Source: Nemertoderma westbladi (taxonomy: Eukaryota > Animalia > Xenacoelomorpha). From it: DNA of 64,000 nt. Positions within the stretch are counted from its first letter, which is position 1. Each line of letters starts with the position of its first letter. The position numbers and the translations under genes were made by a program. Location of the stretch: assembly GCA_032718475.1 (NCBI GenBank), contig JAUCBJ010006587.1, positions 65,640 to 129,639 of the forward strand, read 5' to 3'. The notes below the pieces were generated by a model. The model did no database searches and was not told the DNA's origin. It saw only the letters and a list, made by a program, of their open reading frames with translations. This document shows, piece by piece, positions 1 to 64,000 of the stretch.

Positions 1-1188
1 TAGTCCCCCAAACTAGTACCCCAAAACTGATCTAGGATCTGAGTAGCATAACTTTATTAAGCCTACCGCGCTACCGGTCTGCCGGTAGGCCTACCAGCGT
101 ACGGAATTACTAACCGTGAAAGGAATACCATCAACGTTTCCAACAGCATAACAGTTATCACCAGCATTTACAGCTCCGGTTAAAACTTGGTGTCGATTCA
201 TTTCTCAAATTACCGTACAGCCGTTTCTGAATTACAGCATTTCCTGTGTTCCTTCCTGAAGGCTGCGGTACCGCCACCACCGGTACACTAGCTGACTAGT
301 CAGCTACAGCAACAGGATGTGCTGTTAGTTTAGAAAGCCAAGGCCTTGTAAAGTAATAGGCATATACAGTACATCAGTCTTAAACTCTCACGTCATAAAG
401 CTGTAAAGGTAAATACTGGAATAGGTACCAATAATAGTGTCAACAAATGGCTGAACACTGCCAATAGATACAGACAGGATTGGGATTAGTTATTCTGTTA
501 TTAATAATGAGGTCAGGAGGTAGGCCTAGCAGCCTAGCGGTACCGGTAACCTAGGCCTTCTACGGCACAGTCTGAACGGTAAATAGCAAAATGGAACAAT
601 TTTATTAACTTAAGGAACAAGTACATACCCGGTACCGTAAATAAACATATTATAGGAAAGGTCAAACTGAAAGTAAATGGTAGTACCGGCATGTACAGTC
701 GTACACGTATGTATGAATTTCATCGGTTAGCTAATATGGAACAAGTACATACCGTAAATAAACCTATTATAAGGATGGTCAAACTGAAAGTGAATAGTAG
801 TACCGGTATGTATGAATTGTATCGGGGGAGCAAACATTTGAGAAAATCATGACAAAACGTGCCGGGCATCTCTGGAAGGTCCGAGTCTAATAACAATAAA
901 CTCTTTGACAGCTCGTTTCAGCTTAGCGTAACTAGTAGAAAAGGGTACATAAATATCTTAAACTAATTAAATATTTTAGTAGAATGGGATATGGGGAATC
1001 TCAATAATGTATACAACTAATTCAACCCCGATATTAGAATTTTACAAAACCAAAATATTTTATTCGAAAAGACAAACATCTCAATATGGGATTAAAACCT
1101 GTATCTCAAATTTCTAGCCCAAAGGTCTACAATGTGAGCAAAAGCTCTATACAGTACGTTACCAAGTGAGCAAAATAAAAATGAAAAT

Positions 1189-1376
1189 TCGTTTCACTTT
1201 AAAGGTACAACTCACCGCGGGTGAGCCTAACTAAATTGGGTTTTCTACAATGTTACTAACTCTTGTTTATTGTTTTGGTTCCTTATTTCAACCCACCTCT
1301 GTAACCTGCTTCTATATGGCGAACGGTGGTAAGCCAGGCTCACCCGCAGTGAGCTTGTACCTTTAAAGTGAAACGA
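1189..1376. mobile_element. Small palindromic MITE-like element (~40-bp imperfect inverted repeats)
   Basis: Left arm tcgtttcactttaaaggtacaactcaccgcgggtgagcct is nearly the reverse complement of right arm aggctcacccgcagtgagcttgtacctttaaagtgaaacga. Non-coding. Confidence 0.55.
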
Positions 1377-4168
1377 TTTCTTATGACATTGGCCATATTC
1401 AGCCACCGTAACAAACAGTTTGAATATATTAGAAGTTTTGCTTTGCTGACCTAAAAAACAACACAGTATGCCAAAAAAACGTATCCGATTATTGGGTACC
1501 CCCCCCCCCCCCACCTCTTTTTTTTTTAACTAAGAAGCATTGGATACGTTGTAGTATAGGATAAAACCATGAAAGTCCAAGAAAGATAGCAAGCAGACAG
1601 CAAGTCAGACCACCTCCATGTACAAAAAGGAAGAAACCCAGCAGAATCCCTCAATGTTTGTAAAGGCCCACTATGTGAAGCTCATAAACAATGAGAGGTT
1701 GTTGCCTGATAACTTTACATTGTGTGTATGCGAGTCTGTGTAATAATCTACTTAACTTTTCGTGTAATCACTTTTGATTTCGATCGATACATAGCTGTAG
1801 AGTAGGCCTACAATATAATGCTTTTGAATTGCTACTGTACACACCAACTAGCAAAAATGTTCGCTGCGGGGGTTTTCCATGTCGGTGAATTCGATTTAAT
1901 TTCCTGGAGTCCTTTTTAATTAATTATAGTCATCATTTTTTAAAATTAATATAGTCAATGGGACATCTGTCCGACAGTATGTTTTGTCGGACAGATCGAC
2001 AGCCGCATCTTGAAAAATTCGAGATCTTGCTAAACAGTTTTAATATTTAACATCATCATGCTCATGAATCTTGATGAAATGAGAGAAAATGTGAAATTTA
2101 ATGTATAAGCAGCAGGCATAGTATGTGATGGTAATATCGTATGACATCCAGTTCTTCAAATTTGTTGCACTATGCTGTTAGTAGCTTTTAACTTGTCACT
2201 TTGTATTCAGAACAAGATATCGATTTATAAAACCAATATTCTAGAACAATATACTTGCATTTATACTTTGACTTTATAACATATTTTATTCGAAAATTGT
2301 AACATTACTCAACGCCGTTAGTATTAACAGCGAGTTGTTATTTAGCACTTGAAAACCTTACACTTAGCACCTTACACTTTACATTACAGCATTGTATTGG
2401 CCTGTACATTTAGTATTGTATTTGGTGTTATCAGTTAAGTAATGTCCCCTTAGTGGACATTACTTAACGCCGTCATTGGTTGCCACGTAAACAATACGTG
2501 GAAATTTGCCTGACAGCCAGATAGACCTACTGCATTACCTACAGGTAGGCGGGGTATAGCTATTAATAACCAGTAGCTATATTATTAACATGGCTCAAAA
2601 CGCCACCATAAATATAAGCTAACTTATTTATAACAAAATTTATGTCATTTTTACATTTATTTATACAGCAACTAATTTAATTTGTGCAGTTTCTATCACT
2701 TATAATATATATACCATCATTTCGTATTGTTAAAATTTTGGAATAAAACTACATACATACTTGTTGCAAAGTACTTTAGTGTTCTGATCCTCGTGGCTTT
2801 ATTTTCACTCACTCACTAACGTTCGTTCGTGTAACGAAGCACTCGGATCATCACACTGTAAAGTGCTACTTTACACACAAGTATGAAAATAGTTATTAAA
2901 TTCATTTCATGTAAATTATATTGATTATGTAAATATGTTGTAAAATATACGTAAAAAGAAAGAATCAAATATCGTAAACAATTTATAAAAAACTTGTATT
3001 TTTACACTTCTGACACTCGTTAGGTTTCCCCATTCGCTGCGCCCGTATGGAATAAATAATATAGTGGGTTACATAAAATATTGGAATAAATACAGTTATG
3101 ACCTCTAGGTAAATAAGAGATATCGGATAGAGCGATAATTATATCCGATTTTATTCTATTTACTGTTGCAGGCCTCTCTCTTAGCAGCGTAAAGGAACCA
3201 ATGAGAATCCTACTGTAGTAGGCTACGATAATTAGTTAATTCAATTTTCGAATAAAAATATGTTCTGAAATCGGATCGCTCAGAGGAAAAACCTTTCAAC
3301 GCGAAGACTTTTCAAAGAAACTTTAATCGGTAACACTCGTTGCCATTGTGAGCCAGGGTTTCACCTGGCCAAAATATGGATGTGGCCAAAATAGTATTGA
3401 CTATTTAATCCTGATTGCGATTCTGAAACTCATTTTGCAAGATATAAAACGGTTGAACGAGTATTTTACTTTGGATTACACAGCGTAGTGTGATAAGATA
3501 AGTCGAGCGGATGTTTTAGTTTCTATTATACCAGGAAACGCTGATTATAAAATAACATATAAATGCAAATATTTGGTTATTAAGGAGGTCGAATTTATTA
3601 TTTTATAGATATTTAACTAAACAATCAGATTATTACAATAAAATGAAACTGTAACCTGTTCTATTGAATCTTGTTTATTGTTTTGTTTAGAAAACATGTC
3701 ATTGTAACCTGCCCCTTTCCCTTAATTTTAATCTAATTTATTTAATTCATTTATTTATTTCAATTTAACATTGAGACGAGATATTAATTCGCCGAGATTG
3801 GATTTGCGTCAACCACCCCCCCCCCCCCCCCCCCCACCCACCCCTCAATTATAGTTGGAATTGTCTATGATGACGGAAATTGGAAAATAATTGGGTGCCA
3901 TTTCCTCCAGTGTGAAACCATCCGCCCGCTAACTGCCAATTAAGGGAAAGGAACAGGTTTGCTGGAAACATTTTACGCATTTAGTGTGCAGCATCGATTG
4001 TAAAATATAATCCAGTGATAAAAACAAAGTCATATTTGGTTATGAAACTGATTCTAGTTATTTAACATTCAATTGTAATTTTTTAGTTATAATAACACTG
4101 AAAGACCTACTATATTTTAATATATTACAAATAGTTAGAGTTTAAATCGAAATGTTTTAATGATGTTC

Positions 4169-7100
4169 TTATATGAGATCCATATCAATATCTAGGTCGT
4201 GCATTGCACTTCCGCTGGGCACCTCCCCAATGAGACCGCCCAAACCCCCGATCTCACCCAGACTATCCGCCGGAAGAGGCGACCCAACCACCACCGGACT
4301 CTCCATACCAATGTCCTCATCGTCATCATCGTCGTCGATACCTCGTTTAAGGTATCCCGTATCGAACTGCTCCCCAATGTCACTACTATCTTCCTCAAGA
4401 TAATCGGCTTTGCGTTTCTTCGAAACATCGGGAATGTTTCGCAAATCATCCGTATCCGAGTCTAACTCCTCGAGATCAGACGTAGAAATATCGTCCGGAC
4501 CGATGTTGGAGAGATCGATGCTGGGCGTGTCAAACTCACCAGCGGCATCAACGTTGTTAGGAGGCTCCACAGGTTGTTCGACTTGAGAGGCAGACCTTCC
4601 ATTGCGTAGTAACTTTTTCATCCTGTCCGTCCATTTCTCACTATCTGCCATTTCATCATTTCCATCTTCATCAGTGTCGCTAAGTTTGAAATCCCCGCGG
4701 GAATTCTCTTCTCCCAGGCTTTCTGAGTTGTCGGACAGATAGGCGATCTTCTGTGCGCGCCAATCCGCGCTGTCCCCCGAGTAGTCTGAGTCGGAGGAGA
4801 CCTCGACAACGGCATGCCACGAACGCAACTTACCGGTCCGCGGGTCGTATCGCACGCGCTTGGTTCGCATCTCGCCCGCGGCCTCGCCCTCGCCCAGCTC
4901 GTAATGCACGCGCTCGTGCTGCTCGCAGATGGCGCGCCGCGCGTACGGGATGCGGCAGACGCGGCAGTAAAACAGCCGGCCCTCATCGACGCCGGCCAGA
5001 CCGACAACGCCGCCCTCGAGATGTAACTTCCGGTGGAAATCGCGATAAGAAACGCGATTAAACGGCGCCAAACAAATATCGCAGGTAAACATGGGGCCGT
5101 GCCCGCGCTGGTGCTGTTCCAAGTGGCCCCTTAGAGCGGTCTGCTGCGTGCATCTAATGCCACACACTTTGCACCGATAGGGTTTCTCACCGGTGTGACT
5201 GTAAGTGTGCGTAATAACGCTACGACGTGTTTTAAATCCTTGACTGCAATATTTACAGGCGAATTGCATGTTTGTATTATTGTGGCTCAGTAAATGACGT
5301 CTATAAATGACTTCGTTAGAGAATTTATTGTTGCAGACGGAACATGAGAAAACCCGTTGGATAGGGCGGAACCCGGCACTGGGTCGTTTAGCCTTGTGTC
5401 TCACGGCCGTCGCTGGTTTTGTACGCGCGTTCGTGAAAGCGGCCCGGGGATTCGCTCCGTGATAAATAACCTGATGGAACTTAATATCCGCCCCGGTGTA
5501 GGACCGACCGCCGCACTTCGCGCAGACATCCCTGGCCCCCGGCGCGTGGGAGCATTTCTGCAACTCCGCGAGGGTGTAACAGTAGACACCGCAGGGGCAC
5601 CTACGTTCCGCTTTCCTCCCTAACGGTATGTAATGCTGCAGTAGCATATGCTGGCTGCAAGCGTCCGCGGTGGGGAATGAGATCCTACAAAGAGCGCATC
5701 GCGTGGGCCACGATGTCGCACTACTACCGGTGACGTTGTCCGCGCTAACGAGATCGTGCGAACCACTAACGTGTTCCGCTAAAGAGCGAACCGTTGTAAA
5801 CATAACGCCGCAAAGATTGCACTTAAACCGGGGAAGGGGTTTGGGATGCGCCGAGGCGATATGCTCCTCCATTATCTTCTTACTCGGGAATATTAAAGGG
5901 CACTTTGAGCAGGAGATGAGGCCGGAGAACTGGATGTGCTGGGAGAGGTGATCGAACCAGTCCACAAAGAAGTCAAACACAGTGTTGCAGTTAATTATTT
6001 GGCAGGGGAAGTTGACTCGCCAATCTCCTCGTCTATAATGATCCAACTCATGGATTTCAAGGTTCGCATGATCAGTAAACTCGGCCTCGCAACGCCAACA
6101 CGAGTAAAACCCTTGAAACAAGTGCGATTTACAATGACGATGGAGGTCGTTGATGCTCTTGAACGTCTTTTTACCGCACTGCACACACTGGTAGCGGTGA
6201 TCGGCCACCTGTTGGTGGTCCAGACGATCTTTGCTAGTTGTAGTATCGGCCACCGGGTCATTCGTCTTGCTTATCGATGTTTGCGGATCCAAATCGCCGG
6301 ATTTATTGATTTTATTATAAACTTCAGCGAAGGTTCGAGGCTTGGCATTGTTTGAATCGAGGTTGTATCTTTTTAATAGGAATGACACCGCCTGGGCGGA
6401 ATCGCTGGGCTTCGGTGCTGCCGATTTAGCCAACTTATCGTCCGCTGGAGACGCATCGGTACACCAGAAACAGAACTTGGGACGGAATCCACGAAGTTTC
6501 GCTTCGCATTGTTCGAAATGTTTCTCTAAGTCCAGCGACTGCCAGTACGTTGTGCCGCAATAAACGCAGGCATAAATAGATCTGCGACACACGTGGCGTT
6601 CTTTACGCGATAAAGTATCGAAGTTGACGTTACATTTAGTGCAAATGTGCAAACCTCCGTCGGAGGAGGCTTTGGTACCACCCATAATAAATACAGATGG
6701 GTCAGATATATCCAGGCGTTTGAGGTCTACAGTGACAGCTGAGTCCACCAACTTGTTAGAGAGCGATGGAACAGCGCCAATAGTCTTAGGTTTTTGCTTC
6801 CCGGGTTGTTGTATCTCCCCGGGTTCAATGTTTGATGCGCCAGACATAGCAACCGATTCCTCGGGTCCAACATTAGAACCAATCGACTTTGCTAGGCCTA
6901 CACTCTTTGCCGACGACCTTGTACACACAGTATGTTGTGTTTGGATTTTAGCTTGAACGACGGGGGTTTTAGGTAGTTCACCGCGAGTGGGTAGAATTCG
7001 AGTTGATGTTTGACCCTGCATGGAAACAGTAACCTCACCTTCTTCTAAATCACCTGACTCAGATGAACTCATTTTAGTAGAATTGCTATTCTTACTTAAA

Positions 7101-7558
7101 TAAGACTCCGATACCGGTAGGGTTGAAGAATTTATATCAACATCCACTTCCAAATCAGCAAGTTCCTCTGAAACTGCAGATGGAGAAATTTTAAAATCAT
7201 CTAGTTGCCCAAAATCATTTGAAATATCATTACATATGTCGTCATCGTCACGAGCCATATCTGAAGCTAATCCCTTTGCTAAATTGGCAACGAAGACGTC
7301 GTTGTCGGTTTGTTTAAAGAGGGAACCATTATCTTCATCCACATACCCTTCCATGTTGTCACCACTCGTTATAACTGGCAATTCTTTAGTTGCAAAATTA
7401 AAATTATCTGAAGGTCCGTCAGATAGCGTTGGCTCAAATTCGTCCATTTCATCGCCAATACTGGTTTCATTCCAAGAAGAAAAATTAGGCAGAGTATCCT
7501 GCAAAGCCTCTACTAACACTCGATTATCGCTAATATTAGAGTCTATGGAGTCATCCAT
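4169..7558 (-). CDS. Multi-C2H2 zinc-finger protein, 1129 aa, single ORF
   Basis: More than a dozen CxxC...HxxxH/C motifs, one canonical HTGEKPY linker, acidic low-complexity N- and C-termini. Uninterrupted 3.4-kb ORF. Confidence 0.9.
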   Translation of the reverse strand: MDDSIDSNISDNRVLVEALQDTLPNFSSWNETSIGDEMDEFEPTLSDGPSDNFNFATKELPVITSGDNMEGYVDEDNGSLFKQTDNDVFVANLAKGLASDMARDDDDICNDISNDFGQLDDFKISPSAVSEELADLEVDVDINSSTLPVSESYLSKNSNSTKMSSSESGDLEEGEVTVSMQGQTSTRILPTRGELPKTPVVQAKIQTQHTVCTRSSAKSVGLAKSIGSNVGPEESVAMSGASNIEPGEIQQPGKQKPKTIGAVPSLSNKLVDSAVTVDLKRLDISDPSVFIMGGTKASSDGGLHICTKCNVNFDTLSRKERHVCRRSIYACVYCGTTYWQSLDLEKHFEQCEAKLRGFRPKFCFWCTDASPADDKLAKSAAPKPSDSAQAVSFLLKRYNLDSNNAKPRTFAEVYNKINKSGDLDPQTSISKTNDPVADTTTSKDRLDHQQVADHRYQCVQCGKKTFKSINDLHRHCKSHLFQGFYSCWRCEAEFTDHANLEIHELDHYRRGDWRVNFPCQIINCNTVFDFFVDWFDHLSQHIQFSGLISCSKCPLIFPSKKIMEEHIASAHPKPLPRFKCNLCGVMFTTVRSLAEHVSGSHDLVSADNVTGSSATSWPTRCALCRISFPTADACSQHMLLQHYIPLGRKAERRCPCGVYCYTLAELQKCSHAPGARDVCAKCGGRSYTGADIKFHQVIYHGANPRAAFTNARTKPATAVRHKAKRPSAGFRPIQRVFSCSVCNNKFSNEVIYRRHLLSHNNTNMQFACKYCSQGFKTRRSVITHTYSHTGEKPYRCKVCGIRCTQQTALRGHLEQHQRGHGPMFTCDICLAPFNRVSYRDFHRKLHLEGGVVGLAGVDEGRLFYCRVCRIPYARRAICEQHERVHYELGEGEAAGEMRTKRVRYDPRTGKLRSWHAVVEVSSDSDYSGDSADWRAQKIAYLSDNSESLGEENSRGDFKLSDTDEDGNDEMADSEKWTDRMKKLLRNGRSASQVEQPVEPPNNVDAAGEFDTPSIDLSNIGPDDISTSDLEELDSDTDDLRNIPDVSKKRKADYLEEDSSDIGEQFDTGYLKRGIDDDDDDEDIGMESPVVVGSPLPADSLGEIGGLGGLIGEVPSGSAMHDLDIDMDLI

Positions 7559-8046
7559 GACCGATTATGACTTTAGGCCTATATAACAGAATAAACGCTC
7601 CACCCCACCAATGAGTAAAGTAAGACCTATTCCCTAGTCATGCCAAAGTTATATTCGGAAAATCAACACACTAGTCTATATACCGTAATCCGGGGTAACT
7701 TGATATACTTTTTACCTTTAACTGTGAATATCTTTTGAAGTTTCTATCCTATAGAGATGGCATAAAAAGAAAATTTGTTAGACGGGATAAGTAATACATC
7801 ACTACTGCACCAGACTAATGCACTATTTGAGGTGTTTGGTCTAGTGGTGTTTTTATTTTAAAAAGCAACTGTATCAAGTCAACCCACAGAATGGGGTGAC
7901 TTGATACATAAGCAAATTTTCCGCAAAATAATAGGGCACTTGTGTCAAATAGGGGACCCTCATAACCTGCTAATCCTGAAATCGCATAAACTGAAGTCAC
8001 TAGTGCCCGGTTAGTAAAGGAGCAGGTTACAGAGGCGAGTTGAAAG

Positions 8047-9258
8047 GGGTGCTGGTCACCTCGCCGCACTGCCACTTCGCCGCAAGTCATCTCGCCGCAG
8101 ATAATGTGGGCGAGGTGTCTTGCGGCGAGGTGTCTCACTGTGAATGCCATTTCGCCGCAAATTATCGGACACCTCGCCGCAAGTCAATATTAATCATTTA
8201 TTTCTATATTTACAGGAAAGCCTACTTATGGCATTGGACATTATTATAAGAAGAAATAAAATAATACGGTAAGGTTTGTTGTTCTATTATAATTACTGAA
8301 TTATATTACATGTTAATATAGATACAGTAAGAGTATTTGAGTAACGTATTCAGATTATAGTAAAATACGGTCATAGAGATTCATAGAGGATATGAATGAC
8401 ATAATGAGTATTCTGACATAGAGGTCAGATCAGAATACGGTCATTGAAGTTGTTTCCATGTCATTGATTACGGTACTTTGCACCGTTAGGAGTAATTCAC
8501 CAGAACGCTTTTAAGTTGACATAATGTAACAATAACTATTTACGTACATGTACAATGCGTTCACGTAGTTTTTGTAATGCAGTAACTAAGTACGGAAACG
8601 GAAGTAAGGCAACATAATGTAATAAGGTTAATACTGTATGTTTATGTTAACCGATCACAGTTCTTAATTACAAATGTAATGTTCTTAGTGGATTGATATA
8701 CTTATATTTGTTGTCAGTCACTTTTTTTGTTAAGAGCAAAATTATGGTCGAATTACATTTCAAATTAATTTCCATGACATTAATAATAATATTGCATTAA
8801 ATATTATAATTTTCTTTAATTTCTTACATTACATTTATTTATTTGTGTGGAATTAATATCACACTACCAAATCGCCAGGACAAATTTAAGAAATTCCAAC
8901 AAATAATTATTTATTACATGGTAAAAAAAAGTAGAACATTATTTCACTATTCTCGAGGCATTTTTAATACGTTACTCAAATACTCTTACTGTATCTATAA
9001 TAATACAGTAATTATAATAGAACAACAAACCTTACCGTCTGACCGTATTATTTTATTTCTTCTTATAATAATGTACAATGTCACACTAGGCTTCCCTGTA
9101 AATATATAAATAAATGATTAATATTGACTTGCGGCGAGGTGTCCGATAATTTGCGGCGAAATGGCACAATGGCACTCACAGTGAGACACCTCGCCGCACA
9201 TTATCTGCGGCGAGGTGATCTGCGGCGAAGTGGAAGTGTGGCGAGGTGACCAGCACCC
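8047..9258. mobile_element. Non-autonomous DNA transposon with ~300-bp TIRs and 8-bp TSD (possibly Mutator-like)
   Basis: Termini gggtgctggtcacctcgcc / ggcgaggtgaccagcaccc. Inverted similarity runs ~8047-8350 vs ~8966-9258. GTTGAAAG flanks both sides (8039-8046, 9259-9266). The superfamily is inferred only from TIR and TSD length. Confidence 0.85.
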
Positions 9259-9414
9259 GTTGAAAGGAACCAAAACAATAAAAGAGAGTTAGGAATATTG
9301 TGGGGGTGACTTGGTACACCTTGGAAGTTTGAAAAAAAGAATGAAGTCCCCACCTAATGCGCTAATGGGGATATAAAATTATGGCTAAAATTAAATGCAG
9401 AAATATAAAAATAA

Positions 9415-9805
9415 CTCGGTCCGACTAAACACCCAAATCACACAAAATTGACCAAATCACAACAAATCAAAATCAGACCAAATCACACAACAAATTCTAA
9501 TCTTTATTTTTTTCAAATCGTTTATTGTTTTGGTTCCTTCTGGCTACCACTGCAGCACTGTAAATTTTTTTTTGTGATTTTGTGTGATTAAGCCTACTGT
9601 GATTTGTTGTGATTTGGTTTTGGGATTATTTTTTGTGATTTGGTTTGTGATTTGGTGCTTGGTGGTGTGATTTGGTTTGTGATTTGTTGTGATTTGGTAT
9701 GATTTGTTGTGATTTGTTGTGATTTGTTGTGATTTCAGGATTTGGTGTGATTTGTTGTGATTTGGCAGTTTTATTATTTTTATTTAATTTGATTTAGACG
9801 GACCC
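9415..9805. repeat. Foldback/MITE-like element with ~10-bp subrepeats (aaatcacaac / gttgtgattt) in opposite orientations
   Basis: Ends ggtccgactaaa / tttagacggacc. Flanked by direct repeat aaatataaaaataa (9401-9414, 9806-9819). Confidence 0.5.
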
Positions 9806-11789
9806 AAATATAAAAATAATTTTTGAACAACCTTAACCCAAATGGCAAATTGTCAAAAAATCGACCTATATTTTGACATCGAAAAAAAAGTGAATTTTTG
9901 AAAAATGAATTTTTGGTTCTAGTGATCACAAATGCGAAGCAATGACAAAATTTATTTTACTATTTGACAGACAATTTATTCAGACATCATCTAATATTTC
10001 AATTTTTATCATAAAATCAAGCTATCACAGTATCACCCACAATCCAGCAATCTGTTAAAGAAAAAAGTATAACTTGCTGTATCACAGTATCAAGTCACCT
10101 CAATGTAAGAAAAAATTGTAGGCCTACAGTATAGGCTGATAGGAGTATAGCCTATACAGCTATATAATATATATACCGTACTACAGTACTACTGTACTAT
10201 AAAAAATATATTCGAGCCTAGTACCAGTACGTACTAAATGACAGAATGAAATCATTGTGCCTAAGCTGCTTAGGCTTATGACAGTCAGACAGTATGAATG
10301 GAATGGAACAAAAAAATGGAATGAGTAAAAAAAAACATTAGAATTATGGATACATGACCGAACGTAGTCAGGATCGAATGTAACATAGTTATTAGGCCTA
10401 TGTATCGAACGTAACCGCAATTACTGAATTATGTTACATTGACAGATTGAATCCTATAACTATCAGACTTTATGTTACATTGACAGATTGAATCCTACAA
10501 CTATCAGACTATCTGACTATGTTACATTTGATCTACAAATTACTAAGCTCGAATGTAACATTGCCATTTAAAGGAACAGGTTACAGAGGCGTGTTGAGGG
10601 AACCAAAACAATAAACGAAAGTTAACACATGTTACAAGATTATGCAAGTTACCGGTACTTTTATTTAAACTGTTAAAGGAGCAGGTTACAGAGGCGTGTT
10701 GGGGAACCCAAACAATAAACGAAACTAAATAATAAATGGGGGGGGGGGGGGGGGGGGGGGGGGGGAGGCGGTTCTAAATTCTAAGGTATCTAGCAGCAGA
10801 GCAGTCTACAGTCTAGATTATATTCCAAAGTCGAAAAATAAAGCTGACGGTGGACGGGGGGGTGGGTTGGATAGGCCTAGATAAATACTGAAATATTGTC
10901 ATGTACTGAATAGGCCTACTGAAATAGTCAACAGACGATTTTTAGCAGCTTGTCTTCTTGTTGTATCGAAATAGTTCAGACTGTCAGAAATTAAAAAATC
11001 CGGCTCTCTCAGGCAGTCAGCAGGTCAGCCCAGCAGTAAGAAACAGATAAAAGTTGTCGAACTCGAAATATCATCATACTAAATCTTCGGCGTACGGCAG
11101 TACGGCGTACCTGTAAAAGAAACTGGCTGACTGGTACCGGTTGCCGGTACCGGCTGACCGGTACTACTGTACTACGTTAAAGTTTGGCGCGGAAGATACT
11201 ATATTTAGAAATTGTGGACACAAAATAAAATACTGTACAGAAATACTGTAGGTACCTACGGCTGTACGGCAGTACGGTACCGGTTGTTCCTATACCTGTA
11301 TACCAGTACTGCAGTATACAGGTATACCTGTATAAGTGTATACCTATGCTATAAGCAGTTACTGAGTTATGATACCGGCACACGGTACCGGTGGTATTCA
11401 GATTCAGTGCCTGGTACATCAGTTGATCGGTTTGACTGCCTAGACTAGCGCTTAGATGTTGAATCTACAACTCAGAAATCAGCCACTCAGGTAATAGGAA
11501 TAATAACCTCATTAAATATTAGCCAATTAGGAGACAACTGCTACACAGGCGTATTGAAAGAATTTTAAAATAAGCAGACTAATAGCTTGCTGCACGTTAT
11601 TTCAACAAAACGGGCAGTGCTAAAATGCACAAAGAGCCACACGGATCCAAAAATGACCATTACACTATGAAGCAATGAGGCACCAACCCACTCCGACACA
11701 GGAGATGTTGCACAGAGTTAAATTAATACCATCAAAGTTAATTCTGAGCACCTACAAATGTTAATGAAGGTAATAAAATGGTGTCGAAG

Positions 11790-13540
11790 CATGTCAGATA
11801 CTGTACAAACGGATCCAAAGCATGTCAGTATACTTTGCACACGGACCCAAAGGATGTCAGATACTTTGCACACGGATCCAAATGATGTCATATACTTTGT
11901 ACACGGACCCAATGGATGTCAGATACTTTGCACACGGACCCAAAGGATGTCAGATACTTATGAACACGGACCCAAAGGATCTCAGATACTTTGAACACGG
12001 ACCCAAATGATGTCAGATACTTTGAACACGGACCCAAAGGATGTCAGATACTTTGCACACGGACCCAAAGGATGTCAGATACTTTGCACACGGACCCAAA
12101 GGATGTCAGATACTTTGCACACGGACCCAAAGGATGTCAGATACCTTGAACACGGACACAAAGGATCTCAGATACTTTGAACACGGACCCAAAGGATGTC
12201 AGATACTTTGCACACAGACCCAAAGGATGTCAGATACCTTGAACACGGACCCAAAGGATCTCAGATGCTTTGAACACGGACCCAAAGGATGTCAGATTCT
12301 TGCACACGGACCCAAAGGATGGTCAGATACTTTGACACGGACCCAAGGGATGTCAGATACTTTGCACACGGACCAAAGGATGTCAGATTCTTGCACACGG
12401 ACCCAAAGGATGGTAGATACTTTTGACACGGACCCAAGGGATGTCAGATACTTTGCACACGGACCCAAAGGATGCGAGATTCTTTGAACACGGACCCAAA
12501 GGATCTCAGATACTTTGAACACGGACCCAAAGGATGCCAGATACTTTGCACACGGACCCAAATGTTGACAGATACTTTGCACACGGACCCAAAGGATGTC
12601 CGATAATTTGAACACGGACCCAAAGGATGGTAGATACTTTGACACGGACCCAAAGGATGTCAGATACTTTGCACACGGACCCAAAGGATGCCAGATACTT
12701 TGCACACGGACCCAAATGATGTCAGATACTTTGCACACGGACCCAAAGGATGTCCGATAATTTGAACACGGACCCAAAGGATGGTAGATACTTTGACACG
12801 GACCCAAAGGATGTCAGATACTTTGCACACGGACCCAAAGGATGGTAGATACTTTTGACACGGACCCAAGGGATGTCAGATACTTTGCACACGGACCCAA
12901 AGGATGCGAGATTCTTGAACACGGACCCAAAGGATCTCAGATACTTTGAACACGGACCCAAAGGATGTCAGATACTTTGCACACGGACCCAAATGTTGAC
13001 AGATACGTTGCACACGGACCCAAAGGATGTCCGATAATTTGAACACGGACCCAAAGGATGGTAGATACTTTTGACACGGACCCAAAGGATGTCAGATACC
13101 TTGAACACGGACCCAAAGGATCTCAGATGCGTTGCACACGGACCCAAAGGATGTCAGATTCTTGCACACGGACCCAAAGGATGGTAGATACTTTTGACAC
13201 GGACCCAAGGGATGTCAGATACTTTGCACAAGGACCCAAAGGATGCGAGATTCCTTGAACACGGACCCAAAGGATCTCAGATACTTTGAACACGGACCCA
13301 AAGGATGCCAGATACTTTGCACACGGACCCAAATGTTGACAGATACGTTGCACACGGACCCAAAGGATGTCAGATAATTTGAACACGGACCCAGAGGATG
13401 GTAGATACTTTTTACACGGACCCAAATGTTGGCAGATACGTTGAACTCGGAACCAAAGGATGTCAGATACCTTGAACACGGACCCAAAGGATGTCAGATA
13501 CATTGAACACGGACCCAAAGGATGTCAGATACCTTGATAC
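11790..13540. repeat. 31-bp minisatellite, consensus acacggacccaaaggatgtcagatactttgc, roughly 55 units
   Basis: Directly visible head-to-tail units without unique spacers. It generates the many repetitive ORFs in the track. Confidence 0.95.
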
Positions 13541-13723
13541 CTTAAAATTACAAAAAGAAAGAAGGTCAATTTCTTTAATGTTGCGCGAAAATAATAATTT
13601 ATTAGTTGACTATCGATTATTAATTAATTATCTAACATGGAGGTAATAATTGAAGGTAAGATAAATAAATGAACGGTTATATATAGTCGGTTAAAACTCA
13701 ATTTATCGATAGGTGTAGCTGAT

Positions 13724-15736
13724 TCAGTTATATTTAATATAAAGTAAACTGTTACTACGAGTTTCGTACAGAAAGAATCCACTATTATTATACATAGTAG
13801 CGATCCCACCGAACCCGTTTACTGGCACGGCACCCAATAGGGATACTTTAGTTCCGCTTCTATCGCCTTCATAAACCCCCAGATAATGATTCCCTTCTTC
13901 TTCTAGAGGAACTAAGAAATACCATGATTGATTCAGCAGTAGTTCCACCGCCCCAATAGGGATGGATTTACCCCAATCAAGAACGGATATCCTTCTATTC
14001 AATACGAGAGTAACGTTGGGTCCGGTGGCGGTAGCATTATAGCCACATATGGATAATTTATGTTCGTTAGGTTGGAATAATCCGACGATTAAATAGCCCA
14101 GTAAACCGCTGGCAAGAAGTTTCCCGGGTTCTTCGATACGGGATATCCATTCCTTAGAACAATCGCGTCGGTCCAGTTTAATCACGCAGTTGTTTGACGT
14201 TAGCAGATAATCACAATGGATACCGACCATAGGACCTATTGGTTGACCGCGGTATCTCTCTTTACCAAAACACAAATGTTTGACATCACCTCCGTCTGTG
14301 TTTATTACAAATACACATTCTTCCGTTGCGGCGATCCAGGTTTCCTTGGAGTAATTATCTAGAAACTTAATCTGTTTCTTTTCGGCGTTGCAGTCGGCTT
14401 CTAGAATAATAGGTTCACCACGTAGAGATAAAGAATCGTCGTAGTTGAATTCGTAAATATAAATCCTGTTAGTTAGGGAATCGGTTATCCCCAGGTTCCC
14501 ATGACAACCACCAATGGAACCGACTTTACCGATTCCCATTCTCCGACAGTCGATCCGACATGTTTCCTTTAGCGGCGGATCTCTTAATAAAATATCTTCG
14601 TATTGGTGGAGGTAAAAACGTTTCTCAACCTCCAGTTCTTCTACTGGAACCGCCATCTTCTCTCCTCCATCGCCGCTATCTATAATATCAACGCGGCCGG
14701 TAATCCCTTCCAGGTCCTTCTGTAACTCAACCGGAACGAAACGAATTTCCGGTACCTCTACAACTTCTATCTCAGAAATCCGCTGCTCGATTTCTTTGTA
14801 TTTCTTTAGAATCTTCTTGGCTTCTGCTATTTCTTTGATCAACTCGGAATTCTTTATCTTCTTATAATATTCGTTTTCTTCAGGAATTTCGATATTAGCG
14901 AGAATTTCCTGCGCTGCTGATATTTTTCCCGCCATTTTGGTATTTAAATCCCGGACCTGCTTCATCATTGTATCTTCGGCTGCTTTTAATTCGTTGTATA
15001 AATATTCGAAGTGTTTGCGGATGTCGTCGGTGGAAACTTTAGTGACGTCATCCAAATCCCCCAGAATTCCTTCCAACACTGTTAGTTTAGTCTCCAATCG
15101 AGTTCTCAACTTTCCGGGATCTTCTATTAAGTTTCGTCTGATTGAATTACAGACTTCGTTCGTATACCAGACCTCGTGATCTTTAGAAACATCGTCTACG
15201 GAATGGCATTGGCGACAAACAGTACATTCGCATTTCTCGCAATAATGGCGTTTGTTTAGACCGTGGGTTAGGCACAGATCGGGATCCGGTTCTTTAGATC
15301 CACCAACAGCTCCTTGTTTATCGAGATCTACGTCATTAGACCAGCATCCCGTCGGTTCTCCAGCTGCTCCCGAATTAGGTGGATTGGCGACACAGACGTG
15401 GTAAGGTTCGCACTTTCTGCACAATTCGATGTCGCAACGTTCGCAGGGATTCGTTCCTTTGTTTTTTCTGCACTCGTCGCATGTTTTTTCTTTTCGAATC
15501 ATATCAATCATGGTGACGACATGACTTACTGTCGGCAAAGAATCCAGTTTCTCTACCTCGGTGGGGTTCCGACAACGAGGACATTCCAACGAAAATCCAT
15601 CACCGCGTTGTTTAGAAAATTTTACGATACATTTGTAACAGAAACAGTGGGAGCAGTTGATCAAAAGTCGAGGCTGATGTAAAAGTCGTAGACATACGGA
15701 ACATTCGAACTCTCGTTCCAGTTGCTCCCGGTCCAT
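13724..15736 (-). CDS. TRIM (RBCC)-type E3 ubiquitin ligase, ~670 aa, with a divergent C-terminal domain (possibly NHL-like propeller)
   Basis: C3HC4 RING (CSVC...CSHCFCYKC...CPRC), B-box1 (CDEC..CERC..LCRKC..H), B-box2 (CLTH..YCEKC..VCRQC..H) and a coiled coil. First ATG is MDREQL at 15736; the track start at 15976 is a non-ATG extension. Confidence 0.88.
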   Translation of the reverse strand: MDREQLEREFECSVCLRLLHQPRLLINCSHCFCYKCIVKFSKQRGDGFSLECPRCRNPTEVEKLDSLPTVSHVVTMIDMIRKEKTCDECRKNKGTNPCERCDIELCRKCEPYHVCVANPPNSGAAGEPTGCWSNDVDLDKQGAVGGSKEPDPDLCLTHGLNKRHYCEKCECTVCRQCHSVDDVSKDHEVWYTNEVCNSIRRNLIEDPGKLRTRLETKLTVLEGILGDLDDVTKVSTDDIRKHFEYLYNELKAAEDTMMKQVRDLNTKMAGKISAAQEILANIEIPEENEYYKKIKNSELIKEIAEAKKILKKYKEIEQRISEIEVVEVPEIRFVPVELQKDLEGITGRVDIIDSGDGGEKMAVPVEELEVEKRFYLHQYEDILLRDPPLKETCRIDCRRMGIGKVGSIGGCHGNLGITDSLTNRIYIYEFNYDDSLSLRGEPIILEADCNAEKKQIKFLDNYSKETWIAATEECVFVINTDGGDVKHLCFGKERYRGQPIGPMVGIHCDYLLTSNNCVIKLDRRDCSKEWISRIEEPGKLLASGLLGYLIVGLFQPNEHKLSICGYNATATGPNVTLVLNRRISVLDWGKSIPIGAVELLLNQSWYFLVPLEEEGNHYLGVYEGDRSGTKVSLLGAVPVNGFGGIATMYNNSGFFLYETRSNSLLYIKYN

Positions 15737-16325
15737 TGCTGCAATGTGAATGAATGTAGTCTGGTTGTTCGGTACCGGTAACGGCAGAACGGTACTGCGG
15801 TAGTGCAGTAGTTGTGGTGTGCTGTGTGGTGTAGTACAGTCTGTACTGCAGTATATTTCTTCAGTACCGGTATGCAGGTATGGCAGGTAGCCTAATACCT
15901 GTAGGTCTAACACTGTAGGTCTAACAACTGTGGATAGTTTTGAGATGAGTCCTACTGACAGACTGAGTTGAGACAAACATTGGCAGACACTCGATCAATA
16001 CCGATTATTAGAGATGGGGGGACAACAACTGTACACAAATCCAATCTCGGCGAATTAATATTTAAATTAATTAAGTTAAATTCACTATTTAGGAAGAGGA
16101 GCAGGTTATTAGTGGCACTATATTCTAACCATAACAATAAATGAAACTCATTAGAACAGGTTAGAGGTTTTATTTTTGAGAGCAATTATCTGTTATTTGC
16201 GTCGAGTTTCCCCTGGAGAGAGATGTATATTTATTGATGATCTGATTAAGTGCGAAAATATCCCCCCTTGTTAAAAATTACAGAAATTTGTTTTTTTATT
16301 GCACCTAGAGGGGTAGCCTCCCTGC

Positions 16326-16412
16326 CCCCTGCCGGCGCCCCCCGCCGGCGCCCCCCGCCGGCGCCCCCCGCCGGCGCCTCCCGCCGGCGCCCCCCGCCGG
16401 CGCCCCCCGCCC
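16326..16412. repeat. GC-rich ~14-bp tandem repeat (cgccggcgcccccc)n
   Basis: About six units visible upstream of the TRIM gene. Confidence 0.8.
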
Positions 16413-16890
16413 CAAAATTCCTAAAATGTGGTATCGAAAAATAAAAATGGAAAATAACGGAGGAGTAGTCTTTTTAGTGAAATTTTTTAAATCATACAAA
16501 GGCCGCTAGGGGGCGCCAAAAAATATTATTTTTTCAAATTTTTATGTACTTTGATGATCCTCTTTTCTATGGTATCGTTTTCTATGCATTTTTCAACCAC
16601 ATTGGAGACATGCACAAAATAAGATAAAACCGTAGGGGAGATAAAACCCGTTAACCGTTTTTTGCAATTTTTTATTTATATGAAAGGTAATTTCATAAGC
16701 TTCAATAAATTTCGACTAGATTTCTTGATTCCATAATATTTCCCCATTTTTTAATGAAAAATTTGAAGAAACATGGGTTTTTCATTTTTTTTTTAATTTT
16801 AAATTATTTTTTACAAAATTGCCAATTATCAGAAATAGAAAATGAAAATACAAAATGTATCGCAAAATATATTAAGAATACGTACATTAT

Positions 16891-17100
16891 TTAAGAATGC
16901 TATGCCGGCTTGTCAACAAAGTTGCACCGTCACAATTCCCTCTCCCGCATGACATTCGCGAGATTATCCGCATCTTCAAGGCCAGTGTCCTTTAGGAGGC
17001 GTCTTCCGAAAGTAATGGGCCGTCCACCATGCTTATTTTCTCTATGAGGCTGCTAAACCTCAAGATTGTGCGCAGGCTGGTCCTCACGGCGAAAGCAATG
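16891..17100 (-). mobile_element. Degenerate 3' fragment of the same RTE LINE family as 24075-25999
   Basis: Reverse complement aligns with ~25753-25962 (cattgctttcgccgtgaggaccagcc...tgttgacaagccggca). Confidence 0.85.
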
Positions 17101-18850
17101 ATATGTTAACCAAGCTTTCATGTACTGCATATACAGCCTATATACAGTTATACTGTAAGTCTGGAGTTCTGAGAGCCATTTATTGCAAAAAAAATCGTTT
17201 GTTTGGGATTTATTCTTTGTTAGTTTTACATTAAATTTGACATCCTGGGGAATTTATCCCCGCCTTGTAATAAGACTGAGACCGGGCTCTGTCTAGGCTC
17301 CCACTTGTCGGATGTCCTTATCCCAGTATGGTTTGATCGTTACCTTGTCTGTCTGGTGTTGGTTGTTGTTCGTACTGATGTAAGACTTCAAAGACTGTTT
17401 TGCTGCCAATGCTAACTGTATACAGAAATCTTATAATTTTATCAGATTATCATTCAATTTCAGTGCATATAATATTTGTACTTCACGTGTATTGAATAGC
17501 CCATAAAGTTGTTTATATGTTGCCTAACAACAGTTGTGGTATTACTGAACTCTTATTGGTAACTACCGAAGCCGGTGTTTCTTACGTCTTATTGGCTCTT
17601 CTATTTCACTGAGCCTTGCTTGTACCTTATATAATCAGTGCCCACCTTGACACTATAGGCTTAACCTGATATCATATTCAGGTACTTTACATCGTTTTTA
17701 TAGCCTAGCGAGCCACGTTAGTTACAACGGCTTGCAATATAATTGCTTATCACTTATTACTTGCAACTTATCGCTTGTCATTGCAATTTAACATCTTATT
17801 GCTTATTATTTGCATTTACTATTATTGCATTACTTGCTAATGAATATATTGGACCAGAGATCAAACCAACTCGATTTCCACATGGTGAGTGCATATTGCG
17901 CCCTGTCTGTAATAGTATTCGGTTCATTTAATGCGAGTGTGTGTGCCTATAGTACTGCAATATTATTCCCAACTAGTAAATATCATTTACTAACAATGCA
18001 AGTGATACGAGTAAACTGTGCGCTTATCACGCACTAGGCCAACGTAGTGTCCTACCTGTGATATATGTAAGTCATACGTACATTTACTAGCCAACAACAC
18101 AATATAACGGAACGGTTTACACGTAACTATCGCACCCCTTTGAAGCAGTTTGAAGCAGGCGGAGGCTTTATACTTACAGTAACTAATTCTAGATCTCGTT
18201 AAGATATATATATTAGATAATATATATATATACCTCCACGCTTTCGTGAGTGTTCCTGCTGTGTGGCAGGTATCCCAAGGCATAGATAGCACTCATAAGA
18301 ACTACATAAATACTTGCTAGGCATCTTCAGGTTAGCCTGCCATAAACGCCTTGACAGACTGCGTATCTTCGTAGTTCGCTACTTACTTCCAAACATCTGA
18401 GATTATTTATCCTGCGGTGACCAGAATTTATCCTTCAGTATAATTAATTGGCTCAAAATAAAAACATTAAGTAATTCTCGTTGCGTTTTCGAACCATTGA
18501 GTTGCGCCAAAGTTTCTTTGCGTTGCGTATTTTCCTTGATGCCCATTTTGATGCTAAATTAATTAATAATTACCAACGTTATTACTGGTCTAGAATAATT
18601 AATGCGAATTCAACAGAATGAACCTCTATCTCGTTGATTGGATAAATAATTTTACCTCCAGTTTTGGAATATTGTTCGGAATTACTTTATTATTCTGCAA
18701 TGCGGATATTAAAGTCTTTATTTTATGAATTATATAAATAATTATGATGCAATCATCCTATTATCTCTATTCTGTATTCTCCTATGACTCGCATATGTTT
18801 TAGGTAATTATAACTTATACCGGTCCTATATACTTTCAGTTTCTACACTC

Positions 18851-20002
18851 TGTAAAGGCTTTTGCGTAATTAGCCGGTTATTTTCCCCGTAAAGTACTCT
18901 GTAGTTGGTTTAACCGGCATAAAAGGCCGTGTCCTTACTGTATTGTTGTTTTAGAGGACATAAAAGCCATTTCTTCTGTATGTGTACTTTAGCGGACATG
19001 ATTAGCAATTCTATGACGCAATAAGCCGGATCCTCTTGAAACAGTGTAGATACCATGACGACGGCTAACAGCTGATATTGCCACGTAGAACATCTCTTTG
19101 TTCTTTGTTCTCTCTTTGATCGGTCGACCAATCAGAGCGTTTTTTGCCTCTGTGTTGGAGATGGTATATAGAAACTAGGGAAGTGAGTCAGTATGTGAAT
19201 TCTTCCACAGCCTACAACACCGGCGTGGAACCTACGTGTTTCAGTCTTTAGTTCAACATTAGTAGGCTTAATTATAGAACGTATATCCGTTATCTAATCT
19301 TATTAACTATCCATAACTTAATCATTCATACCTTAACATTACTGCTTTTGCTGTCGGCTATTCATTATATTTGTTGATGGAACATTATATTTGGAATACT
19401 GATAAACAATCAGACACCCCAATCTTCTTGATATACTAAAGGTTAGAGAGACCGGATACATATAACGATTGCGACTTACATTAAGTGGTTTGAAGTGAAT
19501 CTAATGCTATTTTATAGGCCCTACACGTATTGTCTGTTGTTCTCCTTATATGTGACTAAAATTAGTGAAGGTCGGCAGATTAGTGTGCAGCATTGTGCAG
19601 TATTGTGTATGATTGTGATTGATAACGAAGCATCTCCTAAAGAATGCGCCATATACGTGAATCTATAGCCATCCCGTTGTGTCTGGTTTAAGTCATAACT
19701 CTGTTTATATATTTAGAGCGCCACGTCCTAAAGGAACTGTTAATATTTCCCGAAAGTGAATAATATTTGTCAGAGATTATATATATTAAGATCAGTCGAA
19801 TAATACAGTAGGCCTATCCCGCAATACGATTAGGCTTCCGAATCTAGTCTCCTGGGTATATCCAGCGGGTGAATGATCGCGCATAGACTGGTTTCGGCTA
19901 ATGTAGTGTATCAAATATTTGTCGTAGGCTAAAGACTATCTATTATCTAGAAGACATCCTAATTTGGCAGGTTAAACTGCTAAAGGTCTGAAAGCGCGAA
20001 CA
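18851..20002 (+). repeat. 5' LTR of element A (1152 bp)
   Basis: Near-identical to 31475-32346 plus 44299-44578. Starts TGTAAAGG, ends GCGAACA. Confidence 0.95.
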
Positions 20003-20014
20003 ATAACGGATATA
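20003..20014 (+). promoter_or_regulatory. Non-tRNA primer-binding-site position of A (ATAACGGATATA)
   Basis: Immediately follows the LTR, has no TGG, and is the perfect complement of LTR 19282-19293. Repeated at 20072-20083 and 20139-20150. Confidence 0.75.
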
Positions 20015-21245
20015 AAGTTCGGATTGCAGGGTAGGCAATAAATACAGTTTAATATTGTTCTGGTAAGAACAATAACGGATATATGTCTAATTGCAGGGTA
20101 GGCAATAAATACAGTTTAATATTGTTCTGGTAAGAACAATAACGGATATAGCTTCTGTATTGCAGTAGGCAATAAAGCTGAAGTACCGGCAACCGGTACC
20201 CAGTAGGCCTGACTACCTAACCACCCAGACCGGTACCTACAGCAGTACAGGTATAGCAGTATTATTCGATTTGATAGTTATATACTGGTAGGCCTTAATA
20301 TTGAATCAGGGAGGGCCCGCCCTGGTTTTTTATTAAGATTTTACTTATTTCTGTCAAGTTTTATTTATTTGTAGGCCAATATTGAGCAGAAGGCGTGTAA
20401 GCCTGCTCAGATTGTACAGATAATTTGTAGGCTTGACTGTTGTCTAACTGTTGTTAAGTCTGATCGGATTGCAGTGTGTGTAGAGCATCTGTCTGATAAA
20501 GTGCTAGTTAGGAACGTAGGGGCTTCAAGTGCTGTGAGGTAAACCCCCTTTGAAAGAATAAGTCGTACTACTATGGTACGACTACTACTAGTCGTACTAC
20601 TAGGCACGTTGGTTCTGGTAGACCGCGGTAATTAACTTCTAGGTAGGAACACTCCGTGATACATAACGTAGTACTTATAGCGATACGGCTATAAGTCGTC
20701 AGACGGTGGTATTTTCCTATCTGGACAACGCAGTATATTTACTACTACTTATTATTTTCAAATACCGTAGTACCCTGTCCGTTGTAATAACCAGATATTC
20801 TAACCCTTTGTTAGGCTGGTTAGTAGACTTCTTGTAAAATTACCCTAAAAATTCGTATTTGTGTATTTGTAATTTTTTTTGTGTTTATTTAGAGATTGTA
20901 ATCTCAACCCGAATTGTACGTAATTTGTAATATTAAGTAACTTAGGTAAATTAGAATTATTTGTTTTAGTGTCCAACAAGTAGCACTTCATTGAGAGCGC
21001 ACAGCTTCTGTGTAGTGACTCCCCCCAGAAATAATAACATTTATTTCAAATATTGACAAAAACCCATTTTAACGGGTATATATATTATAAATCAACTTAA
21101 ACGATTTATAAAATAGTAGGCCTGCCATACAACAATTAGGTCTCAATATCAGTTGGACTACTGCTTAAATAACGGTAATAAAGTAAGTTAAAGTAACCAA
21201 GTAACCCTTAAAATTCAGAAATTCAATTATTCTAAAATAATTGAC

Positions 21246-21496
21246 ATACCGGTATTTACAATAGGCTTATTATATTTATTTCTATAAATTTTAGGCTGAA
21301 ATTATACCGGTATTCTGTAATTAATTCTAGTTAATAATTATACTTATATATACTATAAGTGTAAACTGCATACCGGTATTCACGATAGGCCTATTATATA
21401 TTTATATATACTTGTGCTGAAAGTACATACCGGTATTCTGTGACAAATCTAGTCTGTGACAATACTTATATATATATACTATAAGCATACCGGTAT
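21246..21496. repeat. Five ATACCGGTAT palindromes at ~60-bp spacing in the 5' leader of A
   Basis: Copies at 21246, 21304, 21370, 21427, 21487. Equivalent arrays in B (~34808-35051) and C (~58442-58690). Confidence 0.8.
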
Positions 21497-21633
21497 TCTA
21501 ATATATTATATATATATCACGCTACACTGAGTAGCAGTATCGGTAATTAATTACTAGGCTAGCAGTTAATACTGAATTACTAGACTTGCTTAGACTGTAA
21601 TATAGCAGTAGGCATTCAACTGTGCAAACAAAC

Positions 21634-24075
21634 ATGTCTGATACTAAGCAGAACCTGTCAGACAGTTTATTAGATGTAACTATCTGCGACTCAGATAGGG
21701 GTGTAGAACCGTCTAGACCTAAGTTCAGTTCACCTCCCACTGTGAGGAAGGTCATCCCTCCTGTAGTAATTTCAGACCCTAGGCTAGTCCAACATCGTAG
21801 GTCTATCATAGGCACTCGAGCTCAGGTCAAGCGGGACCAAGAAGCAGCGGAACAGCAACAACTCGCGAGCCAAGAACTTATTTCTCAACGGTCCGACAGC
21901 TCCAGTAGTGAGGATACTGTAGAGCTGACACCCGAGCGCGGAGCAAAGATGACGGATGCGGTTTATTCAGATCCCCTACTCATCCTTCCTGCAGCCGTAC
22001 TCACTAGGTTATTGATTGCGGTGGAAGAACACCAGATCGATTGGGCGAGAAGTAAGCGATCGACTAAAGATAGTTATGCGGGATATACAAGGGAAGAACT
22101 GAAGTCTATTGTCGAGTCGCAATGGAACTTCCCCGGACCCGGACTCCCGTTTGATTTATCAGAAGCTGCCTGGGAAGATATACACAGGATGGGAGTAACC
22201 AAGGAAACCGTCGATCCAGCTGTGTGGAAGAGGTCCGCAGCCGGATACGTACAGGGATTCGTAAGCTCTATGGAGCGAGTAGAAAAACAACTGTTTCAAC
22301 AACCCCAAGGACCTCAAGAGCAGGGACAACTGCTTTATCAAGTTAGAGAAAGAATTCTACGAATCAGGCTAATCTTATCAGCCTTTGAGGAGGCTTCTAA
22401 AAGAAGACAAGACACGTCGTTGCAAGTTGCCGTAAAGACTTGGTTTCAACGGGTGAGCCTCCAAGTGCAGGGAACGACTCAGTGGAAAGCCCAACTGGAT
22501 GAGCGCTCAACCCATGGAGAATCAACAGACGCTACTTTTTCCCAAGTGGAAAGTGAAGCGACGGCAGAGAAGCCGCATAAGAGGGATGCCATTGACATCT
22601 ATCTGTCGGACTATCAACGTTTTGTAGGAGATGAAGAGTTGAGGAGAAGACTAGAGGGGCTTAGCCCTAATAGTGAAGGAGCCCAGCGTGTGTTGGACGC
22701 AATCGATGTGGATAGGTTAGCTGCGAACCAAGCTAAATTCAATGAAAGCATCCGCATCGCTAAGGTTCAAGAAGAACAAGTAAAGAAAAAACGTATAGAA
22801 GACAGAAAGATAGCAGCAGTGGCAGCAGCAGTGGCAGCGGCAGAAGCGGAAAGAAAGGCTGTAGAAGCGGAAAGAAAAGCAGCCGAAGTGGAAAGAAAAG
22901 CGGCAGCGGCAGAGGCAGAAGCGGAAAGAAAAGCAGCCGAAGTGGAAAGAAAAGCGGCAGAGGCAGTGGCAGAAGCAGAACGAAAGGCGTCTGAAGAGAC
23001 TGCCCAACTAGAGTTGGAAAATCTTCAAGAGAAGCAAGACAACTTTAATAAACAGTTAACAGCTAGTAATATGCAGATGATGAATCGATCTACTCCCAAA
23101 AGGCAAGGTTATACATCATCTGAGGAAGGCGATACCACAGATCAGGAAGGCGGAGGAAATCGATCTCGCCTAAGCAGACGTAAAAGAATGTCCCACCGTC
23201 AGAAATTGCCTGATTTGCCCCCAGCTGTTCGAAGGCAACTAAATAACACAAATTTAGGTAGTACAGAACCCACAGACCAAATAATTAAAATAGAAAGACT
23301 CCCTACTATAGTAGACGAGCCTGAAATAATTAGGCCTGTTCTTGAAATCACCCCTTCGGTGATAGAGACACCTGTACTCCCAGAACCTACCTTTAAATTC
23401 CCTTTACACAGCACCAAATTATCTGTGCCTAGAGGAACAGCCCCTGAAACAGTGTCGGTCCTGGACTCCGAGCGAAATATAAAGGATATATCGCCCGTAG
23501 TCCCTCGTCTGCCCGCTACGACGTTGGCGGATCCTGCTTCGGCGGTTGATTGGGTAGACGAGAGACGGCGGGGGATGGATATTCTCCTCGGAAAGATGGA
23601 GGAGAATCGAGTGCGCTCCTCCCAACAGGTCCGAGAGTTAGAAGGGACTGTTCAACAGTTAAAGGGAACCGTAAAGGAAAGTAGGTTAGAGTTGCAAGAA
23701 GTGCAGCAAAGTATCGCGCTAGAACGCGATAAATTAGTAAATTTACAAAAGGGTATACCACCACCCCCGGTAACAATGTGTCAACCTGTTAGGTCTGAAG
23801 TATCTCATGCGCAAGGTGTGGAGCCTACACGCATATATACTGCTAGCGAAGTAGAAACTCCTATAGTGAACCCTATTAAGGGTAATTATAGACCTGTTGA
23901 TAATGATATTCCCTATAGACCTGATCATAATCCGAGAAATTTATATACCGATAACTCGATATTAAATAACACGATGGCCCAAGAAAGTTTTACGCGTCAA
24001 ATGGCTAGAACCGAAGCCCGCCAAGCGGTAAAGGTGGGAGAGATAGTCAAGTTCAATGGAGATGAGATGAAATGA
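21634..24075 (+). CDS. gag: Element A Gag N-terminal part (coiled-coil, AEAERK repeats), truncated by LINE insertion
   Basis: Homologous to the N-terminal part of ORF 35188-38724. The stop is created at the insertion junction (TGG to TGA). Confidence 0.85.
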   Translation: MSDTKQNLSDSLLDVTICDSDRGVEPSRPKFSSPPTVRKVIPPVVISDPRLVQHRRSIIGTRAQVKRDQEAAEQQQLASQELISQRSDSSSSEDTVELTPERGAKMTDAVYSDPLLILPAAVLTRLLIAVEEHQIDWARSKRSTKDSYAGYTREELKSIVESQWNFPGPGLPFDLSEAAWEDIHRMGVTKETVDPAVWKRSAAGYVQGFVSSMERVEKQLFQQPQGPQEQGQLLYQVRERILRIRLILSAFEEASKRRQDTSLQVAVKTWFQRVSLQVQGTTQWKAQLDERSTHGESTDATFSQVESEATAEKPHKRDAIDIYLSDYQRFVGDEELRRRLEGLSPNSEGAQRVLDAIDVDRLAANQAKFNESIRIAKVQEEQVKKKRIEDRKIAAVAAAVAAAEAERKAVEAERKAAEVERKAAAAEAEAERKAAEVERKAAEAVAEAERKASEETAQLELENLQEKQDNFNKQLTASNMQMMNRSTPKRQGYTSSEEGDTTDQEGGGNRSRLSRRKRMSHRQKLPDLPPAVRRQLNNTNLGSTEPTDQIIKIERLPTIVDEPEIIRPVLEITPSVIETPVLPEPTFKFPLHSTKLSVPRGTAPETVSVLDSERNIKDISPVVPRLPATTLADPASAVDWVDERRRGMDILLGKMEENRVRSSQQVRELEGTVQQLKGTVKESRLELQEVQQSIALERDKLVNLQKGIPPPPVTMCQPVRSEVSHAQGVEPTRIYTASEVETPIVNPIKGNYRPVDNDIPYRPDHNPRNLYTDNSILNNTMAQESFTRQMARTEARQAVKVGEIVKFNGDEMK

Positions 24076-25999
24076 CTCAAACAGACTACAGCGGCCAAGA
24101 ATGCAGTTAAAGCTGCATCTAGGTCTCTGAACAGGCAGTACTCTGTTAATCTACAGGAGCTAATAAACCAACAGGTTGATGCCATCAATGATGCTGACGA
24201 CAGCAGGCAATCATCCCAGGCATGGAAATCGATCAATCTGCTTACTGGGCGGAAAAGCCAACCAACCACCAAGGTTAAGGCTGAATCACCAGCCGATCGC
24301 CTCAATGGTTGGAAAGCCCACTTTGAAAAGCTCCTCAATAATGACAGGGTATTGCCTGATAACTTTATAGAAGTAAAAGTGTCTGAGTCTGTACTCCCAG
24401 ATATTCCCATTGGCGATATCTCCTTTGCAGAAGTGAAGGCTGCTGCAAAGAGCATTAAGACCAATCGTGCCAGTGGAGTAGATGGTGTTCCCCCTGAGGT
24501 CTTTAAAATACCTGAGTGTCTAAAGCTCATCTATCCCATCATAGTAGACATGTACCGTACAACAAGAGTCCCACAAGAAATGAAAACAAATAAGTTGGTG
24601 CCAGTTCCCAAGAAGGGCAACCTAACACTCTATGGTTCTTTTCGGGGAATCTCATTGATCTCGATTGCTGCAAAACTATACAATAGAATTCTATTAAATC
24701 GCATCAGGGATCCCATTGAGAGACTGCTACGTGGAAATCAGAATGGGTTCCGTAAAGGTCGTGGGACCATGGAGCCCATTTTGGCACTTAGAAGGATAAT
24801 TGAAGAGTTATCAAAAAAGAAAGACAGGCATCTGGCTGTTATCTTTGTTGACTTCTTCAAGGCCTTTGATTCAGTCTCTCGCTCACGTATGTTCAGCATA
24901 CTTTCATTATATGGGATTCCTGATGAAATTATTGCAGCAATCAGATCAGTATACGATGGTTCGACAACATTTGTGTCTACTGTTGACGGTGACACAGAAC
25001 CATTTGAAGTGTTATGGGGCGTCCTCCAAGGAGACACACTTGCACCATTCTTGTTCATTATTGTGGTTGACTATGTTCTACGCATGTCCTTAGATCATCA
25101 TAATGATGATGGGGTGATGATAACTCCACCTACTGGCTCCAGAAGTCGAGGAAATCCTGCCAAGTACCTAACTGATCTAGACTTTGCTGATGACTTAGGA
25201 GTACTCTCAGAATCATTAGAGGGAGCCCAGCGGCTCCTCAGCTCATTAGAACATGCTGCTTCTAGTGTTGGTCTTTTTATTAACTCCAGAAAGACCAAAA
25301 TTCTGACAGTTAACTTTGAAAGTCCTCAGCAAGTCTCTGATCGGATGAGCATAAGCTCAAAGGATGGTATGCTTGAGCATGTGGACGACTTCTGTTACCT
25401 GGGATCATGGATCCGGAAGTCAGGTGAGGACCTTCGAATACGTAAGGGAAAGGCATGGGCAGCCTTGAATAGGCTTTCCAGGATTTGGAAGTCACCTAGA
25501 ATTAATCGGAAACTTAAGGTCCGATTATTTAGAGCAGCAGTAGTTCCAGTACTCCTCTACGGGAGTCCATGCTGGGCTCTAACTGCTGAGGACACCAAAT
25601 CTCTGGATGGCACATTCACAAGAATGCTACGCCGGGTACATTGTGTCAAGTACAATGCACACATCTCCAACCAGACACTATATAACATTGGAGGTGTCTC
25701 ATTGGTTCCCCCAAGCTTGACACTAGAACAAAATCGCCTCCGCTTTGCAGGACATTGCTTTCGCCGTGAGGACCAGCCAGTGCATAATCTTGTACTTTGG
25801 CAGCCTCATGGAGTGAATAAGCATGGTGGACAGCCCATGACTTTCTTGAGACGCATCTTAAAGGACACTGGCCTTAAAGATGCGGATGATCTAGCAAATG
25901 TCATGGGTGATAGGGAGTTGTGGCGGCGCAATTTTGTTGACAAGCCGGCACAGCATTCTTAAAAATGCAGCTGCAATGCAGCATGCCGATCCTAGTAGT
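24075..25999 (+). mobile_element. 5'-truncated RTE-clade non-LTR retrotransposon
   Basis: TSD AGATGAAATG (24065-24074, 26000-26009), short 3' UTR, (TAG)n tail. Confidence 0.92.
24076..25962 (+). CDS. LINE reverse transcriptase (endonuclease lost by 5' truncation)
   Basis: Motifs FRGISL, QNGFRKGR, FVDFFKAFDSV, GVLQGDTLAPFLF, LDFADD, YLGS. The frame is open from 24076, upstream of the track start at 24352. Confidence 0.92.
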   Translation, partial: LKQTTAAKNAVKAASRSLNRQYSVNLQELINQQVDAINDADDSRQSSQAWKSINLLTGRKSQPTTKVKAESPADRLNGWKAHFEKLLNNDRVLPDNFIEVKVSESVLPDIPIGDISFAEVKAAAKSIKTNRASGVDGVPPEVFKIPECLKLIYPIIVDMYRTTRVPQEMKTNKLVPVPKKGNLTLYGSFRGISLISIAAKLYNRILLNRIRDPIERLLRGNQNGFRKGRGTMEPILALRRIIEELSKKKDRHLAVIFVDFFKAFDSVSRSRMFSILSLYGIPDEIIAAIRSVYDGSTTFVSTVDGDTEPFEVLWGVLQGDTLAPFLFIIVVDYVLRMSLDHHNDDGVMITPPTGSRSRGNPAKYLTDLDFADDLGVLSESLEGAQRLLSSLEHAASSVGLFINSRKTKILTVNFESPQQVSDRMSISSKDGMLEHVDDFCYLGSWIRKSGEDLRIRKGKAWAALNRLSRIWKSPRINRKLKVRLFRAAVVPVLLYGSPCWALTAEDTKSLDGTFTRMLRRVHCVKYNAHISNQTLYNIGGVSLVPPSLTLEQNRLRFAGHCFRREDQPVHNLVLWQPHGVNKHGGQPMTFLRRILKDTGLKDADDLANVMGDRELWRRNFVDKPAQHS

Positions 26000-26001
26000 A
26001 G

Positions 26002-28248
26002 ATGAAATGGTTACCTTTTAATGAATATTACAAAGATAACATACAGAACTCTGTGCTATCTAATGGAGAGAAACTTAGATTCCTCATCGAGTGCTTGGAA
26101 GGATCTCCCAAGCTAATGGCGTTAAAGTTTATTGGACATCCAGACGGATTAAGACAAGTTTGGGATACACTAAACATCAGGTATGGTAATAGGAATAACA
26201 TAGCTAGGTATTTGTATGCAAAATTAATGGCGCCCCGAAAGTTTCTTAGCAGCGGGATTATAGAGTTTTCCGATGAGATTCAGGAGATCTGTAGACAATT
26301 AGATTGGCTAGGTAAGTCTCATGAATACCAGAATTCTATGGTTGTAGGAGCCTTAGCATCTACTTTGCCCAAGGGTGGAGTAGGTACACGCTGGGACAAG
26401 AAAGTGTTATATATGATGGAACAACAACGACGAGACCCTACCATGGCTGATCTCATGTCATTCTTAGATGGAGAAGTGAAATTACAGCTCCTAAGGCAGT
26501 CCAGAGAGAAGACACTGGAAAACAAGGTAAGTGAGAAACCCGTTTCTAGGAGAAGGGTAATACCAGTGTGTTATACCGACGACGGCGAAAGCCAGGCTTC
26601 TCAAGAGGAAGACAGCGGGAAAGACACTGAAAGATCTTACTATGACCACAAAGCGACTAAGGACGTAAGTAAATTCAAGTCTCGAACCAATGACAGGAGA
26701 GAACAGGTAAGAAAAACTCCTCCTACGTCTCCTAAGAGAATTCAAGTAAGAAAGCCCGAAGAAAGAACGAGTGTGCACAACGTTACTCAAAGTAAGGTAA
26801 GTAACATCAAACCAAAATGTGTGCTGTGCGACGGGCCCCACCGTTTGAATATGTGTGATAAATTCCTAAAGAAATCATTAAAGGATAGACGTGAAGTCAT
26901 GTGGGATAAGCGGTTGTGTTATAATTGCCTCAGACGAGGACACCAACGGCGAACCTGTTACTCCGACTCAAGGTGTGCAAAGTGCGGCGCAAAACATCAT
27001 ATCTTGTTGCACACGGAATTCGAACGAAACAGCCCGAGTCAGGTAAGTGAGTCCGAACTACATGTCCAATTCAGTGATGTGAACGACACTGACCAATATT
27101 CTGAGATGGAAGGATTCTATACGGACGAATTCTCCGACGAAAACGAATCCTGTTACCTGACAAATACCGCAGTGTATCGAGCACTTACGTATGAAAAGGA
27201 CACCGACAGCGAGCTCCCCCTAACTACTTCTGACCGACAACCATCTTGGAAAGCACCAACTTCCAATGTAGGAATCCGAGAATTTCCTGTAGTACAGTTA
27301 AGGGTCCACGGACCTACAAGGAGTTATATAGTGAACGCCCTCCTTGACTCCGGTAGCACAGGAACATTCATCGACAAAGAACTAGCCGAAGACATCTTTG
27401 CTGGACAACCCAAGTTCCGAACTAAGCTAAACATGTCAGGAATTATGCAGGTTTGGAAATCTACCGTAATAGCGGATTATTATGTAGGCGCGTTGTCCAC
27501 CCCCCAGGATGAACTAGGAGAACACAGCATAAGGTCAGTAAAAATGGTAGCGATAAAGAACTTCGCGACCAGCCAAGTGGAACCTTATAACTGGGATGAG
27601 GACGATTTCACCCAGCAGCTTGAAATACCTAGATTCAACACCGATTACCCTGGAGTCCAAATACTCATCGGTCAAAATGCGCATGAAGCGCTCGAGACAT
27701 TGGAGAAACGGCCTGCTCAACCGCAACCACTACAAGTCTATGCGGGAAGAACTAGAGTAGGTTGGTACTTTACTGGCCCTTCTCGTAGAACTCTTATGGA
27801 AAGATTACCAAAAGAACAGGTATATCAATTAAGTGAACGGGAAGTGGAGAGCAGTGAAGTTGACGACCCAACTGAGGGAACACCATACTCCTCAGATAAT
27901 GACGACATCAACTCCAATGTAGATCAATGGAGACATTGCCCCGAGACGATCAATCTAGCCGACATCGCTTCCAGAGGAGCAACTCCTCAAGAACTTACAG
28001 ATACTCCAGACCGGTTAGGTGGACCCGACTTCCTAAGTAAAGAAGATGAATGGCCTCCTCATCTTACCCCGGTGAAGATTAGACAGGCCAAGGGAGCGGA
28101 GAAAGTAACACAACCACTCAATCGCCCAGCTGGTCGTTTATGTTTACTGGAAAGAGACCGAAAACTGTCCGGAAACTATGGAAGGCAAGATACTCTTCCC
28201 ACGACCACCTCCCTAATCCAACAAATATCTAGGGACTCCATAACGTAA
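26002..28248 (+). CDS. Element A Gag core, zinc knuckles and aspartic protease, fused in frame to remnants of the pol C-terminus; RT, RNase H and integrase deleted
   Basis: Capsid-like region (KLRFLIECLEG), CVLCDGPH, CYNCLRRGH, CAKCGAKHHILLH, ALLDSGST. It jumps from SSDNDDI to DQWRHCP relative to element C. Confidence 0.9.
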   Translation: MKWLPFNEYYKDNIQNSVLSNGEKLRFLIECLEGSPKLMALKFIGHPDGLRQVWDTLNIRYGNRNNIARYLYAKLMAPRKFLSSGIIEFSDEIQEICRQLDWLGKSHEYQNSMVVGALASTLPKGGVGTRWDKKVLYMMEQQRRDPTMADLMSFLDGEVKLQLLRQSREKTLENKVSEKPVSRRRVIPVCYTDDGESQASQEEDSGKDTERSYYDHKATKDVSKFKSRTNDRREQVRKTPPTSPKRIQVRKPEERTSVHNVTQSKVSNIKPKCVLCDGPHRLNMCDKFLKKSLKDRREVMWDKRLCYNCLRRGHQRRTCYSDSRCAKCGAKHHILLHTEFERNSPSQVSESELHVQFSDVNDTDQYSEMEGFYTDEFSDENESCYLTNTAVYRALTYEKDTDSELPLTTSDRQPSWKAPTSNVGIREFPVVQLRVHGPTRSYIVNALLDSGSTGTFIDKELAEDIFAGQPKFRTKLNMSGIMQVWKSTVIADYYVGALSTPQDELGEHSIRSVKMVAIKNFATSQVEPYNWDEDDFTQQLEIPRFNTDYPGVQILIGQNAHEALETLEKRPAQPQPLQVYAGRTRVGWYFTGPSRRTLMERLPKEQVYQLSEREVESSEVDDPTEGTPYSSDNDDINSNVDQWRHCPETINLADIASRGATPQELTDTPDRLGGPDFLSKEDEWPPHLTPVKIRQAKGAEKVTQPLNRPAGRLCLLERDRKLSGNYGRQDTLPTTTSLIQQISRDSIT

Positions 28249-29873
28249 CAACATACGGAGTGGGTGTGTGACTACATTATTTTATATTTATTTTTATTAT
28301 TTTATATTATGTATGTATTATTATGTAATTTTATTATAATCGTTTTCTTTAATTTTATTTAGTAGAATGTTATTTAGTGATTATTTAGTAGATTAGTGCA
28401 ATATATTAGTGTTTATTACTTAATTACTTATATATTATATTTAGTGCGACGGCGAGAAATAATTCTTTTTCTCTTTCCTTACTGTCCGTATCATATTATA
28501 AATACGTGACTACAGTAAGATGAAATATCCGTACTTATTAAAGTACAATAAAGCCACTACTATATTTAAGTATTATTGGTAGGCAGAGTATTAGGAATGC
28601 AAAGTTCAGATCCTCGTGTCTCGGCTAAACCAAGCTCTGGGTAGACCTTGGAAACGACTTGCCTCTTCTCACTGACATTGCTTCGTGCGATATTGCTCTC
28701 ATACCGTATATTAAATAATACATATAGTAGCGTGATGTCCCTTTAACAGTAGCGTATAACGCAAAATAAATCTGTTAAACCCTTTGACCATCTGTAATTC
28801 TAGTCGATTAAGATATCGCGGCACCCACCGATATACTTGAAAGACAAATTCTAGAATCAGTGGTTAACGTCCCCAGACAAGTTCTGGAATAAACTGGTGC
28901 CCATCCTAAATATTAATTATTAATATTTATAAAATCTGTCAAATTTTAGATCCTTTAAAATTCTAGTCTATTAAGATATCGTAGCACTTACCGATATTCT
29001 TAAAAAGATCAATTCCTAGAATCAAGGATCCCAGTCCACAGACTTGTTCTGGAATAAAATTGTGTCTATTTAATATTAAATAATAAAATTACGGGAATAA
29101 ATTTAAATTCATCTTTTAATGAATTTGATAAATTGTTATTTTATACAATTTATAATATTCCCAAAATTCCATTAATTAATAGATCATGGGAGCGGAGATT
29201 CACCTCTTAAGTGTATTAGTGTGCGAGAATCTCCAATATAGAGTCAATAGCCGATAAAATTCATAAAATCATATATAAAGATGATATTGACCATCAAAGA
29301 CTTACTATTAAATAGCATCCCAGATCTGTATGCATGAGAATTACCCTAATTCTACCGCTAGCTTTCCATAATGTCACCATAGCAACAACCACGCTAAAAT
29401 TAGAAGCGAGTTAACAGAACAATAAAAAGCTTGCCCCATTGAATAGCATAGGGAATAAATAGCGCACTGCTAGTATCCAAGGATACATAATAAATACAGT
29501 GACATTCTGGAAGGTACTGACTAACGGACAAATTGCCCGAATGTGTGCGGTTATGGCAGTTGTGTTGAATTTGTGCGTTTGTAGGTGAATGTTTCTACTA
29601 AGGTGTGTTTACAGTAGCGAGTCGCAATTGTGAAAGTAGCCCTAACTCTCCAGAAAGAACCTGCAGTACATCTAAGCCTTTGGGACGGACAGTGGAGTGA
29701 CTTGTGCCGGTTATCGTTGTCGTTGTGTAGCTACATCGTTGGCGAAAGCACGGCGATGACGGTACATCGGCGCTGAGGATCTTACACTGTCCGGGGGCAA
29801 AAGAGGGGTAGGCAGCGACGCCCGCTAGCCTAATATATAAACTCATTATAATATTGATAAACTCATAGCAGAT

Positions 29874-31396
29874 ATGACTGAGTTGATAGAAGATGATCTC
29901 GGTATTAGGGAGCGATATACTCTACCTTTACAAGCGTTTGTCGATAGCTTGATACGCGGCGACGCTGATCCAACTACTACGGAGGATGATGGTCGTTATA
30001 TCTAACCGCCAATGTCCCGGAAGCAACTTGCGCGTGGGTTGGACTGTAGAAAATTCACCGCTCGCTATACACATCGTAATGGTACGTATATGGACTTCTT
30101 AACTACTGGTCATCCTATCGACCTACACGATACGAACGATATAGACACCAAAAGGGAAATTGTTTTATTTAAATATCATACCCAGCGGAAGCGGAACGAT
30201 AAACTGAGACTCGAACACGAAAATTCTATTCGAAACCGACTCGAAAGTGCAGATGGTGAAGAGCCGGATAAACGCAGCGACTTCACCAAATACCTGGAAT
30301 TCTTGAGAGAAACCTATCTCGATATTACCAGTCAACAGAATCTAGAAACTCGATATCCTCAAGGTATACATCATGACCGCATGGTAGAACTCAAACGGCT
30401 CTATTCCACTATGATGTATCTTACCGCCGATCGACCGCTACCTGTTGTACCGGATAGTTTCGAACGGATGGAGGAATATTGTAAGCTGGAGAAAGATCAC
30501 TCGAGTTTCCCCTACAAGACGTGCGTTTTTGGTATTTTTGCGATGAATGCCCAAGACCCAACCAACAAACGGAAAGACATAAACATCCGCGGAGACGTTG
30601 CTTTAAACACGGTTTTACTCGCTATATTTACGGGAGTTTCGAGCGAAACTTGTTCGATGTATCACCTACGCTCGTTCGACTCAGACGATCCTTAAATAAA
30701 CCAATGATCAGAGTTTCGGAATACTCGATCAGATCTTCTCATTCCCTAGTGAGACCTCAGACTCTTGATCCTATTAGTATGACGGATCCTCCCGAGCTGT
30801 ACTCACTACTCAAAGATCTAGTGTTACCTGAACAATTAGTCGGTGGCACCCCGGTTGTGGGCTTCCTAGATATTAGCCCATCCTACCTAGCCGGATTGGG
30901 ACGCGGACATTTAATATCGCCGCTTAACCCTTACCATCGTCCCGGCTTAACACGATATAACCTGTCACCAAAGTGGCGGAGAGCGTTGTACCAAATGAGT
31001 TAGACGCTATTCTACAAAGATCGGAAAAGGAACTTACGCTTGTTCAGATAAACGTAAATTGCACTAGCAAGTCCAAGCGGTAAACAAAGTAAATTTATCT
31101 CAGTTCGATCGGGAAATCCAGAATCTCTAAGAAGTTATCGAACTTGGACGACCCTATTCTCTGCGAGAGTTTTTGGATGAACGTATCCAGCTACGAGCGG
31201 AGGAAAATCAGCTCGAGGAGAAGCATATCGAAACGGCAGATACCTCGCCCATAATCCTACACCTTCTGATGCAATCATATTGCACCCTTCACCCCGGAGT
31301 TATGGCCCTCCTAGTAAAGTGGCTCGCCCCAAAGAGAAAAGGACTCTTGCTAGCCTCAAAAAACTGCGTAAACGCCGTCCTCGTAAGAAAGACTAA
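29874..31396 (+). pseudogene. Disrupted extra ORF of element A between pol and the 3' LTR (unknown function, non-env)
   Basis: ATG 29874 is homologous to C ORF 50061. Premature TAA at 30003, then fragments 30012-30695 and 30521-31003. Ends KKLRKRRPRKKD* as in C. Confidence 0.7.
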
Positions 31397-31465
31397 CTGT
31401 TTAGAGTATCTTTATATTTTAGAAACTGTGATTTGTTATATTTTATAGACTTAAATCCCATTTTC

Positions 31466-31474
31466 TGGGAGCGG
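31466..31474 (+). promoter_or_regulatory. Polypurine-tract position TGGGAGCGG of element A
   Basis: Directly precedes the 3' LTR. Same in B (43117-43125) and C (48822-48830, minus strand). Confidence 0.8.
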
Positions 31475-32346
31475 TGTAAAGGCTTTTGCGTAATTAGCCG
31501 GTTATTTTCCCCGTAAAGTACTCTGTAGTTGGTTTAACCGGCATAAAAGGCCGTGTCCTTACTGTATTGTTGTTTTAGAGGACATAAAAGCCATTTCTTC
31601 TGTATGTGTACTTTAGCGGACATGATTAGCAATTCTATGACGCAATAAGCCGGATCCTCTTGAAACAGTGTAGATACCATGACGACGGCTAACAGCTGAT
31701 ATTGCCACGTAGAACATCTCTTTGTTCTTTGTTCTCTCTTTGATCGGTCGACCAATCAGAGCGTTTTTTGCCTCTGTGTTGGAGATGGTATATAGAAACT
31801 AGGGAAGTGAGTCAGTATGTGAATTCTTCCACAGCCTACAACACCGGCGTGGAACCTACGTGTTTCAGTCTTTAGTTCAACATTAGTAGGCTTAATTATA
31901 GAACGTATATCCGTTATCTAATCTTATTAACTATCCATAACTTAATCATTCATACCTTAACATTACTGCTTTTGCTGTCGGCTATTCATTATATTTGTTG
32001 ATGGAACATTATATTTGGAATACTGATAAACAATCAGACACCCCAATCTTCTTGATATACTAAAGGTTAGAGAGACCGGATACATATAACGATTGCGACT
32101 TACATTAAGTGGTTTGAAGTGAATCTAATGCTATTTTATAGGCCCTACACGTATTGTCTGTTGTTCTCCTTATATGTGACTAAAATTAGTGAAGGTCGGC
32201 AGATTAGTGTGCAGCATTGTGCAGTATTGTGTATGATTGTGATTGATAACGAAGCATCTCCTAAAGAATGCGCCATATACGTGAATCTATAGCCATCCCG
32301 TTGTGTCTGGTTTAAGTCATAACTCTGTTTATATATTTAGAGCGCC
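31475..32346 (+). repeat. 3' LTR of A, left part (split by element B)
   Basis: Matches 18851-19722; 872 + 280 bp = 1152 bp. Confidence 0.95.
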
Positions 32347-33514
32347 TGTAAAAGCTTTTGCGTAATTAGCCGGTTATTATCCCCGTAAAGTACTCTGTGG
32401 TTGGTTTACCAGGCATAAAAAGGCCGTGTCCTTGCTGTACTGGTGTTTTAGAGGACATAAAAGCCATTTCTTCTGTATTTGTACTTTAGAGGACATAATC
32501 CGCAATTTCGGGACGCAATAAGCTCGATACTCTTGAAAACAGTGTCGCTACCATGACGACGGCTAACAGCTGATATTGCCACGTCGACATTTCTTTGTTT
32601 CTTTGTTCTCTCGTTGTTCGGTCGACCAATCAGAGCGTTTTTTGTCTCTGTGTTGGAGGTGGATACAGAAACTCAGGAATTCAGTGTTATGTTTTTGCCC
32701 AGAGCCTAAGAACACCGGCTTTTGGCACCTCCGTGTTTCAGTCTTTAGTCTTACATTAGTAGGCTTAATTATAGAACGTATATCTGTTATCGAGTTACCT
32801 TATCAATGCAATTCAATGCTTACTAAACATATCATGCATATCTTACTTAACATTACTGCTTTTGCTGTCGGTTATTCATTATATTTGTTGATGGAAGATT
32901 ATATTTGGAATACTGATCAATAGTCAGACACCCAACCTTCTTGATATACTAAAGGTTAGAGAGACCGGTTACAGATAAACGATTGCGACCTATGTTAAGT
33001 GGTTTGAAGTGAATCTAATGCTATTTTATAGGCCCTACATGTATTGTCTGTTATTCTCTTTGTATGTGACTAAAATTAGTGAAGATCGGCAGATTGGTGT
33101 GCAGCATTGTGCAGCATTGTGTATGATTGTGACTGATAACAAAGCATCTCCTAAAGAATGCGCCATATACGTGAATCTATAGCCATCTCATTGTGTCTGG
33201 TTTAAGTCATAACTCTGTTTACATATTTAGAGCGCCACGTCCTAAAGGAACTGTTAATATTTCCCGAAAGTGAATAATATTTGTCAGAGATTATATATTA
33301 CGATCAGTCGAATAATACAGTAGGCTTACACCATCAATCATTAAGCTTCCGAATTCAGTCTCCCGGGTATATCCAGCGGGTGAATGATTGCGCATAGACT
33401 GGCTTCGGCTAATGTAGTGTATCAAATACTCGTCATAGGCTAAAGACTATATATCATCTAAAAGACATCCTAATTTGGCAGGTTAAACTGTCAAAGGTCT
33501 TAAAAGCGCAAACA
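32347..33514 (+). repeat. 5' LTR of B (1168 bp)
   Basis: Near-identical to 43126-44293; only a few transitions seen by eye. Confidence 0.95.
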
Positions 33515-35187
33515 ATAACAGATATTGCTTCTGGATTGCGGCGTAAGCAATCAAGTCTAAAGTACCGGTACCGGTCGAACGGTAACCTGTACTGCTGTAA
33601 CCAGTAGGCCTGACTGCCTGATCATCCGAACCGGTACTCCGATCAAGTGCTAGTTGGGAACGTAGGGGCTTCAAGTGCTGTGAGGTAAACCCCCTGTGAA
33701 AGAATAAGTCGTACTACTGGGTTAGAACGCATACTAACTAATCATTTCGGAGTCTGCATATACCGTAGTTTGTTTAGCCTTGATAGTAGCCTGTCAGTAT
33801 TTGGTCTGCATTTTGTTTGAGTAGTTTGTACGCGTAGCGTAATATTTATTATTCAGAGTTTATGCTATTATTCGCAACATTCATTCCCCAAGTTTATTCC
33901 TACAGTAATTGTGTATGTTATACATACCGTTATAGTTAAACTAACCCCGGTACTACATCAGGGCTGCTCGGCGTAGGTAAAGACTGGAGATTTTGTGCTT
34001 TGGTCACTCCGGCAGATACCATGGTTCTTTTAGCTGTTCAAGTATTTTTAACTACTAATTATTTGTTGTACAAGTACTTGTACCTAATTTAGGGTTTAGT
34101 GTACAGTGCTTTCCGAAAGCAATTAGTGTGTAGGCAGTATATTTGTGTTGTAAAGTGGTTAATAGGCACGTTGGTTCTGGTAGACCGCGGTAATTAATCT
34201 CTAGGTAGGAACACTCCGTGATACATAACGTAGTACCTATAGCGATACGGTTATAGGTCGTCAGGCGGTGGTATTTTCCTATCTGGACAACGCAGTATAT
34301 TTACTACTACTTATTATTTTCAAATACCGTAGTAACCTGTCCGTTGTAATAACCAGATATACTAACCCTTTGTTAGGCTGGTTTGTAGATTTCTTGTAAA
34401 ATTACCCTAAAAATTCGTATTTGTGTATTTGTAATTAAATTTTTGTGTTTATTTAGAGATTGTAATCTCAACCCGAATTGTACGTAATTTGTAGTATTAA
34501 GTAACTTAGGTAAATTATAATTATTTGTTTTAGTGTCCAACAAGTAGCACTCCACTGAGAGCACACAGCTTCTGTGTAGTGACTCCCCCAGAAATAATAA
34601 CATTTATTTCAAATATTGACAAAAACCCATTTTAACGGGTATATATATTATAAATCAACTCAAACGATTTATAAATAGTAGGCCTGCCATACAACAATTA
34701 GGTCTCAATATCAGTTGGACTACTGCTTAAATAACGGTAATAAAGTAAGTTAAAGTAACCAAGTAACCCTTAAAATTCCGAAATTCAATTATTCTAAAAT
34801 AATTGATATACCGGTATTTACAATAGGCTTATTATCTTTATTTTATAAATATAGGCTGAAATTATACCGGTATTCTGTAATTAATTCTAGTCTGTAATTA
34901 TACTTATATATATACATTATAAGTGTAAGCTGTATACCGGTATTCAAGATAGGCCTATTATATATATAAACTTAGGCTGAAATCATACCGGTATTCTGTA
35001 ATTAATTCTAGTTACTAATAATACTTATATATACCATAAGCATACCGGTATTCTAATATTATATATATATCACGCTACACTGAGTAGCAGTATCGGTAAT
35101 TAATTACTAGGCTAGCAGTTAATACTGAATTACTAGACTTGCTTTAACTGTATTTATAGCCGTAGGCATTCAACTGTGTAAACAAAC

Positions 35188-38100
35188 ATGTCTGACACAA
35201 CCCAATCACTGTCGGATAGTCTCCTAGATAGTGTTAGAATGACTGTTAGACAGTGTCTTAAAAGGATCAGTGACCCAGATCCAAGTATAGAACATCCTAG
35301 ATCCAAGTCTAAGTCCCCTCCTACTGTAAGAAAGGCCATCCCTACAGTAGTAGTGTCAGACCCTAGACTAGTAGAACATCGTAGGTCTATCATAGGCACT
35401 CAAGCTCAGGTCAAGCGGGACCAAGAAGCAGCGGAACAGCAACAACCCGCGAGCCAAGAATTTATTTCTCAGCGGCCCGACAGCTCCAGTAGCGAGGATA
35501 CTGTAGAGCTGACACCCGAGCGCGGAGCAAGGATGACGGATGCGGTTTATTCGGATCCCCTTCTCATCCTTCCTGCAGCCGTACTCACTAGGTTATTGAT
35601 TGCGGTGGAAGAACACCAGATCCATTGGGCGAGAAGTAAGCGATCAACTAAAGATAGTTATGCGGGATACACAAGGGAAGAACTGAAGTCTATGGTCGAG
35701 TCGCAATGGAACTTCCCCGGACCCGGACTCCCGTTTGATTTATCAGAAGCTGCCTGGGAAGACATACACCGGATGGGAGTAGCCAAGGAAACCATCGATC
35801 CAGCTGTGTGGAAGAGGTCCGCAGCCGGATACGCACAGGGATTCTTCAGCTCTATGGAGCGAGTAAAAGAACAACTGTTTCAACAACCTCAAGGACCTCA
35901 AGAGCAGGGACAACTGCTTTATCAAGTTAGAGAGAGAATTCTGCGAATTAGGCTAATCTTATCGGCCTTTGAGGAGGCTTCTAAAAGAAGACAAGACACG
36001 TCGTTGCAAGTTGCCGTAAAGACTTGGTTTCAACGGGTGAGTCTCCAAGTTCAAGGAACGGCTCAGTGGAAAGCTCAGCTGGAGGAGCGCTCAACCCATG
36101 GAGAATCAACAGACGCTACTTTTTCCCAAGTGGAAAGTGAAGCGACGGCAGAGAACCCGCATAAGAGGGATGCCATTGATATCTATCTGTCAGACTATCA
36201 ACGTTTCTTAGGTGATGAAGAGTTGAGGAGAAGGTTGGATGGACTTAACCCTAATAGTGAAGGAGCACAGCGTGTGCTTGACGCCATCGACGTGGATAGG
36301 TTAGCGGCGAACCACGCTAAATTCGATGAACAACTCCGCATCGCTAGAGACCAAGAAGAAAAGGTGAAGAAAAAAGGCATAGAAGACAGAAAGAAAGCAG
36401 CAGTAGCAGCTGCAGAAGCCGAAAGGAAAGCAGCCGAAGAGGAAAGTAAAGCAGCCGAAATGGAAAGAAAAGCGGCAGCGGCAGAGGCAGAAGCGAAAAG
36501 AAAGGCGGCAGCGGCAGAGGCAGAAGCGAAAAGAAAAGCAGCCGAAATGGAAAGAAAAGCGGCAATGGCAGCGGCAGAAGCGGAGCGGATAGCGGCTGAA
36601 GAGATCGCCCAATTAGAATTGGAAAATATTCAGGAGAATCAAGACTGCATAAATAAACAGTTAACAGCTAGTAATATGCAGATGATGAATCGATCTACTC
36701 CCAAAAGACAGGGATATACATCATCTGAGGAAGGCGATACCACCGATACTGAAGGCAAAGGAAATAGATCTCACCTAAGCAGACGTAAAAGAACATCCCA
36801 CCGTCAGAAATTGCCTGATTTGCCTCCAGCTGTTAGAAGGCAACTAAATAACACCAACTTAGGTAGTACAGAACCCACAGACCAAATAATTACAATAGAG
36901 AGACTCCCTACTATAGTAGATGAGCCTGAAATAATTAGGCCTGTTCCCGAAGCTACCCTTTCGGTGGTAGAGACACCTGTACTCCCTGAACCTACCTCTA
37001 AATTCCCTTTGCACAGTACTAAGCTACCTGTGCCCAGCAGAACAGCCCATGAGACAGTTCATGCCCTGGACTCCGAGCGAAATATTCATGATTTGTCGCC
37101 CGTTGTCCCTCGTCCGCCCGCTACAACGTTGGCGAATCCCGCTTCGGCGGTCGAATGGGTGGATGAGAGACGACGGGGGATGGATCTCCTGCTCGGACAG
37201 ATGCAGGAGACCGTTCAGCAATTCAAGGGCACAGTAAGGGAAAGTAGGCTAGAGTTGCAAGAAGTGCAGCAAAGTATCGCGCTAGAACGCGATAAATTAG
37301 TAAATACACAAAAGGGTATACCACCACCCCCTGTAACAATGTGTCAACCTGTTAGGTCTGAAGTATCTCATGCGCAAGGTGTGGAGCCTACACGCATCTA
37401 TACTGCTAGCGAAGTAGAAACTCCTATAGTGAACCCTATTAAGGGTAATTATAGACCTGTTGATAATGATATTCCCTATAGACCGGATCATAATCTGAGA
37501 AATTTATATACCGATAACTCGATATTAAATAACACGATGGCCCAAGAAAGTTTTACGCGTCAAATGGCTAGAACCGAAGCCTGGCAAGCGGTAAAGGTGG
37601 GAGAGATCGTCAAGTTCAATGGAGATGAGATGAAATGGTTACCTTTTAATGAATATTACAAAGATAACATACAGAACTCTGTACTATCTAATGGAGAGAA
37701 ACTTAGATTCCTCATCGAGTGCTTGGAAGGATCTCCCAAGTTAATGGCGTTAAAGTTTATTGGACATCCAGACGGATTAAGACAAGTTTGGGATACACTA
37801 AACATCAGGTATGGTAATAGGAATAACATAGCTAGGTATTTGTATGCAAAATTAATGGTGCCCCGAAAGTTTCTTAGCAGCGGGATTATAGAGTTTTCCG
37901 ATGAGATTCAGGAGATCTGTAGACAATTAGATTGGCTAGGTAAGTCTCATGTATACCAGAATTCTATGGTTGTAGGAGCCTTAGCATCTACTTTGCCCAA
38001 GGGTGGAGTAGGTACACGCTGGGACAAGAAAGTGTTATATATGATGGAACAACAACGACGAGACCCTACCATGGCTGATCTCATGTCATTCTTAGATGGA

Positions 38101-38724
38101 GAAGTGAAATTACAGCTCCTAAGGCAGTCCAGAGAGAAGACACTGGAAAACAAGGTAAGTGAGAAACCCGTTTCTAGGAGAAGGGTAACACCAGTGTGTT
38201 ATACAGACGACGGCGAAAGCCAGACTTCTCAAGGAGAGGATAGCGGGAAAGACACTGAAAGATCTTATTATGTCAATAAAACGCCTAAAGACCAGGTAAG
38301 TAAATTCAAGTCTCGAACCAATGACAGGAGAGAACAGGTAAGAAAAACTCCTCCTACGTCTCCCAAGAGAATTCAGGTGAGAAAGCCCGAGGAAAGAACG
38401 AACGTGCACCACACAGCACATGTTAAAGTAAGTAACATCAAGCCCAAATGTGTGCTGTGCGATGGGCCCCACCGTTTAAGTGCGTGTGATGAATTCCTGA
38501 GGAAATCACTAAAGGACAGACGTGAAGTCATGTGGGATAAGCGGTTGTGTTATAATTGCCTCAGACGAGGACACCAACGGCGAACCTGTTACTCCGACGT
38601 AAGGTGTGCAAAGTGCGGCGCGAAACATCATATCTTGTTGCACACGGAATTCGAACGAAACAGCCCGAGTCAGGTAAGTGAGTCCGAACTACATGTCCAA
38701 TTCAGTGATGTGAACGACACTTGA
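35188..38724 (+). CDS. gag: Element B Gag (1178 aa) with three zinc knuckles
   Basis: Long ORF. Ends at a 1-bp insertion (gacacttgacc vs gacactgacc in A) that separates it from the protease. Confidence 0.9.
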   Translation: MSDTTQSLSDSLLDSVRMTVRQCLKRISDPDPSIEHPRSKSKSPPTVRKAIPTVVVSDPRLVEHRRSIIGTQAQVKRDQEAAEQQQPASQEFISQRPDSSSSEDTVELTPERGARMTDAVYSDPLLILPAAVLTRLLIAVEEHQIHWARSKRSTKDSYAGYTREELKSMVESQWNFPGPGLPFDLSEAAWEDIHRMGVAKETIDPAVWKRSAAGYAQGFFSSMERVKEQLFQQPQGPQEQGQLLYQVRERILRIRLILSAFEEASKRRQDTSLQVAVKTWFQRVSLQVQGTAQWKAQLEERSTHGESTDATFSQVESEATAENPHKRDAIDIYLSDYQRFLGDEELRRRLDGLNPNSEGAQRVLDAIDVDRLAANHAKFDEQLRIARDQEEKVKKKGIEDRKKAAVAAAEAERKAAEEESKAAEMERKAAAAEAEAKRKAAAAEAEAKRKAAEMERKAAMAAAEAERIAAEEIAQLELENIQENQDCINKQLTASNMQMMNRSTPKRQGYTSSEEGDTTDTEGKGNRSHLSRRKRTSHRQKLPDLPPAVRRQLNNTNLGSTEPTDQIITIERLPTIVDEPEIIRPVPEATLSVVETPVLPEPTSKFPLHSTKLPVPSRTAHETVHALDSERNIHDLSPVVPRPPATTLANPASAVEWVDERRRGMDLLLGQMQETVQQFKGTVRESRLELQEVQQSIALERDKLVNTQKGIPPPPVTMCQPVRSEVSHAQGVEPTRIYTASEVETPIVNPIKGNYRPVDNDIPYRPDHNLRNLYTDNSILNNTMAQESFTRQMARTEAWQAVKVGEIVKFNGDEMKWLPFNEYYKDNIQNSVLSNGEKLRFLIECLEGSPKLMALKFIGHPDGLRQVWDTLNIRYGNRNNIARYLYAKLMVPRKFLSSGIIEFSDEIQEICRQLDWLGKSHVYQNSMVVGALASTLPKGGVGTRWDKKVLYMMEQQRRDPTMADLMSFLDGEVKLQLLRQSREKTLENKVSEKPVSRRRVTPVCYTDDGESQTSQGEDSGKDTERSYYVNKTPKDQVSKFKSRTNDRREQVRKTPPTSPKRIQVRKPEERTNVHHTAHVKVSNIKPKCVLCDGPHRLSACDEFLRKSLKDRREVMWDKRLCYNCLRRGHQRRTCYSDVRCAKCGAKHHILLHTEFERNSPSQVSESELHVQFSDVNDT

Positions 38725-38737
38725 CCAATATTCTGAG

Positions 38738-39880
38738 ATGGAAGGATTCTATACGGACGAATTCTCCGACGAAAACGAATCCTGTTACCTAACAAATACC
38801 GCAGTGTATCGAGCACTTACGTATGAAAAAGACACCGACAGCGAGCCCCCCCTAACTACTTCTGACAGACAACCATCTTGGAAAGCACCACCTTCCAATG
38901 TAGGAATCCGAGAATTTCCTGTAGTACAGGTAAGGGTCCACGGACCTAAAAGGAGTTATGAAGTGAACGCCCTCCTTGACTCCGGTAGTACAGGAACATT
39001 CATCGACAAAGAACTAGCCGAAGACATCTTTGCTGGACAACCCAAGTTCCGAACTAAGCTAAACATGTCAGGAATTATGCAGGTTTGGAAATCTACAGTA
39101 ATCGCAGATTATTATGTAGGTGCGTTGTCCACCCCCCAGGATGAACTAGGAGAACAGAGCATAAGGTCAGTAAAAATGTTAGCGATAAAGAACTTCGCGA
39201 CCAGCCAAGTGGAACCTTATAACTGGGATGAGGACGATTTCACCCAGCAGTTTGAAATACCTAGATTCAACACCGATTACCCTGGAGTCCAAATACTCAT
39301 CGGTCAAAATGCGCATGAAGCGCTCGAGACATTGGAGAAACGGCCTGCTCAACCGCAACCTCTACAAGTTTATGCGGGAGGAACTAGAGTAGGTTGGTAC
39401 TTTACTGGCCCTTCTCGTAGAACTCTTATGGAAAGATTACCAAAAGAACAGGTATATCAATTAAGTGAATGGGAAGTGGAGAGCAGTGAAGTTGACGACC
39501 CAACTGAGGGAACACCATACTCCTCAGATAATGACGACATCAACTCCAATGTAGATCAATGGAGACATTGCCCCGAGACGATTAATCTAGCCGACATCGC
39601 TTCCAGAGGAGCAACTCCTCAAGAACTTACAGATACTCCAGACCGGTTAGGTGGACCCGACTTCCTAAGTAAAGAAGATGAATGGCCTCCTCATCTTACC
39701 ACGGTGAAGATTAGACAGGCCAAGGGAGCGGAGAAAGTAACACAACCACTCAATCGCCCAGCTGGTCGTTTATGTTTACCGGAAAGAGACCGAAAACTGT
39801 CCGGAAACTATGGAAGGCAAGATACTCTTCCCACGACCACCTCCCTAATCCAAAAAATATCTAGGGACTCCATAACGTGA
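38738..39880 (+). CDS. Element B aspartic protease plus deleted-pol remnant (frameshifted from gag)
   Basis: ALLDSGST motif; collinear with the end of the A ORF 26002-28248. Confidence 0.85.
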   Translation: MEGFYTDEFSDENESCYLTNTAVYRALTYEKDTDSEPPLTTSDRQPSWKAPPSNVGIREFPVVQVRVHGPKRSYEVNALLDSGSTGTFIDKELAEDIFAGQPKFRTKLNMSGIMQVWKSTVIADYYVGALSTPQDELGEQSIRSVKMLAIKNFATSQVEPYNWDEDDFTQQFEIPRFNTDYPGVQILIGQNAHEALETLEKRPAQPQPLQVYAGGTRVGWYFTGPSRRTLMERLPKEQVYQLSEWEVESSEVDDPTEGTPYSSDNDDINSNVDQWRHCPETINLADIASRGATPQELTDTPDRLGGPDFLSKEDEWPPHLTTVKIRQAKGAEKVTQPLNRPAGRLCLPERDRKLSGNYGRQDTLPTTTSLIQKISRDSIT

Positions 39881-41522
39881 CAACATACGGAGTGGGTGTG
39901 TGACTATATTATTTTATATTTATTTTTATTATTTTATATTATGTATGTATTATTATGTAATTTTATTATAATCGTTTTCTTTAATTTTATTTAGTAGAAT
40001 GTTATTTAGTGATTATTTAGTAGATTAGTGCAATATATTAGTGTTTATTACTTAATTACTTATATATTATATTTAATGCGACGGCGAGAAATAATTCTTT
40101 TTCTCCTTCCTTACTGTCCGTATTACATTACAAATACGTAACTACAGTAAGATGAAATGTCCGTACTTATTAAAGTACAATAAAGCCACTACTATATTCA
40201 AGTATTATTGGTAGGCAGGGTATTAGGAATGCAAAGTTCAGATCCTCGTGTCTCGGCTAAACCAAGCTCTGGGTAGACCTTGGAAACGACTTGCCTCTTC
40301 ACACTGACATTGCTTCGTGCGATATTGCTCTCATACCGTATATTAAATAATACATATAGTAGCGTGATGTCCCTTTAACAGTAGCGTATAACGCAAATAA
40401 ATCTGTTAAACCCTTTGATCATATGTAATTCTAGTCGATTAAGATATCGTGGCACCCACCGATACGCTTGAAAGACAAATTTCTAGAATCAATGGTTAAC
40501 GTCCCCAGACAAGTTCTGGAATAAACTGGTGCCCATCCTAAATATTAATTATTAATATTTACAAAAATCTGTCAAATATCAGATCCTTTAAAATTCTAGT
40601 CGATTAAGATATCGTAGCACTTACCGATGCTCTTAAAAGGACAAAATTCCGAGAATCAAGGATCCCAGTCCCCAGACACGTTCTGGAATAAAATTGTGTC
40701 TATTTAACATTAAATAATAAAATTTACGGGAATAAATTTAAATTCATACTTTAATGAATTTAATAAATTGCAATTTTATACAATTTATAACATTCCCAAA
40801 ATTCCATTAATTAATAGATCATGGGAGCGGAGATTCACTATATTAAGTGTATTTGTGTGTGAGAATCTCCAATGTATAGTCAATAGCCGATAAAATTCAT
40901 AAAATCATATATAGAGAGGATATTGACAATTAAAGAATTACTATTAAATAGCATCCCAGATCTGTATGCATGAGAATTACCCTAATTCTACCGCTAGCTT
41001 TCCATAATGTCACCATGGCAACAACCACGCTAGAATTAGAAGTGAGTTAAAAGAACAATAAAGGGCTTGCGTATTGAATAGCATACGGAATAAATAGCAC
41101 ACCGCTAGTATCCAAGGATACATAATAACAACGTGACATTCTGGAAGGCACTTGACTAACGGACAAATGACCCAAATGTGTGATAGAATGTGTACCATTT
41201 GTGACTGTTACGTGGAATTTGTGCGTTTGTAGGTGAATGTTACTACTAAGGTGTGTTTACAGTAGCGAGTCGCAATTGTGAAAGTAACCCTAACTCTCCA
41301 GTAAGAACCTGAAGTATATCTAAGCCTTTGGGACGGACGGTGGAGTGGCTCGTGCTGGTTGTTGTAGTCGTTGTGCAGCTACGACGTTGGCGATAGGCAC
41401 ATCGGCGAAAGTACACCAGCGCTGAGGATCTCGCACTGTCCGGGGGCAGATAGGGGTAGGCAGCGACGCCCGCTCGCCTAAATATAAACTCATTATAATA
41501 TGGATAAACTTATATAGCAGAT

Positions 41523-43047
41523 ATGATTGAGTTGATAGAGATGATCTTGGTATCAGGGAACGATATACTCTACCTTTACAAGCGTTTGTTGATAGCTTGA
41601 TACGCGGCGACGCTGGTCCAACTACTACGGAGGACGATGGTCGTTATATCTAACTGCCAATGTCCCGGGAGCAACTTGCGCGTGGGTTAGACTGTAGAAA
41701 ATTCACCGCTCGCTATACGCATCGTAATGGTACGTATATGGACTTCTTAACTACTGGTCATCCTATCGACCTACACGATACGAACGATATAGACACCAAA
41801 GGGAAATGGTTTATTTAAATATCATACCCAGCGGAAGCGGAACGATAAACTGAGACTCGAACACGAAAATTCTATTCGAAACCGACTCGAAAGTGCAGAT
41901 GTCGAAGAGCCGGATAAACGCAGCGACTCCACCAAATACCTGGAATTCTTGAGAGAAACCTATCTCGATATTACCAGTCAACAGAATCTAGAAACTCGAT
42001 ATCCTCAAGGTATACATCATGACCGCATGGTAGAACTCAAACGGCTCTATTCCACTATGATGTATCTTACCGCCGATCGATCGCTACCTGTTGTATCGGA
42101 TAGCTTCGAACGGATGGAGGAATATTGTAAGCTGGAGAAAGATCACTCGCGTTTCCCCTACAAGACGTGCGTTTTTGGTATTATTGCGAGGAATGCCCAA
42201 GACCCAACCAACAAACGGAAAGACATAAACATCCGCGGAGACGTTGCTTTAAACACGGTTTTACTCGCTATACTTACGGGAGTTTCGAGCGAAACTTGTT
42301 CGATGTATCACCTACGCTCGTTCGACTCAGACGATCCTTAAATAAACCAATGATCAGAGTTTCGGAATACTCGATCAGAACTCCTCATTCCCTAGTGAGA
42401 CTTCAGACTCTTGATCCTATTAGTATGACGGATCCTCCCGAGCTGTACTCACTGCTCAAAGATCTAGTGTTACCTGAACAATTAGTCGGTGGCACCCCAG
42501 TTGTGGGCTTCCTAGATACTAGCCCATTCTACCTAGCCGGATTGGGACGCGGACATTTAATATCGCCGTTTAACCCTTACCATCGTCCCGTCCCGGCTTA
42601 ACACGATATAACCTGTCACCAAAGTGGCGGAGAACGTTGTACCAAACGAGTTAAACGCTATTCTACAAAGATCAGAAAGGAAACCTGCGTTTGTTCAGAT
42701 AAACGTAAGTTGTAACAGCAAGTCCAAGCGATAAACGAATTGTCTTTATCTCAGTTCGATTGTAAAATCCAGAATCTCTAAGAAGATATCGAACTTAGGC
42801 AACCCCATTCTCTGCGAGAGTTTTTGGATGAACGTATCCAGCTACGAGCGGAGGAAAATCAGCTCGAGGAGAAGCATATCGAAACGGCGGATACCCCGAC
42901 CATAATCCTACACCTTCTGATGCAATCATATTGCACCCTTCACCCAGGATTTATAGCCCTCCTAGTAAAGTGGCTCGCCCCAAAGAGAAAAGGACTCTTG
43001 CTAGCCTCAAAAAACTGCGTAAACGCCGTCTGCGTAAGAAAGACTAA
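41523..43047 (+). pseudogene. Disrupted extra ORF of element B
   Basis: Homologous to A 29874-31396, with the same premature TAA (41651) and further frameshifts. Confidence 0.65.
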
Positions 43048-43125
43048 CTGTTTAGAGTATCTTTATATTTTAGAAACTGTGATTTGTTATATTTTATAGA
43101 CTTAAATCCCATTTTCTGGGAGCGG

Positions 43126-44293
43126 TGTAAAAGCTTTTGCGTAATTAGCCGGTTATTATCCCCGTAAAGTACTCTGTGGTTGGTTTACCAGGCATAAAAA
43201 GGCCGTGTCCTTGCTGTACTGGTGTTTTAGAGGACATAAAAGCCATTTCTTCTGTATTTGTACTTTAGAGGACATAATCCGCAATTTCGGGACGCAATAA
43301 GCTCGATACTCTTGAAAACAGTGTCGCTACCATGACGACGGCTAACAGCTGATATTGCCACGTCGACATTTCTTTGTTTCTTTGTTCTCTCGTTGTTCGG
43401 TCGACCAATCAGAGCGTTTTTTGTCTCTGTGTTGGAGGTGGATACAGAAACTCAGGAATTCAGTGTTATGTTTTTGCCCAGAGCCTAAGAACACCGGCTT
43501 TTGGCACCTCCGTGTTTCAGTCTTTAGTCTTACATTAGTAGGCTTAATTATAGAACGTATATCTGTTATCGAGTTACCTTATCAATGCAATTCAATGCTT
43601 ACTAAACATATCATGCATATCTTACTTAACATTACTGCTTTTGCTGTCGGTTATTCATTATATTTGTTGATGGAAGATTATATTTGGAATACTGATCAAT
43701 AGTCAGACACCCAACCTTCTTGATATACTAAAGGTTAGAGAGACCGGTTACAGATAAACGATTGCGACCTATGTTAAGTGGTTTGAAGTGAATCTAATGC
43801 TATTTTATAGGCCCTACATGTATTGTCTGTTATTCTCTTTGTATGTGACTAAAATTAGTGAAGGTCGGCAGATTGGTGTGCAGCATTGTGCAGCATTGTG
43901 TACGATTGTGACTGATAACAAAGCATCTCCTAAAGAATGCGCCATATACGTGAATCTATAGCCATCTCATTGCGTCTGGTTTAAGTCATAACTCTGTTTA
44001 CATATTTAGAGCGCCACGTCCTAAAGGAACTGTTAATATTTCCCGAAAGTGAATAATATTTGTCAGAGATTATATATTACGATCAGTCGAATAATACAGT
44101 AGGCTTACACCATCAATCATTAAGCTTCCGAATTCAGTCTCCCGGGTATATCCAGCGGGTGAATGATTGCGCATAGACTGGCTTCGGCTAATGTAGTGTA
44201 TCAAATACTCGTCATAGGCTAAAGACTATATATCATCTAAAAGACATCCTAATTTGGCAGGTTAAACTGTCAAAGGTCTTAAAAGCGCAAACA
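43126..44293 (+). repeat. 3' LTR of B
   Basis: TGTAAAAG...GCAAACA, preceded by the PPT. Confidence 0.95.
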
Positions 44294-44298
44294 GCGCC

Positions 44299-44578
44299 AC
44301 GTCCTAAAGGAACTGTTAATATTTCCCGAAAGTGAATAATATTTGTCAGAGATTATATATATTAAGATCAGTCGAATAATACAGTAGGCCTATCCCGCAA
44401 TACGATTAGGCTTCCGAATCCAGTCTCCCGGGTATATCCAGCGGGTGAATGATCGCGCATAGACTGGTTTCGGCTAATGTAGTGTATCAAATATTTGTCG
44501 TAGGCTAAAGACTATCTATTATCTAGAAGACATCCTAATTTGGCAGGTTAAACTGCTAAAGGTCTGAAAGCGCGAACA
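44299..44578 (+). repeat. 3' LTR of A, right part
   Basis: Matches 19723-20002; followed by TSD CACTC. Confidence 0.95.
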
Positions 44579-45812
44579 CACTCCGGTCCTAGGCCAACAC
44601 ACCAGTGCGCATATTACCAATTGGGGTGAATATTTAATTTCGATATTTATCATTTAAGGTACCCTTTAAAAGAAAGTAACAGGTTATGATGGCTCTAATC
44701 AACAGGGTGTCGAACGATTTTGACATGTTTTTTTCCCGGCCTTTTCCTTGTATTTCCAAGGTTCATTTGTGAATTGTCCCAGTTTAGATGACATAATATA
44801 ATACGTAAAAACATATTATAATTTGATTTTCACTTGACCTAAATTTCATGCCAAATTTCTTGAACGGAACTTCCTTTCCTATCAAATTATATGTTGTCAA
44901 AATTTTTTTATGTACAATCAAATACTAAACTCAGAGTCGTTTTAGCTCAGCTATCTCATCGATCAGCCTGTCTACTGTTTTAGCATAAAGTTTTAGCAAC
45001 AATTCACAACAAGTTTATCAATAAAAAACCTTTTATCAATAAAAAGGCTTGTGGGGCGAGACACGTATGGCGAGCCATCAGCGAACTGATATAATTATAC
45101 TATGGCCGTTTTTTAAAAGTCTGTGTGTGACGTGTGTGTGTGTGTGGTGTGTGTGTGTGTCGGTAGCCATAAATGTCGGAAGCCATAATCGAAGTTAATA
45201 TCTTCAGCTAAATTGTATGGTTGAGTCATTTTGAACGGTCTCTCCATGGAAATTAATTGTTTAGCACCATACGATTAAAGTTATTTTGCACTGAAATTAG
45301 ATATCTGGAATCCATGTACCCCATCCCATTATAGTTTTTTATTTTTTCAAGTGATATGCGTTAATACAGTAAATGTATTTTTAATTGATTTAAACATAAT
45401 TAACATTGTAAATTCATACGCTGATTCCATTCTCCCCCATAGAGCCTAAGGCATGGCAAGGGCAGCCGTGCCCAATAATATTTCTTGAAGTTTTACAGTT
45501 GGCAAGCTAAAGTCATTGGCCAAGCCAGTGCCTAGGCTAGTACACAAGGACATAGTAATCCAGGAGAAGGAATAGTGCTCCTTCAATACATCTCAACAGA
45601 CATCAATTCATTTGCCTGTGCCTACCAACGCGTGCTCTATAACATAACATATATTCTTGATTTCCATCACCTCTCACCACAATTATTATTAGTAATTAAA
45701 AGTTTCAATTCGATTTGTCTTTCCGTTATCTGGTTATTCAGTTATTGCATTATTAATAAATAAATGTTTTAAAATATATCTTACGAAATATGGTTAATAT
45801 TTAAAACTTGTC

Positions 45813-46348
45813 GCTAACATTCTCGCTATGGGGGTTTTAAGGAGTGCTGATTACATTTCTGATGTCAGTTTTCACGTTTACATAAATCTAGTCTGTCTGT
45901 CTGTCGGTCATTCTGTCAGTCAGTCTGTCAAAACTTAAAAGATAATTCAAATTAACTAACATTCTCGCTATGGGGGTTTTAAGGGGTGCTGATTTCATTT
46001 CTGATGTCAGTTTTCAGGTTTACATAAATCTAGTCTGTCTGTTTGTCGGTCTTTCTGTCAGTCAGTCTGTCAAAACTTAAAAAAGAATACAAACTAACTA
46101 ACATTCTCGTTATGGGGGTTTTGATGGGTGCTGATTTTATTTTAGATGTCAGTTTTCACGTTTAAAAAAATCTAGTCTGTCTGCCTGTCGGTCTTTCTGT
46201 CAGTCAGTCTGTGAAAACTTAAGAAAGTATACTAACTAACCAACATTCTCGCTATGGGGGTTTTAAGGGTTGCTGATTTCATTTCTGATGTCAGTTTATA
46301 CGTTTACATAAATCTAGTCTGCCTGGCTGTCGGTCTCTCTGTCAGTCT
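45813..46348. repeat. ~142-bp tandem repeat, about four copies
   Basis: aacattctcgctatgggggttttaagg...tctgatgtcagtttt...tctagtctgtctg recurs near 45815, 45957, 46099 and 46241. Confidence 0.9.
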
Positions 46349-46598
46349 GAACTACTGTACTGTGGTTGGCATTACGCCATATACCTAACACTAATAATAC
46401 AGTCTACAATACAGCCTATCTACAGTACAGAATGGATTTTTTGCCATGAAGAGCAATAAATGTCATTAATACTATCCACCAGTATACCTACTCCAAGAGC
46501 CTTCCAATAAAACATGTATTCCAGCATGACGTCCACTGCACGTCTTCGTGCTGTCCATGGTGACGTGCAGTGGACGTCATTAGGCTCTAAGGGGTTAA

Positions 46599-46972
46599 GC
46601 AACACGGTCCCTACTTCGCCCTGTCGACACCCCAGCCATTTTCCACCAATCCTTTTTTAGAGTTTATTAATTTTTTTGGTATTGGTGAAAGTTCTACAAC
46701 ATTAGTAAATATGTTTTTTATGATAGCTAGTGTTTTTTTGCTAGCTAGTATTTTTTGAAATTATAAAAAATGTGAAATCCATGATATTTCAGGTTAAACT
46801 GTTGAAGAATATATTAATGACCAAAATAATTTCCAAAAATTACTAGCTAGTAAAAAATACAAGCTATATACCATAAAAAATCTACTAAGGTTCTAGAACA
46901 TTCACTAATATAAAAAAGCACTCAAAATCACAAAAGAATAAAGGTTAAAAAACTCATTCGGGACCCTTTTGC
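46599..46972. mobile_element. TTAA-flanked MITE-like element 1 (imperfect TIRs gcaacacggtccc / gggacccttttgc)
   Basis: TTAA at 46595-46598 and 46973-46976. An inverted partial copy lies at 60816-60994. Confidence 0.55.
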
Positions 46973-47704
46973 TTAAGGAGTCAAAATTGTAGAACAAATT
47001 CCCGAAGTTTGCGACGTTTGCGAAATTCGCGAAGAATTCGTCAGTTTCTGTGCCCTAATGGTTTCGTGACGAAACAATCAAATCTTACACACTTAACACA
47101 CACGAACTAATTTAATGTGGGTATTAGTATGCCTGAATAATTAAATAGAAATTAAATTAATGAACGCTATTACAACATGAAATCTACGGAATCAATACAC
47201 AACACACGCACACTACTGAATTTAAAAATTTATATAGATTGCAACTTATATTTGGCTACCTTTTAATGGGTGATTAATTTAATTATTATTAAAACTCAAT
47301 TATTAAAACTCTCTGTCAGCGTCTAGTAATGCACTTTGTGGGGTCTTCGAGCAGCACGTGTTCAAATGTTCAATGAATGAACAGCGACTAATTAACAAAT
47401 TTATGAGAGACTCATTGACCAGCTACCGACAGACCAATATTGTGACATATATTTTAGTTTAATGTTTGATTCAATTAGAGGCACAAATTAAAAAGGCTAC
47501 AAATATATAAGGGTGAATAATTAAATTAGTCACCCATTGGGCCTAAAAGGTAGCCAAATATAAGTTGCAATCTATATAAATTTTTAAATTCAGTAGTGTG
47601 CATGTGTTGTGTATTGATTCCGTAGATTTCATGTTGTAATAGCGTTCATTAATTTAATTTCTATTTAATTATTCAGGCATACTAATACCCACATTAAATT
47701 AGTT

Positions 47705-48821
47705 TGTTCGCGCTTTCAGACCTTTAGCAGTTTAACCTGCCAAATTTAGATGTCTTCTAGATTATAAATCGACTTTAGCCTATGACGAGTATTTGATACA
47801 CTACATTAGCCGAAGCCAGTCTATGCGCGACCATTCACCCGCTGGATATACCCGGGAGACTGGATTCGGAAGCTTTGACCTTATTGCGGTGTAGGCCTAC
47901 TGTATTATTCGACTGATCGTTAATATATAATTTCTGACAAATATTATTCACTTTCGGGAAATATCAACAGTTCCTTTAGGACGTGGCGCTCTAAGTATGT
48001 AAACAGAGTTATGACTTACACTAAACACAACGGGATGGCTATTGATTCACGTATAAAGCGCATTCTTTAGGAGATGCTTTGTTATCAGTCACAATCATGC
48101 ACACTACCGCACAATGCTGCACACCGATCTGCCGACCTTCACTAATTTTAGTCACATATAAAGAGAACAGCAACCGACACATATAGTGCCTATGAAATAG
48201 CATTAGATTCACTCCAAAACCACTTTAATGTAAGTCGCAATTGTTATATGTAACCGGTCTCTTACCTTCAGTATATCAAGAAGATTGGGGTTTTATGATT
48301 ATTTATCGATATTATCCAAATATAACAATATTCCATCAACTGATATAATTAATAACTGACAGTAAATAGCAGTAAAAATGCGGTGTTTGTAGGTGACAAT
48401 ATGATTTGTAACAATATGAATTGCGTTGATATGAGGTGCGATGGGTAGGATAACAGTTATACGTTTCTATAATCAAGCACACACTGACTGAATTGCGTGA
48501 GTTTCTGTATACAATGTCCAACACAGAGTAAAAAACGCTCTGATTGGTCGACTGAACAAAGAACGAACAAAGAACAAAGAAAAAGTTACACGTGGACACA
48601 GCTGATAGATGTCGTCATCTGAGTTCCGATATTTAGAGCATTTGGCTTATTGCGACATAAAATCGCTAGTTATGTCCGCTAAAGTACACATACAGAAGAA
48701 ATGGCTTTTTATGTCCACTAAAACACCGGTACAGTAAGGAAACGGCTTTTTATGTCCGTTAAAACAACTACAGAGTACTTTGCGGGGAAAATAACCAACT
48801 AATTCCGCAAAAGCCTTTACA
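47705..48821 (-). repeat. 3' LTR of C
   Basis: Near-identical to 59562-60678; adjacent to the PPT. Confidence 0.95.
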
Positions 48822-48899
48822 CCGCTCCCAGAAAATGGGATTTAATTCTATAAAATATAAAAAATCACACTTTCTAAAATATAAAAATACTCTAAACAG

Positions 48900-50061
48900 T
48901 TAGTCTTTCTTACGCGGACGGCGTTTACGCAGTTTTTTGAGGCTAGCAAGAGTCCTTTTCTCTTTGGGGCGAGCCACTTTACTAGGAGGGCTATAACTCC
49001 TGGGTGAAGGGTGCAATACAATTGCGTCAGAAGGTTTAGGATTACGATCGGTGTATCCGCCGGTCGAGGTACCTGGTTGATCGATATCAACTTCAGTGGA
49101 GCGAGGTCTAACGGCCTTTAGGGCGCGTCTTAGGACAGCAGCTCCTACTGGTCCCTGACGAGTCGTCTGGACAATAGCGGTAGGTGGACCGTGAGTGGTG
49201 AGAAACTTCCTCGGTTTAATGGTTCTTTCCAGCTCGCGTTCTCGGGCTCGATATTCGTAGGGCCGTCGAGATACTTCCTGTAACTCAGGGTGCGAGTTGA
49301 TAAATAAATCGCCATACTCAGGGTCTTGACGGATGAAATTGATCAAATGGTATGAATTAATATCGTTAGGATTGACGTTCCTGAGATATTTTCGAACAAA
49401 TTTGGTGGAAATACACTCACCAACAAGCTTCATTAGTTCGTAACTCGGTGTGCGTGTTTTTTGTTCAACAGACGCGAATAGACAACGACAGGTAGTGGTC
49501 GATCAGCGGTAAGATACATCATAGTGAAATAGAGTCGTTTGAGGTATACCTCAAATGATCATGATGTATACCTTGAGGATATCGAGTTTCTAGATTTTGT
49601 TGACTGGCAATATTGAGATATGTTTCTCTCAGGAATTCCAGATAATCGTTGAAGTCGCTGCGTTTATCCGGCTCTTCAATGTCTTCCCTTTCGAGTCTAC
49701 CGAGAATAGAATTCTCGTGTTCTATTCTCGGTTTATCGTTCCGACTCCGCTGGGTATGATATTTAAATAAAACCATTTCCCTTTCGGTGTCTACATCGTC
49801 CGTATCGTGTAAATCGATAGGATGGCCAGTAGTTAAGAAGTCCATATACGTACCATTACGATGCGTATAGCGAGCGGTGAATTTTCTATAATCCAATTCA
49901 CGCGTAAGTTGCTCCTGGGACATTGGCGGTTCGATATAACGACCATCGTCCTCCGTAGTAGTTGGACCAGCGTTGCCGCGTATCAAGCTATCAACAAACG
50001 CTTGTAAAGGTAGAGTATATCGCTCCCTGATACCAAAATCATCTTCTATCAACTCAGTCAT
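48900..50061 (-). pseudogene. Extra ORF of element C in two fragments (50061-49519 and 49433-48900)
   Basis: N-terminus MTELIEDD.. and basic C-terminus are shared with A/B; the middle part differs. Confidence 0.7.
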
Positions 50062-51703
50062 ATCTGCTATATGAGTTTATCAATATTATATTGAGTTTAT
50101 ATTTAGGCTAGCGGGCGTCGCTGCCTACCCCTCTCTGCCCCCGGACAGTGCAAGATCCTCAGCGCCGATGTACCGTCGTCGCTGTGTTTTCGCCAACGTA
50201 GTAGCTACACAACGACAACGATAACCGGCACAAGTCACTCCACTGTCCGTCCCAAAGGCTTAGATTTACTTCAGGTTCTTGCTGCAGAGTTAGGGCTACT
50301 TTCACAATTGCGACTCGCTACTGTAAACACACTTTAGTAGTAACATTCACCTATAAACGCACAAATTCCACACAACTGTCACAAATTGTACACATTCGGG
50401 CCATTTGTCCGTTAGTCAAGTGCCTTCCAGAATGCCACGTTATTATTATGTATCCGTATCCTTGGATACTAGCAGTGTGCTATTTATTCCCTATGCTATT
50501 CAATGGGGCAAGCTTTCTATTGTTCTTTTAACTCACTTCTAATTCTAGCGTGGTTGTTGCTATGGTGACATTATGGAAAGCTAGCGGTAGAATTAGGGTA
50601 ATTCTCATGCATACAGATCTGGGATGCTATTTAATAGTAATTCTTTAATTGTCAATATCCCCTTTATACATGATTTTATGAATTTTATCGGCTATTGACT
50701 ATATATTGGAGATTCTCGCACACTAATACACTTAATAGGGTGAATCTCCGCTCCCATGATCTATTAATTTATGGAATTTTGGGAATGTTATAAATTGTAT
50801 AAAAATGACAATTTATCAAATTCATTAAAACATGAATTTAAATTTATTCCCGTAAATTTTATTATTTAATATTAAATAGACACAATTTTATTCCAGAACA
50901 TGACTGGGGACTAGGATCCTTGATTCTAGGAAATTGGTCTTTTTAAGAATATCGGTAAGTGCTACGATATCTTAATAGACTAGAATTTTAAAGGATCTAA
51001 AATTTGACAGATTTTATAAATATTAATAGTTAATATTTAGGATGGGCACCAATTTATTCCAGAACTTGTCTGGGGACGTTAACCACTGATTCTAGAGTTT
51101 TGTCTTTCAAGTATATCGGTGGGTGCCGCGATATCTTAATCGACTAGAATTACAAATGGTCAAAGGGTTTAACAGATTTATTTGCATTGTACGCTACTGT
51201 TAAAGGGACATCACGCTACTATATGTATTATTTAATATACGGTATGAGAGCAATATCGCAAGAAGCAATGTCAGTGAGAAGAGGCAAGTCGTTTCCAAAG
51301 TCTACCCAGAGCTTGGTTTAGCCGAGACACGAGGATCTGAATTTTGCATTCCTAATACTCTACTTACCAATAATACTTGAATATAGTAGGAGCTTTATTG
51401 TACTTTAATAAGTACGGATATTTCATCTTACTGTAGTCATGTATTTATAATATAATACGGACAGTAAGGAAAGAGAAAAATAATTATTTCTCGCCGTCGC
51501 ACTAAATATATAATATATAAGTAATTAAGTAATAAACGCGAATATATATGGCACTAATCTACTAAATAATCGCTAAAATAACCTTCTACTAAATAAAATT
51601 AAAGAAAACGATTATAATAAAATTACATAATAATACATACATAAGTATAAAAATAATGAAACAAACATAAAATAATATAGTCACACACCCACTCCAGACG
51701 CTG

Positions 51704-52132
51704 TTACGTTGGGGAGTCCCTAGATGTTTGTTGGATTAGGGAGGTGGTCGTGGGAAGAGTATCTTGCCTTCCATAGTTTCCGGAGAGTTCTCTGTCTCTT
51801 TCCAGTAAACATAAACGACCAACTGGGCGATTGAGCTGCTGTGTCTCGAAGACAATTCCCGGTTTCTTAAAGTTACGTGGAAGATCTGAATCCACAATAA
51901 GGACCATGTCTCCAGCGCTGACGTTTTCTTGCTGCGCAAACCACTTAGTTCGAAGTTGTAGCGCGGGCAGATAATGTTTTTCGAAATGGTCAGCGAAACG
52001 ACGGGATAACAACTGCATAAGTTGCCAAGTTTGCCGGCAGTATTCGTCTCCGTCTGTGATTTCCGATCGTGGGAGCATGGCTACGGGTTTCTTCAGTAGG
52101 AAGTGCGCGGGTGTTAGCGCTTCTCCCATCAT
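51704..52132 (-). CDS. C-terminal remnant of BEL/Pao integrase region (DUF5641-like)
   Basis: ALTPAHFL...YLPALQLRTKW...GDMVLI...LNRPVGRLCLL, typical of the end of Pao pol. Confidence 0.8.
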   Translation of the reverse strand: MMGEALTPAHFLLKKPVAMLPRSEITDGDEYCRQTWQLMQLLSRRFADHFEKHYLPALQLRTKWFAQQENVSAGDMVLIVDSDLPRNFKKPGIVFETQQLNRPVGRLCLLERDRELSGNYGRQDTLPTTTSLIQQTSRDSPT

Positions 52133-55100
52133 TCATCCTCTTCTTTGCTTAGGAAGTCGGGTCCACCTAACCAGTCTGGAGTATCTATCAGTTCTTGTGG
52201 AGTTGCTCCCCTGGAGGCGATGTCTGCTGGATTAATCGTTCCGGGGCAATGTCTCCATTGATCCATCTTCGTGCGACTAAGTATAATGGCTACTCTGTTG
52301 GTAACGAAGATGCTGAACTGACAGACTTCATTGGTTATATACTCCAACACGAGTAAAGCATCGGTCCAATAGACAGTTTTCTCCAGTGGATATTCGATCT
52401 GTTCTGTTACATTCCGGCCGATGGCTGCCGCTTTTAACTCCGCTCGAGGAACTTTCAACTTGTTGTTTATCAATGCCTTAGAGGTTACCAAGGCAACTTT
52501 GATTCCATCCGGAGTTTCAACTCTCAGGTAGGCTACTATACCTATTCCCATATCGCTGGCGTCTCCAAACACATGGAGTTGATAGGAATACGTAGGGAGA
52601 ACATGACCAAAATATGAACGGGAAATTATAATGTTCTCGATGGCTGGTAGAGAATCTTCCCATTTCATCCACTTCTTTAATAGTTCTCCCTTAAGTGGAT
52701 CGTCCCATGAGTGGTTTTCAAGCCACATTTGTTGTACTAAACTCCGAGCAATCCGTATAACTGGGCTAATAAATCCCAATGGATCGAAATAAGTGCTCAG
52801 GATACTTAAACAAATCCGTTTAGTCCGAACTGGATTATCTCGCTGTTTGAGCTGGAAAAACAGGATATCTCTCTCTGTGTCCCATTTCAAACCAAGTGTT
52901 TTGGTTTCTGGAAGATCGTCTTTGATTAGGTCTAGATCTTTCGCTCCTCGATCTTCTACCGGGATCGATTCCAGAAACTCACGGGAGTTGCTGGTGAATT
53001 TAGTTAATCGAAATCCACCTCTTTTTAAGCACTCTACCGTTCCTTTGGCGACATCAATGGCTTCTTCCACTGATGGGAGGGACTTTAAATTGTCGTCCAT
53101 GTATATATCCTGTTTGATGTTGTCGATCACCTCTTTAGAGAAGGCGTCCCGGTTGTCATCAGCAGTGGTTCGCACCACTGAGCAGGCGTTTGAAGGGCTT
53201 GAGATGATCCCAAAAGCCTGGATGGTCATCCAGTACTCCACCGGTTTCTGGTTGAGGTCTCCTTCAGGCCACCACAGAAATCGTAGGCTGTCTCGATCCC
53301 TATCCAGCGCCTTGACTTGTAAGAACATGCCTTCTATATCGGAGGCGAAAGCGATTGAATATTGTCGTAATCTTAAGAGTATTCCCAACAAGGATTGGAG
53401 TAAGTTGGGTCCTGGTAACAACTCGGAATTAAGGGATTGGCCCATGTAGAGGGCGGAGCCGTCAAATACTACTCGTACCTCATGGGGTTTACCGGGTTTG
53501 GGAACGTAATGATGTGTTAAATAGTACGTTCTCTCAGTTAGGGGTGTTTCTTCCGGTACTCGCTCCGCATATCCCTTGTTAATAAATTTCTTCAACTGAG
53601 TCTGATACATTTCTTTAGCTGAAGCATTTGCCGTAAGGCGTCGATGTCGTTGAGCAATTCTTTTCTCCGCCAAGGGTCGGTTGTTTATGAATTTTGGTTC
53701 TCGCTTTCGGAATGGTAGACCGATTTCATATCTACCTTGATCTTTAAGAAAACGTATAGTTGTCTCCTGGATCTGCTTGGCTCTTTCTTCTTCTACCGAT
53801 AGGGCCTTATCGTAGGAATTGGGCTCTACAGCCTCTTGAGTAAAGAATCGTACGGCGTGTTCATCCCGAGTCTTCGCGTTATAGCGCTCGATTACGTCAT
53901 TCAGTTCGTCGTTATAGTCGACTTGTCCTGATGGACAAATGAGTTGACATAGGTTCACTTGGTTTTGCCAAGTCTCGTTTTCCGTAAGGAGATCGATGGT
54001 ATTCTCCTCGTCGAAGATTTGGTGGATATCGTCATTATCTGAGGAGTATGGTGTTCCCTCAGTTGGGTCGTCAACTTCACTGCTCTCCACTTCCCATTCA
54101 CTTACTTGATATACCTGTTCTTTTGGTAACCTTTCCATGAGAGTTCTACGGGAAGGGCCAGTAAAGTACCAACCTACTCTAGTTCTTCCCGCATAGGCTT
54201 GTAATGGTTGCGGTTGAGCAGGCCGTTTCTCCAATGTCTCAAGCGCCTCATGCGCATTTTGGCCGATGAGTATTTGCACTCCAGGGTAATCTGTGTTGAA
54301 TCTAGGTATATTAAGCTGCTGGGTGGAATCGTCGTCATCCCAGTTATAAGGTTCTACTTGGCTGGTAGCGAAGTTCTTTATCGCCACCATTTTTACTGAC
54401 CTTATACTGTGTTCTCCTAGTTCATCCTGGGGGGTGGACAATGCACCTACATAATAATCCGCTATTACTGTAGATTTCCAAACCTGCATAATTCCTGACA
54501 TGTTTAACTTAGTTTGGAACTTGGGTTGTCCAGCAAAGATGTCTTCGGCTAGTTCTTTGTCGATGAATGTTCCTGTGCTACCGGAGTCAAGGAGGGCATT
54601 CACTATATAACTCCTTTTAGGTCCGTGGACCCTCAACTGTACTACGGGAAATTCTCGGATTCCTACATTGGAAGTTGGTGCTTTCCAAGATGGTTGTCGG
54701 TCAGAAGTAGTTAGGGGGAGCTCGCTATCGGTGTCCTTTTCATACGTAAGTGCTCGATACACTGCGGTATTTATCAGGTAACAGGATTCGTTTTCATCGG
54801 AGAATTCGTCCGTATAGAATCCTTCCATATCAGAACTTTGGTCAGTGTCGTTCACATCACTGAATTGGACATGTAGTTCGGAATCACTTACCTGACTCGG
54901 GCTGTTTCGTTCGAATTCAGTATGCAACAAGAGATGATGTTTTGCGCCGCACTTCGCACACCTTGCGTCGGAGTAACAGGTTCGCCGTTGGTGTCCTTGT
55001 CTGAGGCAATTATAACACAACCGCTTATCCCACATGACTTCCCGTCTATCCTTTAATGATTTCTTTAGGAATTCATCACACACATTCAAACGGTGGGGCC

Positions 55101-56307
55101 CGTCACACAGCGCACATTTCGGTTTGATGTTACTTACCTTATTCTGAGTAACGTTGTGTACACTCGTTCTTTCCTCAGGCTTTCTTACATGAATTCTCTT
55201 AGGAGACGTAGGAGGAGTTTTTCTTACCTGTTCTCTCCTGTCATTGGTTCGAGACTTGAATTTACTTACGTCTTTAGGCGTTTTGTTGACATAGTAAGAT
55301 CTTTCAGTGTCTTTCCCGCTGTCTTCTTCTTGAGAAGCCTGGCTTTCGCCGTCGTCGGTATAACACACTGGTGTTACCTTTCTCCTAGAAACGGGTTTCT
55401 CACTTACCTTATTTTCCGTTGTCTTCTCTCTGGACTGCTTTAGGAGCTGTAGTTTTACCTCGCCATCCAAGAATGACATGAGATCAGCCATGGTAGGGTC
55501 TCGTCGTTGTTGTTCCATCATATATAACACTTTCTTGTCCCAGCGTGTACCTACTCCACCCTTTGGTAAAGTAGAGGCCACAGCTCCAATAACCATAGAA
55601 CTCTGATATTCATGAGACTTACCTAGCCAATCTAATTGTCTGCAGATCTCCTGGATCTCATCGGAAAACTCGATAATTCCGCTACTAATAAACTTTCGGG
55701 GCGCTACTAACTTGGCATACAAGTACCCAGCGATATTATTCCTATTACCATACCTGATGTTTAGTGTATCCCAAACTTGTCTTAATCCGTCTGGATGTCC
55801 AATAAACTTTAACGCCATTAACTTGGGAGATCCTTCCAAGCACTCGATGAGGTATCTCAGTTTTTCTCCATTAGATAGTACAGAGTTCTGTATGTTATCT
55901 TTGTAATATTCATTAAAAGGTAACCATTTCATCTCATCTCCATTGAACTTGACGATCTCTCCAACCTTTACCGCTTGCCGGGCTTCGGTTCTAGCCATTT
56001 GACGCGTAAAACTTTCTTGGGCCATTGTGCTATTTAATATCGAGTTATCGGTATATAAATTTCTCGGATTATGATCCGGTCTATAGGGAATATCACTATC
56101 AACAGGTCTATAATTACCCTTAATAGGGTTCACTATAGGAGTTTCTACTTCGCTAGCAGTATAGATGCGTGTAGGCTCCACACCTTGCGCATGAAATACT
56201 TCAGACCTAACAGGTTGACACATTGTTACAGGGGGTGGTGTTATACCCTTTTGTGTATTTACTAATTTATCGCGTTCTAACGCGATACTTTGCTGCACTT
56301 CTTGCAA
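52129..56307 (-). CDS. pol: Element C Gag core-protease-RT-RNase H polyprotein (1392 aa)
   Basis: Zinc knuckles, ALLDSGST, VRVVFDGS, DIEGMFLQV, YMDD, LGLKWD, FDPLG, LHVFGDAS, PRAEL, YWTDA. Confidence 0.95.
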   Translation of the reverse strand: MQEVQQSIALERDKLVNTQKGITPPPVTMCQPVRSEVFHAQGVEPTRIYTASEVETPIVNPIKGNYRPVDSDIPYRPDHNPRNLYTDNSILNSTMAQESFTRQMARTEARQAVKVGEIVKFNGDEMKWLPFNEYYKDNIQNSVLSNGEKLRYLIECLEGSPKLMALKFIGHPDGLRQVWDTLNIRYGNRNNIAGYLYAKLVAPRKFISSGIIEFSDEIQEICRQLDWLGKSHEYQSSMVIGAVASTLPKGGVGTRWDKKVLYMMEQQRRDPTMADLMSFLDGEVKLQLLKQSREKTTENKVSEKPVSRRKVTPVCYTDDGESQASQEEDSGKDTERSYYVNKTPKDVSKFKSRTNDRREQVRKTPPTSPKRIHVRKPEERTSVHNVTQNKVSNIKPKCALCDGPHRLNVCDEFLKKSLKDRREVMWDKRLCYNCLRQGHQRRTCYSDARCAKCGAKHHLLLHTEFERNSPSQVSDSELHVQFSDVNDTDQSSDMEGFYTDEFSDENESCYLINTAVYRALTYEKDTDSELPLTTSDRQPSWKAPTSNVGIREFPVVQLRVHGPKRSYIVNALLDSGSTGTFIDKELAEDIFAGQPKFQTKLNMSGIMQVWKSTVIADYYVGALSTPQDELGEHSIRSVKMVAIKNFATSQVEPYNWDDDDSTQQLNIPRFNTDYPGVQILIGQNAHEALETLEKRPAQPQPLQAYAGRTRVGWYFTGPSRRTLMERLPKEQVYQVSEWEVESSEVDDPTEGTPYSSDNDDIHQIFDEENTIDLLTENETWQNQVNLCQLICPSGQVDYNDELNDVIERYNAKTRDEHAVRFFTQEAVEPNSYDKALSVEEERAKQIQETTIRFLKDQGRYEIGLPFRKREPKFINNRPLAEKRIAQRHRRLTANASAKEMYQTQLKKFINKGYAERVPEETPLTERTYYLTHHYVPKPGKPHEVRVVFDGSALYMGQSLNSELLPGPNLLQSLLGILLRLRQYSIAFASDIEGMFLQVKALDRDRDSLRFLWWPEGDLNQKPVEYWMTIQAFGIISSPSNACSVVRTTADDNRDAFSKEVIDNIKQDIYMDDNLKSLPSVEEAIDVAKGTVECLKRGGFRLTKFTSNSREFLESIPVEDRGAKDLDLIKDDLPETKTLGLKWDTERDILFFQLKQRDNPVRTKRICLSILSTYFDPLGFISPVIRIARSLVQQMWLENHSWDDPLKGELLKKWMKWEDSLPAIENIIISRSYFGHVLPTYSYQLHVFGDASDMGIGIVAYLRVETPDGIKVALVTSKALINNKLKVPRAELKAAAIGRNVTEQIEYPLEKTVYWTDALLVLEYITNEVCQFSIFVTNRVAIILSRTKMDQWRHCPGTINPADIASRGATPQELIDTPDWLGGPDFLSKEEDE

Positions 56308-56335
56308 CTCTAACCTACTTTCCCTTACTGTTCCC

Positions 56336-58305
56336 TTAAACTGATGAACATTTCTCCTGCATCTGCCCGAGCAGGAGATTCATCCCCCGCCGCCCCTCAT
56401 CCACCCACTCGACCGCCGAAGCGGGAGCCGCCAACATAGTAGCGGGCAGACGAGGGACAACGGGCGACAAATCATTGATATTTCGCTCGGAGTCCAGGAC
56501 AGGAACTATCTCAGGGGTTGCTCTTCTGTGGGGCACAGGTAGTTTAGTGCTGTGCAAAGGGAATTTAGAGGTAGGTTCTGGGAGTACAGGTGTCTCTATC
56601 ACCGAAGGGGAGGCTTCGAGAACAGGCCTAATTATTTCAGGCTCATCTACTATAGTAGGGAGTCTTTCTATTTTAATTATTTGGTCTGTGGGTTCTGTAC
56701 TACCTAAGTCTGTGTTAGTTAGTTGCCTTCTAACAGCTGGGGGCAAGTCAGGCAATTTCTGACGGTGGGACATTCTTCTACGTCTGCTTAGACGAGATCT
56801 ATTTCCTCCGCCTTCAGCATCGGTGGTATCGCCTTCCTCAGATGATGTATATCCCTGTCTTTTGGGAGTAGATCGATTCATCATCTGCATATGACTAGCT
56901 GTTAACTGTTTATTTATGCAGTCTTGATTCTCGTGAATATTTTCCAACTCTAGTTGGGTGGTCTCTTCAGACGCTCTCCTTTCTGCTTCTGCCACTGCTA
57001 ATTTTCTTTCCACTTCTGCCGCTGCCTCTGCCGCTTTTCTTTGCGCTTCTGCCTCTGCCTCTGCCGCTTTTCTTTGCGCTTCTACCGCTTTTCTTTCCGC
57101 TTCTGCCTCTGCTGCTGCCGCTGCTGCTATCTTTCTGTCTTCTATACGTTTTTTCTTTACTTGTTCTTCTTGGACTCTAGCGATGCGGAGGCTTTCATCA
57201 AATTTAGCTTGGTTCGCAGCTATCATTTCCGCATCGATTGCGTCCAACACAAGCTTGGTTCCTTCACTATTAGGGCGAAGTCCAGACAGCCGTCTCCTCA
57301 ACTCTTCGTCACCTAGAAATCGTTGATAGTCTGACAGATAGATGTCAATAGCATCCCTCTTATGCGGTGTTTCTGCTGTCACTTCACTTTCCACTTGGGA
57401 AAAGGTAGCGTCTGTTGATTCTCCATGGGTTGAGCACTCAGCCAGCTGAGATTTCCACTGGGCAGTTCCTTGAACTTGGAGACTCACCCGCTGAAACCAA
57501 GTCTTTACGGCAACTTGCAACGAAGTGTCTTGTCTTCTTTTCGAAGCCTCCTCAAAGGCCGATAAGATTAGTCTGATTCTTAGAATTCTTTCTCTAACTT
57601 GATAAAGCAGCTCTCCCTGCTCTTGAGGTCCTTGGGGTTGTCGAAACAGTTGTTCCTCTAATCGCTCCATAGAGCTGAAGAATCCCTGTATGTATCCTGC
57701 TGCTGACCTCTTCCACACAGCTGGATCGCTGGTTTCTTTTGACACTCCCATCCTGTGTATGTCTTCCCAGGCAACTTCCGATAAGTCAAACGGGAGTCCG
57801 GGTCCGGGGAAGTTCCATTGCGACTCGACAATAGACTTCAGTTCTTCCCTTGTGTATCCCGCATAACTATCCTTGGTCGATCGCTTACTTCTCGCCCAAT
57901 CAATCTGGTGTTCCTCCACCGCAATCAATACCCTAGTGAGTACGCTGCAGGAAGGATGAGAAGGGGATCCGAATAAACCGCATCTGCCATCTTTGCTCCG
58001 CGCTCGGGTGTCAGCTCTACAGTATCCGCACTACTGGAGCTGTCGGGCCGTTGAGAAATAAGTTCTCGGCTCGAGTGTTGCTGCTGTTCTGCTGCTTCTT
58101 GGTCCCGCTTGACCTGAGCTCGAGTGCCTATGATAGACCTACGGTGTTGGACTAGCCTAGGGTCTGATACTACTACTGGAGGGATGATCTTTCTTACGGT
58201 AGGAGGTGAATTGAACTTCGTTCGCACACGTTCCACACTCCTGTCTGGGTCACAGATGGTTGTATCTAGGAGACTGTCTGACAGGTTTGGCTTTGTGTCA
58301 GACAT
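56336..58305 (-). pseudogene. gag: Element C Gag N-terminal region broken by frameshifts (~57940 and ~56340)
   Basis: ORFs 57925-58305 and 56336-57928 are collinear with A and B Gag. Confidence 0.85.
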
Positions 58306-59561
58306 GTTTGTTTATACAGTTGAATGCCTACTGCTATATTACAGTTAAAGCAAGTCTAGTAATTCAGTATCACTGTTAGCCTAGTAATTAATTACCGATA
58401 TCGTTACTCTATGTAATGTGATATATATACAATATATTAGAGTACCGGTATATACTTATAGTATATATAAGTATTATTACAGACTAGGTTTGTCACAGAA
58501 TACCGGTATATAATTTCAGCACAAATATATATAAATATATAATAAGCCTATCGTGAATGCCGGTATACAGCTTACACTTATAGTATATATAAGTATAATT
58601 ATGGACTAGAATTAATTACAGAATACCGGTATATAATTTCAGCACAAATATATAGAAATATATAATAAGCCTATCGTGAATACCGGCATGTCAATTATTT
58701 TAGAATAATTGAATTTCTGAATTTTAGGGTTACTTGGTTACTTTACCTTACTTTATTACCGTTATTTAAGCAGTAGTCCAACTGATATTAAGACCTAATT
58801 GATGTATGACAGGCCTAACAACAGTCAGACAACAGTCCAGCCTACAAATTATCTAAATAAGAAATATTACGCTACCCGTACAGACTACACAAACAAAATA
58901 CAGACCAAACGCCGGCAGACTACTATCAAGCCTAAACACATACAGTATATGCAGACTCCGAAATGGTTAGTTAGTATGCGTTCTAACCGAGTAGTACGAC
59001 TTATTCTTTCGGGGGGATTTACCTCACAGCACTGGAAGCCCCTACGTTCCTAACTAGTACTTTATCGGACATACACTCTACACACACTGCAATCTCTTCA
59101 GACTTAACAACAGTCAGCCAACAGTCCAGCCTACAAATTACCTATACAATCTGAGCAGGCTTACACGCCTTCTGCTCAATATTAACTTACAAATAAATAA
59201 AACTGACAGAAATAAGTAAAATCCCAATAAAAAACCAGGGCGGCCGTCCCTGATTAAATATCAAGACCTACCAATATATAATTCACAAAATCGAATAATA
59301 CTGCTGTACCTGTACTGCTGTAAGTACCGGTCCGGGTGGTTAGGTAGTCAGGCCTACTGTTTACCGGTCGACCGGTACTTTTCGTCTTTATTGCCTACTG
59401 CAATAAAGAAGCTATAACTGTTATTGTTCTTACCAGAACAATATTAAACTGTATTTATTGCCTACACTGCAATCAGAACTTAATAACTGTTATTGTTCTT
59501 ACCAGAACAATAGTAAACTGTATTTATTGCCTACACTGCAATAAGAAATCATAACTGTTAT

Positions 59562-60678
59562 TGTTCGCGCTTTCAGACCTTTAGCAGTTTAACCTGCCAA
59601 ATTTAGATGTCTTCTAGATTATAAATCGACTTTAGCCTATGACGAGTATTTGATACACTACATTAGCCGAAGCCAGTCTATGCGCGACCATTCACCCGCT
59701 GGATATACCCGGGAGACTGGATTCGGAAGCTTTGACCTTATTGCGGTGTAGGCCTACTGTATTATTCGACTGATCGTTAATATATAATTTCTGACAAATA
59801 TTATTCACTTTCGGGAAATATCAACAGTTCCTTTAGGACGTGGCGCTCTAAGTATGTAAACAGAGTTATGACTTACACTAAACACAACGGGATGGCTATT
59901 GATTCACGTATAAAGCGCATTCTTTAGGAGATGCTTTGTTATCAGTCACAATCATGCACACTACCGCACAATGCTGCCCACCGATCTGCCGACCTTCACT
60001 AATTTTAGTCACATATAAAGAGAACAGCAACCGACACATGTAGTGCCTATGAAATAGCATTAGATTCACTCCAAAACCACTTTAATGTAAGTCGCAATTG
60101 TTATATGTAACCGGTCTCTTACCTTCAGTATATCAAGAAGATTGGGGTTTTATGATTATTTATCGATATTATCCAAATATAACAATATTCCATCAACTGA
60201 TATAATTAATAACTGACAGTAAATAGCAGTAAAAATGCGGTGTTTGTAGGTGACAATATGATTTGTAACAATATGAATTGCGTTGATATGAGGTGCGATG
60301 GGTAGGATAACAGTTATACGTTTCTATAATCAAGCACACACTGACTGAATTGCGTGAGTTTCTGTATACAATGTCCAACACAGAGTAAAAAACGCTCTGA
60401 TTGGTCGACCGAACAAAGAACGAACAAAGAACAAAGAAAAAGTTACACGTGGACACAGCTGATAGATGTCGTCATCTGAGTTCCGATGTTTAGAGCATTT
60501 GGCTTATTGCGACATAAAATCGCTAGTTATGTCCGCTAAAGTACACATACAGAAGAAATGGCTTTTTATGTCCACTAAAACACCGGTACAGTAAGGAAAC
60601 GGCTTTTTATGTCCGTTAAAACAACTACAGAGTACTTTGCGGGGAAAATAACCAGCTAATTCCGCAAAAGCCTTTACA
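59562..60678 (-). repeat. 5' LTR of C (1117 bp)
   Basis: Pairs with 47705-48821. Followed on the minus strand by ATAACAGTTAT (59561-59551). Confidence 0.95.
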
Positions 60679-60994
60679 TAGTTCGTGTGTGTTAAGTGTG
60701 TAAGATTTGATTGTTTCGTCACGAAACCATTAGGGCACAGAAACTGACGAATTCTTCGCGAATTTCGCAAACGTCGCAAACTTCGGGAATTTGTTCTACA
60801 ATTTTGACTCCTTAAGCAAAAGTGTCCCGAATGAGTTTTTTAACCTTTATTTTTTTGTGATTTTGAGTGCTTTTTTATATTAGTGAATGTTCTAGAACCT
60901 TAGTAGATTTTTTATGGTATATAGCTAGTATTTTTTACTAGCTAGTAATTTTTGGAAATAATTTTGGTCATTAATATATTCTTCAACAGTTTAA

Positions 60995-62271
60995 GCTGGT
61001 GGTAGCTGCCAAAATATACAATAAAATGATTCTATATAGGATTAGGCCTCACATAGAGAAACTACTGCGTAAGAGCCAAAACGGATTTCGACCAAGTAGA
61101 TCAACAATAGCTCAGATACTTGCACTACGGAAACTGATTGAAGGAATTAAGTCAAAGAATCTCCCCTCAGTCATGACTTTTGTGGACTTCAAGAAGGCAT
61201 TCGACTCCATCCATAGAGGTAAAATGCTTGAAATCCTAAGAGCTTATGGAATACCAGAAGTAATTGTTGCTGGCATTGGATTGTTATATTGTGACACAGA
61301 AGCGCAGGTACTTTCACCAGATGGTGAAACTGAGTTTTTCTCAATCCTGGCTGGCGTACTGCAAGGTGACACATTAGCACCATTACTATTTGTAATTGTG
61401 CTGGATTACGCAATGAGGACGGCCACAAAGGGTGAAGATCTGGGATTCACACTTCAAGAACGCAGAAGTAGTAGATATCCGGCAACTACAGTCACAGACA
61501 TCGACTTTGCGGATGACATCGCCCTGCTCTCTAATACGCTAGCAGATGCACAGCTTCTACTAAATAAAGTGGAGAGGGCTGCTAAGGAGGTTGGATTGCA
61601 TATAAATGCTACCAAGACCGAATTCATGACCTTTAATGTTGATGGAAACTTGACAACCATTGATAATAATCAACTAAGGGAGGTAGATGACTTCCAGTAC
61701 CTTGGATCGTGGATAGAGAGTAGCAAAAAGGACATAGAAGTTAGGAAAGCAAAGGCTTGGGTAGCTCTATCAAAAATGGATACCATCTGGAAATCAGATC
61801 TCTCCAGGCACCTGAAGACTAATTTCTTTCGAGCCACAGTGGAAAGTGTATTTATTTTTATACGGGGGTAAGACCTGGACACTGACGAAATCACTTGAAC
61901 AACGAATTGATGGTTGCTACACAAGACTACTAAGGGCAGCCTTAAACATCAGCTGGAGACAACACATGACAAACGCCGAGCTTTATGGTACAATACCACC
62001 TGTATCAACCACCCTCCGTAAACGCAGATTAAGATTCAGTGGGCACTGCTGGCGATGTAAAGACGAGGTCATACCAGATCTACTTTTCTGGCAACCAACT
62101 CATGGAAAGCGTAGTCGTGGGCGACCGGCCTTAACATATATAGATCAACTTGAAAGGGATACTGAACTTGGGAGAAACAAAATTGCGACAACTATGGAGA
62201 ATCGGGAAGCCTGGAAGGATCTCATTTCCACTATCCGAGTTCGCTCGATCTAGTAGTAGTAGTAATAGTAA
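60995..62271 (+). mobile_element. Second 5'-truncated RTE-clade LINE (different family), RT with a frameshift near 61855
   Basis: QNGFRPSR, FVDFKKAFDSI, GVLQGDTLAP, DFADD, YLGS. ORFs 60999-61871 and 61846-62253, then a (TAG)n tail. No TSD found. Confidence 0.9.
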
Positions 62272-63181
62272 CACTCATTGCAACTATACGTAGGGCCTTT
62301 TATAATACTCCCAGCACTACAAAAACTAATGTCCCCAGATGTGCGCAAGGAACAGTATTTAGAATGGTGTGTTTTTGTCAATATATAAAAACATTTCTTA
62401 ATGTCCATTGCAACTACACGAAGTGGGGCCTTCGCGCAGCACGTGACTTAAATTTAATTTAAGTACTAATTCGAAAGTATTACTGTATTAGCAAATTTTA
62501 AGCAGATTTCGCCTAATCACTTTTTACCTCTTTCATTTCTATTCAGACATTTCTGACTCTAGCGGTATAGTGAGAACTGAAGATGGATTAGGGTCTCCAG
62601 CCCCACAAAGACACAGCCTATGGATGAATAGTACATACGTACATCGGCCAAGTTTCATCTTGAATAACGGATAACGAAATGAGAGACGGATCTCACTTTC
62701 AGAAATTTCGTCGTTTAGCGGCAGACCGATTAAATCCCCCCCCCCCCCCCCCCCCCCCCCACAAAGACGCAGCATGTGGTCCAGAATATATGGCAAGATT
62801 CAGCTTAAACTGATTAAAATCAATGAGACGGGAGAATCTATTCACTTTCAGGCATAAAGTAGTCCTATAGCGGGTGACTGTTGAACTGATTTTCAACAAA
62901 ACAAATTTTCAACTTGGCAGCTTTAAATTCGACAAAGTTATAAGCATGTCAATATCATAACGACGACAACGATTTCACTTTCAGACATTTGGCCCTCTAG
63001 CGGCAGACTGGAGAACTGCAGATGGATTCGCCTCCTTTGAAAGTCACAGCTAATGGTCTAATACATATCTGCCAAGTTTCAGCTTAAACGGATTAAAAGC
63101 AAAGAAATGGGAGGGCATTTAATGTTTAGACATGTGGCCCTCTAGCGGGAGACCATTGCACTGATGGTGTCTGAAAGTCTC

Positions 63182-64000
63182 TGTAAAAGCTTCTGTGGGA
63201 TATAACTGGCCCCTTTTGCTTCGCAATCCAGTTTCCCCACAGGCGCTGGAATACTCTAAAAGGTTTTCTAACTGTAGATATATTCCCCTCGCCCGCAAGG
63301 TACCTTTACAGGTGTTTTAACGGACATAAAAATCATTCTGCTATATACGTGTTTTAGCGGACATGGTAAGACAAAAACTTGTAATGCACAAACCACCTTT
63401 CACAGCTTAGCCGTGATGATTCATATTACGACATCTAGCAGCTGGTTGCTGACATGGAAACAGCCATTGGCCGCGTGGTTCTTTGTTTGGCTTGGGCCAA
63501 TCAGGGCGGTTTTTCCTGTCGACGTGTAGCTTTCCTGCCGATCATAAGGAGAGTGTTCTGTCTTACAGGGAGAGAGAGAGAGTTGTTACTTTTGTTGTTA
63601 TTGCTGTCTAAGCCAGAAACACCGGCATTTTTGGATAGATACTGCTGTACCGTAAACTGCTTGAATTATCGAAAGTATAAACTGTTACCTAATCTCACGA
63701 ATCGAATTCACCTAACTCATCAATCCTGACTTAAATCACTCACTAATTCATTAATCATATTGTTTGTACTGTTATTTTACCGTCAGTTATTAATTGTAAA
63801 TATTTGTTGATGGAAATATTGCTATTTGGATAATACGGATAAATCACCCAATTCCCAATTTTCTTGATAACACTACAGGTTAGAGAGACCGGCTATATAT
63901 AACAATTGCGATTTATATTAATGTGGTGTGTATTGAATCCAATGTTATTTAGCAGACCCTACGTGAGTCAATTACTGCTCTCTTTATGTGTGATCAAATG
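63182..64000 (+). mobile_element. Start of a diverged LTR (D) of the same BEL/Pao group (5' or solo LTR), running off the window
   Basis: Starts TGTAAAAGCTTCTG. Shares ccaatcag, aacaccggc, atatttgttgatggaa and aggttagagagaccgg in the same order as LTRs A-C. No PPT upstream. Confidence 0.75.

Follow-up and report, generated by a model that had tools for sequence, protein, structure and literature searches.

Priming of reverse transcription by an element's own RNA is described in PMC6317226 and PMC4600332 as demonstrated for Tf1 and predicted for the Tf1/sushi, Tcn1 and TAR elements. Tf1 and Tf2 of Schizosaccharomyces pombe, Tj1 and the Tf1/sushi elements carry no tRNA site and have, adjoining the 5' LTR, a primer-binding site (PBS) that is the complement of 11 nt of their own LTR RNA (PMC7175516, PMC4600332 and 10.1101/2022.12.06.519325). 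Outside the yeast model, self-priming has been predicted from sequence for Tcn1 and for the TAR lineage of plant Ty1/copia elements, including Houba and Osr-1 (PMC6317226), so that a repeated origin of self-priming has precedent; these belong to chromovirus and plant copia lineages, in contrast to the BEL/Pao elements described here. The ICTV description of the Belpaoviridae (Semotivirus) comprises a three-knuckle Gag, the order protease-RT-RNase H-integrase, LTRs of up to 1.2 kb and a purine tract, in line with what is preserved of our elements, but also a PBS of 18 nt for a tRNA of the host, tRNA-Arg or tRNA-Gly (PMC8742986), which our elements do not have. A literature search yielded no report of self-priming in BEL/Pao elements; the slash in the name limits such searching, and Repbase, GyDB, the full ICTV report, supplements and subscription papers lay outside its scope. 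The terms PBS and tRNA are absent from the available text of two BEL/Pao surveys (PMC554778, PMC3118150), and the accessible parts of PMC3601003 and PMC6934838 contribute nothing further on BEL/Pao priming.

Here we describe three elements, A, B and C, in which the sequence directly following the 5' LTR lacks TGG and is exactly complementary to an 11-mer of the same LTR. The complement is in register with the LTR edge, shows two matched changes among the elements, and recurs as a signature in relatives. Judged from these sequence features, A, B and C quite probably start reverse transcription with their own RNA, using the contiguous 11-mer as primer; by analogy with Tf1, the site would be transcribed, cut and used for priming. 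The feature itself is real, and we regard it as the probable sign of a known mechanism in a superfamily for which the reference description omits it. The elements differ from the Tf1 group in belonging to the BEL/Pao superfamily, in having a loop of >700 nt between primer and PBS, and in their tandem PBS copies.

Layout and coding content of the elements

One LTR family has three copies (A, B and C) in the window, i.e. the whole 64,000-nt stretch of DNA that was analysed, and a fourth LTR (D) begins there. LTR limits of A, B and C were set by TG...CA ends and target duplications.

18851-44578, + strand: element A, interrupted by the nested element B
32347-44293, + strand: element B, nested inside the 3' LTR of A
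60678-47705, - strand: element C
18851-20002, + strand: 5' LTR of A, 1152 bp, TG...CA, target duplication CACTC
31475-32346, + strand: 3' LTR of A, first part; the rest lies at 44299-44578, beyond nested B
31467-31474, + strand: purine-rich tract ahead of the 3' LTR of A
32347-33514, + strand: 5' LTR of B, 1168 bp, target duplication GCGCC
43126-44293, + strand: 3' LTR of B, with a primer-site copy at 43559-43569
59562-60678, - strand: 5' LTR of C, 1117 bp, target duplication AACTA
47705-48821, - strand: 3' LTR of C, with a primer-site copy at 48460-48450
63182-64000, + strand: LTR D, diverged and cut by the window end; its PBS position falls past the window

The LTRs of all three elements begin with TG and end with CA, the target duplications measure 5 bp, and a purine-rich tract precedes the 3' LTR. 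The paired LTRs are 99.3-100% alike within each element, indicating that A, B and C are recent; LTR divergence among the three amounts to 10.5-15.5%. LTR D has a homologous primer site (63677-63688) whose sequence differs from those of A, B and C.

A, B and C are BEL/Pao elements (Belpaoviridae) according to their predicted proteins, on which the assignment rests. This identity, part of the original prediction, was borne out by matches of C to DUF1759 (E 2e-11) and Peptidase_A17 (E 5e-33).

21601-28248, + strand: gag/protease remains of A, with DUF1759 and an inserted LINE-type RT
52129-58030, - strand: gag-pol of C in two frames; Gag has three zinc knuckles, and protease, RT and RNase H are encoded as well
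52132-51833, - strand: integrase tail of C (DUF5641), the sole integrase remnant, in the expected place after RNase H

The protein reading of C includes LLDSGS and three zinc knuckles, corresponding to the triple Cys-His box described in PMC554778. Its best 120 homologues are Pao-type polyproteins with the same domains and 38-43% identity, the named ones being from marine invertebrates. No chromodomain was seen in these BEL/Pao elements. Membership in the Tf1/sushi group (Ty3/gypsy chromoviruses) was rejected on account of the BEL/Pao domains; the likeness lies only in the proposed working. A lacks the integrase core as well as RT and the greater part of RNase H; the deletion covering RT and this part of RNase H is shared with B. 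As none of the three elements is coding-complete, each would need a helper supplying RT and RNase H.

Between pol and the 3' LTR, A, B and C contain extra ORFs of 150-230 aa (30006-31003, +; 41793-42601, +; 50076-48900, -) that had no Pfam match above the cut-off. The LINE-type RT insertion in A spans about 23607-25999 and includes an ORF (24076-25962) with RVT_1 and DUF6451; a second RT fragment occurs in the window at 60975-61871.

The PBS and its complement within the LTR

The sites concerned are as follows.

19283-19293, + strand: putative self-primer site of A, with a 12th pair at 19282; 3' LTR copy at 31907-31917
20003-20013, + strand: PBS position of A, no TGG; same-variant copies at 20072-20082 and 20139-20149
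32780-32790, + strand: putative primer site of B
33515-33525, + strand: PBS position of B, single copy
60317-60307, - strand: putative primer site of C
59551-59561, - strand: PBS position of C; same-variant copies at 59493-59483 and 59424-59414

It had been claimed that these elements have no TGG-type PBS and that the sequence in its place is an 11-12 nt reverse complement of a site inside the same LTR, with pairing that stops at the LTR edge. No TGG primer site was found after the 5' LTR in any of the three elements, nor was any other primer site seen there; without TGG, the 18-nt PBS for a host tRNA 3' end that characterizes the Belpaoviridae is absent from all three. Taken as its reverse complement, 20003-20014 of A is identical to 19282-19293 over 12 nt; the corresponding pairs are 33515-33525 and 32780-32790 in B (11 nt) and, on the minus strand, 59561-59551 and 60317-60307 in C (11 nt), confirming all coordinates. 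The register at the LTR edge held as well: each PBS begins at the first base past the terminal CA, and in none of the three elements does Watson-Crick pairing continue back into the LTR (0 nt). The complement is located at LTR offset 433, 434 and 362 in A, B and C, respectively, and is the sole complement of 9-11 nt in each LTR. Dinucleotide shuffles of the LTRs contained the complement in 20, 36 and 26 cases per 20,000 (A, B and C), odds that are not independent since the elements are related.

Two PBS positions vary among A, B and C, position 6 (G/A/A) and position 8 (A/A/T), and the LTR site matches both, so that the two compensatory changes proposed originally were found as described. The probability of two matched changes by chance is about 0.002, a rough value derived from the LTR divergence of 10.5-15.5% and based on three related elements and two positions. 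Pairing energies with the element's own PBS were -12.0, -10.5 and -10.1 kcal/mol, and those of the six cross pairs ranged from -2.4 to -9.8 kcal/mol. A and C each have three tandem PBS copies, all carrying the element's own variant. In the leaders, the first two tandem units have been homogenised within each element while the third has orthologous flanks, and it is therefore unit 3 alone that lends weight. Two further leader junctions with a different fifth PBS base came from contigs of two public DNA runs, and leaders with fewer repeat units also occur among public-run contigs. B-type and C-type variants of the primer site appear as loose ends of contigs aligned at that site.

The occurrence of three PBS variants in the window and of the two further junctions argues against a host primer, which would reset the PBS in every cycle and should hold it constant. 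We therefore consider it very unlikely that a host RNA (a tRNA half, a fragment or another small RNA) primes and that the LTR match is secondary. A short stretch in B and C presumably resembles the anticodon loop of tRNA-Asn; however, this resemblance is broken in A, and the lack of TGG precludes a mature tRNA 3' end. No tRNA genes were found in the window, and no Rfam families, ribozymes included, so that no alternative cutter was seen there. Precedents for a host RNA are the half-tRNA priming known in copia lineages (PMC6317226) and the ICTV listing of Belpaoviridae as tRNA-primed (PMC8742986).

The complementarity might also have a cause at the DNA level, either a one-off inverted copy generated by template switching and kept uniform by conversion, or two protein-binding sites in opposite orientations. 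The homogenised leader units 1 and 2 show that conversion-like processes operate here, the 11-mer of C is nearly palindromic, and some 11-mer variants have what we take to be a resemblance to a Myb-type motif. However, an 11-bp tract is short for conversion and a binding site needs no base-for-base match, which renders such a cause highly improbable. A reading of the 11-mer in terms of a U12 intron was dropped, as C does not fit the consensus.

Self-priming by the contiguous 11-mer would involve the following steps. The transcript would include the 11-mer, starting at or upstream of the site, and the LTR 11-mer would pair with the PBS just past the 5' LTR, taking the place of a tRNA. Helper-supplied RT/RNase H would then cut at the 3' edge of the 11-mer, and the freed 3'-OH would prime into U5, perhaps aided by a U5 helix adjacent to the PBS. 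A 5' tail on the primer would be tolerated, so that the start need not coincide with the 11-mer. When the primer is copied in plus-strand synthesis, the PBS would be overwritten, which would force the two sites to covary and leave each subfamily free to drift to its own primer.

RNA start, U5 structure and folding of the leader

Further features of the LTR are given with the coordinates of A.

19128-19132, + strand: CCAAT box, conserved in all three elements
19294-19336, + strand: G-poor, highly variable tract directly after the primer site
19442-19517, + strand: possible LTR intron of 76 nt; all three elements conserve its donor-like and acceptor-like sites
19874-20002, + strand: predicted U5 structure, in which 19874-19889 pairs with 19985-20002, abutting the PBS
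19963-19984, + strand: predicted, conserved 8-bp hairpin

The CCAAT box is located 154, 154 and 87 nt upstream of the 11-mer in A, B and C, respectively. No TATA box is conserved across the three elements, a match being present in A only. With the CCAAT box upstream and no conserved TATA box, an RNA start at the 11-mer itself, as in Tf1, is unsupported. These promoter motifs are ambiguous. A start upstream of the primer site, as envisaged in the earlier caveat, would not contradict self-priming, since a single cut at the duplex's 3' edge would suffice. No AATAAA was found in the LTRs of A, B and C, leaving R undefined in these LTRs, and this counts against self-priming.

The 45 nt after the primer site contain 0, 4 and 3 G residues in A, B and C, compared to an LTR average of 20%, and at LTR 463-486 variation affects 34 of the 40 columns of the alignment. 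Contig depth on the LTR of A fell from about 94,000 to 4,000 past the primer site in run X1, and runs X2, X3 and X5 displayed a similar drop, about twentyfold after 19295. Thus, conservation across the family ends at the predicted cut. The junction of the possible 76-nt intron (19442-19517) does not fit the PBS; introns of this length are common in the relatives described below.

A duplex of downstream LTR sequence beside the PBS forms part of the pretzel described for Tf1 (10.1101/2022.12.06.519325), and the predicted U5 helix has a comparable position. Only two of the pretzel's three duplexes find support in A, B and C; the leader-side (third) one was not found at a position common to these elements and did not consistently outperform shuffles. 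The U5 helix includes a compensatory pair (19878:19998, C-G to U-A in B), the only such pair among 39 predicted in the U5 region; another of the 39 is broken in a single sequence. Compared to shuffles, the U5 helix alone performed modestly (12, 52 and 23 of 300), and a helix upstream of the primer was no better than shuffles (394, 280 and 741 of 2000). The predicted probability of the primer-PBS helix ranged from 0.95 to 0.00 depending on the folding window. With 200 nt of leader, the primers of A and C preferred the third PBS copy (0.68-0.86, as against 0.0 for the first), and the helix of B scored 0.04 or less. Despite this folding preference, it is the first copy that marks the boundary according to the LTR ends. 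The loop between primer and PBS measures 709-745 nt in A, B and C and 45-219 nt in relatives. Taken as a model prediction, the inconsistent folding of the whole leader speaks mildly against self-priming.

Long 5' leaders of LTR elements are structured, and the pairing could be real but structural or regulatory (packaging, dimer formation or a translation switch), with priming by another route. The predicted helix competes with local hairpins, and selection on any helix would also produce covariation. We nevertheless consider a solely structural role unlikely: no alternative primer site could be seen beyond the LTR, and the helix lines up with the end of the LTR, the point at which minus-strand synthesis has to start.

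Self-complementarity in relatives from other animals

A total of 145 BEL/Pao loci were obtained from host contigs in genome and metagenome collections. Twenty-six of these had a whole LTR and a readable 5' LTR end and were tested; the others had no usable repeat pair or unclear ends, or were duplicates of a tested element. A self-complement of 10-15 nt was present in 13 of 14 relatives without TGG. Self-complements of at least 10 nt were found in none of the 12 TGG elements and in none of 466 mismatched LTR-PBS pairs. The allowed offset had been widened from 0-3 to 0-5 after L084 and L007 were seen, and the null was calculated on the wider range. In 12 of the 14 relatives without TGG (L005, L006, L087, L025, L084, L092, L085, L156, L057, L168, L047 and L082), the complement exists only across the junction of a GT-AG LTR intron of 71-451 nt, whereas it is contiguous in L007, as in A, B and C. 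The remaining one, L002, has 8 nt of exact complement, or 10 pairs allowing a mismatch. L005/L006 and L087/L025 are close kin, so that about 11 independent families are represented; two changes are likewise matched between the sister families L005 and L006. Eleven of the 12 split cases have a poly(A) signal after the primer site, as expected if R starts there.

The relatives with a split complement resemble A, B and C in clade and in the position and length of the self-complement, and differ from them and from L007 in the canonical intron that divides it. With 13 of 14 elements without TGG matching their own LTR, the relatives strengthen the case for self-priming, the best reading of A, B and C. 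As the relatives' mutually unrelated PBS sequences each match their own LTR, and most do so only after splicing, the alternatives outlined above become less likely. A host RNA would not account for these individual matches. A purely structural helix is disfavoured by the primer-like length of the complement in 13 relatives and by its absence from 12 of 12 TGG elements. A DNA-level cause is disfavoured by the 12 relatives in which the complement arises only after intron removal, i.e. in RNA. The split-primer pattern is arguably more novel than the contiguous case in the window.

The predominance of split complements (12 of 14) raises the question of whether A, B and C, too, use a spliced primer, with the GT in the 11-mer as donor and, 33 nt short of the end of the LTR, an acceptor-like site. 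The four bases after this acceptor-like site equal those of the unspliced site, the junction would yield a complement of 11, 10 and 10 nt in A, B and C at offset 1, and the loop would shrink from about 720 to about 30 nt. Furthermore, conservation stops about six bases past the GT, resembling a donor footprint. However, the donor is poor, matching GTRAGT at 3 of 6 positions in A, B and C, compared to 5-6 of 6 in the 12 split relatives. The strict filter itself requires a good donor; unfiltered searches chose the same junctions in the relatives, with one tie. The strict search identified no junction of at least 10 nt in A, B and C. In addition, the conserved 8-bp hairpin accounts for the conservation of the acceptor-like bases, and the unspliced site has one pair more and stops exactly at the LTR edge. 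On balance, a spliced primer in A, B and C appears decidedly improbable, and the contiguous 11-mer is preferred.

An RT-RNase H tree of 19 rows placed C with the self-complementary relatives, apart from five TGG elements (SH-aLRT 100). C sits on a long branch, and a TGG element, L115, falls inside the same clade; monophyly of the self-complementary elements without L115 was neither shown nor rejected (p-AU 0.085). L115 has a TGG-type PBS at 406-425 in an otherwise self-complementary clade, and tRNA priming was presumably either retained or regained in this element. The PBS of L002 (6170-6190), without TGG, has an inner stretch in common with the TGG-type PBS of L162, possibly a relic of a tRNA site. 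From these data we lean towards the view that a large BEL/Pao clade of aquatic animals may have dropped tRNA priming in favour of self-made RNA primers, mostly put together when the host splices out an LTR intron. The family of A, B and C would then be a form on a long branch that does not depend on splicing; its primer and PBS would rewrite one another and be free to drift from one helper-dependent subfamily to the next.

If these elements do prime themselves, self-primed reverse transcription would extend to a third LTR superfamily, one listed as tRNA-primed, and BEL/Pao elements without a recognisable PBS would be accounted for. Such elements would evade control by tRNA fragments and would be missed by annotation tools based on tRNA sites. 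The natural primer variants of A, B and C are ready matched and mismatched substrates for studies of BEL/Pao RNase H recognition, and the occurrence of contiguous and intron-split primers within one clade makes the origin of self-priming testable.

The family-specific pattern had no matches in metagenome contigs, and no relatives were found on viral contigs. Four prokaryote genome bins (G001, G002, G006 and G007) hold eukaryote host contigs with whole BEL/Pao elements, i.e. contamination. Elsewhere in the window, a RING/TRIM-like single-ORF protein (15994-13724, -) had no database homologue at E 0.001. A long C2H2 zinc-finger ORF is located at 7564-4169 (-), and a tandem array of about 56 units of 31 bp extends from 11787 to 13537.
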